NCBI GenBank assembly: GCA_016783545.1
Contig: JADHWJ010000004.1
Location: 27,513-91,512 of the forward strand
Source of the DNA: Candidatus Aenigmatarchaeota archaeon
GTDB lineage: Archaea; Aenigmatarchaeota; Aenigmatarchaeia; QMZP01
Length of the DNA stretch: 64,000 bases
Reading direction: 5' to 3'
Notes under the pieces: generated by a model
Database searches by the model: none
The model's input: the letters and a program-made list of their open reading frames with translations, nothing else
Told to the model about the DNA's origin: nothing
Program-made: the position numbers and the translations under genes
Shown here: one piece after another, positions 1-64,000 of the stretch
Layout: each line of letters starts with the position of its first letter
Position numbering within the stretch: position 1 is the first letter of the stretch

Positions 1-2
1 AT

Positions 3-476
3 AGCGAGAATAATTTAATATATTATAAAACTGATACAGATGCTAAAATCATATCACCCAGAACCATGCAGACAATTGGAAATCTTATATTCGGCTCTAA
101 TCTAGAAACTTCTACAAAGGAAGGAGAATATTCAACCATACCCGCTTTTGTTTTGGAAAACGAACATCTTATAGTTTATGTAAAGAAAATAGGCTCTGAA
201 GGAAGTCCGGTAAATTATAATACAAATGATCTGTTACTCGCTGTTTTTCAAAAGGATTTGAATGAATATCTTCCTTTGCAGAGTCTGGAGATATCTGTTG
301 ACAGCAACCCCATATCAAAAACAGGTAGAGGTTATACCACTTTAGATAGAGAGGGTAATGCACTGCCTTATGGAAAAGCCATCGCATTTATGAGTTCTGA
401 TTACCTAAATTATAGTATAGAATTTATATTGGAATCCGGAGCAGATTTCATAGAAATTAAAGGAAAAGAAATATGA
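3..476 (+). CDS. hypothetical protein; frame is open to the left window edge (possibly 5'-truncated by the window)
   Basis: Track ORF 66-476. No stop in this frame between nt 3 and the ATG at 66. Its stop overlaps the start of the next pilin-like gene (ATGA at 473-476). Confidence 0.4.
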   Translation, partial: SENNLIYYKTDTDAKIISPRTMQTIGNLIFGSNLETSTKEGEYSTIPAFVLENEHLIVYVKKIGSEGSPVNYNTNDLLLAVFQKDLNEYLPLQSLEISVDSNPISKTGRGYTTLDREGNALPYGKAIAFMSSDYLNYSIEFILESGADFIEIKGKEI

Positions 477-961
477 GGAAAGGAATATCCCCCCTTGTTG
501 CAATGGTTGTTCTTATTATAATAGTTTTTGGCATAGCTGGTGTTGTTGGTCCATGGCTGTTAAATCTTGTTAGAATAAGCACACAGCAAAGTGGTTATAA
601 CACAGCAACTCAGTTAATATGCAAAAACTTTGCATACGATTTTGATACAGAGTATGGTATAGATGGTGTAGATCATGATTTCTCATCCACTCCTGATAAA
701 CTGAAATCAAGAATAGAGAATAAAGGTACTGTGAGTGCATATAATTTCTCATTTGAAATAACAATTGAAGTGTTAGATGATATTGTCATTAAAAATTATG
801 ATGTTGCACAAGCATCCCAAAAAACAGAAGAAGATCCTCTTAAACCAGGAGAATCTACAATATTGGTAGCTAATATAACCGAAGATATAACAGGTATATT
901 GAAAGAAGTAAAAATAATAAATGATGTATGCTCTGATATTTATATAGAGCAGGATATGTGA
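473..961 (+). CDS. archaeal type IV pilin-like protein (class III signal peptide)
   Basis: N-terminus MRKGISPLVAMVVLIIIVFGIAG: a basic residue plus Gly followed by a hydrophobic helix, typical of archaeal prepilin/archaellin N-termini. Confidence 0.55.
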   Translation: MRKGISPLVAMVVLIIIVFGIAGVVGPWLLNLVRISTQQSGYNTATQLICKNFAYDFDTEYGIDGVDHDFSSTPDKLKSRIENKGTVSAYNFSFEITIEVLDDIVIKNYDVAQASQKTEEDPLKPGESTILVANITEDITGILKEVKIINDVCSDIYIEQDM

Positions 962-965
962 TATT

Positions 966-1670
966 ATGAAAGAAAAAAAGGAAACTAAAAATGAGAACGG
1001 CATTGAATTTTTATTGAGTAAAGTGAATCGCTTGGAGAACATTGTTAACAAAATCAAACCCGCTAAGATACCAAGAGGAATTAATAAAACAATTGAGGAG
1101 CTACAAAGCGATGTTGTTCAGATCAAGTCTTCAATTACGCAATTAGAAGGTTTCAGAGAGGAAATTAAAGATATAGAAAACCTGGAAAATGAACTCGGGA
1201 TTGGTCAAAAGAATAAAAGCGGTGCTGTAATAGATGAGATAGAACTCGTAAAGGACAGAATAAAGAATCTTGAAAAATTAGAGGATGTTATTTTTAATAG
1301 CAAGGAATCTATTCGAAAAACAAAAGAAATTCTGGATAGTGTTAAAATGAGAGTAGAAAGCATTGATGTGAAAAACACAGAAGAAGGCCTGCAAAGGGAA
1401 CTTTCAGATATGAATGAAACAATAATAGAATTGGCTAGGAAAAACTCTGAAATGGATAAAAGACTTTCAGACATAGAGGAATTTAGCAGTGGGTTAAAAC
1501 CAGAAGATATAGAAAATTTAAAGAATGAGATATTTGCTATGCGGATGGAGCTTCAGCGTGTAAACACCAAAGCAGAGAAATTGAACTTGGATCCTATTTA
1601 CAGAAGAATGAGCGAAATTGACAGTAAAATAAAGGTAATAAGGGCTAATTCACCAGTAGTGATAGAGTAA
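966..1670 (+). CDS. coiled-coil protein, unknown function
   Basis: 234-aa ORF rich in E/K/L heptad-like repeats. No catalytic motif recognised. Confidence 0.45.
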   Translation: MKEKKETKNENGIEFLLSKVNRLENIVNKIKPAKIPRGINKTIEELQSDVVQIKSSITQLEGFREEIKDIENLENELGIGQKNKSGAVIDEIELVKDRIKNLEKLEDVIFNSKESIRKTKEILDSVKMRVESIDVKNTEEGLQRELSDMNETIIELARKNSEMDKRLSDIEEFSSGLKPEDIENLKNEIFAMRMELQRVNTKAEKLNLDPIYRRMSEIDSKIKVIRANSPVVIE

Positions 1671-1701
1671 ACAATAATAAATATAGATACTTATTCTAAA
1701 C

Positions 1702-2943
1702 ATGGGTTTATTTGATTTTTTGAAGAAGGGGGAAGAACCAAAGCCAATTAGTGTTCAGACAGTCCGTTTACAATTAACTGAACTAGATAATTGGTTGGAT
1801 AAGGAACTTTCTCAGTCAATAGAAGAGATAAAAAGCAAAGCAAAAGAATCTTACGATTCGATAAAAGAATCTGTGTTGGAAATGAAGACACCTATAGGGA
1901 ATTTGAGAAATGCAGAGTTTGGAAACAAAAAAGAATTTGCAATGGTTAATATGGCTAAGGACGGATTTGTGAAAAAGGCAAACAACGTGTTAACAGGATT
2001 CCCATCATTAAAAACCATTGATTATAGAAGCCTTAAAGAGTTCTATGAAAAGTCAGCTTCTTTAGTTGCAGATTTGAAGAATATTCCGCCAAAGCAATCT
2101 ATATTAACAAGAAAATATTTTCCCAGAGAAACAGCTGAAATAATAAATTCATTAAAGCTTGTGGATAAGAACTTAACTTCTCTTAACATATTCCTTTCAG
2201 AAGATGCAAAGATATGGAATAAAAAAGAAATCTTGGAAAATAAATTAGAAAAGCAGAAAGAATTTGAAATCAGAATAAAAAAAATGGAAAACGAAAAGAT
2301 TATTTTAGAAGAAAAAATAAAATCTTTGGATAAAGAGCTTCTAAAAAACCAAACAGGGCTGAAGGATATTGAAGAGAGCCGTGAATATAAAAAATACCAG
2401 GAGATGAAAATACATAATAATGAAACCAAATTGAAAATGGAATCAATTAAAAATAATCTTATAGTCGAGATAACATCAATACGGAGGCCTTTGAAAAAAA
2501 TAAGACATGATCATAAAAATTCATTATTAGACCAAGCCATTAGCAGGCCATTTTCTATTATCATTGAAAATAGGGAAGACGATTTAATAGATATACTGAG
2601 AGAACTTATGGGAAAGGAATCATTGAAAGAAAAAGAAAAATCAAAATTAAATAAATTCATAGAAAAGATTCCTGAAATTAGGGAATCAAAAAAAGAATAC
2701 TTTGAATTGAAAGAAATAAGAAATCAGAAAAAAGACGAATTAAAAACTATGGACATGACAGGTAAAGTAAAAGATGCTTCAGAGAAAATAAATAAAGTAA
2801 ATGGTCAGAGAGATGATACTGGGATAGATTTTGAAGAATTAAATGGTCAGATACAAAAAACCAATGAATCATTATTGAAAAATAAAAAACGAATTGAAGA
2901 ATTAGCTTCTGATTTAACAGATAAAAAAGTTAATATATATTGA
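1702..2943 (+). CDS. coiled-coil protein, unknown function
   Basis: 413-aa ORF with long K/E/L-rich predicted coiled-coil segments. Its stop overlaps the pus10 start. Confidence 0.45.
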   Translation: MGLFDFLKKGEEPKPISVQTVRLQLTELDNWLDKELSQSIEEIKSKAKESYDSIKESVLEMKTPIGNLRNAEFGNKKEFAMVNMAKDGFVKKANNVLTGFPSLKTIDYRSLKEFYEKSASLVADLKNIPPKQSILTRKYFPRETAEIINSLKLVDKNLTSLNIFLSEDAKIWNKKEILENKLEKQKEFEIRIKKMENEKIILEEKIKSLDKELLKNQTGLKDIEESREYKKYQEMKIHNNETKLKMESIKNNLIVEITSIRRPLKKIRHDHKNSLLDQAISRPFSIIIENREDDLIDILRELMGKESLKEKEKSKLNKFIEKIPEIRESKKEYFELKEIRNQKKDELKTMDMTGKVKDASEKINKVNGQRDDTGIDFEELNGQIQKTNESLLKNKKRIEELASDLTDKKVNIY

Positions 2944-4109
2944 GTTGTATGAGTCAAAGAGAATTTCTAGATAAATTGAAAGGTTCGAGAGAATTAGCTG
3001 AAAGGCTTTCCAATGGGCAACTTTGTCTTAATTGCCTTGGAAGGAATTTCGCACAGGTTTCAACAGGACTTTCGAATAATAAAAGAGGGGAACTTGTAAA
3101 TAGATTTCTAGGGAAAGGTAAAATAAAAAACGATACATGTAGAGTTTGTGACAATATCTTTCAAAGTTTAGAGCATTACAAAGATATGATAATCAAGCAG
3201 ACGAGGAATATAGAATTCGAGACATTTCAAATAGGAACACGACTCAGCTCAGAACTCATAGAAAAAGAGAAGTATCATTTAGAGCGCTTTGATGCAAAAC
3301 AATGTGAGCCTTTGAAATCAGAAATAAATAGAGAGCTCGGAAAGCTCATTGAAAAACAAACCAATAAAAAATTCAATGCAAAAAGACCTGATTTAAATAT
3401 ACTTGTAAATCTTGAGACAGACAAAGTAGAAGTGAGTATTAATTCAATTTTCATACTTTCTGGGTATAAAAAACTTGTGAGAAACATACCACAAACCAAA
3501 TGGGATATGTATAAAATAACAGTTGAGGGTATAATAGCAAAGCCTTTTATGAAATTAACAAAAGGCTCTGGGCATAGTCTCCATGGCGCTGGCAGAGAAG
3601 ACAGGGATGCGAGGTGCCTTGATTTTAGACCTTTTGTACTGGAAATAAAAGAACCAAAAAAACGAAAACTTCCTTTGAAAGAACTAAAAAAAGAAATAAA
3701 CAAATCAAAAAAAGTCCAGGTTTCAGATCTTTCTTTTTCAGATAAGAAAAAAGTAAGGGAATTGAAGGCTTCGAAGTATGATAAAACATATAGAGTGATG
3801 ATACAATTCGAAAAAACTTTCCAGGAACCAGAGAGGCTGAAAACAATTATCGGCACAATAAACCAAAAAACGCCTTCAAGAGTGCTTCATAGGCGTGCGA
3901 ACTTGCTTCGTAAAAGAGAACTCAAAAATATTAAATGGAAAAGAATAAATAACAAAAGATTACAATTAGATATAAAAGGAGAATCTGGCTTATATATTAA
4001 AGAATTAGTAACAGGCGATGATGGGAGAACAAGTCCTTCAGTTGCTGAAAAGTTAGGGCCTGTAAAGGTTATAAGCCTTGATGTTATTAAAATACATAAA
4101 AATAGGTAG
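2940..4109 (+). CDS. pus10: tRNA pseudouridine synthase Pus10
   Basis: N-terminal Cys pairs (CLNCLGR ... CRVCDN). Catalytic-core motif HGAGREDRDARCLDFRPFVLEI. The length and the pus10-L21e-rpoF-DUF655 neighbourhood are typical of archaea. Confidence 0.75.
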   Translation: MSCMSQREFLDKLKGSRELAERLSNGQLCLNCLGRNFAQVSTGLSNNKRGELVNRFLGKGKIKNDTCRVCDNIFQSLEHYKDMIIKQTRNIEFETFQIGTRLSSELIEKEKYHLERFDAKQCEPLKSEINRELGKLIEKQTNKKFNAKRPDLNILVNLETDKVEVSINSIFILSGYKKLVRNIPQTKWDMYKITVEGIIAKPFMKLTKGSGHSLHGAGREDRDARCLDFRPFVLEIKEPKKRKLPLKELKKEINKSKKVQVSDLSFSDKKKVRELKASKYDKTYRVMIQFEKTFQEPERLKTIIGTINQKTPSRVLHRRANLLRKRELKNIKWKRINNKRLQLDIKGESGLYIKELVTGDDGRTSPSVAEKLGPVKVISLDVIKIHKNR

Positions 4110-4113
4110 TATC

Positions 4114-4407
4114 ATGACTAGAGTGTATGTTGGAAGGGGAGTAATTGGTAGGTTGGGATTGAATGAAAGAAAATCCCTTATAAGTCATGGAATAGAACCT
4201 TGTCAGGAATACAGTATCGTAGTTGAAGACGGAGCTTCATACCCAGAAATTTGTTCGCAGACTCCTAAAGGCGGTACCAGGATTAATTTGGAATGGTTTA
4301 ATTATCCGTTTTTATATGCAGACGAGGGGATTGAATTTGACAACAGACGCGTACATTTGGTATTGATACCAACAGAAGGTGTTATAAACAGACATAGAGA
4401 GGTTTAA
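4114..4407 (+). CDS. hypothetical protein
   Basis: Track ORF 4078-4407. The internal ATG at 4114 (MTRVYVGRG...) avoids overlap with pus10. No motif recognised. Confidence 0.35.
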   Translation: MTRVYVGRGVIGRLGLNERKSLISHGIEPCQEYSIVVEDGASYPEICSQTPKGGTRINLEWFNYPFLYADEGIEFDNRRVHLVLIPTEGVINRHREV

Positions 4408-4408
4408 G

Positions 4409-4696
4409 ATGTCAAAAGGAAGTAAAGGTTTTAGAAGAGAAACGAGAAGCAAGTTAAAGGCAGATGTAAGAGCAAAGTTCAAACCAGAGCATTATTTGAA
4501 AAAATTCAAAAAAGATGAAAAGGTTTTAATAATGCTGGATCCGAGCAGTCAGAAAGGCATGCCTTTCCCTAAATTTAAAGGAAAAATTGGCGTTGTTGAG
4601 GGAAAAAGAGGGAATTCATATATAATAAAAATCAAAGATAAGAACAAAGAAAAAACCGTTATAGCATCCCCTGAACATTTAAAACTAACAAAGTAA
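4409..4696 (+). CDS. rpl21e: 50S ribosomal protein L21e
   Basis: Basic N-terminus MSKGSKGFRRETRSKLK and an SH3-like core KFKGKIGVVEGKRGNSYIIKI. Conserved archaeal position upstream of rpoF. Confidence 0.8.
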   Translation: MSKGSKGFRRETRSKLKADVRAKFKPEHYLKKFKKDEKVLIMLDPSSQKGMPFPKFKGKIGVVEGKRGNSYIIKIKDKNKEKTVIASPEHLKLTK

Positions 4697-4787
4697 TATA
4701 TATTAGGAATAAAGCGGGTTTTGATAGTGGATTCATGAAAACCGGAGCAGATGAAAAAGAATTCATAAATTAACAGCAGGTTTTGAT

Positions 4788-5114
4788 ATGGAAATCAAAG
4801 ATGAAAAATTTGTTTCATGGAGTGAAGTGAAGACAATCTTAGATAAAAGAGCAGAAGAAAAGGCATTGGGATATGAACAAAAGAATGCATCAGAGCATCT
4901 GAAAAAATTCTCAAAACTAACCACAACCGGAGTAAAAGAAATTGCAAAGGAGCTTTCAGAGATAGCAAAGTTAAAAGAAAGGCATATATCAATTATAACA
5001 AATCTGGCTCCTCAAGACGATGAAGATCTTAGAGTTTTATTTGCAAATGAGATTATAAATCTTACACCAGATGATAAAAGAAAAATACTCAGTATAGTGA
5101 AAAAACACTCATAA
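4788..5114 (+). CDS. rpoF: DNA-directed RNA polymerase subunit F (Rpo4)
   Basis: 108 aa. The size, the helical HRDC-like C-terminus and the conserved L21e-RpoF-DUF655 gene order support the call. Confidence 0.6.
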   Translation: MEIKDEKFVSWSEVKTILDKRAEEKALGYEQKNASEHLKKFSKLTTTGVKEIAKELSEIAKLKERHISIITNLAPQDDEDLRVLFANEIINLTPDDKRKILSIVKKHS

Positions 5115-5162
5115 CACGAATTTCAAACTTTTATTCTAAAATTCTAAAAATAAAGTGATACT

Positions 5163-5753
5163 ATGAAAAGAGAGATAAAAAAAGACGAATGGGGAATAGT
5201 TCTGGACTTCTTGCCTCACGGACATTACGGGATGGAAAGATCACAACCTATTGCGCAGGTTTTGGGAGATGTATATTTCTCTCTTCTAGATGTTATAGTT
5301 AGAGAAGACGTAACACTTAAGACAGGCGATAGAGTTTATATTGGAGACGGGAAAAGAAAGGAAGTCAAGTATATACGTGGAAGATTAGAGATTAATGATA
5401 CGTCAACTGTTTCGAAAGATGAGCTAGAGAAAGTAATAGAAGATATTATTGAAAAAAAACCAGATAAATTTATCGAATTCTTTAACAAAGCAGGTCATGT
5501 TACAACAAGACTTCATCAGTTAGAGCTTCTTCCAGGTGTTGGAAAGAAACATCTGTGGGCAATAATCGATGCAAGGAAAGAGAAACCATTCGAAAGCTTT
5601 GATGATATAAAAAAGAGGGTTTCGCTTTTACCAAACCCTGAAAAAATGATAGTTAAACGAATAATTGAAGAATTGGAAAATGCAGATAAATATAGAATAT
5701 TTGTTCCCAAGTTTGAAAAAAGAGAGCAATCGCAAAGGCCAAGATTTCGTTAA
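5163..5753 (+). CDS. DUF655-family putative RNA/nucleotide-binding protein (HhH)
   Basis: N-terminal OB-like region (VLDFLPHGH...) and a C-terminal HhH-like LELLPGVGKKHLWAIIDAR. Conserved position after rpoF. Confidence 0.6.
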   Translation: MKREIKKDEWGIVLDFLPHGHYGMERSQPIAQVLGDVYFSLLDVIVREDVTLKTGDRVYIGDGKRKEVKYIRGRLEINDTSTVSKDELEKVIEDIIEKKPDKFIEFFNKAGHVTTRLHQLELLPGVGKKHLWAIIDARKEKPFESFDDIKKRVSLLPNPEKMIVKRIIEELENADKYRIFVPKFEKREQSQRPRFR

Positions 5754-5794
5754 TTCTAAAAAAGGATTTTAAATATAGATAACAATAATATGTT

Positions 5795-6226
5795 ATGAAT
5801 GCCAAAGAAGCAATGAACACTAATGTAAAAACAATCCAGCCATCTTCTAACATAAAAAGGGCAGCTGAACAGATGACAAAATACAGGATAGGCAGTCTTA
5901 TTGTTGTTAAATCTGGAAAACTCGTTGGGATAGTAACAGAAAGAGATATACTTCAAAAAGTTGTTGCAAAAAATAAAAATACAGTAAAAACAAAAGTGTC
6001 AGATATAATGACAAAGGAAGTTATGCTGATAAGCCCTGATCTTGATATTGAAAGCGCGTCCAAAATAATGAAGAAACATAAGATAAAAAAATTACCAGTT
6101 ATTATAGATCATCATCTTGTAGGAATATTAACAGCAACAGACATAGTTTCAGCTCAGCTAGAATTAATGGATAGGCTTGGGCATCTTTTTTTAGGCGCTA
6201 ACAGAAAAAAGCTAACCGCTGGCTAG
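5795..6226 (+). CDS. CBS domain pair protein
   Basis: Two CBS repeats (AMNTNVKTIQPSS...GIVTERDILQKVV and IMTKEVMLISPD...GILTATDIV). Confidence 0.75.
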   Translation: MNAKEAMNTNVKTIQPSSNIKRAAEQMTKYRIGSLIVVKSGKLVGIVTERDILQKVVAKNKNTVKTKVSDIMTKEVMLISPDLDIESASKIMKKHKIKKLPVIIDHHLVGILTATDIVSAQLELMDRLGHLFLGANRKKLTAG

Positions 6227-6280
6227 GTTTTGTATGGTCAGTATTTTTCTATTCTAATATGATATAAAATACCTTGATTC

Positions 6281-6308
6281 AACCGCTGATTAAAATCAGC
6301 GGTTTTTT
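6281..6308 (+). terminator. hairpin plus oligo-T downstream of the CBS gene
   Basis: AACCGCTGAT-TAAA-ATCAGCGGTT perfect stem followed by TTTT. Confidence 0.4.
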
Positions 6309-6419
6309 GATTAGGTATAAATGTTAAAACCAATTATTCATATACCCATCTTAAAAATATATCTTTTGGTTTTAACATAAAAGCTTAAAGTACCTAAATT
6401 ATAGTAACAATAAACAGAA

Positions 6420-6709
6420 GGGCTCGTAGCTCAGCTTGGTCTAGAGTGTCGAACGTCTCTAAGGTCACGTCCCAGTAGACGTGCATAGGTCTTATAAGGC
6501 CAACCAGGCTAACCTGGAAACAGACTAGCTTTGGCTAGTTGGTTATCTGGCGTAGAAGCCGAAGAAGCTTTAACCTTACGGGGTTTTAGTTGCGGAAGTC
6601 CTGGGTTCAAACTGGAACGCGGGGGCACATCCCCCTCATTCCTAAGGTTCCTCTGATCCCCCTGAAATTCAGGTAAGATTGGAAGAATATGAAAATCCCA
6701 GCGAGCCCA
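6420..6709 (+). tRNA. intron-containing tRNA, isotype unresolved (about 290-nt locus)
   Basis: 5' GGGCTCG-TA-GCTCAGCTTGGTCTAGAGT (acceptor plus D-arm). 3' CTGGG-TTCAAA[84-nt insert]T-CCCAG-CGAGCCC-A (T-arm plus acceptor). About 150 nt of structured sequence lies between the D-arm and the variable region. I could not fold an anticodon arm unambiguously. Confidence 0.6.
6612..6695 (+). other. T-loop intron of the unassigned tRNA (weaker member of the two-hairpin intron family)
   Basis: Interrupts TTCAAA|T. It contains hairpins GGGGG-CACAT-CCCCC and CCTGA-AAT-TCAGG in the same order as the introns at 56813-56892 and 50622-50719. Confidence 0.5.
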
Positions 6710-6800
6710 TTTAATCTATCAACTAATAAACCCAAAACAAGCAACCAAAAGCTTTTTAAAGCCTTCTATTAATAATAGATATCTCCATAGGAGACTTGTT

Positions 6801-8456
6801 ATGTCAAATGCACAATTAGCTAATATTGGTGGACAACCTGTTATAATACTTCCAGAAGGAACTACAAGGAACAGAGGCAGGGAGGCGCAGAAAAATAACA
6901 TAGCTGCTGCAAAAGCTGTTGCAGATGCTGTGAGAACAACTTTAGGTCCAAGAGGTATGGATAAGATGCTTGTTGATTCTATGGGTGATGTTGTAATAAC
7001 AAATGATGGTGCTACAATACTCGATGAAATGCAAATTGAGCATCCAGCCGCAAAGATGATGGTTGAAATCGCAAAAACACAGGACAAAGAGGTTGGTGAC
7101 GGAACAACAACTGCTGTTATTCTTGCAGGAGAGCTTTTGAAAAAGGCAGAGGATCTTCTTGAACAGGAAATTCATCCTACTGTTATAACAAAAGGATATA
7201 GACTTGCAAAAACAAAAGCAATAGAAATTCTTAATAGTATCTCAAAAAACGTGACAATAAACGATGATAAGCTTATGAAGCAGATTGCAAACACTGCAAT
7301 AACAGGAAAATCAGCCGAAAAGGCATCTGAAGAGCTTGCACATCTTGCTGTTGAAGCAATCAAGAAAGTTGCTGAGACCTCAAACGGAAAGGTAGATGTT
7401 GACACAGAAAACATAAAGATGGAAAAGAAAGAAGGTGCTTCAATAAACGATACAAAATTAATCAATGGAATACTTATTGACAAAGAAATTATTCATTCTT
7501 CAATGCCAAAGAAAATTAAAAATGCAAAGATTGCTTTATTGGATAGTGCTTTGGAAGTGAAAGAGCTGGAATCAGATGCAAAGATAACTATTGATTCTCC
7601 TGAAAAAATGCAGGCATTCCTTGATGAAGAAGAGAAAATGTTAAAGGGTATGGTGGAAAAGGTTGTAAAATCAGGCGCAAACGTTCTTTTTTGCCAGAAA
7701 GGAATAGATGATACTGCTCAGCATTACTTTGCAAAGCAGGGAATAATTGCAGCAAGAAGGGTAAAGAAATCTGACATGGAAGCATTAGCAAGAGCAACAA
7801 GTGGAAGCGTAATATCAAATCTAAATGATCTTTCAGCCAATGATCTTGGTTTTGCAGGTGTGGTTGAAGAAAGAAAGATTTCTGGCGACCAGATGATTTT
7901 TGTTGAAGAATGCAAACACCCAAAAGCTGTTACAATTCTTATTAGAGGTGGAACAGAACATGTTGTCGATGAAGTTGAAAGAGCAATGGAAGATGCAATA
8001 AAAGGTATTGGCGCTGCTCTGGAATTAGGAAAGATAGTTGCTGGTGGTGGTTCACCTGAGATAGAGGTTGCAAAGGAAATAAGAAAATATGCTGAGAGTT
8101 TCAAAGGAAGAGAACAACTGGCAGTTAATGCTTTTGCAGATGCTATTGAAATAGTTCCAAGAAGCCTTGCAGAGAATGCTGGAATGGATCCTATAGACAA
8201 GCTCGCAAACCTTAGAGCTGAGCATGACAAAGGAAACAAGACAGTTGGTCTGGATGTTTTCACTGGTAGTGTTCAGAATATGTTAAGTGCAGGTGTTGTT
8301 GAGCCATTAAAAATTAAACTTCAGGCAGTAAAATCAGCAGCAGAAGCAGCTGAGATGATTTTGAGAATAGATGATATGATTTCTTCAGGTGGCGGGGAAA
8401 GAGCACCAGAAATGCCAGCAGGTGGCATGGGCGGAATGCCGCCAGGGATGATGTAA
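6801..8456 (+). CDS. ths: thermosome subunit (group II chaperonin)
   Basis: [20 protein letters not shown] and VGDGTTTAV motifs. C-terminal [11 protein letters not shown] tail. 551 aa. Confidence 0.95.
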
Positions 8457-8532
8457 ACATTGTCTCACCAAACACAAAAGACAAACCCACTCAAGACAAC
8501 ATTTATATAGTAGATACAACCAATAAAATATC

Positions 8533-9048
8533 ATGGCTGATTATGATGAATATGAAGTAATACCAACTTCTCCTTTGAGAAAAATAGAGCAAAGACTTTC
8601 AAGGGTAGAGACTACAAGTTCAAGTTCTGAAACAAGAAGATTAGTTGACCAAATAATCGAATTAATAAAAGCAAACCAAAAAGTGATAGATGGTGTTGTA
8701 AAGGCAGATACAGAATTAAGAAATGAACTGTCAAGAATCCCAGGAAAAATCGACGAGCTTCTTGGTAGTATGAACGAGTTCATGGACCTTCTAAAAACAT
8801 CTGCAGCAGAAGAGACAGTCTCAGAAATATCAAAGGATGTAATGGATCCGATTGTTGGAAAGTTGGATGAGCTTATACAGCATACAAAGAAGAGCACTGA
8901 CGTGAGCCAGGCATCATTAGCAAGCTTGGACACAATCGACAAGAGATTAAAAAGGCTGCATACACAGGCAAGCGTCGCACAGTCTGGAAGAAGAACATCA
9001 TATGCACATCAACCAGCACCAACTAGATATCAACAGCCAATGCAGTGA
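8533..9048 (+). CDS. coiled-coil hypothetical protein
   Basis: 171-aa ORF with helical E/K/L-rich composition. No motif recognised. Confidence 0.4.
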   Translation: MADYDEYEVIPTSPLRKIEQRLSRVETTSSSSETRRLVDQIIELIKANQKVIDGVVKADTELRNELSRIPGKIDELLGSMNEFMDLLKTSAAEETVSEISKDVMDPIVGKLDELIQHTKKSTDVSQASLASLDTIDKRLKRLHTQASVAQSGRRTSYAHQPAPTRYQQPMQ

Positions 9049-9082
9049 CTTATATTTAAGTGAGGCAGAACAATATATTACT

Positions 9083-9505
9083 ATGAAACATTTCAAGGGT
9101 ATAACACCCGTCATTTCAATAATAATTCTTTTACTAATAACAGTAGCAATCGCAGGAGCAGCATTTACATTTCTCGGAGGATATCTTGGTGCATACACTG
9201 AAAAAGCATTTATTATTACACCAGGAGGAGCATTCTGCGACGAGGTTGCTGGAAAAAACACAATATCAGTAATAGTCCAGAATACTGGTACAACCGAAAT
9301 AAAAACCACGGATTGGGTTGTGGCAGAAATTGATGGTTATGATCTAATAACTGCATTGAAAATCACAGCGGATCTTCCCTCAGGCTCATCCAAAAAAATC
9401 ATAAACACATTGAATACTGGAGATGCTGAATGGTCTTCAGGTGCACACATACTTAGACTTGGAACATCCTCAACTGTTTTGACAGAAAGAGTTGTCTGTC
9501 CTTAA
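9083..9505 (+). CDS. archaeal type IV pilin (paralog 1)
   Basis: Internal start MKHFKGITPVISIIILLLITVAIAGAAF (class III signal peptide). The track ORF 9002-9505 begins further upstream. Tandem paralog of 9546-9980. Confidence 0.65.
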   Translation: MKHFKGITPVISIIILLLITVAIAGAAFTFLGGYLGAYTEKAFIITPGGAFCDEVAGKNTISVIVQNTGTTEIKTTDWVVAEIDGYDLITALKITADLPSGSSKKIINTLNTGDAEWSSGAHILRLGTSSTVLTERVVCP

Positions 9506-9545
9506 TTTCTTAATATATTTAAGTGAAGCAGAACAATATATTACT

Positions 9546-9980
9546 ATGAAACATTTCAAGGGTATAACACCTGTTATCTCAATAATAATTTTACTATTGA
9601 TAACAGTAGCAATCGCAGGAGCAGCATACACATTTCTTGGAGGATATCTTGGTGCATACACTGAAAAAGCATTTACCATACCGCCAGGAGGAGCATTTTG
9701 TTATGCAGGTACTGATGGCAATACAGTGGTAGCAACAGTCCAGAACATGGGAACAACAACAATAAAAGCTGAAGATTGGTCTGTGGCACAGATTGATGAA
9801 TACGATCTGCTTACAGCAGGCACTGGCGACACTAGTTTAATAACCGAAGATCTCCCAACACAGTCATCCAAGGAGCTTATAGACACAATGAAAGGTACTG
9901 ATCCTTGGGGTTCAGGCAGTCATGTACTCCGATTAGGAACAGCATCTGGTGTTGTAACAGACAGAATAGTTTGTCCTTAA
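9546..9980 (+). CDS. archaeal type IV pilin (paralog 2)
   Basis: MKHFKGITPVISIIILLLITVAIAGAAY. The first ~190 nt, including the upstream leader, are nearly identical to paralog 1. The C-terminus diverges but keeps ...LRLGT.S.V.T.R.VCP. Confidence 0.65.
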   Translation: MKHFKGITPVISIIILLLITVAIAGAAYTFLGGYLGAYTEKAFTIPPGGAFCYAGTDGNTVVATVQNMGTTTIKAEDWSVAQIDEYDLLTAGTGDTSLITEDLPTQSSKELIDTMKGTDPWGSGSHVLRLGTASGVVTDRIVCP

Positions 9981-10027
9981 TTTATTTTTTTATATTTTTT
10001 AAGTTCTGATTACAAGTATCTATAAGT

Positions 10028-10654
10028 ATGAAAACAAAATATAGGTCTGCTCAAACAGAGGTTATTTCAGTTCTAATGATTACTGGTATAATAATATCCC
10101 TTGTTGGCGCAGCATATATGTGGGGCGTTCCCATGATTGATAAAAGGACAGCAACCACAGACCTTGACATTGCTGAAAAATTCATGCTTGATCTTGATAA
10201 GAAAATAAAAGAGATAGCGAATTCAGGTGGTGGAGAAGTAAGCCTGGAAATACCATTTGGTCTTCTGAGAGTAGTGCCATACGACAGCGCAGATAAGACA
10301 GGCAAAAACAACATAGCTCTTGAATACATATCAAAACAACCCATTGTACTGGGAAGCCAGAGCTATCTAATGACAAATAATCTGGACGAGCCAGCCGTGT
10401 ACGGCTCTGAGCCAAGAATAATAGCTATTAGTGGTGAAAGTTCAGGTAATGGATATCTTATCACACTGAATGCACATTATAGAGAGCTTTACTCAGGTAA
10501 TGACAGATTTAATATTGAGTTATATACAGATACTGGAAAAACCGAAAAGGTCGGAAAGGATAGTGTTACAATTTCCTTTATCGAAAATAAGGTTTTAACA
10601 GACCAGGATTTTGGTGGAAGCCTTACGCTTACTTCTATACAGATAAGAATATGA
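10028..10654 (+). CDS. putative minor pilin-like protein
   Basis: N-terminus MKTKYRSAQTEVISVLMITGIIISLVGAAY resembles a class III signal peptide. Located in the pilus locus. Confidence 0.4.
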   Translation: MKTKYRSAQTEVISVLMITGIIISLVGAAYMWGVPMIDKRTATTDLDIAEKFMLDLDKKIKEIANSGGGEVSLEIPFGLLRVVPYDSADKTGKNNIALEYISKQPIVLGSQSYLMTNNLDEPAVYGSEPRIIAISGESSGNGYLITLNAHYRELYSGNDRFNIELYTDTGKTEKVGKDSVTISFIENKVLTDQDFGGSLTLTSIQIRI

Positions 10655-10727
10655 TAAGAAAAACATTTACTCTAATCAGATAATATTTTGGTTAATTAAT
10701 ATTAACCAATTAATCAAAATAATATAT

Positions 10728-11144
10728 ATGCAAAAACGTAAAGCACAAGCAAGAGTTTTTGAAGAAGTGATACTCTTTCTTTTCGGCGTAATGATATTCA
10801 TAACATTTCTAGCATTCTACAATTCCTATCAGTTATATTTTCTTTCAGTTGGTGAAGAAAACCAGATCATAGAGATCAAAAACCTTGTTGTTTCAAACAT
10901 AGTTAAACTTGCAACAAAACCTGGGGATTCGAGTATAATAATGAAAATACCTCCGAAAATAGGAGATATCCCATACACAATAGAGCTCAGTGATACTGGC
11001 ATATTACTAAGAGGTAGCAAGATGAATACATCGAATCTTTACAACATAAAAGAATTAACAGGAGGAACTCTCGGTGGTAGTGTGTGGAGTACGCAGGGCA
11101 AGGTTACAATTATTAAGAAAGAAAACAATATTAATTTAGTATAA
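10728..11144 (+). CDS. putative minor pilin-like protein
   Basis: MQKRKAQARVFEEVILFLFGVMIFITFLAF: basic N-terminus plus one hydrophobic helix. Located in the pilus locus. Confidence 0.3.
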   Translation: MQKRKAQARVFEEVILFLFGVMIFITFLAFYNSYQLYFLSVGEENQIIEIKNLVVSNIVKLATKPGDSSIIMKIPPKIGDIPYTIELSDTGILLRGSKMNTSNLYNIKELTGGTLGGSVWSTQGKVTIIKKENNINLV

Positions 11145-11179
11145 GAAATATTCCAGTTCAGTTGGGTTGATGTTAATAT

Positions 11180-12973
11180 ATGAAATTAAAAATACAGGTG
11201 CCAAAAATCAGAAGAGCCAATGCACCTTTGAGTAGAAGGCAGGCTTTCCTAAGACTCAGAAAAGGTTATTTGACAAAAAAGAACAAAACGGAAGGTCCGA
11301 AAGAAGCAGCTGCTGTATATTTTCCCTGGGAAAGGGGGCCTCCTGGAGTAGCAGGTGGACAGAACATAGAAACCGCAGAAGAAAAGGAATTAAAAATAAT
11401 AGAAGCAAAAGAATCAGAAGGTATAGAAGTTTCTGCTGAGGTTCGGCCAGGAAGTCCTATTAAAGTGTCAAGCATTACTAATGAAAAGCTTATTGGTACG
11501 AATATATATTACCCGCTGAATCCAAGAAAACCAAAACAGGGCGAGCCAATTTTTGCATATGCAAACATAAAATGGGAATCTAAAATAAATGAGCTTATTT
11601 ATTATATAATTGAGCCAAAAATAACAGCCAGTGAAAAAACTATTTTGGAAAGCATTAAATTAGAATTAGAAGAGAGGCTTGATATTGATTTTACAAACAT
11701 TGGGCTTGTAAAGGCAAAAGAGCTATTAAGGAAAGAGGCAGAAGCAATCATTGCGAAGTCTAACATATCGCTAGAAAATAGAAAAAACATGTTATATTAT
11801 ATAGAAAGGGATATTATAGGGTTTGGCAAGGCAGATGCATTGATGAAGGATCCAAATATAGAGGATATAAGCTGTGATGGGAGAAACATATCGCTTTATG
11901 CTTATCATAGAAATCCAAAGTTCGGATCAACAAGGACAAATGTCAGATTTAAAACAAATGATGAATTGAATGATTTTATTATAAGATTTGCGCAAAAATG
12001 CGGCAAAACAATATCTGTTGCAGAACCTTTAATGGACGCTTCTCTTCCAGACGGTTCAAGGGTTCAGGCAACATTAGGGACAGATATTGCAAGAAGAGGC
12101 TCAAATTTCACAATCAGGAAATTCACTGAGGATCCGCTGACACCTGTACACATGTTGAAGTATGGAACATTAGACTCAACACAGCTTGCATATCTATGGC
12201 TTGCTGTTGAAAATGGACAGTCCATTCTAATATCAGGGGCAACCGCTACTGGAAAAACAAGCCTGTTAAATGTGGTTTCTTTATTCATAAGGCCGAGCCA
12301 GAAAGTTGTGAGTATAGAAGATACAGCAGAACTGAGGCTGCCGCTACCACACTGGATACCAGAAGTTGCAAGAAGCCCACTATCTATTAAAGGAAGAAAA
12401 GGAGAAGTTACTTTATTCGATCTATTGAAATCATCATTAAGACAGAGACCTGATTATATAATTGTTGGTGAAGTAAGGGGAAGGGAGGCATTTGTTCTAT
12501 TCCAGCAAATGGCCACAGGCCATGCAGCACTATCAACAATACATGCAGCTTCTATACCGCAACTTGTTGATAGATTAATAACACCGCCGATATCACTGCC
12601 ACCAAATCTTCTAGAGAATATAGACATAATACTGTTCCTTACACTAAGCAAGCTGAAAGGCAGATACGTAAGAAGGGTAGATGATATACTAGAGGTTGTG
12701 GGAATGGATAAAGGCAAAATTATTACAAAGAATATATTTAAGTGGAGACCTATTGATGACAATTTTGAGGTTGTTAAAAAATCAGGCACACTTAAAAAAC
12801 TGGCTGAAAGGCTTGGTATAACCGAAGATACAATAAGACAGGAATTGGTTAACAGGAAGAAGATTTTGGAATGGATGCTTGAACAAGAAATGTATGAATA
12901 TAGAGAGGTATCAAAGGTAATAAACGCATACTACACAAATCCAGAAAATCTAATTGAGAGAATAATGGGGTAG
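11180..12973 (+). CDS. type IV pilus/archaellum-type secretion ATPase (FlaI/PilB/VirB11 superfamily)
   Basis: Walker A SGATATGKTS, Walker B/Asp box PDYIIVGEVRGREA, His box STIHA. 597 aa. Confidence 0.85.
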   Translation: MKLKIQVPKIRRANAPLSRRQAFLRLRKGYLTKKNKTEGPKEAAAVYFPWERGPPGVAGGQNIETAEEKELKIIEAKESEGIEVSAEVRPGSPIKVSSITNEKLIGTNIYYPLNPRKPKQGEPIFAYANIKWESKINELIYYIIEPKITASEKTILESIKLELEERLDIDFTNIGLVKAKELLRKEAEAIIAKSNISLENRKNMLYYIERDIIGFGKADALMKDPNIEDISCDGRNISLYAYHRNPKFGSTRTNVRFKTNDELNDFIIRFAQKCGKTISVAEPLMDASLPDGSRVQATLGTDIARRGSNFTIRKFTEDPLTPVHMLKYGTLDSTQLAYLWLAVENGQSILISGATATGKTSLLNVVSLFIRPSQKVVSIEDTAELRLPLPHWIPEVARSPLSIKGRKGEVTLFDLLKSSLRQRPDYIIVGEVRGREAFVLFQQMATGHAALSTIHAASIPQLVDRLITPPISLPPNLLENIDIILFLTLSKLKGRYVRRVDDILEVVGMDKGKIITKNIFKWRPIDDNFEVVKKSGTLKKLAERLGITEDTIRQELVNRKKILEWMLEQEMYEYREVSKVINAYYTNPENLIERIMG

Positions 12974-13019
12974 TATATGATAAAGGCTGTCTCTATGAGG
13001 TCATATAAAAAAGGGAGTT

Positions 13020-13874
13020 TTGAATATGTTCGAAGAATTATCAATTAAAATGTTTGGATCATTATTTTTACCACGCCTTGATTATTTTGATGGTCTAAAA
13101 AATAATCTAAAAAAATCAAGGATAAGAATGCCGTTATATAATTATATTTGTACAATAACATTCTATTCATTTCCATTGGTATTTGCTATATCAATGATTG
13201 CGTTTTCAATGTTAATATCCATTGCAACAGGCGCTGTTTTATACGCTGTAACACTTTCTGTTATAATATCACTTGCAGCTTCTTTGGTTACATTTCTCGT
13301 AGGGTATTATTACCCAACAGTGCAGATATCAGCTGTTAAGAAGAACGTAGAAAAGTCACTCCCATTTGCAACAATGTATATGGCAACATCTGCCCATTCT
13401 GGTATGAACCCTGTTGAAATTTTTAGGGTCTTATCAATGAGAGGCGGGGTGATTGGAGAAGAAGCAAGGACGATTTATAACAATGTCAAAACAATGGGGA
13501 TGAGTCTTACAAGAGCTCTTCAAAAATCTGCACTAAAGTCACCATCTACACACTTTTCTGATTTGTTATATGGCATGGTCTCTGTTATAGCTTCAGGTGG
13601 AGATCTGGATTTATACCTAGAAGAGAAAACAAAAACATTTTTCGGGAATTACAAGAGAAGCCTCAATGAATATGCTAAAATGGTCACGCTTTATGCTGAG
13701 ATATACATAACTCTGATAATAATAGGAACCCTATTCTTCATAGTTCTACTCTCAATAATGTCTCCTCTGGTAGGAGGCACTTTGTTGGTGCAAACTTTCC
13801 TTGTATTTATCTTAACCCCGTTGATATCAGTAGCATTCATAGTCCTTTTAAAATCTTCATCACCAGAGGAATAG
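13020..13874 (+). CDS. pilus platform membrane protein, T2SS-F/FlaJ/TadC-like (first half)
   Basis: Polytopic membrane ORF directly after the ATPase, with a cytoplasmic T2SSF-like region (PFATMYMATSAHSGMNPVEIFRVL). The track start is TTG at 13020. An ATG at 13026 is preceded by GGGAG. Confidence 0.6.
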   Translation: MNMFEELSIKMFGSLFLPRLDYFDGLKNNLKKSRIRMPLYNYICTITFYSFPLVFAISMIAFSMLISIATGAVLYAVTLSVIISLAASLVTFLVGYYYPTVQISAVKKNVEKSLPFATMYMATSAHSGMNPVEIFRVLSMRGGVIGEEARTIYNNVKTMGMSLTRALQKSALKSPSTHFSDLLYGMVSVIASGGDLDLYLEEKTKTFFGNYKRSLNEYAKMVTLYAEIYITLIIIGTLFFIVLLSIMSPLVGGTLLVQTFLVFILTPLISVAFIVLLKSSSPEE

Positions 13875-13878
13875 AAAT

Positions 13879-14787
13879 ATGAAAAGCAATTTAATATTTG
13901 TGTTCACGGCAATATCTGTAATATTGATAGTGATTGGAATACTAACAGGCGATGTTGCCATACTGTCAAACATGATAGTTATATCAATCTTAATCTCCCT
14001 TATACCGTTCTTTGTTTACAGGTATACAAAATTTCTTTGGGTAAAGTCTATAGAAGGACAATTCCCAAATCTTTTGAGAGATCTTGCTGATTTAATCAGC
14101 TCTGGGATGAGCTTCTCAGAAGCAATAAGAATTACCAGCAAATCCAACTATGGAAAACTTACAGTCGAAGTTAAAAAAATGAACAACAGGCTTTCATGGG
14201 GAACACCGTTTCTGAGGGTGCTGGATATATTTGGGAAAAGAGCAAAGGATTCAAAGATAATAACAGAAGTTCTTCACATAGTAAAGGAAAGCTTCCGTTC
14301 AGGCGGAAATATAGCATCAACATTGGATTCTGTTGCAAGCAGCATTATAATGCTAAAAGATGCTGAGAATGATAGGCGTTCGATGATAAAACAGCAGGTG
14401 TTTATAATGTATGGGATATTTTTCATGTTTCTCGCCATAACAATACTGATAATAAATGTTCTTGTTCCAATGATAGCAACAACAACAGAATCTGCAACAG
14501 GGGCCACACTTTCACTCCAGTTCAAAGATCCATGTATTGATATAAATCAATTCCCATGTCAAATTTACTCATCGTTTGGTGTAATGTTAAACGCAAGGCC
14601 AGGCATCTCCAGTTATTACACGTCTCTTTTCTTCTTGACTGTTATAATAGAAGCTATATTCATAGGTCTTATAGCAGGACAACTAGGATCGAATTCCATT
14701 AATGCAGGATTTAAGCATTCCCTTATAATGTTATTTTCAGGCGTTGGTGTATTTCTTTTCCTGGCAAAAATAGGGCTATTTCTGTAA
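13879..14787 (+). CDS. pilus platform membrane protein, T2SS-F/FlaJ/TadC-like (second half)
   Basis: Second T2SSF-like ORF (FPNLLRDLADLISSGMSFSEAIRI), 4 nt after the previous stop. Confidence 0.6.
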   Translation: MKSNLIFVFTAISVILIVIGILTGDVAILSNMIVISILISLIPFFVYRYTKFLWVKSIEGQFPNLLRDLADLISSGMSFSEAIRITSKSNYGKLTVEVKKMNNRLSWGTPFLRVLDIFGKRAKDSKIITEVLHIVKESFRSGGNIASTLDSVASSIIMLKDAENDRRSMIKQQVFIMYGIFFMFLAITILIINVLVPMIATTTESATGATLSLQFKDPCIDINQFPCQIYSSFGVMLNARPGISSYYTSLFFLTVIIEAIFIGLIAGQLGSNSINAGFKHSLIMLFSGVGVFLFLAKIGLFL

Positions 14788-14821
14788 AAGGATTTTTTAG
14801 TTAATAATCCAAATTATAAGC

Positions 14822-15430
14822 ATGAGAAAAGAGTTGCCAAGACAATTTATTCACCTGTCAGGGATTTTGTTCGTATTACTTGCACAATTCATAGGAAGTG
14901 TTGTATCAATATATTTTTTTATGATAAGTTTTATTCTAATTTTCTGGGCGTGGCATATAAAATCTACAATAGAAAATTCTGAAAACGTTATCTCTAGATT
15001 AGAACATGGGTTTAGAGACGCTGTTATGAAACTAGAGAGAAAAAATGTAAAAATACCATTCACAGGCGCAATATGGTTTTATATTGGATGTGGTATTGCA
15101 TTTTTTATATTCCCTTTACATATAGCATCAGCAGCATGCATAATCCTTTCAGTCGGTGATGCATTTTCAACAATAGTCGGAAAAAGATTTGGAAGGAAAA
15201 GAATATTCGGCGTGAAAACATTTGAAGGAAGCATTGCTTTCTTTATATCATCGCTTTTTGCAGCTCTATTATTTGTATCAATTGATATTGCAATAATTGG
15301 TTGCTTAACTGCCATGGTAACAGAGATGCTCCTTGGGCATGAAAAAATATTGAAAAATCCACGAACAAGATGGTTGAATGATAATTTACTGATACCTATT
15401 CTAGCAGCACTCGTCATGTTTTTAGTTTGA
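14822..15430 (+). CDS. polyprenol/dolichol kinase-like membrane protein (CTP-transferase_1 family)
   Basis: Polytopic protein with SVGDAFSTIVGKRFGRKRIFG-KTFEGSIAFF, as seen in the CdsA/dolichol kinase family. Confidence 0.45.
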   Translation: MRKELPRQFIHLSGILFVLLAQFIGSVVSIYFFMISFILIFWAWHIKSTIENSENVISRLEHGFRDAVMKLERKNVKIPFTGAIWFYIGCGIAFFIFPLHIASAACIILSVGDAFSTIVGKRFGRKRIFGVKTFEGSIAFFISSLFAALLFVSIDIAIIGCLTAMVTEMLLGHEKILKNPRTRWLNDNLLIPILAALVMFLV

Positions 15431-15985
15431 AGACTTTAGACGTATTATACCAAGATTCAATAGCTTTTTAATCGTGGACTCAAAATCATTGATATCTCCA
15501 AACTTCTTTCTCAAATCAGTGAATTTTATTTCATTTGCACATTCTTTTATGATTTCTGCTTCAGTACCTTCAAACCTGAAAGGAACAGACTCAATGGAAA
15601 CATAAACACCCCTTTTGTCATTTTCCCTAAATTCTGATACGCAATTACCAGAAAACATTACTATATGCTCTGGTTTTGGTGGCTCTGATTCAGGCATCCT
15701 AATCATGTATTCAAACCTTAGTAAATTAGGGACAAGTCTAAACATCTTCAATGGTCTCTCATCTATGGAAGAAGTTTTCCAGTTTGCATCAACTATATTA
15801 TATTTTCTCATTTCTTGTAGGCATCTAGAAGCGGTTGAAGGTGATATATTCACTTTCCTGGCAATTTCCGATGGCGGGGCAGGGCCTTCTTTGAGACATT
15901 CAATTATATTTTTAACAGTAAGATTTGATATTAAATGAAATGTTTTCAGGGCATCTTCACTTTTTTGGACAGTAACTCTCACCAT
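15422..15985 (-). CDS. winged-helix (ArsR/TrmB-like) transcriptional regulator
   Basis: N-terminal wHTH: NIIECLKEGPAPPSEIARKVNISPSTASRCLQEMRKYNIV. Divergent from the ATP-grasp cluster. Confidence 0.55.
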   Translation of the reverse strand: MVRVTVQKSEDALKTFHLISNLTVKNIIECLKEGPAPPSEIARKVNISPSTASRCLQEMRKYNIVDANWKTSSIDERPLKMFRLVPNLLRFEYMIRMPESEPPKPEHIVMFSGNCVSEFRENDKRGVYVSIESVPFRFEGTEAEIIKECANEIKFTDLRKKFGDINDFESTIKKLLNLGIIRLKSSN

Positions 15986-16095
15986 AACTTACCTTATAAT
16001 TCAGCGGCTGATATAATTGATTTGATTTAATATTTATAAGTATTGATTAATACATGCAACTAGTTTTATGAAATCAAATACCATTTCTATTTACT

Positions 16096-16107
16096 GGAAT
16101 ATATTCC
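16096..16107. promoter_or_regulatory. perfect 12-bp palindrome GGAATATATTCC in a divergent promoter region (candidate operator)
   Basis: Lies in the 222-bp gap between the wHTH regulator and the RimK-like gene. Related half-sites GGAAATATA (16116-16124) and GGAAATAGTA (16137-16146) follow it. Confidence 0.25.
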
Positions 16108-16207
16108 GTTTTCATGGAAATATAGCTTTTATAAGAGGAAATAGTAATCTCAAAAGGGAAACCCTTTTAAATATATACTCCATTCTTGCTTTATTGAGAG
16201 GCGTATT

Positions 16208-17125
16208 ATGTCTTTATGTATATTAGGTCACGAAAAAACAGAAACAAATCTTAGGCTCATGGAAGAAGCAAAAAAACATTTTGACAAGGTTTTTTATGTT
16301 CCTATCGATTCTATAGCCATAGGACTATCAGACAAATTCTCAATTTCGTATAGAACAACTGAACTATTAAAATTTGACGCTATACTACCAAGAATATCAA
16401 AAAAACTTAGTTCATATGGATATCAGCTTCTGTCACTTTTTCCAGAAGATAAATTCATGCCGATAAGGCCAATATCATTCTTACTTTCAACTGAAAGATT
16501 TTTCCTTCTTACAGTATTGAGAAAAAGAGGAATACCAACCATAAATCTGCATCTCACAAAGACACCAAAAGCAGCTAGTGCAGTACTTGAAAAATCAAAG
16601 TTTCCAGTTATACTAAGAACAGGTGAAAAAAAGACAGGAATTTTTGTTGAAAATAAACAAGAAGCAGTAAATGTGATAGATGCGCTTGGCACATTCAAGA
16701 AATCTATATTAATAGAAGAGGTTGTGAAAGACATGGTTTCTGTTTATGTCGCAGAGCCAGATATCATTGCAGCTGTTAAGAAGAAAACAAAACAAAAAGA
16801 CGTTCTCTTTGCAAAAGGGGATATTAAAAAAACCAAGTTAAGGGCAGAAGTAGAACAACTCGCACTCGATGCAGCAAAGGCTGTGGACACACAGATGGCG
16901 AGAATTGATATAAGCCTAAACGGTTCACCAAAAGTAATAGACATAAAACTCAACCCTGAATTGATAAAAGCATCAAAAGTTACTGGCGTTGACCTGCCAA
17001 AAAAAATCATAGAATCTGTTCATAATAATTACCAGGCTCATAAAGAAAAGCCAATGCTTGTAAAATTTTTTGAGGATGCAAAATCCGTTGTAAAAGATGT
17101 ATTAAAAAGCAAGCAGATGCTTTAA
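16208..17125 (+). CDS. RimK-like ATP-grasp protein (catalytic motifs appear degenerate)
   Basis: Collinear with RimK as I recall it (FDAILPRI..., GIPT, FPVILRTGEKKTGIFVENKQEAVNVIDAL, ARIDISL...VIDIKLNPE). Several ATP/Mg positions are substituted. Confidence 0.55.
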   Translation: MSLCILGHEKTETNLRLMEEAKKHFDKVFYVPIDSIAIGLSDKFSISYRTTELLKFDAILPRISKKLSSYGYQLLSLFPEDKFMPIRPISFLLSTERFFLLTVLRKRGIPTINLHLTKTPKAASAVLEKSKFPVILRTGEKKTGIFVENKQEAVNVIDALGTFKKSILIEEVVKDMVSVYVAEPDIIAAVKKKTKQKDVLFAKGDIKKTKLRAEVEQLALDAAKAVDTQMARIDISLNGSPKVIDIKLNPELIKASKVTGVDLPKKIIESVHNNYQAHKEKPMLVKFFEDAKSVVKDVLKSKQML

Positions 17126-17187
17126 ATACGTGCATGAGAAAGCTTATAAATACAACTTAGAGCTAATGTATAATACAAGATGGTTAT

Positions 17188-18021
17188 ATGAATATAAACA
17201 CAGTTCTGAGTAACATATGGATTTGGATAGCCACGTTTATGGAACAATTTATACCCAAATACATAATTCCTAATATCCAGCTTATAATACAAATAATTAT
17301 ACTCATTATTGTTGCCCTGATTGTCGGGAAAATAGGCAAAACAATAACCATAAAGTTACTGAACATAATAGGTCTCAAAAGAATAACAGGTAGAACCTGG
17401 GCTGAGAGCATGCTGAGAATCACAGGATACAGAGGAACTGTATTGGAGCTTATAGGAGACCTGATCAAATGGCTCATTTATATTCTCTTCCTTGCACTTA
17501 TGATACAGACTATAGGCTTCCCTGGAGTTGCTGAGATCTTCACCCAGGTGGCATCTGTTATGCCAAGAATTGTTGGGGCGATATTCATTGTTGTGATAGG
17601 GTTTATAATAGCAGATTTTTTCGGCAAAGTTTTCGAAGAAGCTGCAAGAAAGATCTTTAAAGAAGACCTTGCAGGAATATTCTCTGGAGCTCTTGCTAAA
17701 TACACTATCGGAATAATATCGATAATAATAGCTCTAAGTCTACTAGGATTAGACACAGTTAGCCTAAATATAATGTTTGCAATAATAATGGCAGTTGTTG
17801 TTGGCATACTTATTTTGGGATTGAAAGATACAATACCAAATTATTCATCAGGTATGCAGGTTAGGAGTTTAGTAAAAGTCGGAGATCATGTAAAAATAGG
17901 AGAATATTCAGGTATTGTTGAAAAGATAAACCCGACAGCAACTATACTAAGAAGCAATAAAAGATCAGTACTTATCCCAAATTCTTATTTCACAAAACTT
18001 CCTGTTGAAAAAATAAAGTGA
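17188..18021 (+). CDS. MscS-family mechanosensitive channel
   Basis: N-terminal TM helices followed by the beta-domain motif VKVGDHVKIGEYSGIVEKINPTATILRSNKRSVLIPNSYF. Confidence 0.6.
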   Translation: MNINTVLSNIWIWIATFMEQFIPKYIIPNIQLIIQIIILIIVALIVGKIGKTITIKLLNIIGLKRITGRTWAESMLRITGYRGTVLELIGDLIKWLIYILFLALMIQTIGFPGVAEIFTQVASVMPRIVGAIFIVVIGFIIADFFGKVFEEAARKIFKEDLAGIFSGALAKYTIGIISIIIALSLLGLDTVSLNIMFAIIMAVVVGILILGLKDTIPNYSSGMQVRSLVKVGDHVKIGEYSGIVEKINPTATILRSNKRSVLIPNSYFTKLPVEKIK

Positions 18022-18025
18022 TATC

Positions 18026-19054
18026 ATGTTGTTAGGTATAATAACAACAGAGGAGTTCATAAACGAGCCACACAACAAAGATATTATAAATTATGGCAAG
18101 AAAAAAAATGTTGATGTTTGTAGATTTCTTTCTAAAGACATAGACTGGGAAAATAAGATTGTTAATGGTTTTGATTCTAGTGGTAAGAGAAAGAAATTCA
18201 GATTCCCAGATGTTTTATACATACGAAACGGAAGGCCTCCAATAAGTATAGGTAAAAAGATAATGAAATCTTTTGTTGTCATGAATAGCCCTGATATGAT
18301 AGACATGGAACTCGATAAGTTAAGGACGTATGAGTTCATAAAGAAACAGGGAATTGGGAATAAAGGAAAGATTAGGCAACCAGAAACACTTCCATATACA
18401 AAAGAAAATACAAGAAAATTATTTGAGAAATATAAAACATTAATCTTCAAACCAATTCACGGTATGTGGGGGAGAGGTATAATCAGAGTCGAAAGGAATG
18501 CTTCTTATACACTACATTATGAAAAAACCGAATACGATATGAATGAAAAAGATCTTTTTGAAAAAATCAATGATATAATAAATAAATTAAATGATGAGTT
18601 TATTGTTCAGGAAGCTGTCAATGCAAAAGAATATGATGGTAGAGTTTTTGATATAAGATCATTCATGTTAAAGGATGGTAAAGGGGAGATAATTAAAGGA
18701 TTTACCATAATGAGAATTGGTGCAAAGAAAAAAGTAATATCCAATGTACATGGTGGCGGTGATGATGTTTTTGAATATAAGAAAATACTTGAACAGCTCT
18801 ACCCATCAAATCATGGGGAAATAATAAAAAATTTAGAGAGTGCTTTTTTCAAAGTAGCAAAAATAATGAACAAACTATCTGTAATGGGTGCTGATATAAT
18901 GCTTGATGTTGATGGGAATGCGTATCTCATAGAAGTAAATGGATGTGGCCCTGCTATTTACCTTTTTACCAATATACCAAAAAAAGTAAAGCAGAAATTG
19001 GCTGAACACATGGTTGATTATGCTATTCATTTGTATGGTCAGAAATATAACTAA
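18026..19054 (+). CDS. ATP-grasp ligase, YheC/YheD (TTL-like) type
   Basis: FKPIHGMWGRGI, FIVQEAV, FDIRSFMLKDGKGE, ISNVHGGGD and GADIMLDVDGNAYLIEVNGCGP, in canonical ATP-grasp order. Confidence 0.6.
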   Translation: MLLGIITTEEFINEPHNKDIINYGKKKNVDVCRFLSKDIDWENKIVNGFDSSGKRKKFRFPDVLYIRNGRPPISIGKKIMKSFVVMNSPDMIDMELDKLRTYEFIKKQGIGNKGKIRQPETLPYTKENTRKLFEKYKTLIFKPIHGMWGRGIIRVERNASYTLHYEKTEYDMNEKDLFEKINDIINKLNDEFIVQEAVNAKEYDGRVFDIRSFMLKDGKGEIIKGFTIMRIGAKKKVISNVHGGGDDVFEYKKILEQLYPSNHGEIIKNLESAFFKVAKIMNKLSVMGADIMLDVDGNAYLIEVNGCGPAIYLFTNIPKKVKQKLAEHMVDYAIHLYGQKYN

Positions 19055-19073
19055 TGCCAACTAATAATTACCC

Positions 19074-19949
19074 ATGAAAGTAAATGTAAAAAATCTTATT
19101 TATGTTGGCCTAGATTTCATATTTGAGAATGGAAACCCCTGGTTCATTGAAATGAACCCCCATGCTTATGGTGCATACAGCATAAAAACAATATCAGGTG
19201 AAGCAACACCACTTAAGAAACTTTCTAATTTTACAAAAAAATACAAGAATTTCTGCGCACTGGGTTGGGAGGAAGGTAAGAAAGAAAATACAAGATGGGC
19301 GGCAAATGAATTAAGGCATTACGGGACAAAAACTGAGTTATGCCTTGTCAAAGAGAATGTTAGGAGAAGAAAATATCTGAAAACGGTTGATGGTAAAGTT
19401 GTGGAGCCTGATTGTGTCTTCAAACATGGTCATATAGGTTTTCATCTTAGGGATTCAAAAGCAAAAATAATAAACCCGCATTATTTTTTCCATATCGCTG
19501 ATAAGTGGAATACCTATAAGATAATAGCCGATAAGGTTTTTAGGATGCCTAAGACATTTCTTGTAAAATCAAGAAAACAAGCAGATGATATAATCAGAAA
19601 AAATGGGGATGTATTCAAAAATGGATTTGTTATTAAACCAAGGAACAAATCCAAAGGTAGGGGATGCTTTGTTTTGGAAGTCGGTGACAAGATTCCGGCG
19701 ATAAGGGGCGAGAGAATACTCCAGCAGAGACTGATACCAGACCTTATCAAAGGAAAATATTATTGGGATGCGAGAGTTTTCGTTGTGAACGGAGAGATAG
19801 CAGGAAGTGAGATGAGAGTAACTGAAGATAAGATAACAAATGTGGCCCGTGGCGCGAAACCAACAATAGTTCCGAAAAAAATACTAGAAAAAGTATTAGG
19901 ACCATCTCTTAAAATAACAAAGGCACTTGACAGAGCAGAAAGGGAATAA
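19074..19949 (+). CDS. circularly permuted ATP-grasp ligase (paralog A)
   Basis: The N-terminus carries the normally C-terminal Mg-site strand VGLDFIFENGNPWFIEMNPHA. The protein then runs through IADKWNTYK, FVIKPRNKSKGRGCF, ILQQRLI, WDARVFVVNGE and ITNVARGA, and ends there. Confidence 0.55.
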   Translation: MKVNVKNLIYVGLDFIFENGNPWFIEMNPHAYGAYSIKTISGEATPLKKLSNFTKKYKNFCALGWEEGKKENTRWAANELRHYGTKTELCLVKENVRRRKYLKTVDGKVVEPDCVFKHGHIGFHLRDSKAKIINPHYFFHIADKWNTYKIIADKVFRMPKTFLVKSRKQADDIIRKNGDVFKNGFVIKPRNKSKGRGCFVLEVGDKIPAIRGERILQQRLIPDLIKGKYYWDARVFVVNGEIAGSEMRVTEDKITNVARGAKPTIVPKKILEKVLGPSLKITKALDRAERE

Positions 19950-19960
19950 ATTGATGACTT

Positions 19961-21034
19961 ATGTATCTAGGCGTATTAACCGAAAGAGAGGGCAAGGACA
20001 AATCTAATGATATAATTTTTTACTCCAGTAAATATTTTAAAGATATGGCAAGTATCTGCAAAGAAAAATGTATAGAGTTTTTTATTTTCTACAAGGATGA
20101 TGTTAATTGGAAGAAAAAAACAATTAAGGGATTTTTTCTAGAGAATGATGAATGGAAAAGAAAAAAAACAGTGTTTCCTGATGTTCTTTTTTTGTGGCCG
20201 GATATAGTTCATCCCACACGTCATAAAACAAAATATATGGAAATATCAAAAAAATTCAAAATACGTGTGAATTCATCGTCTGCGATAGAGGCCATGTGGG
20301 ATAAATTAGAAACATGTAATATTCTGAAAAGACATGGAATTGCAAGTGATGGTGCTATAAGACAGCCTGAGACCCTTTCTTATACAAAAGAAAATACAAG
20401 AAAACTTTTTAAAAAGCATAATTCGCTTTTCTTTAAGCCGAGATCTAGTACATGGGGATGGGGCATCTTTATGATTTCTAAAAATAGAGATGATTATACG
20501 ATAAACTATAAAGAAAATAAATGGAATGTTACGGCCAAGGAACTTTTCATTGAGATAGAAAAAATTATGAAAGATGCAAGTTATCTTGTACAAGAATCTG
20601 TAGATCTTGTAAAGTACAATGGAAGTGTTTTTGATGTAAGAACAGTTATACAAAAAAACAAAAAAGGTAAATGGGTTATTGCATTTATGGTAGTCAGAAA
20701 AGGTGTGAAAGGAAAGATTATATCAAATTTACATGGTGGTGGCAGAGATATAGCGGATATTGAAAAAGTGTTGAAAGAACTTTATGAAGACAGATATAAA
20801 AACATTCTTTCTAATATGAGGAAAGCTGCATTGAATTCAGCAAATGCATTTCCTAATGCTGGGATACTTGGTGTGGATATAATGACTGATGAGAAAGGAG
20901 CAGTCTATATAATAGAATTGAATGGAACACCAGGGATTTATGATTTTAGACATGTACCACTAAAACAAAAAAAAGATGTTTCAAGAAACATAGTTGAATA
21001 TGCGATCTATCTTCACAATAATAAAAATGTTTGA
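19961..21034 (+). CDS. ATP-grasp ligase, YheC/YheD (TTL-like) type, paralog of 18026-19054
   Basis: FKPRSSTWGWGI, YLVQESV, FDVRTVIQKNKKGKW, ISNLHGGGR and GVDIMTDEKGAVYIIELNGTPG. Shares IRQPETL.YTKENTRKLF with the paralog. Confidence 0.6.
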   Translation: MYLGVLTEREGKDKSNDIIFYSSKYFKDMASICKEKCIEFFIFYKDDVNWKKKTIKGFFLENDEWKRKKTVFPDVLFLWPDIVHPTRHKTKYMEISKKFKIRVNSSSAIEAMWDKLETCNILKRHGIASDGAIRQPETLSYTKENTRKLFKKHNSLFFKPRSSTWGWGIFMISKNRDDYTINYKENKWNVTAKELFIEIEKIMKDASYLVQESVDLVKYNGSVFDVRTVIQKNKKGKWVIAFMVVRKGVKGKIISNLHGGGRDIADIEKVLKELYEDRYKNILSNMRKAALNSANAFPNAGILGVDIMTDEKGAVYIIELNGTPGIYDFRHVPLKQKKDVSRNIVEYAIYLHNNKNV

Positions 21035-21093
21035 CAAAGTAGAAAAAATCATAGCATAAAACCATTTATTTAATCTCAAAACAATAATATTAT

Positions 21094-21984
21094 ATGAGCT
21101 TTGATTATAAAAACACCTACCTTCTCTTCGATTCAGGGAAACCAGGACCAATGTTTGTGGTACCGCATTCGGGCGTGGCTTTTCATAAACCAGGTGATTT
21201 CCAAGATGATGGCACGCATTTCATAGGTCAGAGGCTTGCGAATAGTAAAGGAAAGGCAATAATATCAATGATAACAAGGGAAAGGGATATTGGCCTAGAT
21301 TTCTACAGACTACCTCCGACAAAAAAACTCGCTCTGGAATATTATATTCATTTCAAGAACAATAGAAAGGATTTGACAAGGGATTTTAGGAGAAGATATT
21401 CTTGGGTTGCTGCTAACAGAAAAGAACATCGTAAAAAAGAAAAAATCTATAAAAATTTTTGGAAGGTTGTGCAGAATGCAAATAGTCCAACATATTTTAT
21501 ACATAGACAATTCTTTAATCCTATAAGGCATCCGAGCTTAATTGATGTTGTACCGTTCACATGTAATAGAAAAGTGCAATCCGCTGTCAGGAAAGTTAAT
21601 AAAAAATATGAAAAAATATTCAACTTCATACTACCTTTCTACAAGAAAGCATTTTTCTATAAGAGCAACTGCATACTTTTCAAAGATAAATTGGAAAATA
21701 ACTCTGGTATAGATCTATTCAGAAGTTCAGAACCAAGAATAATATGGAGAATGAATAGGTTCAGGGAGGCAATAAAGACTGATCCGTATATAAAGATTAC
21801 ATATAAAAAAAACTTCAAGGGGAAAAATACAAAGGGACTTGTTGAACACATATTACCAGAAAGGAATTATCCAATAATACAATTTGAGATATCAGAGTTC
21901 CTTACAAGAAGATTACCTGATCTGGCTGTACATCTGATAAAAGACATTATTAACGAAACAGAATGTTATGAAAAAAGAAAATAA
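21094..21984 (+). CDS. N-formylglutamate amidohydrolase (FGase)-like putative metallo-amidohydrolase, paralog 1
   Basis: FVVPHSGVAF...DDGTHFIG...ITRERDIGLDFYR resembles the FGase pattern PHxG...D.gt...R...D.NR. Shares YKNFWK and PSL.D.V.F with 22818-23741. Confidence 0.4.
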   Translation: MSFDYKNTYLLFDSGKPGPMFVVPHSGVAFHKPGDFQDDGTHFIGQRLANSKGKAIISMITRERDIGLDFYRLPPTKKLALEYYIHFKNNRKDLTRDFRRRYSWVAANRKEHRKKEKIYKNFWKVVQNANSPTYFIHRQFFNPIRHPSLIDVVPFTCNRKVQSAVRKVNKKYEKIFNFILPFYKKAFFYKSNCILFKDKLENNSGIDLFRSSEPRIIWRMNRFREAIKTDPYIKITYKKNFKGKNTKGLVEHILPERNYPIIQFEISEFLTRRLPDLAVHLIKDIINETECYEKRK

Positions 21985-22768
21985 TATGGGAGATCTAGTT
22001 AATTTCTTTAATCTTATTTCTAAAGGCATACTATGTGGTCTTGGCGCTGGTGGAGAATATAAGAAAAGGCCGATTGCTGTGAAAGCATTATTACATCCAG
22101 AAAAAGGCTATAAACATCTTATGGGAGAACTTATAGAATCTCTTAAAGAAGAAGATATAGCTGATGGTGATATTGTAATCTTTCCAGCAAAAATATTTGC
22201 AATAGCTCAGAAAAGACTTCTTCCAAGTGAATTTCTGGAAAAATATGGAAAGCCATCAAGACTTTTGAACAAAGAACTTGATATTCTGATTGGTGATGTG
22301 AAAAAAGAATTTAATATTGAAGTTGATAGACTTGATATACATGCTTCAGATAAAACGTATGTGAAAGAAGGATATAGTTCACTGCTTCCTAAAAATCCAA
22401 ATAAAATATCAGGTGATATCTCAAAATTGATTTTAAATAAATTTAAAAAGAACATAGATGTTGTTATAACAGATACACTGAATGTAAATGCAGTGACACA
22501 TTCTTTGCTTTCTGGGTTCCCTTCTTTAATTGCTATTCCAATAGGCGCCACAAATGGTTTGGTTCCGCATGATTTAATAAGAACATCAATTGCCGCAGAG
22601 ATTACAAGAAATAAAGAAAGAAATACTCCAATAGTTATTCTAAAAGCAGAAGAAGGCTTTGCTAGAGACGGCCCGAATATAGGAAAGTTTAGATACAACG
22701 GAAGAATTGATATGAAAAAGGAAGATGTTCCGGGATTTCTTAGAAATGTATGGAAAGATATTCAGTGA
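21968..22768 (+). CDS. CofE-like (F420-0:gamma-glutamyl ligase family-like) amide ligase
   Basis: DGDIVIFPAKIFAIAQKR and IDVVITDTLNV...AIPIGATNG resemble CofE motifs (GD.vv..sK..s.aeGr and vvitDT.gR...G..AiG). An alternative ATG at 21986 avoids the 17-nt overlap with the previous gene. Confidence 0.4.
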   Translation: MKKENNMGDLVNFFNLISKGILCGLGAGGEYKKRPIAVKALLHPEKGYKHLMGELIESLKEEDIADGDIVIFPAKIFAIAQKRLLPSEFLEKYGKPSRLLNKELDILIGDVKKEFNIEVDRLDIHASDKTYVKEGYSSLLPKNPNKISGDISKLILNKFKKNIDVVITDTLNVNAVTHSLLSGFPSLIAIPIGATNGLVPHDLIRTSIAAEITRNKERNTPIVILKAEEGFARDGPNIGKFRYNGRIDMKKEDVPGFLRNVWKDIQ

Positions 22769-22817
22769 ATAAATAATAAGTAAGAGCAAATGTAATTATA
22801 TTGTACATGGTGTTGAA

Positions 22818-23741
22818 ATGAAAGTTGAAATTAAAAATGGCTATATACATTTGAAAAACAAAGACGATCCTGTATATATAGTACTTCACACAGGACCCAA
22901 TTATAGCCTGCCAACAATAAGGGATACTAATTCAGATACTGTTGCAAGCCTTTGCTGGAAAAAGACAGGCGGAAGATTATTACTCTCTACAATGGCAAGA
23001 AATCCGTTGATAGGTGTTGATTTGAATAGGGAGGTACCTGATAAAAAAACCGCAATCAAAGAATGGAAAAACGCAGTAAATGAAAATGTTGTTGATTTCA
23101 AGAAGGTCTATGGGATGGTTGCGAAGAATGAAAAGGATTATGAAAAAAGAATAATGCTGTATAAGAATTTCTGGAAAATAGCAAAATCAACAGGAAAGCA
23201 TTTTATACTTTTGCATACACAGGATTTGAGAATAGGCAACTATCCAAGTCTTTTTGATATAGTAACTTTCGATGGAATAGGTATTAAGAAAGAAAGAACA
23301 ATGGAAATAATAAAAAAATTAAATAAAAAGTTCAGGAGAGAATTTTCCAATCTGGAAAATAATTTTAAAACGCGTTTGCTGGCATCTGCTAATTCAATAG
23401 AAACTGATAAAATGCTGAATAACACTGATGCATATGCGGAGTGGTTTGAAAGAGATACAGGTGTTATAAGAAAATATGGTGATAAAAATATTGTTAAGAG
23501 ATTGGAGAATAGCATAACAAAAGAGAATTTCATCAGGGCTGTTGAAAATGTTTTGAAAAAAGACATACCCCTGAAAATAACACTGGAACAGAATTTCTGG
23601 GGAGCAAAAGCATTTGCCCCTAAAAAGGAGCTCATAGGTAAAAACAGAAAAGTTGTTGAGATAGAAGTCAATGGATTCTTGAATAATTCATATCCAGAAC
23701 TGGTTGCAGACGTATTGGTTGAATTCGTTAAGATGCTATAA
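22818..23741 (+). CDS. FGase-like putative metallo-amidohydrolase, paralog 2
   Basis: YIVLHTGPNY...DTNSDTVA...ARNPLIGVDLNRE. Also YKNFWKIAK, FILLHTQ and PSLFDIVTF. Confidence 0.4.
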   Translation: MKVEIKNGYIHLKNKDDPVYIVLHTGPNYSLPTIRDTNSDTVASLCWKKTGGRLLLSTMARNPLIGVDLNREVPDKKTAIKEWKNAVNENVVDFKKVYGMVAKNEKDYEKRIMLYKNFWKIAKSTGKHFILLHTQDLRIGNYPSLFDIVTFDGIGIKKERTMEIIKKLNKKFRREFSNLENNFKTRLLASANSIETDKMLNNTDAYAEWFERDTGVIRKYGDKNIVKRLENSITKENFIRAVENVLKKDIPLKITLEQNFWGAKAFAPKKELIGKNRKVVEIEVNGFLNNSYPELVADVLVEFVKML

Positions 23742-23767
23742 TTTGGTTAATTCTAGAAGATAATTGT

Positions 23768-24655
23768 TTATAACATTTCACTAAAGTTCTCTATTACTTT
23801 TACGCATTTCTCTGCTCTTTTCTTGATTTTGTTTTCAATCTCTCCTGGAACTTCTTTAACAACACCACCAAGGCTTATGTTTGTCACAGGACTTTCAGAA
23901 ACCCTTAGCATAGAACCTATATATTTTCCGCCGACAACAAATGCCCTAAGGTCCCAATAATCGCCTTTCATTTTCTTTATGTTGACAATTTTTTGCAGAA
24001 GATATGGCTTCTTTATTTCAATGTTATCTATCTTGCTAATATCTTTGACTATGCGAATGCCACTGCCCTTTTCTCCAGTAGTTGGTTTAAGAACGAAACC
24101 CTTCTTGAACATCCTCTCATTTTCTTTCAGAGCCCTTTCCACATTACTCATATTCTTTACAAGAAAACTTGTGGGTGATCTTATGAATGCATTCCTTATC
24201 GCAAGGTAGCTTAGCCATTTATTTCTTGTAACCCTTATGACTTCGGGTGAGTTAATTTCAATTACATTCTCTGGGTTGTATTTGAACAAGGGTTTTCTTC
24301 TTAATAATGAATCAGCTTTTATTATGTTACCATCAATATCAACAAGTTTCGCCGAGTTTCTTTTGATTGATTTTTCATTCTCTTTGATGAGACAAATATG
24401 TACATCAAGTTTCTTTAGCCCATTTTTAATAAGGTTTATTGAAGTTTCGGTTTTCAGATAACGTTTTGGTGTTAGAAGTACAATATTTTCACATTTCCTT
24501 TTCTTTAGATATTTTTCAAGTGTTTTCACTGGTTTGATATTCTTGTATAATTCATGCCATATGAATATACCAGGAAATGAGTTGGCCTCTAAAAAGTATG
24601 GCCTCATTTCTTTATCGAATATAAAATCCAATCCAGCAAAGCTAAATTTATTCAT
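23768..24655 (-). CDS. circularly permuted ATP-grasp ligase (paralog B)
   Basis: N-terminal AGLDFIFDKEMRPYFLEANSFPG. It continues with TRNKWLSY, FVLKPTTGEKGSGI, YLLQKIV, WDLRAFVVGGK and VTNISLGG, and ends without a C-terminal Mg-site strand. Confidence 0.55.
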   Translation of the reverse strand: MNKFSFAGLDFIFDKEMRPYFLEANSFPGIFIWHELYKNIKPVKTLEKYLKKRKCENIVLLTPKRYLKTETSINLIKNGLKKLDVHICLIKENEKSIKRNSAKLVDIDGNIIKADSLLRRKPLFKYNPENVIEINSPEVIRVTRNKWLSYLAIRNAFIRSPTSFLVKNMSNVERALKENERMFKKGFVLKPTTGEKGSGIRIVKDISKIDNIEIKKPYLLQKIVNIKKMKGDYWDLRAFVVGGKYIGSMLRVSESPVTNISLGGVVKEVPGEIENKIKKRAEKCVKVIENFSEML

Positions 24656-24665
24656 GAATATTAAC

Positions 24666-26078
24666 CTATGTAAACTTTAGGTTTAGTTTCTCATAAACCT
24701 TTTCTGTAAGTTCTGAAGCCCATTTGTTCAATTTACCTGTTTTTGGATCTCTCATGGACCTCAGTGTTATAAGTCTCATTATTCTTTGGTGTGTGTTAAA
24801 AACAGCGCCTCTGTAAGGGACGCCATCACATATCAAAACATCGTCAGTATTTTTCAGTGACCGCATGTGATATGCATATCTTTTGAACACAAGCTCACCG
24901 TTCTTGAAACTATAAACACCAGGCTCAACATCACCCCAGACTTTCACAGGATCATTGAATTTATTTGTAATCAGTAAATGTGCCCCGGGTTTGTGTTTCT
25001 TTGATAATCTGTTCACTCTTTCATAATCAAGTTGGTAGTCTTCTCCGAGAAATTCAAGTATATGCAAAGCAAGGAATGGTATCTCACCATTTATTGACTG
25101 TATCATTGTTATTGTTGGAAATGAGCCAAGCATCCTGAAGTTACATTCTATTGGATATATGTTTTTCTTTTTCTGGTCCATTAACATATCTATGCCAAAT
25201 ATGCCCCTATAACCCCTTTCCCGCATATATTCTCCTATTTTATGTGCGTAATTATAAGCCTGTTCCCTTATGTTCTTTGGAAATCTTGCTGATTCCCAAT
25301 CATGACCTGCGAATACACCACTGCCTATATCTGAGTTTAAAACTTCAGGTATGTCTAAGAGCTGGTATTGGAGATTGGTATATAGTGTTCCATGCTTTGT
25401 TACGCAGCATGTTAGTGATGGTGAAGGGCCTTTCACAAACTTTGAAACAACAGCTCTTCCATCCCCATATCTTTCTTTTACAACCTCTTTCATTTTTTTA
25501 AAATCATCATCAGAATTTATAAAAAACGTGCCCTTGCCACCACTTGTACCAGGTACTTGGACAACAAAATTTCCAAATAATTTTTTCATTGATGTGTATT
25601 TCATTTTTGAAAAGAATTTTACTTTCCAAGGTATTGGCTTTAGTTTCAGTTCTTCAAGTATTTCCCTGAAGCCGATTTTGCCCATCTTAACATCCATTTC
25701 ATAAAGATTATTTCCCACAATATTTGTCCAACCCATTTTATCTGTTACCTTTATAACAGATTTTGTATATTTGTATAAGAGAAGATGTGGATTTCCAAGT
25801 TTGTTTATATAATTCTTAGTTGTCTTTGCTTTCAGTATGTTTGCAGTGTTTCTTTTCCTTTTCAATAAATTACTGCCCTCTTTTTTGCTTATGCAGAGAA
25901 CTTTTGCGTTTTTCCTAATAAGAATATTATCTTTACTGTTTCTGAGGCATATTATCTTATAATTTGGCAAGAAATCTTCTGATCCCACTCTATTAAACGC
26001 AGTAACACCTATACCAACAACGTCTTTGTTTATCTGCTTGAATCTTTTCTTTATGTCATCAAAGTTCTGTATAATCAT
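24666..26078 (-). CDS. large ATP-grasp ligase (470 aa) with N-terminal pre-ATP-grasp region
   Basis: FVVQVPGTSGGKGTFFI, AVVSKFVKG, GIFGIDMLMDQKKKNIYPIECNFR. Confidence 0.55.
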   Translation of the reverse strand: MIIQNFDDIKKRFKQINKDVVGIGVTAFNRVGSEDFLPNYKIICLRNSKDNILIRKNAKVLCISKKEGSNLLKRKRNTANILKAKTTKNYINKLGNPHLLLYKYTKSVIKVTDKMGWTNIVGNNLYEMDVKMGKIGFREILEELKLKPIPWKVKFFSKMKYTSMKKLFGNFVVQVPGTSGGKGTFFINSDDDFKKMKEVVKERYGDGRAVVSKFVKGPSPSLTCCVTKHGTLYTNLQYQLLDIPEVLNSDIGSGVFAGHDWESARFPKNIREQAYNYAHKIGEYMRERGYRGIFGIDMLMDQKKKNIYPIECNFRMLGSFPTITMIQSINGEIPFLALHILEFLGEDYQLDYERVNRLSKKHKPGAHLLITNKFNDPVKVWGDVEPGVYSFKNGELVFKRYAYHMRSLKNTDDVLICDGVPYRGAVFNTHQRIMRLITLRSMRDPKTGKLNKWASELTEKVYEKLNLKFT

Positions 26079-26141
26079 CTAACACCTTAATTTTTAAGAT
26101 ATTAATATTATAGTTAAACCAATAAAAAATAGAGGTGTATT

Positions 26142-26189
26142 ATGGGCTGTGGCTGCTGTGAAACTGATAAAAAGAAAAAGAAAAAATAA
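26142..26189 (+). CDS. candidate micro-ORF MGCGCCETDKKKKKK (15 aa)
   Basis: ATG at 26142 is preceded by GAGGTG (26132-26137) with a 4-nt spacer. It is divergent from the ATP-grasp gene start (26078) and stops 1 nt before the htpX stop. Too short to appear in the ORF track. Confidence 0.3.
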   Translation: MGCGCCETDKKKKKK

Positions 26190-26190
26190 T

Positions 26191-27012
26191 CTATTTTTTA
26201 ATTCTGAAACTTTCTAATCTTTCTATTCTTATTGCTAGTGGTGGATGTGTACTGAATAGTCCAGTGAACCAGTCAGTTCTGAAAGGATTGACTATCCACA
26301 TATGAGATGTTGCAGAGCTACCGCGCAGAGAAAACCTTTTTGATACATTTGAAATTCTTTTCAGTGCTGAAGACAAACCCTCTGGGTTCTTTGATATCAA
26401 TGCTCCCATATAATCTGCTTTTAGCTCCCTGGATCTCGAGACTGCTAATCTGATTAGAAGCGCAGCTATTGGTGCGAAAATAATTATCAAAAATAATCCA
26501 ATTACATTTCCTTCGCCTCTTCTCTGCCCGCCAAAGAACAGGCTCCAATATCCAATCTGCGCTAAGAATGAGATTGCACCTGCTATGGTTGCAACCAGAG
26601 TTGCAACAAGAACATCCCTATTTTTTATATGGGCAAGTTCATGTGCCATTACACCTTCCACTTCATCTTTTTCTAATTCCAAAAGACCCCTTGTCAAGGC
26701 AACTACCGATTTTTTTGGAGAACGTCCGCACGCAAATGCATTTGGAACCTCTGTTGGAATAATATATATTTTGGGTTTTGGGATACCTGCTTCTGCGGCC
26801 AAGTTCCTTATCATTGCATTTATTCTTTCATCTTCCAATGGCTTTGCTTTATACAATTTCAATATAATCTTGTCAGAATACCAATACGAAACAAAATTAA
26901 TAACCAATGCAAAAATCAGTGCAATACCAACACCAACAGCTCCAGCAAAAACCATACCTATGAATAAAAGAATACCAGTTAAAACACTGAAAAGTACTAT
27001 TGTTCTAATCAT
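26191..27012 (-). CDS. htpX: HtpX-like M48 zinc metalloprotease
   Basis: HELAHIKNRD zinc motif. Four TM segments. STHPPLAIRIERL near the C-terminus. Confidence 0.85.
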   Translation of the reverse strand: MIRTIVLFSVLTGILLFIGMVFAGAVGVGIALIFALVINFVSYWYSDKIILKLYKAKPLEDERINAMIRNLAAEAGIPKPKIYIIPTEVPNAFACGRSPKKSVVALTRGLLELEKDEVEGVMAHELAHIKNRDVLVATLVATIAGAISFLAQIGYWSLFFGGQRRGEGNVIGLFLIIIFAPIAALLIRLAVSRSRELKADYMGALISKNPEGLSSALKRISNVSKRFSLRGSSATSHMWIVNPFRTDWFTGLFSTHPPLAIRIERLESFRIKK

Positions 27013-27018
27013 ATTTGA

Positions 27019-27504
27019 TTATTTACCAAGTTCTTTATTAACTTTCAATATCTCAATAATATCCTGAATAGCCCCTTCAGATTCTTTTTTTGTTGTATTT
27101 ACCTCAAAAACTCTTTGTTTACATTTCTCCAAAGTTTCTGTCTTACAAACATCCATTATTTCTGCTTCTATATTCTCTTCTATCTTTTCCTTGGACCAGC
27201 CCCTTTTTTCCATTCTTTCTCTGAGCTCTTTTGGATCGCATCTTAAAACAATAACAATATCAGCTGGCATATCATGTGCATAGTGTGATTCTAAAATAAG
27301 ATTCCCTTTTATTTTCAGAACTTCTTTTTCTATTTTACCCAAATCAACTACTTCACATTCTCGTTTTTTATCATATCCAGAGTACAGATTCTTTTCTTTG
27401 GCAAGTTTGTTTAATTCTACAAGTTTCCAGCCAAGTTCTTTGGCTAAAAGTTTTGCAACTTCTGTTTTACCAGTACCTGGCGTGCCTGTTATTGCTATTT
27501 TCAT
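27019..27504 (-). CDS. fap7: Fap7/adenylate kinase isoenzyme 6-like NTPase
   Basis: MKIAITGTPGTGKTEVAKLLA P-loop. Size ~160 aa. Confidence 0.7.
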   Translation of the reverse strand: MKIAITGTPGTGKTEVAKLLAKELGWKLVELNKLAKEKNLYSGYDKKRECEVVDLGKIEKEVLKIKGNLILESHYAHDMPADIVIVLRCDPKELRERMEKRGWSKEKIEENIEAEIMDVCKTETLEKCKQRVFEVNTTKKESEGAIQDIIEILKVNKELGK

Positions 27505-28496
27505 TTAAACACCCTGTAAATATAATCAGAATTTCCCATCTTTAGTCTCTCTGCTTCTCTTATGTGAAGAAGAGCTGATTTTTTATGAATTTCTTTGAAA
27601 ATATCCCTTCCAACTCTTTCAATAATCTTATCATACGTTGCTCTATCCATACCAACAACATCATTTCCCATTATAAAACCTATATCAGGGACAACTATTT
27701 CAGTTGCTTCATTATCATAATCACTGTTTTTTGCCATATTCATGAGCACATTCACAAAATATTCCTTTTTGAACATGTTTAATGCAACATTTGCTCCCAT
27801 TGCAAGCATTTTGTCAAATTTATCAATCCTTGGTTTTATGACACCTATCTTGCATAAATAAAGACAGATAGAGCAACCATTACATTTTTCATAGTCAAAA
27901 GATGGTATGTTAACAGCTTGATCAAACACTATGGCATTTTTTGGACATTCGTTTTTACAGACATTGCATATATTACAGTTGCCAATATATTCAGGTTTCC
28001 CGCCTTCGTGTATGTATTCTTTGCTTTTCTTTGTTAACGCATCAGCAAGATTTTTTATTGCTCCTCCAAAACCAGCACATTGATGTCCTTTTACATGGCT
28101 TAGAATAAGTACACCATCAGCATCCACTAGAGGCTTGCACACCTCAAAAACATTTCCATTTATCTTGGATGTTATAAAATCTTCTGATATGACAATAGGG
28201 CAGCCAATTCCTGATTCAGTAAATCCATTCTTACTTGCAATTTTTTTATACCCATCTATCGTATCCCTGGGATTGTATAATGCTACAGAATCAAAAATAA
28301 ATGGTTCTGTCTTCAAACTTTTCAGTATCTTCACAATTTTCGCAACAAATTTTGGTTTTAGATTATTTTCATTCTTAGATTCGCCCATGTGAAGCTTTAT
28401 TGCTATACTTTCCCCTGAAAGGAACAGTCCTTTTAATTCCATTTTCAGTTTTTTTAAAAACTCTTTCTCTTCTTTTTCAAATATCAATTCATTCAT
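27501..28496 (-). CDS. DUF362-domain iron-sulfur protein with 2x[4Fe-4S] ferredoxin insert
   Basis: CNICNVCKNECP and CNGCSICLYLC cluster motifs within a DUF362-like frame (IAIKLHMGE...). Confidence 0.6.
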   Translation of the reverse strand: MNELIFEKEEKEFLKKLKMELKGLFLSGESIAIKLHMGESKNENNLKPKFVAKIVKILKSLKTEPFIFDSVALYNPRDTIDGYKKIASKNGFTESGIGCPIVISEDFITSKINGNVFEVCKPLVDADGVLILSHVKGHQCAGFGGAIKNLADALTKKSKEYIHEGGKPEYIGNCNICNVCKNECPKNAIVFDQAVNIPSFDYEKCNGCSICLYLCKIGVIKPRIDKFDKMLAMGANVALNMFKKEYFVNVLMNMAKNSDYDNEATEIVVPDIGFIMGNDVVGMDRATYDKIIERVGRDIFKEIHKKSALLHIREAERLKMGNSDYIYRVFK

Positions 28497-28573
28497 AACA
28501 TCCCTATAATATCAGAATAATTGTTAATTTTAAAAGGGTTTGCTTTTAAAAAATTTAAAACCTATCAATAGAT

Positions 28574-29530
28574 ATGTCTATGGAAATTTGGACAGAAAAA
28601 TACAGGCCGAAAACACTGGGAGATGTAATAAACCAGAAACATGTAGTAAATGCACTGAAATCATGGGTAAGCGAAGGCTCAATTCCGCATATTTTATTCT
28701 CTGGTAGGGCTGGTGTTGGTAAAACCACAGTAGCAATTGCACTCGCAAGAGATCTGTTTAAAGATAATTGGGAAGGAAATTTCCTTGAACTGAATGCAAG
28801 CTCTGAGAGAGGAATTGATGTCATAAGAGGAAGAATAAAAGACTTTGCAAGGATAAAATCAATAGGTACTGAATTTAAAATCATATTCTTAGATGAAGCA
28901 GATTCCCTTACACCAGAGGCTCAACAGGCTTTGAGAAGAACAATGGAGATGTATTCTGGTTCCTGTAGATTTATACTTTCCTGTAACTATTCCAGTCGCC
29001 TTATTGAACCAATTCAGAGTAGGTGTGCTGTTTTTAGATTCAAAGAGCTTTCAAAGGAAGATGTTCTCCAGTATATTGATAGAATAATTAAAAATGAATG
29101 CATAACTGCTGAAAAAGAAGGTGTAGAAGCAGTATATGAAGTGTCTGGTGGAGACCTCAGAAAAACAACTAATATTTTGCAGGCAGCTTCAACATTAGGA
29201 ACCGTTACCAAGGACAGTGTTTATGTAGTATCTTCTCAAGCAAAACCAAAGGATATAGAAGAAATGTTGTCCTTTGCAGTAGGGGGAAAGTTCAAAGAAG
29301 CCAGGAAAAAGCTATATGAGCTCATAGTGAGCCAGGGGCTCTCAGGAGAGGACGTAGTTAGGTCAATCCATAGGCAAATATTCGAGCTGGAATTGCCTGA
29401 GGAGGCCAAATTAAAGCTGCTAGAACTCATAGGTGAGTATGAATATAGGTTAAATATGGGTTCTGATGAGCTTATACAATTAGAAGCATTTCTGGCGCAG
29501 GTTCTGAAGACCGGTAAATCTATTCAGTAA
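28574..29530 (+). CDS. rfcS: replication factor C small subunit
   Basis: WTEKYRP, GRAGVGKTT, FLDEADSLT and SRC motif (IQSRCAVFRF). 318 aa, no intein. Confidence 0.9.
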   Translation: MSMEIWTEKYRPKTLGDVINQKHVVNALKSWVSEGSIPHILFSGRAGVGKTTVAIALARDLFKDNWEGNFLELNASSERGIDVIRGRIKDFARIKSIGTEFKIIFLDEADSLTPEAQQALRRTMEMYSGSCRFILSCNYSSRLIEPIQSRCAVFRFKELSKEDVLQYIDRIIKNECITAEKEGVEAVYEVSGGDLRKTTNILQAASTLGTVTKDSVYVVSSQAKPKDIEEMLSFAVGGKFKEARKKLYELIVSQGLSGEDVVRSIHRQIFELELPEEAKLKLLELIGEYEYRLNMGSDELIQLEAFLAQVLKTGKSIQ

Positions 29531-29798
29531 AATCACAAATCCATGCACATGCATTATCCTTTGCTATGTATTTCCAGTTGCCCAAACACTGAACATGTAT
29601 AGTATCTTTGTTTCTATTTGCACAGCATTCATCATTGTATCCAGGAGTTACTGTACCACAGCTTGAACCAAGTAGTGTGCAATTGTTATCAGGGCAATTA
29701 ACACCAGTCCTATTCCCAATTGTACTATTTGTTGATTCGCTTATGCACCCAGAAGTAAGAACAACAGCCATTAAAATCAATACAACTAATATTCTCAT
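29520..29798 (-). CDS. small Cys-rich secreted/lipoprotein-like protein
   Basis: Internal start MRILVVLILMAVVLTSGC (lipobox-like), followed by 10 Cys. The longer track ORF (to 29915) would overlap the neighbouring ORF. Confidence 0.4.
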   Translation of the reverse strand: MRILVVLILMAVVLTSGCISESTNSTIGNRTGVNCPDNNCTLLGSSCGTVTPGYNDECCANRNKDTIHVQCLGNWKYIAKDNACAWICDFTE

Positions 29799-29844
29799 AA
29801 TTATAATTTGGTTTTTTATATAAAAAGCGTTCTGGTTTTTAGGC

Positions 29845-30126
29845 TTAGGCCAAAGCTTCTTCAGCTCTGAGTTTTTCCAGTTTATCTTTATATCCTCTGA
29901 CAGGTCCTTGTTCACATGTAAAGTGTGTAGCCCAATCCAGGTTTATTCCAGAGTTAACTGTAATATGCTCAACAGGATCACCTTCTGTGTCAATATCTTC
30001 CAGATCAAAATAAAATGATTTCATAGTATCACCTTCAATGTAAAAGAATGCGGGACCAGAAGTTATTATACCATGAAAGATTCTACCATGATAAGAAAGA
30101 TCCACCAAACCGTCTGGGAAATTCAT
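29845..30126 (-). CDS. hypothetical protein
   Basis: 93-aa ORF. No motif recognised. Confidence 0.35.
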   Translation of the reverse strand: MNFPDGLVDLSYHGRIFHGIITSGPAFFYIEGDTMKSFYFDLEDIDTEGDPVEHITVNSGINLDWATHFTCEQGPVRGYKDKLEKLRAEEALA

Positions 30127-30147
30127 AAGAATAATTAATAGTAAAAT

Positions 30148-30729
30148 TTATAAGACTAATCTCTTTTTCACCTGTTTTATAACATCAGCCCAATAATCTC
30201 CATGTGGTGTATACATTTCAGGATTTTCTTTTAGTTGTTTTTCCAATTCATCTATTGGAATAAACCGGATTTTCTGAACCTCTTCTTTCTGTAGTTTTAA
30301 ACCCCTGACATCACTATCAAACCTGAGAAAATAAACATAAAAAAATTCATTATTTTTGATATTCCTGAAAACTGCCTGATTTTTTCTAATCCTATAAAAA
30401 TTCAAGTCCTCTTTCTTGACCTTCAGACCAATTTCCTCTTCCATCTCTCTCAATCCAGAGTCAATAGGCTCTTCATTTGCGTTTACATGACCTGCAGCAG
30501 ATATGTCCCACATATTAGGATAGACAAATTTATCTTCAGCTCTGAGTTGCAGAAGAATTTCACCTTTGGAGTTGTATATCCAGATATGTGATGCCCTATG
30601 CCATAATCCGTCTCTATGTATTTCGCTTATCATTTTCTGGACATTGATAGGTTTATTGTTTTCATCAAAAACATCAAGCAATTCATCTGGCATAGTATTA
30701 GTTGAATTTTTGTGGTTTAAAAATAGCAT
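30148..30729 (-). CDS. NUDIX hydrolase (IDI-like subgroup)
   Basis: Nudix box GHVNANEEPIDSGLREMEEEIGL. Confidence 0.75.
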   Translation of the reverse strand: MLFLNHKNSTNTMPDELLDVFDENNKPINVQKMISEIHRDGLWHRASHIWIYNSKGEILLQLRAEDKFVYPNMWDISAAGHVNANEEPIDSGLREMEEEIGLKVKKEDLNFYRIRKNQAVFRNIKNNEFFYVYFLRFDSDVRGLKLQKEEVQKIRFIPIDELEKQLKENPEMYTPHGDYWADVIKQVKKRLVL

Positions 30730-30732
30730 CCA

Positions 30733-31290
30733 TTATACGAATCTAATATTTTTCATCAAATCATCAATTTTCTTATAGAACTCTCTTCTGGTTCCATTGT
30801 TTGTTATCTTAATGTCAGCAAGTTTGAATGTATTTTCATAGTCAAAGTATTTGCTTTCATTCCTTTCCTGAACCTGAAACTCTTCAAATGTTTTAGGGTC
30901 TCTGTCACTTTTCCTTTTCTTCAGCCTCTCAAACCTTATCTTAGGAGAAGCTTCTACAATAATAATTTTAATATCCTTTCCAAACGCTTTCTTTATTGAC
31001 TTTGTCTCTTGAGATACTCTTATGGCAGCTATTATTGATTTTTCCCAGCCCTCTTCTTTTACTTTTTCAATAACTTTGTCAGAGAAGAAAAGCTTTCCGT
31101 ATCTGTCCCTGTATTTTTTCTGGGTTTTCTGCAAGTTTATCCTATTCAGTTCTAGGCCGTCTTTTTTTGTATATTCCCTTACAACATCACCAAGCGCTAT
31201 TTTATGAAAACCATATTTCTTAACCATGTAATCAGCAGCTTCGTCTTTCCCAGAGCCAATCAATCCCATTATTCCAACCACAATAGCCAT
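30733..31290 (-). CDS. P-loop nucleotide kinase (UPF0200/dephospho-CoA-kinase-like)
   Basis: IMGLIGSGKDEAADYM P-loop. ~185 aa. Confidence 0.5.
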   Translation of the reverse strand: MAIVVGIMGLIGSGKDEAADYMVKKYGFHKIALGDVVREYTKKDGLELNRINLQKTQKKYRDRYGKLFFSDKVIEKVKEEGWEKSIIAAIRVSQETKSIKKAFGKDIKIIIVEASPKIRFERLKKRKSDRDPKTFEEFQVQERNESKYFDYENTFKLADIKITNNGTRREFYKKIDDLMKNIRFV

Positions 31291-31324
31291 ACATATTTAT
31301 ATGTCAAACAACAATAAATGTTCT

Positions 31325-31993
31325 ATGAAAATAGTGTTTTTAGGCCCTCCGGGTTCAGGAAAAGGAACATATTCATCAAGATTGGTTCCAAAACTAGGAA
31401 TACCCCATATATCAACAGGAGACCTTTTCAGAGAAAACATAAAAAATGAGACAGCACTTGGAAAGAAAGTAAAAGAAATTATTGATGCTGGAAAATTGGT
31501 TCCTGATGAAGTTACAGCTGAAATGCTCAAAGAAAGAATAGAAAAACCAGATGCCAAGAAAGGATTTATTCTTGACGGATTTCCAAGGACAATGTCCCAG
31601 GTAGAAGCACTTGACAAATTGACAAAAATAGATATTGTCATTAACCTTATATTACCTGATCATATTCTGATAAAAAAGATTGCTGCCAGAAGACAGTGTA
31701 GAAAGTGTGGTGATATATACAATCTTGCTGACATAAACGAAGATGGAATACATATGCCTCCATTGCTTCCAAAAGTTGAGGGAAAGTGCGACAAATGTGG
31801 TGGTGAAATCTATCAAAGAGATGATGATAAAGAAGAAATAGTGATGAGTAGGCTAGATGTGTATAAAAAACAGACAGCACCACTTATAGAATATTACAGA
31901 GGAAAAAATCTGTTAAAAGATGTCCCTGTTGTTGGCGGACCTGATATAATGGTTCCAAACATAATTAAAGTGTTAGAGACAATATCTTCTTAA
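31325..31993 (+). CDS. adk: adenylate kinase (long, zinc-lid type)
   Basis: MKIVFLGPPGSGKGT, GFILDGFPRT, and lid Cys pairs CRKCG...CDKCGG. The track ORF starts at 31301. Confidence 0.85.
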   Translation: MKIVFLGPPGSGKGTYSSRLVPKLGIPHISTGDLFRENIKNETALGKKVKEIIDAGKLVPDEVTAEMLKERIEKPDAKKGFILDGFPRTMSQVEALDKLTKIDIVINLILPDHILIKKIAARRQCRKCGDIYNLADINEDGIHMPPLLPKVEGKCDKCGGEIYQRDDDKEEIVMSRLDVYKKQTAPLIEYYRGKNLLKDVPVVGGPDIMVPNIIKVLETISS

Positions 31994-32016
31994 ATCTAAT
32001 TGTTTAAAAATATTTT

Positions 32017-32805
32017 ATGAGCATTCTTGATATTCTAAAAGAAAGAAAGATGGAGAATGAAGAGCCTGAAGAAAAAAAGGAAGGCTATGTGAAATTAACC
32101 GAACTGAAGAAAAAATCAGATAAACCTGTCAAGAAAAAGACAGAGAAACCAAAAAAGAAAATTATTGAAAAACCAAAGGAAATAATTCTAAGATCAGCCA
32201 ATCCAAGAAGAAAAGGATATTTTATTGTTTTTGAAGGAATAGATGGCGCCGGTGACACAACACAGACAAAAAGGCTTTACAAATATTTTGAAGAAAAAAG
32301 AAAGAATGTTGAAATAGTCCACTATCCAGAATATGAAAGTCCTGTTGGAAAGCTAATACATGAATTTTTGCACAGGAAAATCGATCTTTCAAGTGAAGTA
32401 CAGTTTCTCTTATATTCAACTGACATGATAAAGGACAGGGATAAAATAGAGGGCTGGCTTAAAGAAGGAAAGATTGTAATAGCCGATAGATATTTCACAT
32501 CAACCATATCATATCAAGCTCTTGACAACATGTCAATGCCGAACATAAAGAGATTTTCTGGCATATTTGGAATACCAAAGCCTGATGTCGTTATATATCT
32601 CAAAGCAAAAGCAGAGACAGGCATAAAAAGAAAGGTGTCTGGAAAAATTGGTCTTGATAGGTTCGAATCAAATGAAAAGCTTTTAGAAAAAATCTCAAGC
32701 AATTATAACAAAATGGCGCAGAAAAATATATTTGGTAAATGGATAATTGTTAACGGAGAAAAAACAAAGGACGAAGTTTTTGAAGAGATAATAAAAAAAC
32801 TTTGA
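32017..32805 (+). CDS. tmk: thymidylate kinase-like protein with Lys-rich N-terminal extension and Walker-A Lys replaced by Asp
   Basis: FIVFEGIDGAGDTTQ (canonical is EGxDGxGKTT), ADRY and the LID region. ~65-aa K/E/P-rich N-terminal extension. Confidence 0.65.
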   Translation: MSILDILKERKMENEEPEEKKEGYVKLTELKKKSDKPVKKKTEKPKKKIIEKPKEIILRSANPRRKGYFIVFEGIDGAGDTTQTKRLYKYFEEKRKNVEIVHYPEYESPVGKLIHEFLHRKIDLSSEVQFLLYSTDMIKDRDKIEGWLKEGKIVIADRYFTSTISYQALDNMSMPNIKRFSGIFGIPKPDVVIYLKAKAETGIKRKVSGKIGLDRFESNEKLLEKISSNYNKMAQKNIFGKWIIVNGEKTKDEVFEEIIKKL

Positions 32806-32807
32806 TT

Positions 32808-33347
32808 TTACCAGGGCTCTCTCTTTATTCTTAGGACATATCCAATTATGGATGCTATCCAATGAACTATTGGTGTTATGACAACTAATAAAATTACCCA
32901 GCTAATTTCTAATGTTATCACAAAACTAGCAAAAAGCAAGGCTCCCAGCAAAAAATCTTCCTGATCCAGTAGAGGTGCTGGCCTACCCCTTCCCAACCCA
33001 AATCTTCTTTTGAGAAATGAACCAATCAAGTCTCCGAACATTGCACCAAATCCTAAAAAGAGTCCCAGCATAATGGTCATTGGAATTATATTCAAAGCAA
33101 CAGGGCTTATATTCCACGGAAGATATGGATGTGCGAGCTGCTGTATAAAAGCTATTGCACCACCAATCATTGTGCCAAACAAAAGACCTTCCCAGGTTTT
33201 CCCAGGTCCGAATAAAGGCCTATCGAGGAAGCTTCTCCCACCATCTATTGCATGTCTTCCTTTGAGAATAGGAACCAGTCCGTTAGCTGCAAATGCTGGC
33301 AAAATAATCCAGATGGCTTCAACCAATGTAAAGATATCAAATACCAT
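32808..33347 (-). CDS. carS: CDP-archaeol synthase
   Basis: LPAFAANGLVPILKGRHAIDGGRSFLDRPLFGPGKTWEG, characteristic of the DUF46/CarS family. Confidence 0.7.
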   Translation of the reverse strand: MVFDIFTLVEAIWIILPAFAANGLVPILKGRHAIDGGRSFLDRPLFGPGKTWEGLLFGTMIGGAIAFIQQLAHPYLPWNISPVALNIIPMTIMLGLFLGFGAMFGDLIGSFLKRRFGLGRGRPAPLLDQEDFLLGALLFASFVITLEISWVILLVVITPIVHWIASIIGYVLRIKREPW

Positions 33348-33379
33348 AGTATTATTTAGTTGGAAGATAAATAATAATT

Positions 33380-34465
33380 ATGAAAGCTATTACACCAGTT
33401 ATCTCGATCATCATTCTTTTATTCATTACAGTAGCATTTACAGGTCTTGGATACACTTTCATGTTCGGTGAATATACAGAAAGGGTGGAAAAGGTCTTTG
33501 ATTATGTTATTGGAGGCTCTTATTGCCTGGACGAAGATGTTAAGATAATGATAAACAATGTTGGTACAGGGAAGATAGATCTAGGTGAAGGAGTTCAGGG
33601 TGGCGGAGGCGGCGACCAGAAGACCTATGATATAAGCGCTGCAATGGATGGCGGAGCAACCTGTTGGGTGGGTTATCAAGAACCATGGGGAGCTGTTGGA
33701 CGATGCGAGGATGGACCAGCCGGCATGCCAGGAGTATATAATTTATTTGTTACCCATTGCAATGGAGTTCCAGGTCCAGGTGAATCTGGTGGACAAATAT
33801 GCATGGGTGACAATGCGGGTGCCATTGATTTCAATGTCGCAGATGTTGCGGACAGTGAAACTGTAACAGACATTCAATTGGAGCTCACTGCAAAACAAAA
33901 TTGTTTCGCTGGAAACATAAAACCAGTTGAAATATCTTATGCCTCAGGTGATATATTCCATTTCGCAGATTTATGGGTTGAAGTATCAGACCCGCTTGCA
34001 GTAGACTATGGTTCAGCATATTTAGAATGTGATACTGTTCCTATTACCAGCACAATAACTCTGAACAGCAATGCAATATCCACTCTGCAGTCAGACATGA
34101 CAGGCGATGAAAAATTTTCAATTGGCTTAATGTATATAGATGATGAAAATGGATTTGCAGGATATTTGGACGACATAAGCGACACCAGTCCGCCAATACT
34201 TCATGTAACCACAGGCGATTCTGGTGGTGGAGGAAGTGGCGCGGCTTGCACAGGTTCTGGAAACAAAATCAGATGCGGAGACTTAACCATAGTAAAAACC
34301 AGAGGCGGAGATTTTGTTGACCCAAGCTTTACAGAGACTTCAATTGATCCAAAAGAAACCGCGAGGTTTATAGACAAATGCACAGAAAGAATATGCTCTT
34401 ATAAAATGGTTTCTTCTAGCATAGGAAAAGACACAACAGTAAGGTGTGGCGGAAGTTTAGTATAG
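33380..34465 (+). CDS. pilin-fusion surface protein (class III signal peptide plus large variable domain plus conserved Cys-containing C-terminal module)
   Basis: MKAITPVISIIILLFITVAFTG N-terminus. Gly-rich linkers. C-terminal CTGSGNKIRCGDLTIVKT...CTERICSYKMVSSSIGKDTTVRCGG shared with 34496-35617. Confidence 0.55.
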   Translation: MKAITPVISIIILLFITVAFTGLGYTFMFGEYTERVEKVFDYVIGGSYCLDEDVKIMINNVGTGKIDLGEGVQGGGGGDQKTYDISAAMDGGATCWVGYQEPWGAVGRCEDGPAGMPGVYNLFVTHCNGVPGPGESGGQICMGDNAGAIDFNVADVADSETVTDIQLELTAKQNCFAGNIKPVEISYASGDIFHFADLWVEVSDPLAVDYGSAYLECDTVPITSTITLNSNAISTLQSDMTGDEKFSIGLMYIDDENGFAGYLDDISDTSPPILHVTTGDSGGGGSGAACTGSGNKIRCGDLTIVKTRGGDFVDPSFTETSIDPKETARFIDKCTERICSYKMVSSSIGKDTTVRCGGSLV

Positions 34466-34495
34466 TTTTTTAGTTTCTAATCATATAATTAAAAC

Positions 34496-35617
34496 ATGAA
34501 GGCAATTACTCCGGTTATCTCAATTATTATTCTTTTAGTTATTGCAATTGCAATTGCAGGCAGTGCCTATTTATTCATTTTTGGCCAGTTCAATGCAAGA
34601 GTTGAAAACCTTTTTGACATAATGCATTCAGGTTCTTATTGTAGGGATGGAAACGTTGATATAATAATAAAGAATATTGGAACCACAACACTTGATTTAA
34701 AAAATCCTGGTGACGAACCACCGCCACAAGATTCCACTAACCTAGTAGGGTTATGGCATTTTGATGAAGGATCTGGCTTCACAACAACTGATTCAAGTGG
34801 AATGGGAAAAGACGGTACAATCACTAATGCTGAGTGGATAGATGACTGTGTTTCTGGGAACTGTTTGGATTTCAATGGAAATGGTTATGTGAGCACAGAT
34901 AAGTGGATAGATGGCATATGGAACAAATTCACATGGTCATCATGGGTTAAAGAGAGATATAGAGGCGGAACCTATATGATTCATAGGGCTGCTTATGCAG
35001 ATATTATATCAGAAGCCAATAGCGGAAACACAAGATTTGATACAGGGTACAATCCTTGGCGTGTATCATTTAATCATTACACTGGATATGATGAATGGCA
35101 TCATATTGCAGTGACAAGGAACGATGAAAACTTCTCTTACTATATTGACGGTGAGAGAATAGATTCAGATCAAAATTCAGGAGATACTGATTGGGATAGG
35201 GATTATCATGGTTCTTATATAGGTGGTGATGGTCATAATGGTTGGGCAGGCTATTTCAGGGGCGCAATTGATGATGTATATATCTATACCAGGGGTTTGG
35301 GTGATGATGAAGTAAAGCAGCTATTCTGTAATGGTGCCTATGGCTTGCTCGAGGAAGGGATTATTAGTAAAGCAACATATGATTCCTATAATTGTGATCC
35401 TGGTACAGGTTGTTCAGGTTCTGGAAGAAAGGTGACATGTGGAGATATGATTATAACAAAAACTTCTAGCGGAAACTTTGGCAGTGCGAGCTTTTCAAAG
35501 CCTTCAGTTGCGCCAGGGGAAATAGCAAGCCTTAAAGACAGTTGTACAGAAAGAAGATGTTCTTATAGAATAGTTTCTCCAGCAATTGGAAAGGATGTAA
35601 CAGTAAGATGTGGTTGA
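34496..35617 (+). CDS. pilin-fusion surface protein with LamG/concanavalin-like lectin domain
   Basis: MKAITPVISIIILLVIAIAIAG. LamG_3-like signature LVGLWHFDEGSG...DSSG.G.DGT...G.CL.F.G...WHHIAVT...YIDGE...FRGAIDDVYIYTRGL. Same C-terminal Cys module as 33380-34465. Confidence 0.6.
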   Translation: MKAITPVISIIILLVIAIAIAGSAYLFIFGQFNARVENLFDIMHSGSYCRDGNVDIIIKNIGTTTLDLKNPGDEPPPQDSTNLVGLWHFDEGSGFTTTDSSGMGKDGTITNAEWIDDCVSGNCLDFNGNGYVSTDKWIDGIWNKFTWSSWVKERYRGGTYMIHRAAYADIISEANSGNTRFDTGYNPWRVSFNHYTGYDEWHHIAVTRNDENFSYYIDGERIDSDQNSGDTDWDRDYHGSYIGGDGHNGWAGYFRGAIDDVYIYTRGLGDDEVKQLFCNGAYGLLEEGIISKATYDSYNCDPGTGCSGSGRKVTCGDMIITKTSSGNFGSASFSKPSVAPGEIASLKDSCTERRCSYRIVSPAIGKDVTVRCG

Positions 35618-35621
35618 TTTA

Positions 35622-35732
35622 TGGGCTCGGAGAGGTCTTCGGCTTTGCTGAAGGCAAGTGCCTTAGCACAACGATCGAACTCCCGGCCTCCACGTTATCA
35701 GCGTGGCGTTCTAACCACTGAACTACGAGCCC
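35622..35732 (-). tRNA. tRNA-Ile(GAU) with ~38-nt intron at the T-loop/T-stem junction
   Basis: GGGCTCG-TA-GTTC-AGTGGTTA-GAAC-G-CCACG-CTGATAA-CGTGG-AGGCC-GGGAG-TTCGATC-[GTTGTGC...GAAGAC]-CTCTC-CGAGCCC-A. Confidence 0.8.
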
Positions 35733-35768
35733 ATTAACGATTAATATTGGTCTCTTTTATATTTATAA

Positions 35769-35873
35769 CGCCCCCGCTGGGATTTGAATTCCTGAATAAC
35801 TTGTTGACCAAATTATTTCCCAGGTCCCAGGCTCGAGAAGCCTGAATGCTTAACCAGACTACACCACGGGGGC
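35769..35873 (-). tRNA. tRNA-Glu(CUC) with 30-nt intron between T-stem and T-loop (53/54)
   Basis: GCCCCCG-TG-GTGT-AGTCTGGTTAA-GCAT-T-CAGGC-TTCTCGA-GCCTG-GGAC-CTGGG-[AAATAATTTGGTCAACAAGTTATTCAGGAA]-TTCAAAT-CCCAG-CGGGGGC-G. Confidence 0.8.
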
Positions 35874-35912
35874 CTTATAGATAATATTACATTTCTTTAT
35901 TTAAAGAATTAA

Positions 35913-36281
35913 TTATTTCTTTCTTTTTAATAAATCAAAGTTCTTTTCAGGATCAATTATAAAATTTCCGCAGAGGATGTTTCTACCAATTATCAATGGA
36001 AAGTTCATATGTGATCTGTCCTGTAGATTGATTTCTGCAACAAATTTCCTTCCTGCAATTTCTATAACACCCTCAACAACAGGTCTTTTAATCTTTTCAT
36101 GTAAAGACGGATTTTTTACTGTTGTTGTTCTATGAGGAGGTCCAAACCCGGCTCTTTTAGCGAGTTTTGTATCCATTGATGTTAAAAAAGCACCAGAATC
36201 CATAAGCGCGAGCACACTAACGGTTTTCTTACCACTAAGCTTTACGTTCTCGATAACACCTACAATTTTCTTTTTAACCAT
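35913..36281 (-). CDS. retropepsin-like aspartic protease domain protein (DUF785/RimK-associated type)
   Basis: ALMDSGAFLTSMD (D-S/T-G-A) and ...FPLIIGRNIL. 122 aa. Confidence 0.5.
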   Translation of the reverse strand: MVKKKIVGVIENVKLSGKKTVSVLALMDSGAFLTSMDTKLAKRAGFGPPHRTTTVKNPSLHEKIKRPVVEGVIEIAGRKFVAEINLQDRSHMNFPLIIGRNILCGNFIIDPEKNFDLLKRKK

Positions 36282-36349
36282 AATATTCCATATAATACTT
36301 GTCTAAATTCCTTAAAAAACAGAAAACGTAAGTTAATTTAGGAGATTTT

Positions 36350-37867
36350 ATGGATAATTTCATAGTTCACTCACTCATAAAGCCAGGTACTATGCACTCA
36401 AGGGACTATCAAGCATCTATACTAAAAACAGCTAAAGAAAAACATACGTTGGCATGCCTACCAACAGGTCTTGGTAAAACACCCATAGCCATACTGTTAA
36501 CTGCACATAGATTGGAAAAATTCCCAGATTCTAAGATAATGGTTTGCGCACCGACAAAGCCTTTGACAGAACAACATTTTAGAAGCTTTAAGAAATTTCT
36601 AAATCTTGATGAAAGTTTTTTTCAGGTTATAACAGGGACAATAAAACCAAATGAAAGAGAAAAATTATATCTAGAAAAAAAACTTATTTTCGCAACTCCG
36701 CAGACAATAAGAAATGACATTGAAAACAAAAGACTCTCTCTAAAAGAATTTTCTCTTTTAGTGATAGATGAAATCCATCATTCAATTGGTGCATATTCCT
36801 ATAATTTTGTTGCAGAGGAATATCTGAAAAATTCCACAAACACAAGAATATTGGGATTAACAGCGAGCCCTGGTGCTACAAGAAACAAAATAGATGAGAT
36901 ATGTAAAAATACAGGAATAGAAGCAGTTGAGATAAAAACAGAAGTTGATGAGGATGTCTCTCCATATGTGAAAGAAAAAGAAATGGGAGTGATTAGCGTT
37001 GAATTACCACCGAGCTTTCTGAAAATAAGAGAGCATTTGGATGTTGTCTATAGAAAAAAAATCAATTCAATAAGTAAATGGGGTCTAAGAAAAAAAGCCT
37101 CAAAAAGAATACTTCTGGAAATGCAAAAGAGATTTATTTTACAGGCGAATCGAGGTGACAAGAGGGCATTTGTAATGATGTCACTCATATCACAGGCCAT
37201 AAAAGTTGAACATTCGATTGGTCTATTAGAGACACAGGGGATATCTATCCTGGAAAAATATTTCCAGAAATTAAGAAAAGATAAAACAAAAGGCGCGCAA
37301 AGACTCTTGAAAGACAAGAATATTTTGAATGCAATGTACTTTGTAGACAAGCTTTATGATGAGGGTGCAAAACATCCGAAAACAGGAAAGCTCTGTCAGA
37401 TTGTAATTGAACAATTAAACGAAAATCCTAAATCCAGAATAATAATCTTTGCAAATTACAGGGATACTGTAAAAGACATAGTTTCTGTCCTTGAGAAGAT
37501 AGATGGTGTAAGACCTGTTATGTTAGTTGGGCAAAAGGAAGGCATTACCCAGAAAAAACAAGTAGAGACAATAAAGAAATTTGAGAGCGGAGAGTTTAAT
37601 ATTTTAATCGGGACAAGCATATCAGAAGAAGGTCTTGATATATCTAAGGCAAACATTGCAATCTTTTATGAACCTGTGCCAAGCCCTCTAAGAAGCATAC
37701 AGCGACGTGGTAGGGTGGGTAGAATGAAAGTTGGTAAAGTTATAATACTTATCACAAAAGGAACAAGGGATGAAGCTTATTACTGGTCTGCTTTTCACAA
37801 AGAAAAGGAAATGAAAAGAATACTCTATGATATGAAATATGGAAGAGGACTTGAAAAGTTCAAGTAG
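36350..37867 (+). CDS. Hef/FANCM/Mph1-family SF2 helicase (no nuclease domain)
   Basis: RDYQ, PTGLGKT, VIDEIHH, LGLTASPG and QRRGRVGR motifs. Confidence 0.7.
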   Translation: MDNFIVHSLIKPGTMHSRDYQASILKTAKEKHTLACLPTGLGKTPIAILLTAHRLEKFPDSKIMVCAPTKPLTEQHFRSFKKFLNLDESFFQVITGTIKPNEREKLYLEKKLIFATPQTIRNDIENKRLSLKEFSLLVIDEIHHSIGAYSYNFVAEEYLKNSTNTRILGLTASPGATRNKIDEICKNTGIEAVEIKTEVDEDVSPYVKEKEMGVISVELPPSFLKIREHLDVVYRKKINSISKWGLRKKASKRILLEMQKRFILQANRGDKRAFVMMSLISQAIKVEHSIGLLETQGISILEKYFQKLRKDKTKGAQRLLKDKNILNAMYFVDKLYDEGAKHPKTGKLCQIVIEQLNENPKSRIIIFANYRDTVKDIVSVLEKIDGVRPVMLVGQKEGITQKKQVETIKKFESGEFNILIGTSISEEGLDISKANIAIFYEPVPSPLRSIQRRGRVGRMKVGKVIILITKGTRDEAYYWSAFHKEKEMKRILYDMKYGRGLEKFK

Positions 37868-37897
37868 GTTTATAATATTTGGATTCTAAACAAAATC

Positions 37898-38206
37898 ATG
37901 GAAATTGAAGAAATGAAAAGACAGGCATTTGCTATGATAGAAGACTATAACAAGAAGAACGGATTGGATCATAATAAAGAAACGGTTTTTCCACATCTAA
38001 TTGAAGAGGTGGGCGAACTTGCAAGAGAGTTGAATCATGGTAAGCTTAACTGGAGAAAAGATTATAACAAAAATAATTTTGAGGAAGAATTGATCGATGT
38101 CTTGATACAGATATTGATACTCGCAAATGATAACAATGTTAATATTGGTGAAGTTTTTGAGAGGAAAATAAAATCTTTGAGGGCTAGATTTGAGCTGGAT
38201 GGATAA
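37898..38206 (+). CDS. MazG-like nucleotide pyrophosphohydrolase
   Basis: LIEEVGELAREL ... EELIDVLIQILILAN four-helix MazG pattern. Confidence 0.55.
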   Translation: MEIEEMKRQAFAMIEDYNKKNGLDHNKETVFPHLIEEVGELARELNHGKLNWRKDYNKNNFEEELIDVLIQILILANDNNVNIGEVFERKIKSLRARFELDG

Positions 38207-38371
38207 ATATATTTACTCCAGAATATATTTCTAAAACAAAAACTGGGCAATATTGCCCTATCTTTCCCCTAGAAGTGTATAGTGGACCATAGAAAACTTT
38301 ATAAAGGGAAATGTGCAAGATATATTATCAATTTATACATATTTAGTGCAGGATAGTGAAATTGGAGTTAT

Positions 38372-39301
38372 ATGCAAGCTAATATAAAATGCCCTGAATG
38401 TAAATCTTCAGGTATTATTTATGATCATTCGAGAGGAGAATCTGTCTGTGACAAATGCGGATTCATAATAAAAGAAAGTATGATTGATCTGACTCAGGAG
38501 TGGAGAGCATTTGATGAAGATCAGAGATCAAGGAGAGCAAGAACCGGAGCAGCACTAACACCAACAAAACATGATCATGGTCTAACAACTGAGATAGGAA
38601 AGGGTAGAGGAGAACTATTCAAAGTTGAATCAAAGAAAAGGGCTCAATATTACAGACTGACAAAGTGGCATAAAAGACTTATTAAATCAAGAGATAGAAA
38701 TCTTTCTTTTGCATTTTCTGAACTTCAAAGACTTGTTTCTTTCTTAAGCCTTTCAAAAGCTGTCCACGAAAAGGTTGCAAGCTTATACAAAGAGGCTGTT
38801 GTAAGAGGATTGGTTAGAGGAAGATCAACAGAATCAATAATTTCAGCTTTGTTATACATAACATGTAGGGAAGAAGGTGCTCCAAGAACTCTTGATGAAA
38901 TAGCAAAGGCTTCAAACATAAACAAGAAAGATGTTGGAAAAACATACAGATACATTGCAAGAAAGCTTGGAATAAGAATACTACCTGCAAAAGCACAGGA
39001 TTATATACCAAGATTCGGTTCATTACTGGACTTATCAGAAAAGGTTCAGGTAAAGGCTGTTGATGTTTTGGACGATGCTACAAAATATGATGTTACTTCA
39101 GGAAAAGGACCAATAGGAGTTGCTGCAGCTGCTTTGTACATATCCGCTGTTCTATCAGGTGAGAAGAAAACCCAAAGAGAGGTTGCAGACATAATCGGTG
39201 TAACTGAGGTTACAATTAGAAATAGGTACAAAGAGATTGTTGAAAGTCTGGGCATAAAGGAAGAAGTTGAAAAGAAAGTCAAAGAACAAGAAGACCTTTA
39301 G
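38372..39301 (+). CDS. tfb: transcription initiation factor IIB (TFB)
   Basis: Zn-ribbon CPECKS...CDKCG, B-reader EWRAFD, two cyclin-like repeats. Confidence 0.9.
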   Translation: MQANIKCPECKSSGIIYDHSRGESVCDKCGFIIKESMIDLTQEWRAFDEDQRSRRARTGAALTPTKHDHGLTTEIGKGRGELFKVESKKRAQYYRLTKWHKRLIKSRDRNLSFAFSELQRLVSFLSLSKAVHEKVASLYKEAVVRGLVRGRSTESIISALLYITCREEGAPRTLDEIAKASNINKKDVGKTYRYIARKLGIRILPAKAQDYIPRFGSLLDLSEKVQVKAVDVLDDATKYDVTSGKGPIGVAAAALYISAVLSGEKKTQREVADIIGVTEVTIRNRYKEIVESLGIKEEVEKKVKEQEDL

Positions 39302-39338
39302 ACCAAGTTTTTATTTAATCCAATACAAATATCTAATC

Positions 39339-39896
39339 ATGAAAAGAATCTTAATACCATCAATTCTTTTATTTTTTCTGTTGTCAGTATCTGTAAGTGC
39401 ATATGAGTTTCAGGTAAAGCTAACACTGGACAATTTAGATAACAAAGTATATATCCCAGGAACCGGTGAGGTGAGCTCTTCTGATATAGTCGATGCAGTT
39501 AATACAAATCCAATACATTTCTATCTAGCATCATACCTTAACAATGTTTTAGCAGGCCTTGTCACCTATAATAAAAATTCAACAGCAATAGCTGTCAGTA
39601 AATCCGGAAGTACACATTCAATACAGGTAAATCAAAACCTTGCAAATTCAAATGCGATTCTTGTTTTTACAAAAGGTAATTGGAAAACAATAGATAACAG
39701 AATAACCCTGATAGAAAGATTAAAATTTCTTTCTAGGATCTCTCCAAGTTTTTCGTATGGTCTGGGTTTGAAATACCCAATCAAACTTTTACTAAGTCCT
39801 GGAATAGATATAGCGAATAACATGACTGCTCAGAGGGGCCTACATAAAATTGCTGTAGAGAATACGGGTTCAGGCGTATCCATAAAAAGTATATAA
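39339..39896 (+). CDS. secreted hypothetical protein
   Basis: Internal start MKRILIPSILLFFLLSVSVSAYE (signal peptide). The track ORF 39267-39896 overlaps the tfb 3' end. Confidence 0.4.
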   Translation: MKRILIPSILLFFLLSVSVSAYEFQVKLTLDNLDNKVYIPGTGEVSSSDIVDAVNTNPIHFYLASYLNNVLAGLVTYNKNSTAIAVSKSGSTHSIQVNQNLANSNAILVFTKGNWKTIDNRITLIERLKFLSRISPSFSYGLGLKYPIKLLLSPGIDIANNMTAQRGLHKIAVENTGSGVSIKSI

Positions 39897-39918
39897 ACCC
39901 ATTTATCCATTTTCAAGT

Positions 39919-40293
39919 ATGAAAGTGCTTGCAGGCGGAACTTTTAATAATATTCACAAAGGACATGTTTTTTTCATTAGTGAATGTAAAAAGCTGGGTG
40001 ACTTCTTAGTTATTGTTATAGCAAACGATAGCACTGTTCTTAAAAGAAAAAAACTTTTAAGAAATGCAGAAAAGAGAAAGGAATCTGTTGAATCATTAGG
40101 AATTGCTGATAGTGTTATTATAGGTAATGAAAAAAATCACCTGGAAATAATTGAGAAAGAAAGACCTGATATAATTGCTCTCGGTTATGACCAGAAGATG
40201 CCCGGGCTTGAAGAAAAGACAAAAGAACTTGGACTGAAAATTATTAGGATAAAAAAATTAGAAGGATATTCCACCAGAGCTAACATTAGGTGA
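39919..40293 (+). CDS. ribL: cytidylyltransferase-family nucleotidyltransferase (RibL FAD synthase-like)
   Basis: GGTFNNIHKGH (GTFxxxHxGH), VIVIANDSTV, PDIIALGYDQ. Confidence 0.5.
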   Translation: MKVLAGGTFNNIHKGHVFFISECKKLGDFLVIVIANDSTVLKRKKLLRNAEKRKESVESLGIADSVIIGNEKNHLEIIEKERPDIIALGYDQKMPGLEEKTKELGLKIIRIKKLEGYSTRANIR

Positions 40294-40942
40294 CCTGAAG
40301 TTCGCTTAGAGGGCATTTTATATATTCACCTTCTATTTCACATCCAGGAGGCATCTGAATACCACCAACTTCACCCTGTTCTAAAAGATTAGAAATATTC
40401 TTCAAATCATCTGGTGACATACCCAACATTGAATAAAGATCTTCATTTGTATCAGGTAATCCCTGAAAGTTTAATAGTAAATATGCAACAAATGCGATTA
40501 TTATAACAATACCGATTATTGTGAATTTGTTTATCCCCTTTCCTTCAAATTTCTTTGCAGTGTTTATTCTATTCTCCAGTTTCTTTATAACACCTTTTAG
40601 CCTTTCAATATCCTCTCTTCTATATGTAACAAAAAATAAACCAATACCGAATACTATCGATGACACAAGACCTCCAATAAAAAGGTCTATTTGCATAAGC
40701 TTAAGAATACCTGTGCTAAATGACTGGAAAAAACCAGACAGTGGTACAGCGCTAATTAAACATAGAAATCCAATACCAATACCAAGTAAAAATTTTAAAA
40801 TAGGATGTATATATGCCCTATAAAATCTAGTTGCAAGAGAACCGAAAAACAGTATGAAAAACACATAAAAAATTATCTGGGAAAAAAATAAAATTTGTGG
40901 TAATTGGTTTATTATTTCCATCATACCTGCTATCGGTGGCAT
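40286..40942 (-). CDS. membrane protein, unknown function
   Basis: Four or five hydrophobic helices. No motif recognised. Confidence 0.4.
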   Translation of the reverse strand: MPPIAGMMEIINQLPQILFFSQIIFYVFFILFFGSLATRFYRAYIHPILKFLLGIGIGFLCLISAVPLSGFFQSFSTGILKLMQIDLFIGGLVSSIVFGIGLFFVTYRREDIERLKGVIKKLENRINTAKKFEGKGINKFTIIGIVIIIAFVAYLLLNFQGLPDTNEDLYSMLGMSPDDLKNISNLLEQGEVGGIQMPPGCEIEGEYIKCPLSELQVT

Positions 40943-41023
40943 ATTTTTTTATTTATTTTCAGGATTAATAAACTATCTGTCACTGTGAACCTTTTTAAAG
41001 GCTAAATGTAATTAATTAGAATT

Positions 41024-41476
41024 ATGGCAAGAATGTATAGTAGGAAAAGAGGGAAATCAAGTTCAAAAAAGCCCTCAAAGAAATCCGCGAGTTGGGTAAA
41101 ATACAAACCAACAGAAGTAAACGAACTTATAGTTAAGCTCGCAGGTGATGGCCACCAATCAAATTTTATAGGAATAATTCTTAGAGATAGGTATGGAATT
41201 CCTGATGTGAAGACCATAGCCAAAAAATCAATAGTGCAGATAATGAAAGACAAAAAAGTCTATTCAAAACTTCCTGAAGATTTGCTTAATATGCTAAAAA
41301 GAGCAGTTAATTTAGATGAACATTTGAAGAAAAATAAAAGAGATTATACATCAAAAAGAGGTTTAGAACTAACTGAATCAAAAATAAGAAGACTGGCCAA
41401 ATATTATAAAAGAAAAGAAGTTCTCCAGGCTGATTGGAAGTATGATCTAGAGAGAGCAAGACTTCTGGTTAAATAA
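41024..41476 (+). CDS. rps15: 30S ribosomal protein S15 (uS15/S13e)
   Basis: [14 protein letters not shown]..., [12 protein letters not shown], ...[19 protein letters not shown]. Confidence 0.85.
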
Positions 41477-41487
41477 AATCTATTTTT

Positions 41488-41607
41488 AGGGCAAGGCCCT
41501 TATAGTGGGATAACAAATTTATCAGGAGGAGGTTTATAAGGGGGCAAGGCCCTTATAGTGGGATAACAAATTTATCAGGAGGAGGTTTATAAGGGGGCAA
41601 GGCCCTT
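41488..41607. repeat. 53-bp direct tandem repeat, ~2.3 copies
   Basis: The unit GGGCAAGGCCCTTATAGTGGGATAACAAATTTATCAGGAGGAGGTTTATAAGG repeats with period 53 (GCAAGG at 41491, 41544, 41597). It lies between the convergent S15 and surface-protein genes. Confidence 0.85.
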
Positions 41608-42430
41608 ATTTTGGTTTAAAAGAATACTTTGAATCATCTTTTTTTTCTGATTTAACTTTTTCTGACTTTAGTTTTGGTACATTAAGTTTAAGCTTAGGGA
41701 ATTTAAGAAATTTCTTTCCCCGAGTAAATGCAAAGAAAATAAGCAAACCCACAACAAATCCTATTCCAAAAAATGTTGGTTGAGTGGCAGTTAATTTCCC
41801 TGTTATTTCACCAAGATGTTGTTTTTCTGTTTCAAGCACTTCTTTTTCACCGCTCAGGTCAGATATCCTACCAGTTAAATCATTAACTTTTCTTTCGAGT
41901 TCTGTCTTTTCTGTATTCAGGGATTCATATTTTGATTTGTATTGCTCTATGTCATCTATTCTACTGCTGAGATTTGTTCTCATGCTATTGATTATGTTCT
42001 CAAGCTCATATTTCAGATTGGATATTTCTGCATTTACATTAGCCAGGCTTTGAAGATTCTCAACTTCATTTATAGATAATGTAACCTTGATATCAAGGTC
42101 AGCAAGCTTGACATTATTCGCATTAATCTGTGTAGTATATGTTCCCACACCAACATCCGATGGAACCGCTACTTTAACATTAACATATGTTGGAACATAC
42201 GCAAGTATATTTGTACTATAATTTGAATTTCCCTCGAATGTCACCCAGCTATTTGGGGAAGTAAATGTGATTGTTTGGGTTGTATTTTCTGTGTTCTGCA
42301 CAACCAACGCATAATTATAATCAGTTCCTTTTTCAATAGTTATTGACATGTCAGGAGTTGGGGTTGATAGGGCATAAACGCTGTTAATCAGTAGCAGAAA
42401 AGCGAAAACACCGAAAAATACCGATTTCAT
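41606..42430 (-). CDS. surface-anchored protein: signal peptide, beta-rich domain, coiled coil, C-terminal TM and Lys-rich tail
   Basis: MKSVFFGVFAFLLLINSVYA signal. Coiled-coil segment (LENIINSMR...LERKVNDLTGRISDLSGEKEVLE). TM FFGIGFVVGLLIFFAF. Confidence 0.45.
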   Translation of the reverse strand: MKSVFFGVFAFLLLINSVYALSTPTPDMSITIEKGTDYNYALVVQNTENTTQTITFTSPNSWVTFEGNSNYSTNILAYVPTYVNVKVAVPSDVGVGTYTTQINANNVKLADLDIKVTLSINEVENLQSLANVNAEISNLKYELENIINSMRTNLSSRIDDIEQYKSKYESLNTEKTELERKVNDLTGRISDLSGEKEVLETEKQHLGEITGKLTATQPTFFGIGFVVGLLIFFAFTRGKKFLKFPKLKLNVPKLKSEKVKSEKKDDSKYSFKPK

Positions 42431-42522
42431 AACTAATTATTATTAAAGCACATATTTATGTTTAATTTATGTCTGACCAATAATACTATAGATAAGCAGC
42501 GTAACAAATTAGAAGGTCGATT

Positions 42523-44139
42523 ATGGAAGCCGCAAAAAAACAGAGATTATCGAAATTAGTTGAATATCTGGAAAACATTAAAGGTAGGCATACCGAACTG
42601 GTTACAGTCTATATACCAAGCGGATACAATATAAATAAAGTCGCTGAGCAATTGAGACAAGAACAGAGCACAGCACAAAACATAAAAAGTAAGGCCGTGA
42701 GAAAGAATGTTTTGTCTGCATTGGAAAAAATATTACAACATCTAAAACTCTACAGACAAACACCTGCAAACGGACTGGCTATATTCTGCGGTAATGTTTC
42801 TGAGAAAGACGGCACTGCTGATATTGAAATGTGGGCAATTGAGCCACCAGAATCAGTTAAACTAAGACTTTATAGATGCGATCAGAATTTCATTCTGGAC
42901 CATCTTAGAGATATGGTGAGAGAAAAAGAAATATACGGACTCGTTGTGATAGACAAATCAGATGCTGAAGTAGGGCTTCTGAAGGGAAAGAAAATAGAAC
43001 CCCTTAAACATTCTGAGAGTAATGTTCCTGGAAAAACAAAGGCCGGTGGGTGGTGTGTACATGAAAAAACCAATATAGAAACAAACAGCCAAACGATCGT
43101 TGATAAACTAAAAGAAGGTGATAAAATAAAATCATTTGATTTTGAAAATAAAAGAATAGTAAAATCCTTCTGCAAAAGAAAATTTTCAAGGAAATCTAAA
43201 GTAGCATATAAAATTGGAATAAGATATTCAAAGCTTATGGTTACAGGAGAACATTTATTTTTTCTATCATTTGACAAAAAAACAAAACCAGCGGATTGTT
43301 TGGAAATCGGAGATAATGTTTTATTCTATGATGGGTTCAAAGTTGAGAGGGAAAAAATCACTTCAATAAAAAAAATCAAAAATCCAAAAGGCCTTTTCTT
43401 TGATTTGGAAGTCCCAAATTACCAAAGTTTTATGGCAAATGGCTTCATTCTTCACAATTCACAGGCCAGATACCAACGAATCCGTGAGAACATGCTTAAT
43501 GATTTTCTGAGAAAAGTTGGTGAGATTGTAAATTCAAAGTTCAAAGAGATGAGAGACCTAAAAGGCATAATAATAGGAGGTCCTGCTGGAGTAAAAGAGC
43601 AGTTTGCTGAGGGAAAATATCTTGAGCCTCCAATCAAGAAAAAAATCATAGGTATTGTTGATACATCGTATACAGGCGAACCTGGGTTAAAAGAACTTAT
43701 TGAACGATCAGACGAGCTGATTTCAGAGGCATCTGCGATAAGAGAGAACAAAATACTAGAGAGGTTCTTTGGAGAGCTTGCAACTGATGGCCTGGCTGTT
43801 TATGGATTTGTAGAGACAATAGAAGCACTGAAAAATGGAAATGTTGAGATGCTTTTGCTCTCAGAGAGCTTTGACTGGGTAAAAGCAAAGCTTGAATGTC
43901 CTAAGTGTGGCGGAGGTGCAGAGGTTGAGGAAAAGGAAGAATTCCTTAAAGACGAGAGATGTTCTAATTGCAAGTCAGCAATGACGGTTGTTGCAAAAGC
44001 AGAGCTTATCGATGAAATGATAAAACTTGCTGAACAGATGGGTTCTGATGTTGAGATGATTTCTGATGAAAGTCCAAGAGGTATTCAGGTAAAAGAACTT
44101 GGTGGGATAGCTGGAATCTTAAGATATAAGACGGAGTAG
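42523..44139 (+). CDS. prf1: peptide chain release factor aRF1, interrupted by a mini-intein
   Basis: aRF1 collinearity (NIKS-region AQNIKSKAVRKN; GG...SQARYQRIRE; C-terminal domain). 538 aa minus the 135-aa intein gives 403 aa. Confidence 0.85.
   Translation: MEAAKKQRLSKLVEYLENIKGRHTELVTVYIPSGYNINKVAEQLRQEQSTAQNIKSKAVRKNVLSALEKILQHLKLYRQTPANGLAIFCGNVSEKDGTADIEMWAIEPPESVKLRLYRCDQNFILDHLRDMVREKEIYGLVVIDKSDAEVGLLKGKKIEPLKHSESNVPGKTKAGGWCVHEKTNIETNSQTIVDKLKEGDKIKSFDFENKRIVKSFCKRKFSRKSKVAYKIGIRYSKLMVTGEHLFFLSFDKKTKPADCLEIGDNVLFYDGFKVEREKITSIKKIKNPKGLFFDLEVPNYQSFMANGFILHNSQARYQRIRENMLNDFLRKVGEIVNSKFKEMRDLKGIIIGGPAGVKEQFAEGKYLEPPIKKKIIGIVDTSYTGEPGLKELIERSDELISEASAIRENKILERFFGELATDGLAVYGFVETIEALKNGNVEMLLLSESFDWVKAKLECPKCGGGAEVEEKEEFLKDERCSNCKSAMTVVAKAELIDEMIKLAEQMGSDVEMISDESPRGIQVKELGGIAGILRYKTE
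43054..43458 (+). mobile_element. mini-intein (135 aa, no endonuclease domain) in the aRF1 GGQ loop
   Basis: Starts with Cys (CVHEKT). Block B LMVTGEH (TxxH). Block F FFDLEVPNYQSFMANG. Block G FILHN followed by Ser+1. Confidence 0.7.
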
Positions 44140-44141
44140 GT

Positions 44142-44513
44142 ATGGGAATAAAAGCAGAATTTAATTGTGACATGGCACTAAGAGATATTTCTGAGTTCAA
44201 AAATGGGAACAGAAAGCTTGAGGAATGCATTCCAGAGAAACTGGAAGCCGGAAAGGTCTATGATTTTCTCAAAAAAGACCAAAGACTTTATTATATTTCT
44301 GATGATCCTCAGTGGGATTTTGGAGAAATTCCTTTATGTGTAACACAAGGAGAAGGAAAATTATCAAGACCATTAGCAAGCGTAAAAATTTTAGAAGCAA
44401 CGCATTTCCTTCTTAATGGAGAGATTCATACAAAAGGAAAGTATAAAGTGATTGAAGTCTTTGACCCAAAAGACCCTAAGATACATTTTGAAAACCTGAA
44501 AAGAATTAAATAA
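44142..44513 (+). CDS. hypothetical protein
   Basis: 123-aa ORF starting 2 nt after aRF1. No motif recognised. Confidence 0.35.
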   Translation: MGIKAEFNCDMALRDISEFKNGNRKLEECIPEKLEAGKVYDFLKKDQRLYYISDDPQWDFGEIPLCVTQGEGKLSRPLASVKILEATHFLLNGEIHTKGKYKVIEVFDPKDPKIHFENLKRIK

Positions 44514-44581
44514 CAATACATTTTGCCGAAAAAAATATTCTAAAATAATCGATATAAATAGTTTGGATTCAAATTAAACTC

Positions 44582-45196
44582 ATGCCTAATACACAAGATA
44601 TAGTAGTTGTGGATATAGATGGTACAGTAGCAGACTGTTGCGAGAGAAAATTCAAATCTTTGCATGATTCTGGTGTACATATCCTGGAAACCGAGGATTT
44701 TTTTGTTGACTCGCATTTAACACCAGAGCAATTGAAGACATTTCTTTCCATATTCCTTTCCAATAAATATATTCATTTAGATGAGCCAGTTCCATATGCT
44801 GCAGAAGTTCTTCAAAGACTGGAAAAATCTGGAAAAAGAATAGTCTATCTTACAGCTCGCCATGATTCTGATTCTGAAGACTCTATGAGATGGGGAACAA
44901 TTCAGTGGTTGAAGAGGTATAACTTTCCCCTTGACACGGATCACCTATTCATGAAAATTGATAAAGGCGAGAGTAATAGGGAATGCAAAGAAAGAGAGAT
45001 GAGAGAGATATCAGGATTAGGAAACGTTTATGCTGGTATAGGAGACATGAGAGAAGATGCGGACGTTTATTTAAAATTTACTAGTAATTGTGTATTATTG
45101 ACAACCTTTCACCCAGAAAGCGAGTATGAAGGATTAGACAAAAGAGTAAAGCTTGTGGATGATTGGCAACAGATAGGAAGATATTTAGGAGTTTAA
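44582..45196 (+). CDS. HAD-superfamily phosphatase
   Basis: Motif I VVVDIDGTV, motif II YLTAR, motif IV GIGDMREDAD. Confidence 0.6.
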   Translation: MPNTQDIVVVDIDGTVADCCERKFKSLHDSGVHILETEDFFVDSHLTPEQLKTFLSIFLSNKYIHLDEPVPYAAEVLQRLEKSGKRIVYLTARHDSDSEDSMRWGTIQWLKRYNFPLDTDHLFMKIDKGESNRECKEREMREISGLGNVYAGIGDMREDADVYLKFTSNCVLLTTFHPESEYEGLDKRVKLVDDWQQIGRYLGV

Positions 45197-45910
45197 ATGT
45201 CACCTGAACGTTCAGTTGAATTTTTTGGAGAAGTGCCAAAAGCGCTTTGTAAAAGCAAACTTGTAGTTAGTCATCTAAGAGATGTTGCAAGAGAATTGGG
45301 AGACAATACCCTAGAACAAGGATTTAGTGGTGTTGCTGTTCCAGATGAACTTGGACCATACCTATTAACATTATATATGAACGAAGTAATGATGGATGCA
45401 ATGGACAGATTACAATGCCAGGGCGCATCTCTTTTCCATGAAGGTCCTGATGAAGATTATTTATATGGTTGTGTTGGTTCGATATCTGACAGACTTAGGG
45501 TTAGGAACATATCTGCTACAAAGGCAACAACCGTCATTAAAGTAGGAAAACAATCCCCGGATAGATTTACTCCATTATGTTGGAGAGAGAAAAGACCAAT
45601 GATTTCAATTTCACCTGGCGCAGAAGAAGATATTTCACTAGAAGTATACAATACCACTACTAATGCGTTAGAAGAAACAAGACCAATGAAAAGCAGTAGC
45701 AGGGATAGTAGTGTTGACGAAGGTACAGGAATTAGTACAAGTAGCGCAATTTATGTTCCTGTTATGGTAGGCAATTCCCCGTATGGTGTAGTAAGGGCCT
45801 ATAGAACCAGTGGAGATAGGTTTATTGCTGATGATGTACCTAAACTTCTAAGACTGGGAAAAGAAGAGGCACCACTTTTTGAGTTATTTCACAGAGTTTA
45901 TGGGGAGTAG
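45197..45910 (+). CDS. hypothetical protein (possible GAF-like C-terminal region)
   Basis: 237-aa ORF whose start abuts the HAD stop. VPVMVGNSPYGVVRAYRTSGDRFIADDVPKLLRLG resembles the end of a GAF domain. Visibly less AT-rich than its neighbours. Confidence 0.3.
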   Translation: MSPERSVEFFGEVPKALCKSKLVVSHLRDVARELGDNTLEQGFSGVAVPDELGPYLLTLYMNEVMMDAMDRLQCQGASLFHEGPDEDYLYGCVGSISDRLRVRNISATKATTVIKVGKQSPDRFTPLCWREKRPMISISPGAEEDISLEVYNTTTNALEETRPMKSSSRDSSVDEGTGISTSSAIYVPVMVGNSPYGVVRAYRTSGDRFIADDVPKLLRLGKEEAPLFELFHRVYGE

Positions 45911-46022
45911 TTTAAAATATTTCTAAACTATAGTTCCTGACAAAATAAATCAGAATATTTCAGGAACTGAATAGCTAATGATGATTTCTAACTTATTATA
46001 ATATTATCTATAATTAATTATT

Positions 46023-48725
46023 ATGAAGAAGATTTTCCTAGTTATATTACTATCGCTAATTCTCATACCTAATGCTGCATATGCTGAGATTGTTATAAAC
46101 ACGTATTCTGATTCCCAATATTATGGGCCTACCAGCATTTTCAGTGAAGGGCCTGTTTATTTTACAGTAAGTGATGGAAGTTATTGTTGCGATAAGACAG
46201 ACGTTGTGATTAAAAGCCAGAATGAGAACATAACAGTTGCTGCATATGACAATGGTATAATACCAGATAAAGAGCCAAATGACGGTATTTTCTTCGGTGT
46301 TTTTCATATAGGAGAGGGCCTAGCAGATAGTGCTATAAATTATATACGCTCAGAAACAGATGAAGCTCTTGAAATACATGTTTCATTTAGCAGAATATCC
46401 TCAGGGAATAGGATTATATACACAGAATTCAGCAAGCCAGTGGCTGTAGAGTTATCAGCTGAATTCAGAGACAATGCAGTGACATTAAACTGGAATCCTT
46501 CATCTGACATATCTGGCATAAAAAATTATATTGTTTATAGACATACTGAGAAATTCTCAGAATCTGATATAAGCAGAATCAGTTCATTTATGACTGAAAA
46601 TACAAGTTACATAGACAGATCGATAGAAGATGGTAAAATCTATTATTATTCTGTGATACCTGTAGATAATCTGAACACAAAGGGACAGTTCTCAAATATT
46701 GTTGAGATATCTACACCTGATATCACAGCTCCTAAATCCATAACAGATTTACATTATACGCAATATAGAGGAGAGGTCACGCTAAAATGGAACAGACCAT
46801 ATGATAATGTAGGTATTGCAAAATATCTTGTCTATAGGGATACCCTTTCAATTGAATCCCCAGAAACACAGATACCTTATGCTGAGACAGATAATATAAT
46901 CTATATTGATAAAAACACAAATGATGGAGAAAGGTTTTACTACGCTGTTTTTGCTGTTGATACTTTGAATAATATTGCAAGACCGTCCAACAATGTTCTT
47001 GTTGAAATAGATAAGACACCTCCTGAAAAAATCACTGACCTTGAAGCACATCAGAGAAAAAACGGAGAGATATTTTTGAACTGGTCAGGATCAGACATGT
47101 ACAGAATATATTATTCTATATATCCAATCACATCTGTTAATGGATTAAGTAATGTCATCATTAACGAAAGTACATTTTCAGATTTTCCAGAAAAGCCAAT
47201 GTATTACACTGTTTCTGCAATTGATGTTTATGGAAATGAAGCAGAGAATTCAAATATTGTGTTTGGAGATCCAGATGACATATCACCAAACCCACCTGAA
47301 AATCTAAACGCAATAGCATATTCAAATGGAACTGTTTTTCTTTCATGGGATCCATCTGGTTCCCAGGATGTGATGTATTATGATGTCTACAGAACAAGAG
47401 AAAATGAGTATGTTCATATTACCCGGACAGACGAAAAAAGAGTTTTTGATAGAAATATAATTCCTGGAACATATCATTATATTGTAAAAGCAGTTGATGG
47501 TGCTGGTAACGAGGGAGAAAGTTCTGTTCAGGTAAATGTCATAGATACTGAAATAAATCTTATTATACTCCATCCTCAAAATGACATATCTGTTTCCCAA
47601 GCGCAGATACTTGTTCTTGGTAGTGTGGATACTGACGCTGAAATAGAAGTTGAAAATAACGGCATTGTTTTTGATGCCATGATAAGCGAGAATGGAAATT
47701 TCGCTGGATATGCAAACCTCAGTGACGGTGAAAACGAATTGAAGGTGAAAGCAACAGATCCTGCGGGAAATAGTAAAGAGCAGAAGTTGAAAATAACCAA
47801 TAGGTATGTTTCAGCATCAACTGATGCCAGAAAAAAAATTCAGGAATATATAGGAAAAAATATAACATTTGATAATACACTATTCGATGAATTAGTAGAA
47901 TCTGATCCGTCTCTTTCAGGTTCAGATATGTTCACAACATATGTTTTCACAAGAACCACAGAAATAGTAGGATTTGTTATTTTGATTATTCTAGTAGTTG
48001 TAGTTATTGTTTTCCATAAAAAAACAAAGAAAGAGATAGTCAAAATTGTCGGAACAAAACTAAAATATGAATATGATGAAAAGAGCAGGCTAAAAAACGC
48101 TGCAACAAAATATATATCAGCAATACCTTCTGAGATTATAAGAGGCGTGAAAAACCTGAGGATTAAGAGAGTTGAAAAAGAAGCCACTGTTCTTTTTGCA
48201 GATATAAGAGGATTTACAAATCTAGCATCCAAGCTTGGTCATAATAAAACAGCAGATATGCTTGATATATTTTTCAAGGAAATGGCAGATATTATTATAA
48301 AACATGGTGGTTCAGTGGCAGAATATGTTGGTGACAGAATATATGCAACATTCAACCTGAACAAAGAATGTAATAATCACTCTCACAGTGCTGTAAAAAG
48401 TTCTGAAGAAATGCATGGTGTTGTAAAAGAACTGAATAAAAAAATATTCGGGGTTGATAACAAAATGCAGATAGGTGTTGGTATAAAAACAGGAAAATTG
48501 GTTGCAGGTACTATTGGACATCCAGAAGCATTAAAATATGCTGCTGTTGGTGATGTTGTAAATATAGCATCAAAACTTTCTGATAGTGCAAATGCAGGAG
48601 AGACAATAATAGATGAAGATACCTACAAAGAAATAAAAGATAAAGTAAATGTGATAAGAAATTCAATCACTTTAAAGGGTGGAAAAGTGATAAACGCGTT
48701 CAAAATATTATCTTTGAAAGAATAA
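46023..48725 (+). CDS. receptor-type class III nucleotidyl cyclase: signal peptide, ~4 FN3-like repeats, Ig-like region, TM, cyclase domain
   Basis: Repeats with WNPSSD...YIVYR, KWNRPYD...YLVYRD and LSWDPSG...YDVYRT. TM IVGFVILIILVVVVIVF. Cyclase motifs ATVLFADIRGFT, EYVGDRIYATF, GVGIKTGKLVAGTIG, GDVVNIASKL. Confidence 0.7.
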   Translation: MKKIFLVILLSLILIPNAAYAEIVINTYSDSQYYGPTSIFSEGPVYFTVSDGSYCCDKTDVVIKSQNENITVAAYDNGIIPDKEPNDGIFFGVFHIGEGLADSAINYIRSETDEALEIHVSFSRISSGNRIIYTEFSKPVAVELSAEFRDNAVTLNWNPSSDISGIKNYIVYRHTEKFSESDISRISSFMTENTSYIDRSIEDGKIYYYSVIPVDNLNTKGQFSNIVEISTPDITAPKSITDLHYTQYRGEVTLKWNRPYDNVGIAKYLVYRDTLSIESPETQIPYAETDNIIYIDKNTNDGERFYYAVFAVDTLNNIARPSNNVLVEIDKTPPEKITDLEAHQRKNGEIFLNWSGSDMYRIYYSIYPITSVNGLSNVIINESTFSDFPEKPMYYTVSAIDVYGNEAENSNIVFGDPDDISPNPPENLNAIAYSNGTVFLSWDPSGSQDVMYYDVYRTRENEYVHITRTDEKRVFDRNIIPGTYHYIVKAVDGAGNEGESSVQVNVIDTEINLIILHPQNDISVSQAQILVLGSVDTDAEIEVENNGIVFDAMISENGNFAGYANLSDGENELKVKATDPAGNSKEQKLKITNRYVSASTDARKKIQEYIGKNITFDNTLFDELVESDPSLSGSDMFTTYVFTRTTEIVGFVILIILVVVVIVFHKKTKKEIVKIVGTKLKYEYDEKSRLKNAATKYISAIPSEIIRGVKNLRIKRVEKEATVLFADIRGFTNLASKLGHNKTADMLDIFFKEMADIIIKHGGSVAEYVGDRIYATFNLNKECNNHSHSAVKSSEEMHGVVKELNKKIFGVDNKMQIGVGIKTGKLVAGTIGHPEALKYAAVGDVVNIASKLSDSANAGETIIDEDTYKEIKDKVNVIRNSITLKGGKVINAFKILSLKE

Positions 48726-48786
48726 AGCCCTGATTTCTGACATAAAAACTAGCTCCTGTACGCGAAAGAAAAGCCTCAATAAGACC

Positions 48787-49938
48787 CTATATGCCACGAG
48801 TTTGCCTATTTTCTTCGCTCACCTTGCCCGTAGAGGGCTCTATTGCATTCCCAAGGACTTTTTTAACATTAATATCTAGTCCTTTTCTCAATTCATCTCC
48901 TTTATTCTCTTTTGAAAAGAAATCCATCTTTGCAGCAAGGCTAATCTTTGCTGCAATTAATCTTGCAATTTTTCCTTTTACCTCATTAGGAGCATTTTGT
49001 ATATGTTCATGCCCAAACAAAATCCCAAATTTAGGAGCCTTGAATCTTTCCTTGTCTTTCATATGCCTGAAAAGAGCTTTCTCAGAACCCAATAGTTGTA
49101 TTGTAGAAGATGGCATCTTAGCAATCTTTTCCAACCCGCCTGCAATTGAAAGTAATCTTGCAGCAAGCAAAGGGCCTGCAACAGCGCTTATATTCGGAAT
49201 AATCTTATTACATGAAGATTCTATGTATTTTTCAAGGCTAGTCTTCACAACATATAGTTCAGAAATAGACCTTGCTATACCCTGAACCTCTTTAATATCA
49301 TCATCAGAAAAATCCATACCAGCAGAACTTTCCACATATTTGGCAAGTTCACCATCTCTTATATTATCCCTTCTTCCGTGCTTATAGACAATATCTGCAT
49401 ACTTCTCATTAGTTTTGATTATCTCCCCCATTTCAGGAAAATGAAGACCATACCATTCCTTAAGTCTTTCTGAAATTACATTTACTTCCTTTGTTATTTC
49501 ATCTAAAATACCAATAGCGTGCATAACTATTTCATCTTTTCTAACTTTTTTTATCTCCCCTTTTGCTAGTAAAATATTCACTTTTGAGAGCAAATCATTG
49601 ATCTCAGCTTGAGACATGGCCCATTTAAGATGAAGAGCAAGACTTCTGAATTCATCATTGAGTTTTTTGGCTGCTATATTATCAACCACATGTATGCAGG
49701 ATATGTCTTTATATCTCATATCTTTTTTATCCCATGCAATTTCCTTAAATCCGCAAGAAATTAAATTTTTAAGAATCTCTTCTTCTTCGTGTAGAATTTC
49801 ACCTTTCCTTGATTTCGAAATCCTTTCTGCTATAAGTTCGGCTTCTTTGGGGAAAAGTCTTTTGTCTAATATTTTCCCGTCTTTATCAAAGGCGAAGACG
49901 CCCATGATGTTTGTTGCCATGAAAGCTCTAAATTCCAT
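48787..49938 (-). CDS. nop5: box C/D sRNP core protein Nop5 (Nop56/58)
   Basis: AGPLLAARLLSIAGGLEKIAKMPSSTIQLLGSEKALFRH...PKFGILFGHEHIQ. Confidence 0.85.
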   Translation of the reverse strand: MEFRAFMATNIMGVFAFDKDGKILDKRLFPKEAELIAERISKSRKGEILHEEEEILKNLISCGFKEIAWDKKDMRYKDISCIHVVDNIAAKKLNDEFRSLALHLKWAMSQAEINDLLSKVNILLAKGEIKKVRKDEIVMHAIGILDEITKEVNVISERLKEWYGLHFPEMGEIIKTNEKYADIVYKHGRRDNIRDGELAKYVESSAGMDFSDDDIKEVQGIARSISELYVVKTSLEKYIESSCNKIIPNISAVAGPLLAARLLSIAGGLEKIAKMPSSTIQLLGSEKALFRHMKDKERFKAPKFGILFGHEHIQNAPNEVKGKIARLIAAKISLAAKMDFFSKENKGDELRKGLDINVKKVLGNAIEPSTGKVSEENRQTRGI

Positions 49939-50069
49939 ATCAAAATCAGAACCTGCTGTTATATTGTTTCCGGTTCCGATACCTCCACTTTTTAACGAAG
50001 ATACTGATTTCTCCGAATAAAGATATAATTAATTGTACTTAGATAATAAAAGCATAAATAACAGTGTTA

Positions 50070-50225
50070 TGCGGGGGATGCGATCTTCTGCTCTGCTGAA
50101 GGTATGTGCTTCAGCACAGTATTCGAACACATGGAGGCACTAAGCCACTGGGTCCTAAACTTAGCCTTGTGATAATACATAATATTAACACAATCCAGCC
50201 CCTTTGACCACTTGGGTACCCCCGC
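50070..50225 (-). tRNA. tRNA-Leu(UAG) with two introns (anticodon stem ~30/31, and T-loop/T-stem junction)
   Basis: GCGGGGG-TA-CCC-AAGTGGTCAAA-GGG-G-CTGG[34 nt]G-TTTAGGA-CCCAG-TGGCTTAGTGCCTCC-ATGTG-TTCGAAT-[38 nt]-CGCAT-CCCCCGC-A. The long variable arm fits Leu. Confidence 0.65.
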
Positions 50226-50254
50226 GATAGTTGATACTATTTTTTTGCGGTTAA

Positions 50255-50455
50255 CGCTCCCGCGGGGATTTGAACCCCGGTTTCCAGCAAGTATTCTCCG
50301 AGAAGAATACTCCTCTCCGGGTATTTTCGCTCACGGAACCCTTTTCGAGGCTTCCGCCATCGCCCAAAAGCGTTCACGGAAAACCCTTTCAAAGGTTCTC
50401 ACTTTTTTCGAAGCTCGAAAACCCGGCATACTTGACCAGGCTATACTACGGGAGC
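50255..50455 (-). tRNA. tRNA-Glu(UUC) with two introns (canonical 37/38, ~93 nt; variable region, ~33 nt)
   Basis: GCTCCCG-TA-GTAT-AGCCTGGTCAA-GTAT-G-CCGGG-TTTTCG[93 nt]A-CCCGG-AGA[hairpin GAGTATTCT..AGAATACT..]C-CGGGG-TTCAAAT-CCCCG-CGGGAGC-G. Confidence 0.7.
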
Positions 50456-50498
50456 ATATTGTTAATTATATTATTTCTTTTAAAAATAAGTTTAAATA

Positions 50499-50734
50499 TG
50501 GGCTCGGCCGGATTTATGGACCGACTGAACAAAGCCCAGTCTAGTTATCGAACCGGCGATCCCCGCCAAATTGATACAAAAACGATCTGTTATTGTAACG
50601 TCAAGGCGATGTCATAGCCAATGTCCGCGTTCTTTGATTACTAACCGCTTATACAACTCCTTTCATTATGAAAGGGGTGATAGTGCGGTAAGAGGGGGAA
50701 TCTGTCACCCTCTTGCGCTCTAGACCACGAGCCC
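50499..50734 (-). tRNA. tRNA-Val(GAC) with three introns (D-loop 98 nt, canonical 37/38 ~29 nt, T-loop ~34 nt)
   Basis: GGGCTCG-TG-GTCTAG[98 nt]TTGGCTATGAC-A-TCGCC-TTGACG[29 nt]T-GGCGG-GGATC-GCCGG-TTCGA[34 nt]AT-CCGGC-CGAGCCC-A. Confidence 0.7.
50622..50719 (-). other. D-loop intron of tRNA-Val carrying the conserved two-hairpin module
   Basis: AGCGC-AAGAGGG..CCCTCTT-ACCGCACTATCAC-CCTTTC-ATAAT-GAAAGG-AGTTGTATAAG. Aligns with the tRNA-Pro T-loop intron. Confidence 0.7.
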
Positions 50735-50774
50735 ATATACTGATATTTTACACTTATAGAAATAAATAGAAAAA

Positions 50775-51116
50775 TTAAGCTCCGCTATATCTTTCAGCTT
50801 CTCTTTGATACCTTCTAATAGCATCTGGAGTAAGTTGTCCATCAGTTGACCATGAACCATCTTCAAATACAAGCCTTTCCCATGTTGAACCATCAAAACG
50901 TGCACCCTCTCTTTCCGGGTCTCCTTTTTTAGGGAACTTTTCAATCATAACGTCTACATGTTCTAATACGTCTGAATCTTCTCCTCTAACAAAAGTTCTA
51001 TAACTAGAAGATAGAGCAGCCCAGGTTTCACCTCTAGGATCACTGGTTACTATTCCACCAGATTCTGTTATTTTTAAACGAGTATTTTCACTTAGATATG
51101 TTGGCATAAAAATCAC
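50775..51116 (-). CDS. hypothetical protein
   Basis: 113-aa ORF, compositionally less AT-rich than its neighbours. No motif recognised. Confidence 0.35.
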   Translation of the reverse strand: MIFMPTYLSENTRLKITESGGIVTSDPRGETWAALSSSYRTFVRGEDSDVLEHVDVMIEKFPKKGDPEREGARFDGSTWERLVFEDGSWSTDGQLTPDAIRRYQREAERYSGA

Positions 51117-51186
51117 AACTTATAGGTTCTTCTTTGGATACATAATTTATAAAACTAACCCAGAAAAATCCCACAAATCCCAGATT

Positions 51187-51564
51187 TTATTTCATGGTCA
51201 TTAAGAATTTCTTTCCATCTATCTTCCAGTATGCGACCTCTTTTCCAGATTCCAGTTTTCCTTTCATCTCTTCTGGTATAGCCAAGTCAAATGTTTCATA
51301 GTCTTGCATATCCATTAGTTGAACAGAGTCATCGGAAATAGAAATAACCTGTGCTGTTCTTTTGTCAATATTCGGTGCTTCCAGGCTTGCTGTTCCAGGT
51401 CTGAATATCAATTTCTTTTTCCCATCTATTATACCAACAAGTTCTATTTGATATTTTGCAGAACCATGCCTACCTGTCTTGGATTTTTTATATCCCATAA
51501 CTTTGTATGGTTGGTCATCCACTAAAACAAAATTTCCCTTCTTAAGTTCTTTTGCTAGTACCAT
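51187..51564 (-). CDS. eif5a: translation initiation factor 5A (aIF5A) with Arg at the hypusine position
   Basis: SKTGRHGSAKY loop (canonical S-K-x-G-K-H-G-x-A-K). SH3-like N-domain plus OB C-domain. 125 aa. Confidence 0.8.
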   Translation of the reverse strand: MVLAKELKKGNFVLVDDQPYKVMGYKKSKTGRHGSAKYQIELVGIIDGKKKLIFRPGTASLEAPNIDKRTAQVISISDDSVQLMDMQDYETFDLAIPEEMKGKLESGKEVAYWKIDGKKFLMTMK

Positions 51565-51621
51565 ATCGATTATTATTGTGTTTTAGTTATTTAAATGTTC
51601 AGAGAAATATTGTATTCGAAG

Positions 51622-52197
51622 TTATTTCTTAATCTTTGCTAAAATTTCTTCCAGATGCTTTGCCAAATCCTCTGGATTCAGACCAGCTTTCAGATAAACA
51701 GAGAAATCTTTTTTGTATTTATCTGGATTTTCTTTTTTCAGTTTCAATGCAAACTGAACAATATGATCTCCTTTTGCTCTCTTGTCATTGGGTAAAATAT
51801 CTTTTGAGCATGGTATATTAAGGCCAGCATCTATTGCACCCTTTACAGCAGCATAAATCCTTGAACCTTTTGTTGATCTCTGAAGACCCATATCTAAAAT
51901 AGCATCTTTACCCTTTTCCTTTGAAGCACATAATCTACCAACAAGGTATGCTGATGGTATTGAACCACCATGACCCTTCCAACCAAGCTTTTTAATATCC
52001 TTGTTACTAACAGATGCCAAAATCTTATCTCCCTTTGAATCGTGTTCAATTAACTGGCAGCTGATATTATTATTGGATTTTCTAATAACAAATCTCAGCT
52101 TTCCGGATTTTAACAACCTAAATCTAAGTTTATAATCTGTCTTTTTTTCTCTTCTTCTCCTATGTGCCATTTTATACGTATTAGTTCCTTTTGACAT
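51622..52197 (-). CDS. rpl18: 50S ribosomal protein L18 (uL18/L5e)
   Basis: RRRREKKTDYKLRFRLLKSGKLRFVIRKSNNNI... typical uL18 N-terminus. Confidence 0.85.
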   Translation of the reverse strand: MSKGTNTYKMAHRRRREKKTDYKLRFRLLKSGKLRFVIRKSNNNISCQLIEHDSKGDKILASVSNKDIKKLGWKGHGGSIPSAYLVGRLCASKEKGKDAILDMGLQRSTKGSRIYAAVKGAIDAGLNIPCSKDILPNDKRAKGDHIVQFALKLKKENPDKYKKDFSVYLKAGLNPEDLAKHLEEILAKIKK

Positions 52198-52199
52198 AA

Positions 52200-52727
52200 T
52201 TACCTCTTTTTCTTCACAGCTTTTGTTTTAGTCTTTGTGGTTTTAGGTTTTTCATCTTTTTTAACAGTTTTTGCTTTCCTGGGTTTTGGAGCTTTCAAAA
52301 GCTCATTTTCTTTCAAATAATAAAGTAAATGCTTTCGATTTCTAAACATTCCACCTTTAATCTTAAGATATAGTTCTTTGTATGTTGCTTTTTCTATCTG
52401 TTTATCATCTCTTAATTCTTTCAGAAGTTTTCTCAAAGGCCTTGCTATTTTTATCCAATTCATTTTCTTAGTAGACCTTGCACCTTTCTTACCCTTCTTG
52501 CTGCCAATAGAGTATCTCCTTCCCATTTTTTTCTTGGCAAGTATTTTTTTTGCATATTTCCTTGAAGTGCCCTTTTTCTGAGTCTTTATTATAATACCTT
52601 TTCCTATAAGTTCTCTGACATCTTCTCTTGTAAGAGCTTCTCCAACTTCCTTTGAATCCAAAACTCTTACTCTAGAAACACCACATTTTAGTATGTCTGC
52701 GGCAATTCTTTTTTGTTGCATTATCAT
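52200..52727 (-). CDS. rpl19e: 50S ribosomal protein L19e
   Basis: QKRIAADILKCGVSRVRV..., KGTSRKYAKK. Confidence 0.85.
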   Translation of the reverse strand: MIMQQKRIAADILKCGVSRVRVLDSKEVGEALTREDVRELIGKGIIIKTQKKGTSRKYAKKILAKKKMGRRYSIGSKKGKKGARSTKKMNWIKIARPLRKLLKELRDDKQIEKATYKELYLKIKGGMFRNRKHLLYYLKENELLKAPKPRKAKTVKKDEKPKTTKTKTKAVKKKR

Positions 52728-53335
52728 TTTTTTTCCTCCACAACATCTTCTTCAACACCAAAATCTTCTTGTGAAAACTTAAAATCAGAATCTTTTTTAA
52801 TTTTCTTTTTGTTTTTAAGTATCTCTCTGGCAAGCAGCCAAAAAATAATACCAATTGATTTTTTACCATTATTATTTGCAGGTATTATGAGATCAATATC
52901 CTTTGCTGCATTGAAAGTATCACCCAATGCGACTATTGGTATTCTTTTCTTTTTACCCTCTTTTATTATCTGTTCATCTATCAGAGGATCTACAGCAACA
53001 ATAGCATCAGGTTCATAAAAATCCTTATAAGACGGATTTGTCAATGTTCCTGGTGAGAATCTGCCTGTAATAGCCTTTCCATCAATAACATCTGCAAATT
53101 TATTCAATGCTATGTTTGCATTTTCCTTTCTTGCAACAACCATAATATTATTGAAATTCGAAAGGAAATTCGCAGCTATTTTTATTCTTTCATCTACTTT
53201 TTGCAGGTTAAAAACAGCAACACCATCGTCCCTTATTTTATATACGAATTTCTTTATGAAAGGTGTGCACGTCTTCATTCCTATATGAACTCCTGCTTTC
53301 AGGTATTCTGATTTATCTATTAACATACTAACCAA
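52724..53335 (-). CDS. rps2: 30S ribosomal protein S2 (uS2/SAe)
   Basis: YLKAGVHIGMKT..., AVDPLIDEQIIKEGKKKRIPIVALGDT. 4-nt overlap with rpl19e. Confidence 0.85.
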   Translation of the reverse strand: MVSMLIDKSEYLKAGVHIGMKTCTPFIKKFVYKIRDDGVAVFNLQKVDERIKIAANFLSNFNNIMVVARKENANIALNKFADVIDGKAITGRFSPGTLTNPSYKDFYEPDAIVAVDPLIDEQIIKEGKKKRIPIVALGDTFNAAKDIDLIIPANNNGKKSIGIIFWLLAREILKNKKKIKKDSDFKFSQEDFGVEEDVVEEKK

Positions 53336-53420
53336 CGTTTAATATAACAATAATGATTATTAAACCTATGTATTTATAAAAGATTTTTTAAAGAATTATT
53401 TGGCAATTTGGGCTTTTAAA

Positions 53421-53609
53421 TTATTTTTTTTCTTCTTTTATTTCAATTGGTATTACATCTTTTTCCCACTCTAACTTAGCTATCTCTATCGGTTCTGTAA
53501 CATTTCTTGGAACATCTACTAGAATAGGTGATCCCTGTGCTACCTGTAAGGCTCTGGCTGCTATAATTCTTGTTTTCTCATATCTTGTCATAAGTTTTTT
53601 ATTTTTCAT
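53421..53609 (-). CDS. rpoK: DNA-directed RNA polymerase subunit K (Rpo6)
   Basis: MTRYEKTRIIAARALQVAQGSPILV. Confidence 0.75.
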   Translation of the reverse strand: MKNKKLMTRYEKTRIIAARALQVAQGSPILVDVPRNVTEPIEIAKLEWEKDVIPIEIKEEKK

Positions 53610-53666
53610 ATGAAATACCTAATTTATAGTTATTTAATAGAAGGGTTTATAAGCGTTCATCAATAC

Positions 53667-54464
53667 TTAACCAATATACCTTAGTTGTTCTTTACCTTTG
53701 ACAGGTGCTCTCTCTTCTTTTGATATCTGCATCAAAGCTTTTCTTTGAAGCTCTTCTACTTTCTTTATGAATTTTTCCATTTCCTTTACCCTTTCTTCTA
53801 GCCTATTCATGCTTACTTTAAGTTTCAAGACCTTTGTTATGGAATTTAGCACTGATTCAGCTGATTTTGGGTCTGTTACTATAGGAAATCCAGATGTTTC
53901 TCCAAGTACGCATATACCTGACATGCCTCTTTCTTTACCAAGACCTAAAAACAAGCCAGCAGCGCCTACTATATAACCAACCTTTTCTCCTGCAACAAAG
54001 TCTATGCCAGATTTTTCATATTTCTTAATTATCTTATCATCTGTGGCAGCTCCGATTATACCTGGTTTTTTTTCTATCTCACCGGTTGCAAGTCCACCTA
54101 TAGTAATCATCTCTTTAACGCCTAGTTTTTGTATAAACTCCAGTACAGATTCAACAACATCATAATGACCATTCGGTGAAAGACTTTGACAGTCACCTGT
54201 CATAAATACAATATCTCTTTCACCAGCCTTCTTTGCTTTGTAATAATAAAACTTATTTTTTAACAATCCGATTTTAAAGTCATCGTGAAGTATTACAAAT
54301 GGAAAAAAGTGCTCTGAATATAATTCTGCGAATTTCTTTGCTTTAAGCTCTTTTATAAGGTAGCCAGCAGCAACTCTTCCTATATTTCCAACACCAGGCA
54401 AACCTTCAATAAAAATAGGGTTCTTTAGCTTAGGAATTTTACCAATTTTTTTAATAGTAGTCAT
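53667..54464 (-). CDS. PAC2-family (proteasome assembly chaperone-like) protein
   Basis: NPIFIEGLPGVGNIGRVAAGYLI..., followed by a C-terminal coiled coil. Confidence 0.5.
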   Translation of the reverse strand: MTTIKKIGKIPKLKNPIFIEGLPGVGNIGRVAAGYLIKELKAKKFAELYSEHFFPFVILHDDFKIGLLKNKFYYYKAKKAGERDIVFMTGDCQSLSPNGHYDVVESVLEFIQKLGVKEMITIGGLATGEIEKKPGIIGAATDDKIIKKYEKSGIDFVAGEKVGYIVGAAGLFLGLGKERGMSGICVLGETSGFPIVTDPKSAESVLNSITKVLKLKVSMNRLEERVKEMEKFIKKVEELQRKALMQISKEERAPVKGKEQLRYIG

Positions 54465-54559
54465 ATAATCACTTATTTTAATATATTAATTCTTCTTTAT
54501 AAATTGTTAACATAAACAGAAACATCAATTAATGCATTATTCAGACTAAACAATGCAAT

Positions 54560-54575
54560 TGGACCCGTAGCTCAG
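54560..54575 (+). repeat. orphan copy of the tRNA-Arg 5' end (TGGACCCGTAGCTCAG), left direct repeat
   Basis: Exact 16-nt match to 55714-55729. The two copies bracket the LAGLIDADG-like ORF. Confidence 0.8.
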
Positions 54576-54608
54576 TTTATTTTTTATATATGAAATTGAA
54601 TTAATAAT

Positions 54609-55724
54609 ATGAGAGTAAAGCTAATTGGTAATAAACAGAACGAGTTCTTGAAAAAAGTCTTAACCAATATTCCTCAAAAGGAATTAGCTAAACAACTTGG
54701 AGTATCTAGAAGTTGTATTCGTAAATGGTTGCGCTCTGATAGGTTATTACCAGATCATGTATTCAAAAGATTATGTGATGATTATAAATTGCAAGAATAT
54801 AGAAAATATGTTTTAGAGCGACTTGAAGATAATTGGGGACAAGTAACTGGTGGTAGAGAAAAAATAAAAAACGTGAAAGATATCAATAAATTAATGGAAG
54901 TGGTTAGAAAAAGTAGAATATCTTCTAAAGTTATTCATATTAAAAAAGTTAATACGAAAACAAAATTTGGTTTAGATGTGAAAAAAATGAATCTTGATCC
55001 GACACCTTTGATCATTGTAATGTTACTGACTGATGGTTGTGTTCATATAAAAAAGACATGTGCAGAGATAGTATTTATATCAAAAAGTAATGAATTAATT
55101 GATATTTTTTTGGAACTTGTAAGAATGAAATATGATGATGTAAAAATAAGTTTATATGAAAATAAAAAATCTATTAAAAAAGTGTATTTTTTTCTACCTT
55201 TAAGAAATGAACTAGTTACTATCATACAATCTTACAAAAAATCACCTTGTGGTGAAGGGATTACAAATTATCTTAAAAAGTCCCAACCAACATTGAATTT
55301 TCTTATGAATTTAAATGAAATTTATAAAGTTTTGAGTCTAAGATTGGCATTTACAACTGAAGGGTGTATTACAATGGCGAAATATAATCGTCGAAGTGAA
55401 TTGGTAATAAAACCAAAACTTATAATAGCATGTTCGCATCCTAAACTTTGTATGGGATGGAAAAAGATACTAGAACAATTTGGGTTAAAGTTTAGTGTAA
55501 TGAAGGATAATAGTAAATGGAGTGGTATATCAGGTCTTTGTTCTGAGAATCAAAAAAATATACACAAGTTTTATAAAATGGGGGGTTTTATAAGAAATGT
55601 TAAAATAACAGGAAAAAGTAAGTATTTTAAAGGAATAGAAAAAAATAAGTTATTAGAAGTATTTGTGAGAAGAAAGAAGTTTAAAAGTATAAATGAGATA
55701 AATAAAGTGTTGATGGACCCGTAG
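54609..55724 (+). CDS. LAGLIDADG-like double-motif homing endonuclease candidate with N-terminal HTH
   Basis: HTH IPQKELAKQLGVSRSCIRKWL. Motifs IIVMLLTDGCV and LRLAFTTEGCI lie ~110 aa apart. The stop codon TAG lies inside the tRNA-Arg acceptor/D region (CCG-TAG-CTC). Confidence 0.5.
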   Translation: MRVKLIGNKQNEFLKKVLTNIPQKELAKQLGVSRSCIRKWLRSDRLLPDHVFKRLCDDYKLQEYRKYVLERLEDNWGQVTGGREKIKNVKDINKLMEVVRKSRISSKVIHIKKVNTKTKFGLDVKKMNLDPTPLIIVMLLTDGCVHIKKTCAEIVFISKSNELIDIFLELVRMKYDDVKISLYENKKSIKKVYFFLPLRNELVTIIQSYKKSPCGEGITNYLKKSQPTLNFLMNLNEIYKVLSLRLAFTTEGCITMAKYNRRSELVIKPKLIIACSHPKLCMGWKKILEQFGLKFSVMKDNSKWSGISGLCSENQKNIHKFYKMGGFIRNVKITGKSKYFKGIEKNKLLEVFVRRKKFKSINEINKVLMDP

Positions 55725-55729
55725 CTCAG
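55714..55729 (+). repeat. right direct repeat (functional 5' end of tRNA-Arg)
   Basis: TGGACCCGTAGCTCAG, identical to 54560-54575. Confidence 0.8.
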
Positions 55730-55953
55730 GATATTTCTCCATAAAAAACAATTTTAAAATAATATGGCGAAATATGAGCAGTTGGATTAGAGCACCAGAC
55801 TTCTAATTATAGAAGTTTCGAGAATCCTGGAAAGGGTTCTGTGAGAAGAAATCTGGGGGTCGAGGGTTCGAGAGACCCTTTTTCAAAAAAGCGTCTACAG
55901 AAAAGGAGCTGACGCTTCCAATGAGAAAGGCTCAGAAAACCCCTCCGGGCCCA
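55715..55953 (+). tRNA. tRNA-Arg(UCU) with three introns (D-loop ~51 nt, canonical 37/38 ~45 nt, T-loop ~66 nt)
   Basis: GGACCCG-TA-GCTC-AG[51 nt]GTTGGATTA-GAGC-A-CCAGA-CTTCTA[45 nt]A-TCTGG-GGGTC-GAGGG-TTCGA[66 nt]AC-CCCTC-CGGGCCC-A. There is an A3:C70 mismatch in the acceptor stem. Confidence 0.7.
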
Positions 55954-55955
55954 TT

Positions 55956-56795
55956 ATGAAATTTGGACATGCCATATGGTATGGTGACAGACCGTTTGAG
56001 AAAGCAATAAAGAACATACATAGAATTGGGTATGACTATATCGAGCTATCCCTTGATTATCCAACAATGGAAACTCTTGAGAAGAATAAAGAAATGGTAA
56101 AAAGAATCAAAGCACTACTAAAGGATTTGGACATGGAGATAGGTTTCCATGCACCATTCGCAGGTGTTGAGTTATTACATCCAAGGAAAATAATCTCAGA
56201 TGCTGGTTTTAAAATAATGGAACGTGCGATGAAGTTTGCAACACAGTTCTCTCCAGCTTATTTTGATATACATCTACGAGGCAATCCGCCAACAATCAAG
56301 CTTAGAGATGTTAGGGAAGAAATATACGATAAATCAATCTTAGTGGGTCAGCGCTTATCAAAACTAAACAAGAAATTAAAACTTAACATAACAATAGAGA
56401 ATAAACCAAACCTTCCCTTTTGTTTCTTGGACGATTTTAAGTTTTTCTTTGCAGGTGTGAAAGATCTGGATATGTGTCTGGATGTAGGTCATGTGATTTG
56501 TGCTAACAATGATGGTAGAGGAAAAAACGAGGGAAATGCAGATATTTCTGAATGGATAGATGCCTTCAAAAACAAAATAAAAGTTCTTCATTTACACAAC
56601 TGTAGGAAAACAGAGGGAAGTGTATGGGATCATTACATATTAGAGGATGGGATAATAGATATAGAAAAAGTCTGTAAGCAAATCAAAGATACAAAATGTA
56701 AGTATATTCAATTAGAGATATTTTCAAATGAAAATGGTCTGGCAAATGATAAAGATTTCAAAAGAAATTTAGAGCTTGTAAAGACTTTTTTATAA
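55956..56795 (+). CDS. xylose isomerase-like TIM-barrel protein (sugar phosphate isomerase/epimerase family)
   Basis: IGYDYIELSLDYP..., FHAPF, ITIEN, LDVGH and LHLHN pattern. Starts 3 nt after tRNA-Arg. Confidence 0.55.
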   Translation: MKFGHAIWYGDRPFEKAIKNIHRIGYDYIELSLDYPTMETLEKNKEMVKRIKALLKDLDMEIGFHAPFAGVELLHPRKIISDAGFKIMERAMKFATQFSPAYFDIHLRGNPPTIKLRDVREEIYDKSILVGQRLSKLNKKLKLNITIENKPNLPFCFLDDFKFFFAGVKDLDMCLDVGHVICANNDGRGKNEGNADISEWIDAFKNKIKVLHLHNCRKTEGSVWDHYILEDGIIDIEKVCKQIKDTKCKYIQLEIFSNENGLANDKDFKRNLELVKTFL

Positions 56796-56798
56796 ATA

Positions 56799-57015
56799 TG
56801 GGGCTACCCGGATTTTCACCTTTACATAATCTCCTTTGAAACTCAAAGGGATGATAGTACGGTAAGAAGGGAAATGTGTTCCCTTCTTGCGTTTTGAACC
56901 GGGGTCTGAAGCATTCCAGTTTCTCAGGCTTTTGGCCTGAAGACCTTTTGATGGAAGCGAAGCCCCAAAAGGTCTTCCCCATGCTCCAATGCTAAACCAA
57001 ACTACACTATAGCCC
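56799..57015 (-). tRNA. tRNA-Pro(GGG) (tentative) with two introns (anticodon loop ~63 nt, T-loop 80 nt)
   Basis: GGGGCTA-TA-GTGT-AGTTTGGTTTA-GCAT-T-GGAGC-ATGGGG[63 nt]T-GCTTC-AGAC-CCCGG-TTCAAA[80 nt]T-CCGGG-TAGCCCC-A. The alternative GGA reading was rejected because there is no long variable arm. Confidence 0.6.
56813..56892 (-). other. T-loop intron of tRNA-Pro carrying the conserved two-hairpin module
   Basis: ACGC-AAGAAGGGA-ACACATT-TCCCTTCTT-ACCGTACTATCAT-CCTTTGA-GTT-TCAAAGG-AGATTATGTAAAG. Confidence 0.7.
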
Positions 57016-57022
57016 CATAAAA

Positions 57023-58582
57023 TTAGATTTGTTTTAATAATTTATTTACTTTTTCCCTTCCAATTGCAATAATAAATGGTGCTAATCTCGGACCTTTCTC
57101 CTTTCCTATTAGAACCGTGTAAGCAGCCCTGAAGAAATCTTGTGGTGCCAATTCATTCTTTTTTGTTATATCCCAGAATTGGTTGTAAAGCTTTTCCTCT
57201 GTAATTGGTTTTTCCAAGAGCTTTCCCAGGTCTTTTAATGCATTTTTCTCAGATTTTGACAGCCCTGAAGCATCAGCCTTTTCTTTTATCTCAAATTTAT
57301 ATTTATCTGGTGCGTGGTTTTCCAGCCAGAATTTTGCATTTTCAATTATCTGTCTGCACCTGTTTTTATCATATTCTGTTTTTGCACCCCAATCCAAAAT
57401 ACCCCTTTTAATAGCATTTTCAGTGTCAAAAATATTTACAAGTGTTGCAGCATGTCTAAAGCTTGGCTGCACTGGCATACTTTTCTGAGGCCTGTCTATG
57501 CAAGACATTTCATACACCCTTGACCAATGCATTTTATCCCTTTTTGAAACATCTTCTTTTCCAAAGTATATTCTCTCTGTCTTATAAAAATCTTCATATA
57601 TCTTTATCACATCTTCATCAAAACTAAATGCAAACTCTTTTACTGGTTTTGTTCCTGCAAAGAAAAATCTCGCTATCTCAGGTAGATAGACATTCAATAC
57701 ATCATTTAGTGTTATAACATTTCCTATTGAGCTTGACATCTTTCCACCAGCTCCCTTGATAATCACATAGTCATACATCTGATAGACAGGTGGTTCTGAA
57801 CCATAAACTGATTTTATTATCTCAATCCCAACAGTTCTGGAGCCTCCTGGTGTTGAATGTTCTTTTCCTGCTGGTTCAAAGTCAACTTTTTCATGATCCC
57901 ATCGCATTGGCCAGTCAACTCTCCATTGAAGCTTTGCGATTCCTTTTTCCCTGAAATCAAATGAGCTTTCAAACCCACATTCACATCTGTAGCTTAGCTT
58001 ATATTTTCCATCCCAATCAGTAACTGATGCTTCTTCTTTTCCGCATTTTTCACAATAAATTCTTACAGGATTCCATTCATCAGAAAGTGGGTCTTTCCTG
58101 TATTTATTCAGTATTTTCCTTATAGTGTCTTTATTTTCCAAAGCCTTTTTAATACTTTCAGCATATGCACATTTTTTGTACATTTCGTTTTGCTTTATAA
58201 ATTCTGGATTAACCCCTATTTTTGGCAGAACTTCTTCTACTGCCTTTTCAAAATGTTCTGCATATGACTTATGGCAACCAAATGGGTCTGGTGTGAGAAC
58301 GATCGGCTTTAAGAGATATTTTTCCAATTCCTTTGCTTTTGGCATGTTTTTTGGTACTTTCCTCAATCTATCATAATCGTCCCAAGAATAGATAAATCTT
58401 ACTTTTGCACCAGTGTCCTTTAGGGCTCTTGCTGCAATATCAACTGTAAGTATTTCCCTACAATTGCCTATATGTATTACACCAGAGGGAGTTATTCCAG
58501 CAGCAACTGTATATATTTTCTTTTTCCCCTTCTCGGCTATAACCCTATCTGCAATTTGATCAGCCCAAAATAATCTTTCCAT
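57023..58582 (-). CDS. lysK: lysyl-tRNA synthetase, class I
   Basis: PSGVIHIGN (HIGH) and KMSSSIGN (KMSKS). 519 aa, archaeal class I LysRS architecture. Confidence 0.9.
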   Translation of the reverse strand: MERLFWADQIADRVIAEKGKKKIYTVAAGITPSGVIHIGNCREILTVDIAARALKDTGAKVRFIYSWDDYDRLRKVPKNMPKAKELEKYLLKPIVLTPDPFGCHKSYAEHFEKAVEEVLPKIGVNPEFIKQNEMYKKCAYAESIKKALENKDTIRKILNKYRKDPLSDEWNPVRIYCEKCGKEEASVTDWDGKYKLSYRCECGFESSFDFREKGIAKLQWRVDWPMRWDHEKVDFEPAGKEHSTPGGSRTVGIEIIKSVYGSEPPVYQMYDYVIIKGAGGKMSSSIGNVITLNDVLNVYLPEIARFFFAGTKPVKEFAFSFDEDVIKIYEDFYKTERIYFGKEDVSKRDKMHWSRVYEMSCIDRPQKSMPVQPSFRHAATLVNIFDTENAIKRGILDWGAKTEYDKNRCRQIIENAKFWLENHAPDKYKFEIKEKADASGLSKSEKNALKDLGKLLEKPITEEKLYNQFWDITKKNELAPQDFFRAAYTVLIGKEKGPRLAPFIIAIGREKVNKLLKQI

Positions 58583-58618
58583 AAGAATAAATTATAAAAG
58601 CAGAATTAAAAATGACCT

Positions 58619-59425
58619 TTACTTTTCTTTCTCAAAATCATCAAGAGATAATTCTCTAAGACTGTCTATTGTATTCTTATCTATAACAATATCTTTCATT
58701 TCTTTCTTCGCTTTCTTGTTTGATTTCTTTCCTTTTTTCATTTTAGCAGTGCTCCTTTTCGGTTTTGATGTTTTTAATTTCTTCTTAGGCTTTTTAAAGC
58801 TTTTGCCTTTTTTAGGAGTTTTTGCTTCTATTTCCTCTTTTTCAGGCTCTTCGAGCTCTTTATCAATTTTCTCTTCATATCCTTTGAGACCAGCGTCTAT
58901 TCTCTCTCTTATCTCCTTTTTAGACATTCCAAAATAATTTTCAAGTTCCTTTGTACCCTTTAGTATTTTTGTTCTTCCAGACTTCTCAGAATTCACAAGA
59001 CCTTTCTTATGCAGAATTTTTATGTAGAGATATGCCTTATTGCCCTGTATTTTGATTATATCTGACTGTTTAATCGGTTCTTTGTAAACAACTAATGCCA
59101 GAGTCCTTTTACAACCCTCTTTTATGTCAGAATAAGGTGTTAGATGAGCAACCTTTGGAAGATGCTCTGTTTTCACTTGCATCTGCCAGCCTCCTGGAAG
59201 CTGTGATATCTCAATGCCTTTTTTAGAATAATCATTTCTCAATTCCTCAAGGAGCTTTTTCACATAACCAGCAGAGCCAATATTCGCTATCTTTCCAAGA
59301 TCATTGAGCATTATAGGATCTTTTGCCATGAATAGTGCTGCTTCAAGAATCCCTTTCTTATCTTCTGTCATATAGAAAATATAGTAAGCATCGCTTAAAT
59401 AAATTATTTTACCTTTTGCTGACAA
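58619..59425 (-). CDS. scpB: ScpB-like segregation/condensation protein with Lys-rich C-terminal tail
   Basis: ILEAALFMAKDPIMLNDLGKI... wHTH repeats. An alternative start at 59371 (MTEDKKG) avoids overlap with scpA. Confidence 0.55.
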   Translation of the reverse strand: MSAKGKIIYLSDAYYIFYMTEDKKGILEAALFMAKDPIMLNDLGKIANIGSAGYVKKLLEELRNDYSKKGIEISQLPGGWQMQVKTEHLPKVAHLTPYSDIKEGCKRTLALVVYKEPIKQSDIIKIQGNKAYLYIKILHKKGLVNSEKSGRTKILKGTKELENYFGMSKKEIRERIDAGLKGYEEKIDKELEEPEKEEIEAKTPKKGKSFKKPKKKLKTSKPKRSTAKMKKGKKSNKKAKKEMKDIVIDKNTIDSLRELSLDDFEKEK

Positions 59426-60104
59426 ATATCTCTTTGAATACCTCTTCCTGTCTGCAGCTCACCCTTCTTTCCTGTTCTAAATATATCAAAGGCAGAAATG
59501 TTTCTATTACTTCACTTCTTTCCCATTTGTTCACAAGTTTTGAAAATTCTATCTCTCTTTGCTTTATTTTATCAAGGATACCATCTATCTTTTTGTATAA
59601 ATCACCAATTCTTTCTAATATTTTATTATCTTCGATTACTATCTGATTCTTTGCCTTTCTTAGTCTCTTTACTTTACGTTTCTCGGTTTTCAGTGCCTTT
59701 TTTAGGGCAAAAATAAGATCATCGACTATAAGCTTTCTTTCAGGAAGCCTTCTTGGAGGTAGTTCCAAAGGACCTATTTCGTCTGTTTCTCCTCTAAGAA
59801 TAGCTTGTTCATCTTCACCAATAATCTCCAGTTCTTCAGTAGCCTCATCCTCTGATTCATGAAACAATTCAAGGAATTCAAGGTGATCTGATTTCATTCT
59901 TAAAAGAATGGCGGCGATTATTACATATTTTGCAGGTATTTTAAAATCAATTTCTTTTGTTTTTTCTATATGTTTAATAAAAGAGTCTGAAAGTAATCCA
60001 ATATTCAAATCCCATGGGTCGAGTCCTTCCCACGCAACAATCTCATAGATAACTTGTTCCCAGCTCTGTTCAGATGTTATTAGTTTCATTATTTTATCTT
60101 CCAT
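59409..60104 (-). CDS. scpA: ScpA-like kleisin
   Basis: GLDPWDLNIGLLSDSFIKHI...IPAKYVIIAAILLRMKS N-terminal kleisin motif. C-terminal winged helix. Confidence 0.55.
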   Translation of the reverse strand: MEDKIMKLITSEQSWEQVIYEIVAWEGLDPWDLNIGLLSDSFIKHIEKTKEIDFKIPAKYVIIAAILLRMKSDHLEFLELFHESEDEATEELEIIGEDEQAILRGETDEIGPLELPPRRLPERKLIVDDLIFALKKALKTEKRKVKRLRKAKNQIVIEDNKILERIGDLYKKIDGILDKIKQREIEFSKLVNKWERSEVIETFLPLIYLEQERRVSCRQEEVFKEIFVSKR

Positions 60105-60338
60105 ACTGATCCTTTCACAAATGCTTAGCCTTAATCAATAATATTGATTATTTGGTTAATATTTAAAACAATTAATTAAGCTAACCTTTGTGTTTTCAGA
60201 CGCTACCGCAAGTCGCAAAAATGCTAGGTTTCACCCAAAAAATGAAACTAACGGGAGCTACTTTCAAATATATATTAGTTCAAGTTGTTTTTATAGAGCT
60301 ATCACTGCACGATATTAAATATTTAAAAAAGAGATTCG

Positions 60339-60596
60339 TTATGTAGTGTCGCATTGCCCTACCGCTGTACACGCATCACCACATGGTTGGCATCCTGCAA
60401 AAAGATTACAGCCGGCATCTGCTGCGGTTGCTGGACATCCTCTACCAGCATTTCCAGTGAATCCAAGCCATTTGCTCAATACATCGCCAACATCGCCGAG
60501 TTTAACACCAAAAACAGTCAATATGACCAGTGCTGCGACAAGAAGTACAACAATAATTATAACAATTTGAAGCGTAAGACTCATTCCTTTTCTCAT
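60339..60596 (-). CDS. small pilin-like protein with GC-rich, Cys-rich C-terminus
   Basis: MRKGMSLTLQIVIIIVVLLVAALVIL (class III signal-like). C-terminus GCPATAADAGCNLFAGCQPCGDACTAVGQCDTT. Confidence 0.45.
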   Translation of the reverse strand: MRKGMSLTLQIVIIIVVLLVAALVILTVFGVKLGDVGDVLSKWLGFTGNAGRGCPATAADAGCNLFAGCQPCGDACTAVGQCDTT

Positions 60597-60690
60597 GATA
60601 ATTTATTAGTCTAGGACCTTTAAATGCTTTATGTAAAATGGATGAACATATAGTGTGTATTTAATTACACAACTGAACTAAATATAAAAC

Positions 60691-61032
60691 ATGGTTCATA
60701 TAGATAATCTAAAATGGGGTGAGATAACAATAGATGGTAAAACATATTGCTCTGATATGGCTATATTCTGGGATGGGGCTATAAAATACATAACAAAAAA
60801 CCATAAACTTACAATACAAGAATTCATGCTTCTTCTTCCAAAGAAACCAGAAGTTTTAATAGTGGGTATTGGCATTAATGGTGCTATGAGTGTAGACGAA
60901 GATGTTAAACAGGTTGCTGAGGACAAGAAAATAAAGATATTCGAAGAGACTTCCGAAAAGGCTGTTGACATTTTCAATGCAATGATATCTGATGAAAAAA
61001 GAGCGGTTGCTGTTATTCACACGACCTGTTAA
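60691..61032 (+). CDS. Mth938-like (DUF498) domain protein
   Basis: KWGEITIDGKTY..D..I...PEVLIVGIGINGAM...AVAVIHTTC pattern. Confidence 0.45.
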   Translation: MVHIDNLKWGEITIDGKTYCSDMAIFWDGAIKYITKNHKLTIQEFMLLLPKKPEVLIVGIGINGAMSVDEDVKQVAEDKKIKIFEETSEKAVDIFNAMISDEKRAVAVIHTTC

Positions 61033-61063
61033 TTCTTTTATAAACCAAAGCTAAAAATAAACC

Positions 61064-61588
61064 ATGATAGCGGTTTTAAGGCTTGGTCATCGTCCATTTA
61101 GGGACAGTCGTGTGTCCACACACTGTGCTTTAATAGCACGTGCTTTTGGAGCAGATAAATTAATCTATTCTGGGGAACATGACCAAAAATTAGAGGATTC
61201 TATAAACAAAGTCACAGATAACTGGGGCGGACCTTTCAAGATAGAACACACCAAATCAGCTTTGAAAACCATAAAAGATTTCAAGAAAAAAAACTTTAAG
61301 ATATGCCACTTAACAGTTTATGGATTACCTATACAAAATGAAATTGGGAAAATAAGAAAATATAAGAATATTTTGATTATTATTGGCGGGAGCAAAGTTC
61401 CAGGGGAAATATATCAGCTAGCTGACTTTAATATTGGAGTGACTCAGCAACCCCACTCAGAAATGGGAAGCCTTTGCATATTTCTTGATAGATATTTTGA
61501 AGGGAAGGAATTAAATAATAAATTCAATGGATGGAAAATGAAAGTTATACCAAACGAAAATAAAAAAATAATAGAAAAAAAGAAATAA
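61064..61588 (+). CDS. trm56: tRNA (cytidine56-2'-O)-methyltransferase aTrm56
   Basis: VLRLGHRPFRDSRVSTHCALIARAFGADK, and SPOUT C-terminal region IIGG.KVP. Confidence 0.75.
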   Translation: MIAVLRLGHRPFRDSRVSTHCALIARAFGADKLIYSGEHDQKLEDSINKVTDNWGGPFKIEHTKSALKTIKDFKKKNFKICHLTVYGLPIQNEIGKIRKYKNILIIIGGSKVPGEIYQLADFNIGVTQQPHSEMGSLCIFLDRYFEGKELNNKFNGWKMKVIPNENKKIIEKKK

Positions 61589-62989
61589 TTATTTTTTTGT
61601 CCAAAAAACTTTACCTTTTCTAATATTTTTATTTACATGTCCCTTTCTATATATAGAATTCAGTATTCTTGATGCAGATGACTTATTTATCTTGAGTTTT
61701 TCAGCAATTCCTTTGGAATAAATCCCTAATTCAATATTATCTAAGACTTCTTTGTCTCTTTTTGTTAGAATTTTCTTTTTTCCCAACAATTCTTCAAATT
61801 CATATTTATATTCTATTTTTAATTTATTTAGATTCGACTCTATAGAATCTATTTTATTATATCTATAATTTATTAAACCAAATAAAAAATACAATAACTT
61901 TTTTGGAAACATTTCTAATAAACCGTATTCATATACTTTAAGATAATTCTCAATTCCCTGAATTACAAAATATCCTCCTGTTCCTCTTTTCCAGCCTCTT
62001 TTTCTTGCATCTTCATTTGAAACACTGTGGTTAATAAACCCGGTTTTAATTCCTATAAAATTGAGCATATTAATATAATATTCCCTCTCTTTTGGCGATG
62101 AAACACCAATAGAAATATAATTTATATAATTATTAGGAGCTAAGTTTACACTAGATTCTGCTGCAAATAATCCCTTAAAAAAAGATTTTGTGAATTCTTC
62201 ATTTGAAGGTATATTATCTTTCTTAATAATTTCCAGAATATTTTGAAATATAAATCTTAAAAATGTGTCATAATATTTTATAGATAAAGAACCAAAATCA
62301 ACTGTTGTTCTGTATCTTTTATCTAACATTATTTTGACAAACTGTGTTTTTTTAATACCCACATTTCTAATCCAGTATCTCAAAGATTCTTTTTTTAACC
62401 TTTCAATATTATTTTCATCTTTTATATTTAGTATTATCTGAGATAGGAGTCTATCTTTAGGTATAAATTTCAATAAAATCTTCATTGCCTTTTTTATTAA
62501 TATTGGCTGAGAATTTGTAAAACTGATATAATGCCTACTTTTACCTCTCATAGATTTTATCATTTCGCCATCTAACAGACCCAGACCTTCACAAAGTTCA
62601 TTATCTATACGGATGTTTTTAGGTAAGACTAGAAAATTTATTTTATTGTTTTTGGTGATGTACCAAATACCTAGTTTTCCTTCAGGTATCCTGAAATAGA
62701 GTATGCCATCCTTGATTTTAAAACTATTGGGAATGAAATCATATTTCCATACAGAACGAATTAAACCAAATTCTGATACAAGTTTATAGTACTTTTTGTA
62801 TTTTACTTTTCCCCATGTTTTTATCTGTTTTTCATGTAATTCTAGTTTTGGGTATCTGGGAACAGATTTTTTCCATTTCATTATAGGTATCCATAAATAA
62901 CTGAAATTTATTTTTTCTATATTACTCTTATTTAACATTTTCTTTGGTATCTTCATGATTAAATCTTCAATTAGTTCATCTTCGCACAT
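61589..62989 (-). CDS. LAGLIDADG-like endonuclease candidate with C-terminal HTH
   Basis: Motifs GLGLLDGEM and FFKGLFAAESSV lie ~135 aa apart. C-terminal HTH KGIAEKLKINKSSASRILNSIYRKG. Abuts the trm56 stop. Confidence 0.4.
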   Translation of the reverse strand: MCEDELIEDLIMKIPKKMLNKSNIEKINFSYLWIPIMKWKKSVPRYPKLELHEKQIKTWGKVKYKKYYKLVSEFGLIRSVWKYDFIPNSFKIKDGILYFRIPEGKLGIWYITKNNKINFLVLPKNIRIDNELCEGLGLLDGEMIKSMRGKSRHYISFTNSQPILIKKAMKILLKFIPKDRLLSQIILNIKDENNIERLKKESLRYWIRNVGIKKTQFVKIMLDKRYRTTVDFGSLSIKYYDTFLRFIFQNILEIIKKDNIPSNEEFTKSFFKGLFAAESSVNLAPNNYINYISIGVSSPKEREYYINMLNFIGIKTGFINHSVSNEDARKRGWKRGTGGYFVIQGIENYLKVYEYGLLEMFPKKLLYFLFGLINYRYNKIDSIESNLNKLKIEYKYEFEELLGKKKILTKRDKEVLDNIELGIYSKGIAEKLKINKSSASRILNSIYRKGHVNKNIRKGKVFWTKK

Positions 62990-63071
62990 ATGGTATAATT
63001 GAATCTTATATTTAAAAGCTTCATTTTATAGTTGAAGACAATTTAAAACTAAAAAAAATAATCTATTTCTT

Positions 63072-63998
63072 ATGGATGAAAAGATTAAACAAAAATTAGA
63101 GAATCAGCAGTATAGAATAGTAGGTAATCATAGTGCTGTAAAAATTTGTAATTGGACTAAAAAATCTTTAATAGACAATGGTGAGTGTTATAAATCCAAA
63201 TTTTATTCAATACCAACACACCGCTGTTGCCAGATGACACCTTCAATGTTTTGCCCGAACAAATGCCAATTTTGCTGGAGATCAATTGAACATTTTAATG
63301 CAGTAAAACTTTCAAAGTCAGATGAACCAAAAGATATAGTTGATGGTTGTATAGAGGGTCAGAGACATCTTCTGAATGGGTTTCCTGGTAATACAGAAAT
63401 CAATATGGAAAAGTTCAAAGAAGCACAAGAACCAACAAACTTTGCTATCAGCTTATCGGGTGAACCAACTATCTATTCAAAACTAGATGGTTTGATAGAA
63501 GAGCTTAACAAAAGAAAAAAGTTTTCTTTTCTGGTTACAAACGGACAGTTTCCAGAAAGACTTGAAAAACTAGAATCCTTACCAACACAGCTATATGTTT
63601 CCTTGGATGCACCAACAAAAGAACTCTACCAAAAAATAGATAGACCAAGTCTCAAAGATTTCTGGGAAAGGTTCAACAAAACTCTGGAACTCCTTCCAAC
63701 ACTAGATACAAGAAAGGTTCTGAGACTAACAGCTGTCAAAGGTCTAAATATGACAAAGGTAGAAGAGTATGCCAAGCTCATAGAAAAAGCTAATGTAGAC
63801 TGGATTGAGATAAAGGCCTATATGTGGGTAGGTGAAAGTAGAAATCGTCTGAAAGAAGAGAACATGCCAACCCACAATGATATTCAAGAATTTTCAAAAC
63901 AAATCGCTGAAAAAATTGAAATGGATATAATAGACGAACAGAAAGAAAGTAGAGTCTGCCTTTTAGCTGAAAAAGATTCTAGGGAGAGATTCCTGTGA
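63072..63998 (+). CDS. taw1: tRNA 4-demethylwyosine synthase Taw1 (TYW1, radical SAM)
   Basis: HSAVKICNWTKKSL...CYK..FY.I..HRC.QMTPS..CPNKCQFCWR cluster motifs. SLSGEPT. Confidence 0.8.
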   Translation: MDEKIKQKLENQQYRIVGNHSAVKICNWTKKSLIDNGECYKSKFYSIPTHRCCQMTPSMFCPNKCQFCWRSIEHFNAVKLSKSDEPKDIVDGCIEGQRHLLNGFPGNTEINMEKFKEAQEPTNFAISLSGEPTIYSKLDGLIEELNKRKKFSFLVTNGQFPERLEKLESLPTQLYVSLDAPTKELYQKIDRPSLKDFWERFNKTLELLPTLDTRKVLRLTAVKGLNMTKVEEYAKLIEKANVDWIEIKAYMWVGESRNRLKEENMPTHNDIQEFSKQIAEKIEMDIIDEQKESRVCLLAEKDSRERFL

Positions 63999-64000
63999 AC

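What the first reader, a model, noticed from the sequence alone, without database searches (positions are those of the whole stretch)
15422..26189. Cluster of six ATP-grasp ligases, a CofE-like ligase and two FGase-like amidohydrolases: candidate undescribed peptide or poly-amino-acid ligation and trimming system
About 10 kb of an otherwise housekeeping-dominated, apparently streamlined archaeal genome is devoted to amide-bond enzymology. The genes are: a RimK-like ATP-grasp (16208-17125), two YheC/D (TTL-like) ATP-grasps (18026-19054, 19961-21034), two circularly permuted ATP-grasps (19074-19949, 23768-24655), a 470-aa ATP-grasp (24666-26078), a CofE-like gamma-glutamyl-ligase-family protein (21968-22768) and two paralogous FGase-like putative metallo-amidohydrolases flanking it (21094-21984, 22818-23741). 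The plus-strand genes from 17188 to 23741 are nearly contiguous, with gaps of 4-60 nt and one overlap, which suggests an operon. A divergent wHTH regulator, an MscS-like channel and a Cys-rich micro-ORF sit at the borders. RimK, TTL and CofE families are all known to add amino acids, typically Glu, stepwise to protein C-termini or cofactors. Zinc amidohydrolases or carboxypeptidases reverse such tails. By analogy this could be a writer/eraser system for a peptide tag, or an assembly line for a short non-ribosomal peptide or decorated metabolite. I know of no described archaeal system with this combination. A RimK-associated-type retropepsin-like gene lies separately at 35913-36281.
Basis: partly seen in the sequence, partly recalled or inferred. 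Interest (0 to 1): 0.85.

Follow-up and report, generated by a model that had tools for sequence, protein, structure and literature searches.

The report
Archaeal amide-ligase and hydrolase cluster with channel
A small symbiotic archaeon (Aenigmatarchaeota) carries a real gene cluster of peptide-bond-forming and peptide-bond-cutting enzymes; it is built around a conserved pair, an apparently inactive RimK-like protein plus a pressure-release (MscS-type) channel, and it looks like an unstudied, expanded relative of the bacterial RimK/RimB polyglutamate system.

Summary
All ORFs lie at the stated coordinates in a Ca. Aenigmarchaeota contig. Profiles confirm two YheC/D ATP-grasps, two circularly permuted ATP-grasps, an amino-acid-ligase-like 470-aa ATP-grasp, a divergent CofE-family protein and an MscS-like channel.

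Corrections:
- **RimK:** 16208-17125 belongs to a degenerate RimK paralog lacking the ATP Lys, the DxR Arg, N..GG and the Mg Glu in 29/29 orthologs, so it is probably not a ligase.
- **FGase-like proteins:** they match no Pfam/NCBIfam model. They form a rare DPANN family (92 representatives in 1.84 billion). Only a confident AlphaFold model and collinear motifs link them to the FGase/M14 fold.
- **Micro-ORF:** probably spurious.

Across 36 related loci, the degenerate RimK is followed directly by the MscS gene in 31 of 32 assessable cases. A canonical RimK, a RimB-type retropepsin, a permuted ATP-grasp, FG hydrolases and a GNAT join variably. YheC/D and the CofE-like gene recur only in one or two close relatives; the 470-aa ATP-grasp was found nowhere else. 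The retropepsin at 35913-36281 (minus strand) was ancestrally in the operon.

Best reading (inferred, about 0.4): cytoplasmic synthesis and trimming of glutamate-type peptides coupled to a solute-release channel. This is a new variant of the RimK/RimB theme. Product and substrate are unknown.

The parts
15422..15985 (-). Divergently transcribed winged-helix regulator
   Evidence: It hits HTH_24 at 4.6e-8, plus ArsR/IclR/MarR-type HTH models. Orthologs at 52-56% identity occupy the same divergent position upstream of RimKb in L019, L021 and L025. A 13-nt inverted repeat lies in the shared intergenic region at 16020-16079.
16208..17125 (+). RimKb: a catalytically degenerate RimK paralog with a conserved C-terminal helix (KPMLVKFFEDAKSVVKDVL)
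   Evidence: It hits PF08443 at 63.6 bits and Rimk_N at 31 bits, but scores 73.9 against the TIGR00768 cutoff of 143.4. Compared with canonical RimKa of L013 and L002, it has the ATP Lys changed to Arg, the DxR Arg changed to Ser, the Asn of N..GG changed to Val/Ile, the Mg Glu changed to Asn (Asp in this window) and a shortened Gly loop. These changes hold in 29/29 orthologs (28/29 for Glu to Asn). Orthologs are 49-67% identical across 35 metagenome loci.
17188..18021 (+). Short MscS-like channel lacking the cytoplasmic alpha/beta domain
   Evidence: It hits MS_channel_2nd at 3e-8 and MS_channel_1st_1 at 8e-7. It aligns to E. coli MscS residues 26-168 and ends there. It lies directly downstream of RimKb in 31 of 32 assessable loci.
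18026..19054 (+). YheC/D-type ATP-grasp ligase 1
   Evidence: It hits PF14398 at 1.5e-42 and 146 bits. The motifs K..G.G, D.R, N..GGG, D and E.N can be read directly in the sequence. The L007 ortholog is 48% identical.
19074..19949 (+). Circularly permuted ATP-grasp ligase CP1
   Evidence: The RimK model matches only residues 142-263, corresponding to model positions 2-122 of 188. The N-terminus carries GLDF..FIEMN. Rotating the sequence extends the ATP-grasp_3 match from positions 1-68 to 1-156 of 160. CP1 is 29% identical to CP2 and 36% identical to the CP gene of L013.
19961..21034 (+). YheC/D-type ATP-grasp ligase 2
   Evidence: It hits PF14398 at 8e-48 and 163 bits. It is 37% identical to YheCD1.
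21094..21984 (+). FG1: FGase/M14-fold putative amidohydrolase (a DPANN-specific family with no Pfam model)
   Evidence: It is 24% identical to FG2 (E 4e-26). It has no Pfam or NCBIfam hit. Orthologs are 75% identical in L007 and 49% in L015, and both are followed by the CofE-like gene.
21968..22768 (+). Divergent CofE-family (F420_ligase superfamily) protein
   Evidence: It hits PF01996 at 6.4e-9 and 36.1 bits against a cutoff of 25, covering residues 54-171. It scores 22.5 against the TIGR01916 cutoff of 180.65. Only one homolog was found in 5.8 billion proteins, plus the L015 copy at 48% identity.
22818..23741 (+). FG2: FGase/M14-fold putative amidohydrolase
   Evidence: The AlphaFold model has pLDDT 96 and pTM 0.93. 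The best structural match is 2odf (probability 0.99, TM 0.49/0.59), followed by M14 carboxypeptidases and succinylglutamate desuccinylase. R71, H133, D147 and E283 are invariant in all 55 family members; H24, G26 and D68 are invariant in the closer five-sequence set.
23768..24655 (-). Circularly permuted ATP-grasp ligase CP2
   Evidence: The family of about 20 clusters has invariant D10, E23, N25, K190, R237, N259 and G263. The AlphaFold model has pLDDT 90. Foldseek gives E of 1e-11 to 1e-7 to 3k1t, GspS, YjfC/YgiC, ArgX/LysX and RimK.
24666..26078 (-). 470-aa ATP-grasp of the L-amino-acid-ligase / PRK06524 type
   Evidence: It hits NF005096 at 2.2e-36, LdmS at 3.7e-6 and BesA at 0.035. Its PDB sequence hits are 7r8p at 2e-3 and 8yi6. 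The motif GID...IECN is present. No ortholog was found in any other locus examined.
35913..36281 (-). RimB-type retropepsin-like aspartic peptidase, a displaced former member of the operon
   Evidence: It hits PF05618 at 1.1e-10 and 42 bits against a cutoff of 27, and weakly hits the RloA2/RloA3/RimB models. It has a DSG motif and no signal peptide. Orthologs head the operon in L013, L037-L042 and L047, next to the same Hef-like helicase that neighbours it here at 36350-37867.

Best explanation
**What it is.** This is a lineage-specific Aenigmatarchaeota operon for cytoplasmic, ribosome-independent formation and hydrolysis of amide bonds. It derives from a RimK/RimB-type module.

**Shown here:**
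- The invariant core is a catalytically degenerate RimK paralog (RimKb) followed by a short MscS-type channel.
- Relatives add a canonical RimK glutamate ligase, a RimB-type retropepsin, a circularly permuted ATP-grasp, one or two FGase-fold hydrolases and often a GNAT.
- In this genome the retropepsin has been moved about 10 kb away, and no canonical RimK lies in the window.
- The module has been expanded with two YheC/D ligases, a second permuted ligase, an amino-acid-ligase-type ATP-grasp and a CofE-family protein wedged between two FG hydrolases.

**Inferred:**
- The ligases build free, glutamate-type (acidic) oligo- or polypeptides or N-acyl peptides from the cytoplasmic amino-acid pool.
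- The retropepsin (endo-acting) and the FG hydrolases (exo-acting or deacylating) break them down again.
- The MscS-like channel vents small solutes.
- RimKb acts as a non-catalytic sensor or partner of the channel or of the active ligases.
- The net effect would be control of the free glutamate/osmolyte pool and of turgor, with polymerisation lowering osmotic activity and hydrolysis raising it.
For: **Family assignments and residues**
- Family assignments and intact catalytic residues hold for five ATP-grasp proteins.
- RimKb is degenerate in 29/29 orthologs yet remains 49-67% conserved.

**Gene order**
- MscS lies directly downstream of RimKb in 31/32 loci.
- Canonical RimKa lies directly upstream in 10/19 loci, and the retropepsin in 6/15.
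- An FG or CP gene follows MscS in 12/22 loci, and a GNAT in 6/15.
- L013 has one tight operon: RetroP, RimKa, RimKb, MscS, CP, FG, FG, GNAT.
- L002/L003 link an FG gene to a fused double retropepsin and two RimK genes.
- A canonical FGase (PF05013, 9.5e-30) sits inside the cluster in L037.

**Structure and localisation**
- The FG2 model best matches FGase- and M14-type exopeptidase folds.
- None of the enzymes has an N-terminal signal peptide (read).

**Published precedent**
- RimK makes poly-alpha-L-glutamate, and RimB cleaves polyglutamate and stimulates that synthesis (PMC11957791).
- The related Rlo retropepsin / ATP-grasp / membrane-protein operon is needed for tolerance of hypo-osmotic stress, and a glutamate/polyglutamate homeostasis role has been proposed for it (PMC12239564).
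Against: - No product, substrate or activity is known for any protein here.
- Glutamate specificity is extrapolated from the RimK, CofE and FGase families and was not tested.
- Seven different ligases are more than a homopolymer needs, which suggests a defined heteropeptide.
- YheC/D, the CofE-like gene and AG470 are confined to this genome and one or two close relatives, so the expanded part may do something different from the core.
- FG-family genes occur alone in Woesearchaeota/Nanoarchaeia, with no ligase nearby. The permuted ATP-grasp also occurs alone in other archaea.
- The link from MscS to osmoregulation rests on gene order only.
- Many relatives have only RimKa-RimKb-MscS or RimKb-MscS, with no hydrolase nearby.
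Confidence: 0.4

Rival explanations
1. **Protein-tag writer/eraser.** The ligases would add glutamate or other residues stepwise to the C-terminus or side chains of one or more proteins. The retropepsin and FG hydrolases would remove them, as RimK/RimB do on RpsF and as TTLL/CCP enzymes do on tubulin. RimKb would act as a substrate adaptor.
For: - RimK, TTL and YheC/D homology is present.
- RimB precedent exists for removing glutamate tails from a protein (PMC11957791, PMC7343187).
- The FG fold resembles M14 carboxypeptidases. From general knowledge, that family includes the tubulin deglutamylases.
- A FlaJ/PilC-like membrane protein lies 2 kb upstream (13020-13874). It ends in ...SPEE here and in SP-x-E in five syntenic orthologs.
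Against: - From general knowledge, ribosomal protein bS6 is bacterial, so the known RimK target is absent.
- The only RimK homolog in the window is catalytically degenerate.
- No small substrate gene is conserved inside the cluster, and the micro-ORF is probably spurious.
- The characterised members of the FGase and CofE families act on small molecules.
- The conserved MscS partner has no obvious role in a protein-tagging cycle.
Confidence: 0.25
2. **Assembly line for one defined small molecule.** The product could be a short heteropeptide, an N-acylated acidic dipeptide-type compatible solute, a peptide-amine conjugate, or a gamma/alpha-glutamyl tail on a cofactor-like carboxylate. Each ligase would add one specific unit. 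The FG enzymes would act as maturation or recycling deacylases, and MscS as the release valve.
For: - There are seven different ligase-type proteins of four kinds: YheC/D, permuted, amino-acid-ligase-type and CofE-family.
- The paralog pairs are old, at 24-37% identity, which suggests distinct specificities.
- AG470 resembles the dipeptide ligases LdmS and BesA.
- The permuted ligases structurally resemble glutathionylspermidine synthetase and YgiC/YjfC.
- A GNAT is present in relatives. Known acidic peptide solutes and metabolites are made by GNAT/ATP-grasp or RimK-like enzymes; examples recalled from general knowledge are NAGGN and NAAG.
- From general knowledge, CofE and the RimK-family enzyme CofF jointly build the F420 tail.
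Against: - No other cofactor or secondary-metabolite genes lie in the window.
- The CofE-like protein scores far below the CofE equivalog cutoffs.
- Ligase content differs even between 71%-identical relatives: L007 has a different 310-aa ATP-grasp and no CP gene in the interval its contig covers. That is unusual for a fixed pathway.
- The core module in most relatives has at most one or two active ligases.
Confidence: 0.25
3. **No common pathway.** The cluster would be an accretion of paralogous ATP-grasp and hydrolase genes kept together by recent ancestry, and the RimKb-MscS adjacency would be mere conserved synteny.
For: - The full gene set is seen only in this genome, and partly in one 71%-identical relative.
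- FG and CP genes also occur alone elsewhere.
- Upstream synteny (T2SSF genes, TM202, wHTH) is also conserved, which shows that gene order is fairly stable in this lineage.
Against: - RimKb-MscS adjacency holds in 31/32 loci across 49-67% identity, while the flanking genes vary.
- The same enzyme types (RimK, retropepsin, FG, CP, GNAT, canonical FGase) are recruited repeatedly next to this pair in different combinations.
- The genes are tightly spaced or overlapping and co-oriented.
Confidence: 0.08

Closest known systems
RimK-RimB (RimABK) system of Pseudomonas (PMC11957791, PMC7343187, PMC4741518)
   Same: - It is a RimK-family ATP-grasp gene cluster with a cytoplasmic RimB-type retropepsin. 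That pairing is in the operon in relatives L013, L037-L042 and L047, and the retropepsin lies 10 kb away here.
- It shares the writer/eraser logic for glutamate-type amide bonds.
- The retropepsin has the DSG motif and no signal peptide.
   Different: - It is archaeal, so the known target bS6 is absent.
- The conserved RimK homolog here is catalytically degenerate, and no canonical RimK lies in this window.
- The invariant partner is an MscS-like channel, with no RimA or cyclic-di-GMP component.
- It has extra ligases (YheC/D, permuted, amino-acid-ligase-type, CofE-family) and FGase-fold hydrolases.
RloABC operon of Pseudomonas aeruginosa (PMC12239564)
   Same: - It combines a retropepsin, an ATP-grasp and a membrane protein in one operon.
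- It has a genetic link to hypo-osmotic stress tolerance.
- A glutamate/polyglutamate homeostasis role has been proposed for it.
   Different: - RloA is secreted, whereas the peptidase here has no signal peptide.
- The membrane partner there is a 7-TM inactive transglutaminase, not an MscS-like channel.
- It has no FGase-fold hydrolases and no CofE-like protein.
ATP-grasp amidoligase / peptidase gene neighbourhoods predicted by Iyer, Abhiman, Burroughs and Aravind 2009 (Mol Biosyst 5:1636; recalled from memory, paper not held in the library)
   Same: It shares the general theme of operons that combine RimK-like, YheC/D-like and circularly permuted ATP-grasp amidoligases with peptidases or amidohydrolases for peptide-like metabolites or protein modification.
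   Different: I could not check the paper. To my knowledge, none of the following is described there: the RimKb-MscS core, the DPANN FG family, the CofE-like insertion, or this archaeal lineage.
F420 tail biosynthesis: CofE (gamma-glutamyl ligase) plus CofF (RimK-family alpha-glutamate ligase)
   Same: A CofE-family protein and RimK-family proteins occur together.
   Different: - The CofE-like protein scores 22.5 bits against the 180.65 cutoff of the CofE equivalog.
- No other F420 genes lie in the window.
- The RimK homolog is degenerate.
N-formylglutamate amidohydrolase (PF05013) and M14 carboxypeptidases / succinylglutamate desuccinylase
   Same: - The predicted fold of FG2 matches these best.
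- Collinear motifs are present: PH.G, R....D.N(R/K), E..R...Y..F/W, h-h-H-T/S, I/L-E-h-N.
- A true PF05013 gene sits in the homologous cluster of L037.
   Different: - There is no profile-level similarity.
- FG proteins carry an ~90-residue helical insertion (about residues 158-246).
- The metal ligands have not been verified.

Membership tests
RimK family (PF08443 / TIGR00768), for 16208-17125 | ATP-grasp domain with an N-terminal Rimk_N pre-ATP-grasp domain detectable by profile | tested here: met
   It scores 63.6 bits on PF08443 (cutoff 21) and 31.1 bits on PF18030 (cutoff 26.4).
RimK family (PF08443 / TIGR00768), for 16208-17125 | Reaches the curated NCBIfam subfamily or equivalog score | tested here: not met
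   It scores 73.9 against 143.4 on TIGR00768 and 63.2 against 331 on NF007764.
RimK family (PF08443 / TIGR00768), for 16208-17125 | Catalytic and nucleotide-binding residues: ATP Lys with Gly-rich loop, DxR Arg, N..GG, and the Mg-binding D/E/N | tested here: not met
   The changes are Lys to Arg, Arg to Ser, Asn to Val/Ile, Glu to Asn/Asp, and a shortened loop, in 28-29 of 29 orthologs. Only the Mg Asp is kept.
RimK-RimB system | RimK gene adjacent to a RimB-type retropepsin gene | tested here: inconclusive
   In this window the retropepsin lies about 10 kb from the cluster on the other strand. In relatives L013, L040-L042 and L047 it directly precedes a canonical RimK in the same operon; in L037/L038 it lies about 1.2 kb upstream with other ORFs between.
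RimK-RimB system | Retropepsin fold with a catalytic D-S/T-G and cytoplasmic location | tested here: met
   It scores 42.1 bits on PF05618 (cutoff 27). The sequence reads LMDSGA, and no N-terminal hydrophobic signal is visible. NCBIfam RimB/RloA scores are below their cutoffs.
RimK-RimB system | Substrate is ribosomal protein bS6 (RpsF) and/or free glutamate polymerised to poly-alpha-Glu | not testable with these tools
   From general knowledge, bS6 is absent from archaea. No activity data exist.
YheC/D ATP-grasp (PF14398), for 18026-19054 and 19961-21034 | Full-length profile match above the gathering score, with intact ATP-grasp motifs | tested here: met
   They score 146 and 163 bits against a cutoff of 26.8, covering model positions 9/10-255 of 255. 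The motifs FKP..G.G, FD[IV]R, SN.HGGG, [AV]DIM and IE[VL]N can be read.
Circularly permuted ATP-grasp (Pfam CP_ATPgrasp_1 PF04174 / CP_ATPgrasp_2 PF14403), for 19074-19949 and 23768-24655 | Profile match to PF04174 or PF14403 | tested here: not met
   Neither model appears, even at E = 10. The best hits are the RimK, YheCD, TTL and ATPgrasp_ST models.
Circularly permuted ATP-grasp (Pfam CP_ATPgrasp_1 PF04174 / CP_ATPgrasp_2 PF14403), for 19074-19949 and 23768-24655 | Permuted topology, with the Mg-binding C-terminal hairpin placed at the N-terminus and all catalytic residues kept | tested here: met
   - Residues 5-32 match model positions about 250-274 of the Ddl and rimK_rel models.
- Rotating the sequence extends the Pfam alignments to the ends of the models.
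- D10, E23, N25, K190, R237, N259 and G263 are invariant in 20 family members.
- The AlphaFold model (pLDDT 90) starts with a beta-hairpin and ends with the long helix that normally precedes it.
- Foldseek gives E of 1e-11 to 1e-7 to ATP-grasp amidoligases.
CofE / F420-0:gamma-glutamyl ligase (PF01996; TIGR01916), for 21968-22768 | Pfam family-level match | tested here: met
   It scores 36.1 bits against a cutoff of 25, but only residues 54-171 align to profile positions 16-150 of 218.
CofE / F420-0:gamma-glutamyl ligase (PF01996; TIGR01916), for 21968-22768 | Equivalog-level score and an F420 biosynthesis context | tested here: not met
   It scores 22.5 against 180.65 on TIGR01916. It has no PDB sequence hit. 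No other F420 genes were seen among the window ORFs scanned.
N-formylglutamate amidohydrolase (PF05013), for 21094-21984 and 22818-23741 | Profile match to PF05013 | tested here: not met
   - There is no hit at E = 10 for either protein.
- None of the 55 family members hits PF05013.
- hhalign and hmmsearch against a genuine FGase (L037) are not significant.
N-formylglutamate amidohydrolase (PF05013), for 21094-21984 and 22818-23741 | FGase / Zn-exopeptidase-like fold with conserved His/Asp/His/Glu active-site residues | tested here: inconclusive
   - The model has pLDDT 96.
- No Foldseek hit reaches E <= 1e-3. The best by probability and TM-score is 2odf (0.99; 0.49/0.59). I recall 2odf as a PF05013 member but did not verify this here. 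M14 carboxypeptidases and 3cdx follow.
- R71, H133, D147 and E283 are invariant across all 55 family members. H24 and D68 are invariant only in the five closest sequences. H24, D68, H133 and E283 are collinear with the motifs of the L037 FGase.
- Active-site geometry was not inspected.
MscS family, for 17188-18021 | Pore-lining TM3 helix plus beta domain | tested here: met
   It scores 34.1 bits on PF00924 (cutoff 20.2) and 29.3 bits on PF05552 (cutoff 22). It aligns to E. coli MscS residues 26-168.
MscS family, for 17188-18021 | C-terminal alpha/beta cytoplasmic vestibule domain | tested here: not met
   The protein ends about 10 residues after the beta domain. Orthologs are 279-291 aa long.

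The most novel reading that the evidence does not exclude
The catalytically dead RimK paralog would be a cytoplasmic regulatory subunit of the truncated MscS-like channel, standing in for the missing alpha/beta vestibule. It would sense glutamate, oligoglutamate or nucleotide. Together with the neighbouring ligases and hydrolases it would form an 'osmotic capacitor'. The cell would polymerise its main anionic osmolyte when turgor is too high and depolymerise it when turgor is too low, and channel gating would be coupled to the state of that pool. This would be a previously unknown osmoregulation mechanism in ultra-small symbiotic archaea, and a new class of pseudoenzyme-gated mechanosensitive channel.
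Probability: 0.15. Interest if true: 0.85.

Novelty: new variant of a known kind. Interest (0 to 1): 0.62.

Why it matters
**Extension to archaea.** RimK-type glutamate ligases and their retropepsin partners have only recently been understood in Pseudomonas, and I found no description of them in archaea. This cluster shows that a DPANN lineage with a very small genome keeps, and in this genome greatly expands, such a module. It spends about 10 kb on it.

**Testable new elements:**
- A conserved pseudo-RimK is paired with a truncated MscS channel in 31/32 loci.
- A rare, confidently foldable hydrolase family has no Pfam model.
- A small family of permuted ATP-grasp ligases keeps all catalytic residues.
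- A very rare CofE-family protein has only two known relatives.

**What activity data would give.** It would identify a new archaeal peptide-like metabolite or polymer, or a new protein modification. It could also link amide-ligase chemistry to turgor control. The L013-type operon of seven or eight genes is small enough to reconstitute in vitro.

Tried and rejected
**Tests that came out negative or uninformative**
- Pfam and NCBIfam scans of FG1 and FG2 at E = 10, and of all 55 family members, gave no FGase hit and no other family.
- PDB sequence searches with FG profiles gave only chance hits.
- hhalign and hmmsearch of the FG profile against a genuine FGase from L037 were not significant.
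- Foldseek E-value ranking for FG2 is headed by alpha/beta-hydrolases with TM about 0.24 and rmsd about 16 A. I rejected these as spurious in favour of the higher-TM 2odf and M14 hits.

**Cys-rich micro-ORF as a precursor or substrate: rejected as probably spurious**
- Its poly-Lys codons are the complement of the oligo-T tract after the minus-strand M48 gene.
- It overlaps the AG470 5' region.
- No orthologous region exists for testing.

**LysW/LysX-type amino-group carrier system: rejected**
- No LysW-like small protein lies in the intergenic regions.
- LysX scores are far below cutoff.

**Other ideas set aside**
- **Riboswitch or RNA element in the cluster:** there was no Rfam hit.
- **M48 peptidase, AAA_18 kinase and DUF362 downstream as cluster members:** they are not conserved next to the module in any relative.
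- **Horizontal-transfer island:** GC content is uniform at 0.32-0.34 across the cluster and its flanks.

**Resources that failed**
- The Iyer et al. 2009 paper could not be retrieved.
- Homolog searches for the CofE-like protein returned only one relative, so its structure was not predicted.

Full report
**Source and observation.** The window comes from a Candidatus Aenigmarchaeota MAG. FG2 and CP2 are identical to NCBI proteins ISS36_02025 and ISS36_02030 on a 97-kb contig. GC content is uniform at 0.32-0.34 across the cluster and its flanks.
- The plus-strand genes from 16208 to 23741 are separated by 62, 4, 19, 11 and 59 nt, then a 17-nt overlap, then 49 nt.
- CP2 and AG470 converge on them from the minus strand.
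- tblastn with RimK and ATP-grasp proteins from related loci hits the window only between 16.2 and 24.3 kb.

**Family assignments.**
- 18026-19054 and 19961-21034 are clear YheC/D ATP-grasps (146 and 163 bits; 37% identical to each other).
- 24666-26078(-) matches the NCBIfam PRK06524 'biotin carboxylase-like' model over 410 residues (E 2e-36, below cutoff). It weakly matches the dipeptide ligases LdmS and BesA, also at PDB sequence level (7r8p, 8yi6). I treat it as an L-amino-acid-ligase-type ATP-grasp.
- 21968-22768 passes the Pfam gathering score for F420_ligase (36 bits against 25) over about half its length. It scores far below the CofE equivalog cutoffs and has no PDB sequence hit. Only one homolog was found in 5.8 billion proteins, and a third copy lies in L015.
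- 17188-18021 is an MscS homolog. It aligns to E. coli MscS residues 26-168 and ends there, so it lacks the cytoplasmic alpha/beta domain.
- 15422-15985(-) is a winged-helix regulator.
- The downstream M48 peptidase, AAA_18 kinase and DUF362 genes are not associated with the module in any relative.

**The 'RimK' is a degenerate paralog.**
- Related loci encode two RimK-type genes side by side. One (RimKa) has every ATP-grasp motif and scores 141 bits on PF08443. The other (RimKb) scores 44-64 bits.
- The window gene 16208-17125 is the RimKb ortholog. It is 59% identical to RimKb of L013 and 29% identical to RimKa.
- Aligned to the RimKa proteins, all 29 full-length RimKb orthologs have Arg in place of the ATP-binding Lys and Ser in place of the DxR Arg. 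They have Val/Ile/Leu/Tyr in place of the Asn of N..GG, and a shortened glycine loop. Asn replaces the Mg-binding Glu in 28 of 29 (Asp in this window). Only the Mg-binding Asp is kept.
- All orthologs carry a conserved C-terminal helix (KPMLVKFFEDAKSVVKDVL) that RimKa lacks.
- RimKb is nevertheless the best-conserved protein of the module, at 49-67% identity over 35 metagenome loci. This is the signature of a conserved non-catalytic role, which is my inference.
- No canonical RimK lies in the 64-kb window. The rest of the MAG could not be checked.

**The permuted ATP-grasps are real.** In 19074-19949 and 23768-24655 the RimK-type models match only the C-terminal half of the protein, and only the first two-thirds of the model. 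The N-terminal ~30 residues match the last conserved block of the Ddl and RimK-related models.
- Moving the first ~50 residues to the C-terminus extends the Pfam alignments almost to the ends of the models. ATP-grasp_3 goes from positions 2-72 to 2-155 of 160, and RimK from 1-143 to 1-169 of 188.
- The family has about 20 clusters at 90% identity, all 275-318 aa long.
- In that family the Mg triad D10/E23/N25 at the N-terminus is invariant, together with K190, R237, N259 and G263.
- The AlphaFold model of CP2 (pLDDT 90) starts with a beta-hairpin and ends with a long helix.
- Foldseek finds 3k1t, glutathionylspermidine synthetase and YjfC/YgiC first, then ArgX, LysX and RimK (E of 1e-11 to 1e-7).
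- Neither protein hits Pfam CP_ATPgrasp_1/2.
- Members of this family also occur alone in other archaeal genomes, in two cases next to a TrmB-type regulator.

**The 'FGase-like' pair.**
- FG1 and FG2 are paralogs (24% identity, E 4e-26).
- They have no Pfam or NCBIfam hit at E = 10.
- An exhaustive HMMER search of 1.84 billion representatives found only 92 relatives. None of the 55 scanned hits FGase or any Pfam family shared across the set (each chance hit at E >= 0.006 was confined to one member).
- All eight GTDB loci that encode the family are DPANN-type genomes. One is labelled Methanosarcinales but is syntenic with a Woesearchaeota locus.
- The AlphaFold model of FG2 is very confident (pLDDT 96, pTM 0.93).
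- Foldseek gives no hit at E <= 1e-3. The best match by probability and TM-score is 2odf (0.99; 0.49/0.59). I recall 2odf as a PF05013 structure but could not verify this. M14 carboxypeptidases and a succinylglutamate desuccinylase follow.
- The family's conserved residues are R71, H133, D147 and E283, which are invariant in all 55 members. H24, G26 and D68 are invariant only in the closer five-sequence set. R61 and G66 are nearly invariant. They fall in five blocks collinear with the motifs of a genuine FGase found inside the homologous cluster of L037 (PF05013, 9.5e-30).
- Profile comparison with that FGase is not significant.
- I therefore call these FGase/M14-fold putative amidohydrolases of a new family with an ~90-residue helical insert. 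They are not members of PF05013.

**Comparative genomics.** I used the FG family as a probe in GTDB genomes and RimKb as a probe in metagenome contigs, then mapped all cluster proteins onto the loci with tblastn.
- MscS lies directly downstream of RimKb in 31 of 32 assessable loci.
- RimKa lies directly upstream in 10 of 19 loci.
- The retropepsin lies upstream in 6 of 15 loci.
- An FG or CP gene follows MscS in 12 of 22 loci.
- An FG gene lies within 4 kb in 9 of 15 loci, and a GNAT in 6 of 15.
- L013 (Aenigmatarchaeota AUK155) has a tight operon: retropepsin, RimKa, RimKb, MscS, CP, FG, FG, GNAT.
- L002/L003 link an FG gene to a fused double retropepsin and to RimKa plus RimKb.
- L007 is 71-75% identical to the window proteins. 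Its order is MscS, a different 310-aa ATP-grasp, YheCD1, FG1, CofE-like, FG2.
- L015 has FG1 followed by the CofE-like gene.
- YheC/D recurs only in L007, the CofE-like gene only in L007 and L015, and AG470 has no counterpart in any locus examined.
- In Woesearchaeota and Nanoarchaeia the FG gene stands alone.
- Several Aenigmatarchaeota relatives have only RimKa-RimKb-MscS or RimKb-MscS.
- These loci are not phylogenetically independent, so the counts describe recurrence and are not statistics.

**The retropepsin belongs to the system.** The ORF at 35913-36281 is on the minus strand. It passes the PF05618 gathering score and has a DSG motif. It weakly matches the RloA and RimB models.
- Here it is the divergent neighbour of a Hef-like helicase (36350-37867).
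- In L013 and L037 the same helicase is the divergent neighbour of the retropepsin that heads the operon.
- The simplest reading is that a rearrangement separated the retropepsin from the rest of the operon in this lineage. This is my inference.

**Most likely mechanism.**
- *Shown:* the region is a conserved, co-oriented set of genes. It encodes five ATP-grasp proteins with intact catalytic motifs, a CofE-family protein, two FGase-fold proteins and a RimB-type peptidase, all without signal peptides. They are organised around a pseudo-RimK and an MscS-like channel.
- *From the literature:* RimK polymerises glutamate and extends RpsF. RimB cleaves polyglutamate and stimulates RimK (PMC11957791, PMC7343187). 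The related Rlo operon combines a retropepsin, an ATP-grasp and a membrane protein. It is needed under hypo-osmotic stress, and its authors discuss glutamate/polyglutamate homeostasis (PMC12239564).
- *Inferred:* the archaeal module makes and degrades free glutamate-type peptides in the cytoplasm. This activity is tied to solute release through the channel, with RimKb as a non-catalytic partner.
- I put this at about 0.4. A protein-tagging cycle and a defined small-molecule pathway are at about 0.25 each. Nothing here identifies the product.

**Possible substrate leads.**
- The micro-ORF MGCGCCETDKKKKKK (26143-26189) is probably not a gene.
- A FlaJ/PilC-like membrane protein lies 2 kb upstream and ends in ...SPEE. 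Its syntenic orthologs all end in SP-x-E. This is a weak lead for a C-terminal acceptor.

**Comparison and novelty.** It works like RimK/RimB, and possibly like Rlo, but it is not a member of that system as defined. The RimK homolog fails the catalytic-residue and score tests, bS6 is absent, and the partner set is different. ATP-grasp/peptidase neighbourhoods are a known theme (Iyer et al. 2009, cited from memory because the paper was not retrievable). Literature searches found no description of a RimK-MscS pairing, of ATP-grasp clusters in Aenigmarchaeota, or of FGase-ATP-grasp clusters. I rate it a new variant of a known kind, with several new components.

**Limits.**
- There is no activity, expression or interaction data.
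- Glutamate specificity is extrapolated.
- The FGase link is at fold level only, and the CofE link is a partial profile match.
- The rest of the genome was not examined.
- The structure of the CofE-like protein was not predicted because too few homologs were available.

Noticed in passing
window 13020-13874 (+): A FlaJ/PilC-like (T2SSF) membrane protein ends in ...SSSPEE. It is the only one of 85 window ORFs ending in EE. Its orthologs in L019, L021, L022, L027 and L049 all end in SP-x-E and lie in the same synteny block upstream of RimKb-MscS. It could be a C-terminal acceptor for a RimK-type ligase, or this could be mere synteny.
   Followed up: partly
window 26143-26189 (+): The micro-ORF MGCGCCETDKKKKKK has a GAGGTG motif 5 nt upstream. 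Its Lys codons are the complement of the oligo-T tract that follows the stop of the minus-strand M48 gene, and it overlaps the upstream region of AG470. No orthologous region was available. It is probably not a gene.
   Followed up: partly
window 16020-16032 / 16067-16079: A 13-nt inverted repeat (ATTTGATTTAATA / TATGAAATCAAAT, 92% complementary, 34 nt apart) lies in the divergent intergenic region between the wHTH regulator and RimKb. It is a candidate operator, but the region is AT-rich so it may be chance.
   Followed up: no
L037 7557-8333 (-): A canonical N-formylglutamate amidohydrolase (PF05013, E 9.5e-30; it hits PDB 2q7s) sits between the permuted ATP-grasp and an FG-family gene in a related Aenigmatarchaeota cluster. 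FGase-type chemistry has therefore been recruited to this module at least twice.
   Followed up: partly
L020 2309-3472 (+): In one relative an M29 aminopeptidase-like gene follows MscS directly, in place of the FG hydrolases.
   Followed up: no
window 14822-15430 (+): A 202-aa multi-pass membrane protein with no Pfam hit is conserved directly upstream of the wHTH/RimKb genes in seven relatives (L019, L021, L022, L025, L026, L028, L049). By eye it resembles the CDP-alcohol / dolichol-kinase type motif GD..S..VG..FG. Whether it belongs to the module is unknown.
   Followed up: no
L016 and L017 (10001-10888): Members of the permuted ATP-grasp family occur as single genes directly after a TrmB-family regulator gene. 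These lie in long (357-842 kb) archaeal contigs that also encode giant (over 3000 aa) surface proteins.
   Followed up: no
window 17126-17187: The 62-nt spacer between RimKb and MscS contains a TATA-like TTATAAATA about 35 nt upstream of the MscS start. The channel gene may therefore also have its own promoter.
   Followed up: no
P0080 (2416 aa) and P0086 (5745 aa): Two giant proteins match the N-terminal ~55 residues of the FG-family profile 9 and 18 times. This may be a repeated module or a low-complexity artefact.
   Followed up: no

Follow-up and report, generated by a model that had tools for sequence, protein, structure and literature searches.

The window, by which we mean the whole 64-kb stretch of DNA analysed, encodes an archaeal class-I release factor (aRF1) that has tryptophan in place of the glutamine of the catalytic GGQ motif and is interrupted by a mini-intein directly after that residue. 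The tryptophan is native, neither an error nor tied to the intein. It is a clade-wide trait of Aenigmatarchaeota aRF1, with methionine or phenylalanine at the same position in sister clades. In the best explanation, to which we give a probability of about 0.7, the gene encodes the orthologous class-I release factor of the organism, probably its sole one, and the product would splice to a working GGW-S protein in which the hydrophobic side chain does the packing. In the literature searched, we found no report of a non-Gln aRF1 or of an aRF1 intein, and the GGW/M/F motif in aRF1 is new.

The role of the glutamine side chain and of its methylation has long been debated. In known systems, release chemistry relies on both glycines together with the backbone NH of the third residue; the role of the side chain is mainly to pack the active-site pocket. 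Elsewhere this residue is N5-methyl-glutamine, modified by the methyltransferase Mtq2. In yeast and E. coli, replacement of this glutamine is lethal or strongly deleterious, and full activity of a GGW factor is therefore not a given. Published accounts call the GGQ motif universally conserved and essential (PMC2613156, PMC6144793, PMC5799190). A packing role, and not an indispensable chemical one, has been assigned to the glutamine side chain, and any change to the glycines abolishes peptide release (PMC5799190). Judging from the title of Seit-Nebi et al. 2000, as given in the reference list of PMC2613156, human eRF1 keeps activity when this glutamine is mutated. The homologous protein Pelota functions without GGQ (PMC2613156).

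The open reading frame scored 446.8 bits against the aRF1_eRF1 equivalog model TIGR03676 (cut-off 234.7), and the domains PF03463, PF03464 and PF03465 (eRF1_1, eRF1_2 and eRF1_3) each exceeded their gathering cut-offs. Its N-extein aligned with residues 12-187 of 4af1 and, in the TIGR03676 profile, with positions 2-173. The decoding motifs NIKS and YxCxxxF as well as GILRY are intact in the window protein and in its GGW homologues, with N53, I54, K55, S56, Y117, C119 and F123 invariant in all 113 of the latter. The three-domain architecture, these motifs and the PGKxxxGG-S--R--R loop are shared with canonical aRF1/eRF1 (TIGR03676; 4af1, 3agk, 1dt9); the C-extein also carries a CxxC...CxxC insertion. 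The Pelota model TIGR00111 was not passed (73.5 bits, cut-off 177.65). Pelota/Dom34 resembles the window aRF1 in its homologous M/C-domain fold and in having no catalytic glutamine, but it lacks NIKS, YxCxxxF and the entire GGQ loop, whereas the window protein retains both decoding motifs and the GG loop. The 67 open reading frames of the window end in 38 TAA, 15 TGA and 14 TAG codons; as the original prediction had stated, each of the three is used, so a release factor is needed. The same protein has been deposited at NCBI as the MAG protein ISS36_02160 of Candidatus Aenigmarchaeota, under the name "hypothetical protein".

Table. Positions in the window of the aRF1 gene, its motifs, its intein and the nearby Nop5 gene
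Feature	Position	Strand	Description
aRF1 precursor gene	42523..44139	+	538 aa with intein; TAG stop
N-extein	42523..43053	+	aa 1-177; N domain and start of M domain, GGW at end
NIKS	42679..42690	+	aa 53-56; stop-codon recognition motif
YxCxxxF	42871..42891	+	YRCDQNF, aa 117-123; decoding motif
GGW	43045..43053	+	GGT GGG TGG at the catalytic GGQ loop position; Trp codon 43051-43053
Class-1 mini-intein	43054..43458	+	135 aa (residues 178-312), no endonuclease domain
Intein Cys1	43054-56	+	Cys178, TGT
Intein block B	43243-43254	+	TGEH (T241-G-E-H244)
Intein block F	43390-43443	+	GLFFDLEV..ANG
Intein block G and +1 Ser	43444-61	+	FILHN and the following Ser
Intein terminal HN	43453-43458	+	H311-N312, then Ser313
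C-extein	43459..44136	+	226 aa; rest of M domain and C domain; first residue +1 Ser (SQARYQRIRE...)
GILRY	44113-44127	+	within C-extein
Nop5 gene	48787..49938	-	Pfam Nop and Nop5_56-rel_N_Arc

The register of the motif is unambiguous. The N-extein ends in PGKTKAGGW and the C-extein starts with SQARYQRIRE, and HMMER aligned GGW without a gap on the GGQ of solved aRF1/eRF1 structures. At this place 4af1 reads PGKQRKGGQ|SAQRFARLR, and 3agk reads PGKHKMGG and SQRRYERI on either side of one residue that falls outside the aligned stretches (GGQ expected). Positions P169, G170, K171, G175, G176, S178, R181 and R184 are invariant in GGW and GGQ sequences, and no indels separate them. The proposal that tryptophan occupies the glutamine position, with GGW-SQ as the predicted spliced product, is thus supported by the alignment, which offers no junction that would restore GGQ. 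Both glycines are kept and only the glutamine is replaced, by Trp here and by Met or Phe in sister clades; the window protein is therefore a variant of the aRF1/eRF1 family and not a canonical member, and this position cannot be N5-methylated by Mtq2.

The aRF1 match is interrupted exactly between aa 177 and 178 and continues from aa 313, placing the insertion inside the GGQ motif as first proposed. The claim of a 135-aa mini-intein was likewise borne out, by the splicing residues and by scores above the cut-offs for Pfam Intein_splicing (PF14890; 41.7 bits, cut-off 35.8) and TIGR01443 intein_Cterm (25.5 bits, cut-off 15.6). It also matched a solved intein, 6rpp_A (E = 5.8e-6), and its G+C content is 28% compared with 39-40% in the exteins. 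The window copy matches same-site inteins of 412-517 aa in their N- and C-terminal splicing regions but lacks their whole middle region, with the LAGLIDADG/HTH part, which makes it a mini-intein. Inteins at the same site of archaeal aRF1 (GGQ|C...HN|S) occur as full-length LAGLIDADG plus HTH forms and as mini forms. They share the site of insertion, after the third motif residue and before Ser, and have splicing blocks homologous to those of the window copy (CVHEDT.., TPEH, F.D.., NGxxxHN); relative to the full-length forms, the window intein has lost about 370 aa of HTH and LAGLIDADG sequence and its -1 residue is Trp. This intein family was found at the GGQ site with W, M, F or Q as the -1 residue. 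Inteins interrupt the aRF1 motif in 23 of the 120 closest homologues and in many more distant representatives; the family is common at this site, and the window copy is a new, ordinary member of it.

All sequences compared come from metagenome assemblies, and motifs of intein-bearing sequences were parsed with regular expressions, because hmmalign shifts the motif column in them. GGW was present in 113 of the 120 closest homologues, nearly all from Candidatus Aenigmatarchaeota MAGs, and 95 of these 113 have an intein-free GGWS (GGWSQARY). W177 is among the 53 of 401 columns that are invariant across the 113 sequences, whose pairwise identity ranges from 52 to 100% (median 63%). Aenigmatarchaeota outside this group have GGM, GGF or the ancestral GGQ. 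We also scanned 599 GTDB stretches and kept the best 80 of 527. Within these 80 aRF1 loci the motif codon is TGG in 15 separate assemblies (11 titled Aenigmatarchaeota and 4 'uncultured archaeon'), among them the complete 742-kb chromosome CP070804.1, and ATG (Met) in 7 assemblies; CAA or CAG is found in other Aenigmatarchaeota and in every other phylum listed. Among complete or near-complete genomes, JGI Ga0452209_000001 (665 kb) also has GGW, CAYJQI010000001.1 (791 kb) has GGM and CP066684.1 has GGQ. A few other archaeal aRF1 lineages have GGW, GGF or GGE; one GGE protein bears the label [Eubacterium] cellulosolvens, which probably reflects contamination. A simple NJ tree placed a few GGQ sequences within the GGW clade, reflecting either reversal or the limits of NJ topology. 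Laboratory GGQ mutants (RF1/RF2/eRF1 with Gln changed to other residues; eRF1 AAQ) are altered at the same position, but they are engineered and mostly deleterious, whereas GGW arose naturally and is fixed and conserved throughout a deep clade. In addition, the AAQ mutants change the glycines, which are invariant in GGW aRF1.

Could the GGW gene be a neo-functionalised or inactive paralog, while termination is carried out by a canonical GGQ aRF1 encoded at another locus? We regard this as unlikely. GGQ-type aRF1 genes do exist within Aenigmatarchaeota, the window covers 64 kb of the genome, and the genome comparison covers the best 80 of 527 loci. Within the window, however, tblastn with GGW and GGQ aRF1 queries returned only the known gene and no second aRF1 or Pelota; a weak match at 63045-63446 belongs to the radical-SAM enzyme Tyw1. 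The best 80 of 527 GTDB loci, a list that extends to other phyla at 43% identity, lie in 80 different assemblies, none of which has two aRF1 matches. A profile of GGQ-clade Aenigmatarchaeota gave only GGQ proteins among its best 120 matches, and no long contig was shared between these and the GGW list: GGW contigs of, for example, 664,793, 464,277 and 420,166 bp are distinct from GGQ contigs of 740,627, 539,967 and 407,743 bp. This evidence for a single copy is indirect, and a very divergent second release factor may lie beyond the loci compared. Gene order also argues against a paralog, since the same slot is held by both types. The arrangement KaiC-like ATPase (-), aRF1 (+), Nop5 (-) is common to a GGW gene on the 664,793-bp contig and to GGQ genes, and the slot of GGQ orthologues in the phylum is also that of the window aRF1. 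Nop5 adjoins a GGW aRF1 in locus L003, where it is 49% identical to the window Nop5, and a GGQ aRF1 in locus L001. Upstream in the window, the gene at 40286-40942 (-) is not the KaiC-like neighbor; the window Nop5 is a remnant of the conserved aRF1-Nop5 neighborhood and anchors positional orthology. Moreover, the GGW type passes the aRF1 equivalog cut-off, and the decoding motifs and the tryptophan are invariant among GGW homologues. The suggestion in the original prediction of a non-functional paralog, and the related one of a degenerate copy beside a second canonical aRF1, are contradicted by these observations in the 64-kb window and among the best 80 of 527 GTDB loci.

A second alternative, which we consider quite improbable, is that GGW aRF1 decodes stop codons and no longer hydrolyses. 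In this deep lineage (the GGW, GGM and GGF Aenigmatarchaeota and the few GGW, GGF or GGE archaea), a Pelota-like route would then operate, with splitting by ABCE1 and cleavage of the ester bond off the ribosome by peptidyl-tRNA hydrolase or another factor. Such a division of labor would fit the loss of the catalytic glutamine beside strictly conserved decoding motifs, the acceptance of W, M and F at one position, as if the side chain could lack a chemical role, and the precedent of Pelota working without GGQ (PMC2613156). However, the two glycines and the entire PGKxxxGG-S--R--R loop are invariant, as would be expected only of a loop that still enters the peptidyl-transferase centre, and the tryptophan is fixed within its clade and not drifting. 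The packing role given to the glutamine side chain (PMC5799190) also means that hydrophobic replacements can keep activity.

It had also been suggested that the glutamine two residues downstream (Gln179, in GGW-S-Q) stands in for the GGQ glutamine in catalysis, and a Gln at +2 is indeed frequent in non-Gln factors (111 of 144, compared with 3 of 36 GGQ factors in the same sample). We find this very unlikely. The +2 residue is alanine in the other 33 of the 144 (GGWSANRY, GGWSASRF), so that the downstream glutamine is not the substitute; GGQ-S-Q also occurs in canonical aRF1, including 3agk (SQRRY) and several representatives, and a two-residue shift would carry the side chain away from the loop tip. 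A search for compensating substitutions gave columns separating Q from non-Q factors that were mostly driven by phylogeny; only the enrichment of Gln at +2 seems to be local, and a Gln there is not obligatory. Finally, an artefact is hardly credible, whether it be an error of sequencing or assembly, a non-standard junction regenerating GGQ or TGG decoded as Gln, as every one of the 16 fetched GGW loci (L003 plus 15 from GTDB, all independent assemblies) has TGG, GGW is seen in 113 protein clusters across NCBI, JGI, ENA and Logan, intein-free orthologues show GGWS directly with no choice of splice site involved, and a change from CAA or CAG to TGG requires two or three substitutions.

Conservation, orthology and distribution thus single out the remaining option of the original prediction, a release factor that tolerates a non-Gln residue. 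Translation would yield the 538-aa precursor, from which the class-1 mini-intein (Cys1 ... His-Asn | Ser+1) would excise itself; its intact splicing residues and its position in an essential host gene suggest that Trp177 is joined to Ser, giving a 403-aa aRF1 with the catalytic loop GGW-S. Using its intact NIKS and YxCxxxF motifs, this protein would decode each of the three stop codons, and it would probably still trigger peptidyl-tRNA hydrolysis. A bulky hydrophobic Trp, Met or Phe could replace the packing of N5-methyl-glutamine in the peptidyl-transferase centre, and if so, Mtq2 might be dispensable in these small genomes. Close to this best explanation is a version in which the hydrophobic side chain would fully replace methyl-Gln and Mtq2/Trm112 would be dispensable. 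Open reading frames with the NPPY motif numbered 0 in the window, and the 85 loci fetched gave 3 incidental NPPF matches and no Mtq2 candidate within these loci. A methyltransferase gene lying 5 kb away from the L003 GGW aRF1 was considered as Mtq2 and rejected, as it has no NPPY motif.

Shared by more than 100 genomes of related Aenigmatarchaeota, intein-bearing and intein-free alike, GGW aRF1 looks like a real lineage-wide exception to the textbook GGQ rule. Annotation pipelines and motif screens that require GGQ will mislabel such genes, as illustrated by the "hypothetical protein" label of the window protein. The sequences, including the intein-free protein P0009, can be used straight in termination assays. 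Fixed in nature beside sister clades that keep glutamine, Trp, Met and Phe at this position amount to a ready comparative experiment. These clades permit a direct test of whether methylation serves to make the glutamine more hydrophobic, and they predict which residues are able to support release in vivo.

The original prediction, which placed a mini-intein in the GGQ motif of aRF1 and a Trp at the position of the Gln, proved exact to the base by profile scores, structure alignments and direct reading. Pfam found eRF1 domains 1, 2 and 3 in the ORF, which scored 446.8 bits against TIGR03676, the NCBIfam aRF1 equivalog (cut-off 234.7), in two parts, aa 6-177 and again from aa 313. The insert splitting this match was recognized by Pfam Intein_splicing (41.7 bits, cut-off 35.8) and TIGR01443 intein_Cterm (25.5 bits, cut-off 15.6), and it also matched the solved intein 6rpp_A. 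The C-extein begins with SQARYQRIRE. In HMMER alignments to solved aRF1 structures, the Trp (W177) falls on the Gln of GGQ without gaps on either side: 4af1 reads PGKQRKGGQ followed by SAQRFARLR, while 3agk reads PGKHKMGG, one unaligned residue (GGQ expected) and SQRRYERI. The window protein is 100% identical to ISS36_02160, a MAG protein from a 97-kb contig of Candidatus Aenigmarchaeota that was deposited as "hypothetical protein". Elsewhere in the window, a tRNA-Ile(GAU) gene has its T-loop, a non-canonical intron position, interrupted by an intron of ~37 nt. Rfam covers only its 5' 57 nt (32.9 bits), ARAGORN gave no prediction at this locus, and the remaining 3' portion, T-stem plus acceptor strand (CTCTC CGAGCCC A), follows 37 nt beyond the Rfam-matched part.

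Features of the aRF1 region and other loci in the window (positions in nt)
Feature	Position	Strand	Details
tRNA-Ile(GAU)	35622-35732	-	
aRF1 precursor ORF	42523..44139	+	538 aa
N-extein end PGKTKAGGW	43045-53	+	GGT GGG TGG; direct reading
Intein insert	43054-43458	+	aa 178-312, 135 residues
Intein Cys1	43054	+	TGT; direct reading
Intein block B, T-G-E-H	43243-54	+	direct reading
Intein block F, GLFFDLEV..ANG	43390-443	+	direct reading
Intein FILHN, then Ser	43444-61	+	direct reading
Start of C-extein with +2 Gln	43459-43467		spliced position 179
aRF1-Nop5 gap	44142-48725		four genes
Nop5 orthologue	48787-49938		49% identical

Among the 120 best homologues of the window protein, 113 carry GGW, three GGM, one GGF and three GGQ. 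An intein is present in 23 of them. The 97 others are intein-free, with a length of ~400 aa, and 95 of these have an uninterrupted GGWS, for example GGWSQARYARIRE and GGWSANRYARIRE. Because of these 95 proteins, both a splice junction that regenerates GGQ and a sequencing error as the source of TGG are ruled out. We then considered conservation across 113 GGW cluster representatives (pairwise identity 52% to 100%, median 63%), where W177 is among just 53 invariant columns of 401, alongside NIKS, Y-C---F and the loop PGK---GG-S--R--R; GILRY is found C-terminally. This conservation points to purifying selection on what would be a working release factor with Trp as the third motif residue. Consistent sequences from over 100 independent assemblies underlie the GGW finding.

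Four lines of evidence identify the GGW gene as the orthologue of canonical aRF1. On a 664,793-bp JGI contig, the GGW gene is flanked by Nop5 and by the gene for a 231-aa KaiC-like ATPase that is transcribed divergently; the GGQ gene P0107 has both neighbours in common with it, and the GGQ gene P0069 the upstream KaiC-like ATPase. In the window, the Nop5 orthologue also lies downstream of aRF1, separated from it by four additional genes. These comprise two ORFs of 123 and 237 aa, a HAD phosphatase gene and a gene for a 900-aa protein that combines fn3/Big_13 domains with an adenylate/guanylate cyclase domain at its C terminus, which is unusual in a DPANN archaeon; aRF1 and Nop5 are adjacent in related genomes. 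The search for a second aRF1 or Pelota gene found none within the 64-kb window (tblastn, Pfam). In a GTDB scan (one genome per species, aRF1 alignment as query), the best 80 of 527 loci came from 80 different assemblies, none with two loci, although the range extends as far as aRF1 from other phyla, with 43% identity. A profile search with the GGQ-clade Aenigmatarchaeota returned GGQ in all 120 best matches, and no long contig was common to the GGW and GGQ lists (120 best matches each): contigs of 740,627, 539,967, 407,743 and 251,283 bp, among others, appeared only in the GGQ list, and those of 664,793, 464,277, 420,166, 297,114 and 270,718 bp, among others, only in the GGW list. The suggestion that the locus is a non-functional paralog is thus opposed by shared synteny, by a single locus per assembly among the best 80 of 527 and by the lack of shared long contigs. 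A very divergent additional release factor may exist beyond the scanned loci.

Genes in the window end with each of the three stop codons, as had been claimed (38 TAA, 15 TGA and 14 TAG), and the cell therefore requires an omnipotent release factor. One of three readings put forward had been that the Gln two residues downstream substitutes for the missing one. This +2 Gln (GG[W/M/F]-S-Q) is present in 111 of 144 non-Gln factors and in just 3 of 36 GGQ factors of the same sample. However, it is not an obligatory substitute, since the other 33 non-Gln factors have Ala (GGWSANRY, GGWSASRF) and GGQSQ occurs in canonical factors too. Judging from these sequences, the enrichment may reflect partial co-variation or plain phylogeny.

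The motif could be parsed in 72 of the 80 GTDB-scan loci and was unparsable in eight. Translation gave Trp (TGG) in L007-L018, L020, L021 and L031, including the complete 742-kb chromosome CP070804.1, and Met (ATG) in L022, L023, L028, L043, L046, L050 and L056, including a 791-kb contig. Gln (CAA or CAG) was found in the remaining listed Aenigmatarchaeota, including chromosome CP066684.1, and in all parsable loci of other phyla among the best 80 (Thermococcus, Hadarchaeota, Methanomicrobia, Woese-, Pace-, Nanohalo-, Undin-, Odin- and Jordarchaeia). In an NJ tree, Aenigmatarchaeota aRF1 fell into a large clade with GGW, one with GGQ and one combining GGM and GGF. A few GGQ sequences, P0069 (L004), L019, P0107 (L001) and P0087/L006, were nested in the GGW clade and are ~60% identical to the query, similar to most GGW sequences. 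They would represent either a Trp-to-Gln reversal, which would take at least two nucleotide changes, or a poorly resolved basal position. When 1.84 billion cluster representatives were searched exhaustively with HMMER, using the intein-free GGW homologue P0009 as query, further, more distant intein-free aRF1 proteins emerged with GGW (P0146, P0168, P0189, P0221 and P0250; 38-49% identity), GGF (P0138), GGM (P0179) and GGE (P0243 and P0259). Identity of these Gln-free proteins to P0009 was 33-49%, except for P0243 (32%). P0168 (L086, NCBI assembly GCA_003558235.1) is surrounded by the ordinary core genes Dph2 and TruD, and P0250 corresponds to loci L087/L088. P0259 is labelled [Eubacterium] cellulosolvens (WP_455278356.1) and probably comes from a contaminating archaeal contig. 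These distant proteins suggest that, beyond the main GGW clade of Aenigmatarchaeota, replacement occurred independently several times, and loss of the aRF1 Gln was probably not a single event.

The inteins of the 23 close homologues share an identical insertion point, between the third motif residue and Ser, and are homologous (CV(H/S)EDT.., TPEH, F(Y/F)D.., (F/V/M)AN(G/N)xxxHN). Mini forms of 134-141 aa account for six of them; the remaining ones (412-517 aa) contain LAGLIDADG_3 and, in many cases, HTH_3. The window intein aligns to both ends of its long relatives and misses the entire middle (~370 aa). It shares 47-53% identity with its nearest intein relatives, against 63-64% for the exteins of the same proteins, and its DNA has a G+C content of 28%, compared with 39-40% for the flanking exteins and 34% for the entire window. 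By extein, its closest relatives are P0004 (78%) and P0009 (69%), and both are intein-free. The family accepts W, M, F or Q at the -1 position, and inteins also occupy this site in numerous canonical GGQ aRF1 proteins from other archaea. At exactly this position (GGQ|C...) they are very common in other archaeal aRF1 lineages (P0129-P0233): of the 150 nearest representatives at 50% identity, about one third have an intein there, and the length of some of these proteins (1187-1452 aa) suggests more than one intein. The window intein adds one new and ordinary member to this common family, a homing intein past endonuclease loss in its usual life cycle. It would have to splice, because its host gene seems essential and single-copy.

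How could a GGW factor act? Work by Korostelev (2008), Shaw and Green (2007) and Santos (2013) reportedly identified the main-chain NH of the GGQ Gln as the catalytic contributor, with only Pro at this position abolishing activity, and the side chain is said to chiefly keep out nucleophiles larger than water. If so, a bulky hydrophobic residue could occupy the pocket as methyl-Gln does. The accepted residues W, M and F, none small or charged, would be consistent with such pocket filling. Structural and biochemical studies summarised in PMC5799190 show that any mutation of either GGQ glycine abolishes release, and they assign a packing role to the Gln side chain. PMC2613156 cites a paper whose title says that human eRF1 remains active when this Gln is mutated. 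GGQ has been treated as invariant in aRF1 both in PMC6514570, which surveys the evolution of release factors broadly, and in an e/aRF1 family analysis (PMC2613156). In the openly accessible literature that we searched, neither a natural class-I release factor lacking the Gln nor an intein in aRF1 was described. Methylation of the aRF1 GGQ Gln has been proposed "in archaea in general" (PMC6144793), which the GGW factors contradict. From the GGW factors it is also predicted that these genomes may lack the methyltransferase Mtq2 or use it on a different substrate. Non-Gln aRF1 is of high interest for translation-termination research.

Follow-up and report, generated by a model that had tools for sequence, protein, structure and literature searches.

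Homodimeric class III nucleotidyl cyclases must dimerise head-to-tail, with two active sites at the interface, and their subclasses, IIIb included, are said to follow the definitions of Linder & Schultz and of Ziegler et al. 2017. Typical dead cyclase domains lose the metal-binding Asp residues. Among described enzymes, the best solved-structure match (E 1.4e-25) to the protein studied here, the 900-aa archaeal protein P0001, is the class IIIb guanylyl cyclase (GC) Cya2 of Synechocystis sp. PCC 6803 (2W01). Like P0001, Cya2 bears Glu at the position of the adenine-specifying Lys (DEFMGD in Cya2 versus AEYVGD in P0001), both metal Asp residues, and the catalytic Asn, and the second specificity position is small in both (Gly in Cya2, Ala in P0001). 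Unlike P0001, which has Ser-Lys instead, Cya2 keeps the transition-state Arg, with a preceding Tyr that boosts GC activity (PMC4215837); it also lacks an FN3 ectodomain, and its identity to P0001 is only about 35-40% over the domain. Class IIIb adenylyl cyclases (ACs) with CHASE2, HAMP, or GAF domains, such as P. aeruginosa CyaB (3R5G), resemble P0001 in their juxtamembrane Y-x-S transducer segment and in a catalytic design based on homodimers, but they sense through a multi-pass CHASE2 or a cytoplasmic GAF domain rather than a single-pass FN3/Ig rod, and they carry K/T/N/R where P0001 has E/A/N/K. XC_0250, an active bacterial GC of Xanthomonas campestris, is by its description like P0001 in having the metal Asp pair, Ala at a specificity position, and a noncanonical transition-state pair (Leu/Ala replacing Asn/Arg), but it is cytoplasmic and linked to the cNMP-binding GGDEF effector XC_0249 (PMC3770947), whereas no such partner was found for P0001.

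In overall layout, P0001 resembles eukaryotic receptor cyclases (natriuretic-peptide receptor [NPR], GC-C, and trypanosomatid ACs), which likewise combine an extracellular binding domain, one transmembrane (TM) helix, a helical linker, and a dimeric cyclase, and the fold of its ectodomain recalls tall FN3 cytokine receptors (gp130, OSMR, LepR) and RPTPs (Foldseek E 1e-21 to 1e-18). Unlike NPR and GC-C, P0001 has neither an ANF-receptor ectodomain, with its periplasmic-binding-protein fold, nor a kinase-homology domain among its Pfam matches, and in contrast to eukaryotic receptor cyclases its cyclase domain belongs to prokaryotic class IIIb; the likeness is one of convergent architecture, not of family membership. 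As for archaea, according to a 2023 review, 3',5'-cAMP and 3',5'-cGMP had been detected, but no enzyme of their synthesis, degradation, or sensing had been characterised in any member (PMC10249747).

RESULTS

An archaeal gene for a single-pass membrane protein

The gene lies in a 64,000-nucleotide stretch of DNA from a Candidatus Aenigmatarchaeota archaeon that was analysed as a whole (the window), where positions 46023..48725 (+) are the exact span of an ORF with a product of 900 aa. P0001 starts with a signal peptide and an N-terminal beta-sandwich, continues through four FN3 domains, an Ig-like domain, and a stalk, crosses the membrane in one TM helix, and passes by way of a juxtamembrane helix into a C-terminal class III cyclase. 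A first-pass annotation, made from the sequence alone, had proposed a signal peptide, about four FN3 repeats, an Ig-like segment, a TM helix, and a cytoplasmic class III cyclase, and it was right in every one of these elements. It had also taken the DNA to be archaeal, which agrees with our analysis: aRF1 and Nop5/56 are neighbours on the same 97-kb contig, and a further family member comes, by its NCBI name, from an Aenigmarchaeota metagenome-assembled genome (MAG), both of which support an archaeal origin. The G+C content of the gene is 0.337 versus 0.343 for the window. The cyclase gene is flanked by an orphan ORF and Nop5/56, and it sits among archaeal housekeeping genes. The sequence at 48082-48725 has an identical copy in an independent metagenome, and a search of sequencing runs found no RNA runs holding the gene. 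The genome assembly is ~70% complete.

Ectodomain and membrane topology

Hydropathy analysis of P0001 placed a hydrophobic stretch at residues 4-24, ending AYA/E; the signal peptide is accordingly assigned to residues 1-21 (MKKIFLVILLSLILIPNAAYA/E; 46023..46085 (+)) from hydropathy and the AYA/E site, and the N-termini are conserved in all family members. An N-terminal beta-sandwich follows (residues 22-138, 46086..46436 (+); AF2 strands 24-134, pLDDT about 75-89), a domain that was missed in the first-pass annotation. It bears vicinal Cys55-Cys56 and an NDG-F-G-F motif, and in the alignment of the 10-member family C55, C56, G88, G92, and F94 are invariant; a "choice-of-anchor X" NCBIfam match at residues 74-95 is faint.

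Four tandem FN3 domains occupy 46437..47546 (+) (residues 139-231, 232-331, 332-421, and 422-508). The four internal repeats align with one another through a conserved Trp, Y-x-V/I-Y-R, and YY-V-AVD-GN-S. Their membership in FN3 is borne out by Pfam fn3 (PF00041, 37 bits versus a cut-off of 25) and by the tandem beta-sandwich fold: the AlphaFold model has four beta-sandwiches at residues 144-506 (pLDDT about 85-92), and the top Foldseek matches are tandem FN3 arrays (gp130/OSMR, LAR, and fibronectin; E 1e-21 to 1e-12). The adjoining Ig-like domain, of Big_13 / Glucodextran_B type (residues 509-595, 47547..47807 (+); AF2 strands 513-593), matches Big_13 (PF19077) with 41.5 bits and Glucodextran_B (PF09136) with 35 bits, both of which exceed the cut-off. 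The extracellular stalk (residues 596-647, 47808..47963 (+)) is helical and of low complexity, with short AF2 helices at 603-633 of low confidence; the family alignment reveals a conserved D-P motif in it and a T-G/T-T motif immediately before the membrane.

After the N-terminal stretch, there is only one more hydrophobic helix, the TM helix at residues 648-665 (47964..48017 (+); Kyte-Doolittle mean up to 3.18), and the basic HKKTKKE directly behind it fits a positive-inside topology. Only 53 residues lead from the TM helix to the catalytic domain. This cytoplasmic juxtamembrane helix (residues 666-718, 48018..48176 (+)), modelled by AF2 as part of a continuous helix at 650-699 with low confidence, contains KYISAIPSEII, which aligns with the Y-x-S...V...L-G-G located before the catalytic domain of CHASE2, HAMP, and GAF cyclases.

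The cyclase domain and its catalytic residues

The catalytic domain comprises residues 719-900 and, with the stop codon, 48177..48725 (+). PF00211 matches residues 719-891 at E 2.3e-21, as expected of a class III cyclase, and 56 PDB cyclase sequences match at E<=0.01 (best, 1.4e-25), with phmmer against the PDB giving 2w01 (1.4e-25), 3r5g (1.5e-23), and 1yk9 (1.1e-16). The two Pfam profiles suggested as a check in the first-pass annotation were both recovered (PF00211, 76.6 bits versus a cut-off of 21.9; PF00041, as above). It had named a failure to match Guanylate_cyc profiles, or the loss of both metal-binding Asp residues, as grounds for giving up the assignment, but the profile score is well over its cut-off, and D727 and D771 pair with the metal-site Asp residues in the alignments to 2w01, 3r5g, and 1yk9 and occupy invariant columns in an alignment of 46 cyclase sequences. 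GGDEF (PF00990) reached 17.6-21 bits, under its cut-off of 23.8, and the sequence holds no GGDEF motif. With its Y-x-S segment aligned and with Cya2 and CyaB, both class IIIb enzymes, as best PDB matches, the domain belongs to class IIIb.

The key residues of the domain, verified together with their codons, are D727, R729, E767, D771, A840, N847, K851, and K885, and the cyclase motifs quoted earlier are all present. More specifically, Asn847 and the gamma-phosphate Lys885 are present and aligned, and the phosphate-loop D-I-R-G-F-T is intact. Of the Asn-Arg pair, Asn847 is kept, and the transition-state Arg is replaced by Lys851 (NIASKL; AAA, 48573-48575), a substitution already pointed out in the first-pass annotation that recurs in the three PDB alignments and in the 46-sequence alignment; the codons of E767 and K851 are identical in contigs of an independent metagenome study. 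A second, mostly conserved Arg (the column of A836) is absent from all three proteins in which this ectodomain is fused to a cyclase. AF2 confidence in the cyclase domain was only moderate, and low for residues 826-860, although the alignment was just three sequences deep there. Since XC_0250 is active without the Asn/Arg pair, Lys851 need not be inactivating, and because active cyclases that lack Asn and/or Arg are known (XC_0250, PMC3770947; Ma1120, PMC4215837), it excludes neither class III membership nor activity.

Substrate-specifying residues

The AC type has Lys before the G-D motif and, seven positions ahead of the catalytic Asn, Asp in IIIa or Thr in IIIb; the GC type has Glu at the Lys position together with a small or polar residue (Cys, Ser, Gly, Ala, or Thr) at the second position (PMC7384201, PMC4215837). 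In P0001, the two positions are Glu767 and Ala840, a pair that departs from the AC type and, by sequence criteria only, is of the GC type. Inspection of these residues had been advised in the first-pass annotation, which did not contain the GC-type Glu767. Glu occurs at the Lys position solely in P0001 and its ortholog P0002 among the 46 aligned cyclases.

GTP specificity is determined chiefly by Glu-N1/N2, and different residues occur at the second position (PMC7384201). In Ma1120, K101E alone lowered AC activity by 92% and raised GC activity about 4-fold, and at neutral pH the Lys-to-Glu change practically abolished AC activity; by kcat/Km, K101E mutants were still ATP-preferring, and double mutants were ATP-preferring or impartial (PMC4215837). 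Glu alone is thus no guarantee of GTP specificity. Given Glu767 in place of Lys and Ala840 as the second residue, P0001 would most likely make 3',5'-cGMP or mixed cGMP/cAMP, and not cAMP alone.

Orthologs, family, and rarity of the fusion

P0002, the closest ortholog, is 56% identical to P0001 in amino-acid sequence. It keeps the transition-state Arg and the Glu at the Lys position and has Thr at the second specificity position, and its phosphate loop reads FADIREFM instead of FADIRGFT (G730E/T732M), so that the two orthologs depart at different catalytic motifs (Lys851 versus FADIREFM). P0046, the most distant fused member (36% identical), has the canonical K/T/N/R (Lys/Thr/Asn/Arg) set. As synonymous sites are saturated at 56% amino-acid identity, we used per-domain identity rather than dN/dS: P0001 and P0002 share 60% in the cyclase, 62% in the juxtamembrane segment, and 43-65% in the ectodomain domains. 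Conservation of the cyclase and juxtamembrane parts thus equals that of the ectodomain, an argument that the cyclase domain has been under selection.

In our tree, the fused cyclase domains (n = 3) form a single clade (93/91 support), and the stem to P0001 and P0002 is long (1.22 substitutions per site), a length for which relaxed constraint and a specificity switch are both possible causes. Judged from the single clade and from the canonical set in its most distant member, the FN3-cyclase fusion is old. It is also scarce: only three such fused proteins were found among the billions searched in large protein databases, and although PF00211 occurs in 17 of the 371 genomes of the phylum, the architecture of P0001 was present in none of the others, in line with the first-pass remark that cyclases of this kind are uncommon in archaea. 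P0118, considered as a second FN3-cyclase, was ruled out: it is bacterial, carries three cyclase domains, and lacks FN3. Outside the family, the closest sequence relatives are CHASE2, HAMP, or GAF cyclases with 28-36% identity.

The ectodomain family is a small one of membrane-anchored surface proteins, most of which lack a cyclase. The cyclase-less relatives (MBI4895247.1 from Candidatus Aenigmarchaeota archaeon, P0053, P0058, P0063, P0067, and P0070) are 30-34% identical to P0001 across signal peptide, N-domain (with the invariant Cys-Cys), four FN3 domains, Ig domain, stalk, and TM helix, and they stop a few to about 50 residues past that helix; presumably they are plain surface-anchored binding proteins. 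A search for the family in 60 relatives of the same order returned generic FN3 matches only.

Candidate effectors

Following a suggestion in the first-pass annotation, the genome was searched for cNMP effectors. Neither the ~70%-complete genome nor the cyclase-positive relatives yielded a cNMP-binding domain (PF00027), a confident GAF domain, or an HD-GYP/HD_5 domain. The upstream ORF 45197..45910, considered as a GAF-type cNMP receptor, gives the sole GAF-like match in the genome (Pfam GAF_3/GAF_2, sub-threshold, E 0.015 and 0.05). The ORF is an orphan for which no homologs were found, its single-sequence fold has a pLDDT of 36, hhalign against a GAF-containing alignment returned 2.3% probability, and on the contig of the ortholog it is unlinked to the cyclase; for these reasons, its GAF status is not established.

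DISCUSSION

Building on the established architecture, topology, residue identities, family relationships, and rarity of P0001, we consider it reasonably, if not strongly, probable that the protein is a contact- or ligand-regulated homodimeric class IIIb receptor cyclase, possibly GTP-preferring, with activity, product, ligand, and regulation predicted from these features. P0001 would be a type I receptor with a single membrane pass, made by a tiny, symbiont-type DPANN archaeon of the Aenigmatarchaeota type. On the cell surface it would display a rod-like ectodomain, built of the N-terminal beta-sandwich, the four FN3 domains, and the Ig-like domain, that it has in common with membrane-anchored surface proteins lacking a cyclase, presumably adhesins or binding proteins. 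This rod would be joined through the TM helix and a helical transducer segment to the cytoplasmic class IIIb cyclase, the catalytic core of which is largely intact (metal Asp pair, Asn, gamma-phosphate Lys, and D-I-R-G-F-T loop). Because head-to-tail dimerisation is needed, we infer that a surface or soluble ligand engaging the ectodomain may change how the juxtamembrane helices pair or rotate and, in turn, alter cyclase output. The protein might in this way link cell-cell contact to cNMP signalling, as the first-pass annotation had suggested. The retained KY-x-S motif, the reproduced codons, the matching G+C content, and the archaeal housekeeping neighbours count in favour of this explanation, whereas Lys851, the loop change in P0002, the loss of Arg at the A836 column, the long stem, the moderate AF2 confidence in the cyclase domain, the limited power of Glu alone to secure GTP specificity, and the failure to find an effector in the ~70%-complete genome or in cyclase-positive relatives count against it.

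Several of the latter points would also suit a pseudo-cyclase, in which the class III fold and dimerisation are kept with little or no catalysis and a surface adhesin or receptor would use the domain for dimerisation, scaffolding, or nucleotide binding. We regard this alternative as unlikely, with a chance still large enough to be reckoned with. R851K in P0001, G730E/T732M in the phosphate loop of P0002, the Lys-to-Glu change at the base-contacting position, the Arg lost at column 836, and the long branch to the two orthologs all speak for it, as do the lack of any detected cNMP receptor or phosphodiesterase candidate in the genome or cyclase-positive relatives and the absence of a cyclase from most family members. 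However, the metal Asp pair, Asn847, K885, and D-I-R-G-F-T are intact, unlike in typical dead cyclase domains; the exchange of Arg for Lys is conservative, and the active enzymes cited above dispense with Asn and/or Arg; and between the orthologs, the cyclase domain is conserved equally with the ectodomain.

That P0001 is instead an ordinary receptor AC making cAMP, or a promiscuous purine cyclase whose Glu/Ala pair is no GTP switch, seems to us distinctly unlikely. The near loss of AC activity in Ma1120 upon Lys-to-Glu exchange at neutral pH (PMC4215837) weighs against it, together with the presence of Glu in both orthologs and in 0 of the 44 other aligned cyclases, and with the fact that the protein of solved structure closest in sequence is a guanylyl cyclase, Cya2, that bears Glu there too. 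What such a reading can draw on is the ancestral state of the family, which would be the canonical class IIIb AC set (K, T, N, R in P0046), the AC-type CHASE2, HAMP, or GAF proteins among the closest homologs, the ATP-preferring or impartial Ma1120 K101E double mutants (PMC4215837), and the fact that cAMP is the consistently detected cNMP in archaea (PMC10249747).

Pycsar pairs a soluble PycC cyclase, within a two-gene operon, with an effector that bears a cNMP-binding domain. A Pycsar-like defence cyclase making cCMP or cUMP is highly improbable here: PADLOC PycC models do match the domain (best, 88.3 bits) and its purine-specifying residues are noncanonical, but canonical K/T CHASE2 and HAMP cyclases used as a control score 84-96 bits on the same models, equal or better, so that the matches are generic, and moreover the neighbours are the orphan ORF and Nop5/56 amid housekeeping genes with no adjoining effector gene, the ~70%-complete genome yielded no PF00027 cNMP-binding domain, and a secreted FN3 ectodomain with a TM helix is unlike known PycC proteins.

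Returning to the receptor cyclase that we favour, the FN3-rod design is very rare, and P0001 may be considered a candidate first receptor guanylyl cyclase in archaea. A bolder composite account, which we offer tentatively and to which we give a rather small chance, is that P0001 is indeed the first archaeal receptor guanylyl cyclase, and that a DPANN adhesin family, a single class IIIb fusion, and a later Lys-to-Glu switch together would have produced a contact sensor in which attachment to a partner cell is signalled by cGMP. Since the ~70%-complete genome yielded neither CAP/CRP-type nor HD-GYP proteins and no confident GAF protein, the reader of that cGMP would be a new type of cNMP effector.

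With its intact metal site, GC-type Glu, and outside-in topology, P0001 provides a concrete candidate for an archaeal cNMP enzyme. The Arg-bearing ortholog, P0046 with its canonical set, and the cyclase-less relatives are natural comparison partners, which makes the questions of specificity and activity directly testable. The combination of an FN3 rod, one TM helix, and a cyclase parallels eukaryotic receptor cyclases and cytokine receptors, with an independent origin. For contact-dependent organisms such as DPANN archaea, it points to one way in which an adhesin on the surface might be linked to signalling inside the cell.

Topology and ectodomain of P0001

The gene encoding P0001 lies where the first-pass annotation had placed it (46023–48725, + strand, 900 codons), and its G+C content is 0.337 vs 0.343 for the window. 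A Kyte-Doolittle scan of the whole protein revealed just two hydrophobic segments, namely the signal peptide and the transmembrane (TM) helix that had both been claimed: a signal-peptide-like N-terminal stretch ending at residue 21 (AYA, followed by E) and a single helix at residues 648–665, followed by HKKTKKE. Therefore, the N-terminal 626 residues are assigned to the outside of the cell and the C-terminal 235 to the inside. Consistent with the claim of about four FN3-like repeats, four internal repeats could be aligned (residues 139–508), marked by a Trp in strand B, Y-x-V/I-Y-R in strand C and YY-x-V-x-AVD-x-GN-x-S in strands F–G, and Pfam fn3 scored 37 bits. The Ig-like segment was likewise recovered, with Big_13 and Glucodextran_B both matching residues 513–593.

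A family alignment of 10 sequences served as input for an AlphaFold2 model. Its ectodomain (pLDDT about 80–92) comprises a beta-sandwich (24–134), four FN3 sandwiches (144–506) and an Ig-like sandwich (513–593), and one long helix spans residues 650–699; the cyclase core, covered by three sequences, was modeled with only moderate confidence as beta-alpha-beta-beta-alpha-beta. Foldseek comparison of the model with the PDB returned tandem FN3 arrays (E 1e-21 to 1e-12), including gp130/OSMR, LAR, PTP-sigma, contactins and fibronectin. P0001 is almost certainly a real surface receptor carrying a class III cyclase domain.

Cyclase domain and predicted product

The class III assignment proved sound, as the Pfam Guanylate_cyc profile matched residues 719–891 with E 2.3e-21 and 76.6 bits, well over the cut-off of 21.9. 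By phmmer, the best PDB match of residues 696–900 was Cya2 (2w01; 1.4e-25), and further matches were P. aeruginosa CyaB (3r5g; 1.5e-23) and Rv1625c (1yk9; 1.1e-16). Residue roles were read from these PDB alignments and a 46-sequence cyclase alignment, with the numbering verified. Both metal-binding Asp residues aligned (D727 in FADIRGFT, D771 in VGDRIY), as did the catalytic Asn (N847) and the gamma-phosphate Lys (K885, L-K-G). The reported replacement of the transition-state Arg by Lys also held (K851 in NIASKL; Arg in 43 of the 46 sequences). At the specificity positions, P0001 carries E767 (AEYVGD) at the Lys position and A840 at the Asp/Thr position. Cya2 similarly has Glu at the former (DEFMGD) and Gly at the latter, whereas CyaB has Lys (DKFVGD) and Thr. 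Among the 46 aligned cyclases, Glu at the first position was confined to P0001 and its closest ortholog, P0002. Marine metagenome contigs from a different study are identical to window 48082–48725, so the codons for E767 (GAA) and K851 (AAA) are not assembly errors; where those contigs cover the gene, they differ from it at a single site, C>T at 47907, which gives Pro629Ser in the stalk.

Reading Glu767 as guanine-selecting is supported by the literature: in guanylyl cyclases (GCs) the main determinant is a Glu-N1/N2 bond and the second residue varies (PMC7384201), and in Ma1120 K101E alone lowered adenylyl cyclase (AC) activity by 92% and raised GC activity about four-fold (PMC4215837). The main rival reading is that the domain is a pseudo-cyclase, to which Lys851 lends some weight. 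This concern is softened by two enzymes that are active despite an altered Asn-Arg pair: Ma1120 lacking the Asn (PMC4215837), and XC_0250, a guanylyl cyclase active in vitro that also has Ala at a specificity position (PMC3770947). Both XC_0250 and P0001 are non-canonical at the transition-state pair, with Leu/Ala in the former and Asn/Lys in the latter. We regard a pseudo-cyclase as unlikely, and the P0001 domain as probably active. The next rival, an ordinary or promiscuous adenylyl cyclase, has a canonical relative on its side (P0046, described below) and Glu767/Ala840 against it, and appears rather improbable. The substrate check proposed earlier gave a GTP-leaning pair of residues, and its call on the product is a sequence-based one: if the enzyme is active, a preference for GTP is somewhat the better bet, and cGMP is the most probable product because of Glu767/Ala840.

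Relatives and history of the family

When the C-terminal region of P0001 was used in a word-indexed search of 5.8 billion clusters, the only close homolog to emerge was P0002, a 902-aa protein of the same architecture with 56% overall identity, encoded on a 4.8-kb metagenomic contig; the remaining matches were CHASE2-, HAMP- or GAF-linked bacterial-type cyclases of ≤36% identity. An exhaustive phmmer search of 1.84 billion representatives added, among the matches listed, the more distant P0046 (944 aa, 36% identity over residues 2–898, same architecture) and cyclase-less relatives of 684–791 aa, which match only the signal peptide, N-domain, four FN3, Ig, stalk and TM and terminate shortly past the membrane helix. 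Searching with a profile made from all three fused proteins brought up no further one. Because giant FN3 proteins dominate the top 150 matches listed for the representatives, unrelated FN3 + cyclase fusions may exist elsewhere in bacteria. The Cys55-Cys56 pair and FN3 core residues are invariant in the 10-member family alignment. One cyclase-less member (MBI4895247.1) comes from a 'Candidatus Aenigmarchaeota archaeon' MAG, which is the one independent support found for the Aenigmatarchaeota assignment of the genome, and another from a Tara 0.1–0.22 micrometre size fraction. Across the family, a short (I/F)-T-G motif directly precedes the C-terminal TM helix, and a basic tail comes after it (window 47940–47965; alignment columns ~745–760); in P0001 the motif is degenerate (FTTY), and in cyclase-less members the arrangement resembles an archaeosortase-like C-terminal sorting/anchoring signal.

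In a maximum-likelihood tree, the cyclase domains of P0001, P0002 and P0046 form one clade (support 93/91) with a long stem to P0001 and P0002 (1.22), and do not cluster with cyclases from same-order genomes. At the four key positions, P0046 keeps the canonical class IIIb residues (DKFIGD; T, N, R in FTAIGEPVNVAWR); they read E, T, N, R in P0002, whose phosphate loop is altered (FADIREFM), and E, A, N, K in P0001. The simplest history would be a pre-existing surface-protein family, one fusion with a class IIIb adenylate-cyclase-type domain, a Lys-to-Glu switch on the P0001/P0002 branch, and later lineage-specific changes. Between these two, identity is 62% in the juxtamembrane region, 60% in the cyclase domain and 43–65% in the ectodomain modules; the cytoplasmic part is thus no less conserved than the ectodomain, which argues for selection on it.

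The contig holding the window is 97 kb long and belongs to an 886-kb assembly (18 contigs, about 70% complete). The gene is flanked by two housekeeping genes of archaeal type: aRF1, which has an intein-like insert, and Nop5/56. The latter (48787–49938, − strand) is convergent with the cyclase gene across a 61-bp spacer, whereas on the ortholog contig it lies in tandem upstream of the P0002 gene (L008 267–1391, 20-bp spacer); the retained adjacency with different orientation implies a local inversion.

PF00211 gave a single match in the P0001 genome (E≤0.01); it is present in 7 of the 61 close relatives and, across the phylum, in 17 of 371 genomes, so class III cyclases do occur there, though uncommonly. 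The view that receptor cyclases of this architecture are uncommon in archaea holds: none of the 60 relatives has a true ectodomain-family member, and their cyclases are 345-aa soluble, CHASE2-cyclase, 2Fe-2S-ferredoxin-cyclase or cyclase-ATPase-TPR proteins. The soluble 345-aa enzyme, from a same-family genome (G007; L002 1003–2040), has Glu at the second specificity position and also Lys at the Arg position (NIAAKIE), from which we infer that Arg-to-Lys has more than one origin in this archaeal family. In two genomes of the same order (G046, L004 1063–2055; G043, L005 1486–2391), a 2Fe-2S-ferredoxin-type domain (CGG-x-CSTC) is fused to a class III cyclase (canonical K/T/N/R) in proteins of about 300–330 aa, and a Xaa-Pro peptidase-like gene adjoins.

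Candidate effectors and neighboring genes

The search for cNMP-binding effectors suggested by the first-pass annotation found no PF00027 match in the P0001 genome (~70% complete) or in six cyclase-positive relatives, and no HD_5/HD-GYP in the genome. A Pycsar-type role is essentially excluded by this lack of PF00027 and by PycC profile matches that were generic in a control with canonical cyclases. The sole GAF candidate was a sub-threshold match (C-terminal residues 165–215) in an orphan ORF (45197–45910, + strand, 237 aa) 112 bp upstream of the cyclase gene. This ORF had no homolog in the 5.8 billion clusters or 60 relatives, no confident single-sequence fold and an insignificant hhalign score against a GAF-containing alignment (2.3% probability), and is not linked to the cyclase on the P0002 contig. 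Its start abuts the stop codon of a HAD-superfamily phosphatase gene (PNKP-phosphatase/NT5C-like; 44582–45196, + strand), so the two are probably co-transcribed.

In contrast, the P0046 cyclase adjoins a 417-aa HATPase_c protein and a 472-aa GAF-HD-GYP protein (HHERLDGSGYP; L017 4055–6890), which suggests a local signaling gene cluster and hints that GAF proteins may read the cyclase signal in that organism. The P0001 genome also encodes a bona fide 124-aa PilZ protein (C7:41892–42191, − strand; L023 1456–1830; PF07238 33.3 bits vs cut-off 22.5) with both c-di-GMP-binding motifs (RRRYRR, DLSTGG); no GGDEF enzyme was detected in this ~70% complete genome, the FN3-cyclase itself giving the only, weak, cross-match. 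True GGDEF proteins occur in four relatives (G019, G023, G043 and G046), none of which has PilZ.

Predicted mechanism and significance

Class III catalytic domains function as head-to-tail dimers, in which the two Asp of one chain work together with those residues of the other that contact base, ribose and phosphate. In membrane-bound bacterial cyclases, the sensor conformation is passed on by a short transducer helix that precedes the catalytic domain. This segment is retained in P0001, where KYISAIPSEII aligns with the Y-x-S block of the 46-sequence alignment. Given its retention, engagement of the FN3 rod by a ligand or surface would alter how the TM and juxtamembrane helices pair and hence cyclase output, most probably of cGMP.

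The class III enzyme family, the FN3 fold and receptor-cyclase logic are already known. What is new is that a DPANN adhesin-like FN3/Ig rod is joined to a class IIIb cyclase, in three proteins among the matches listed, that such a receptor cyclase occurs in an archaeon, and that it carries a guanylyl-cyclase-type Glu. Since no enzyme making cAMP or cGMP has yet been characterized in archaea (PMC10249747), P0001 is a useful, directly testable candidate archaeal cyclic-nucleotide synthase.
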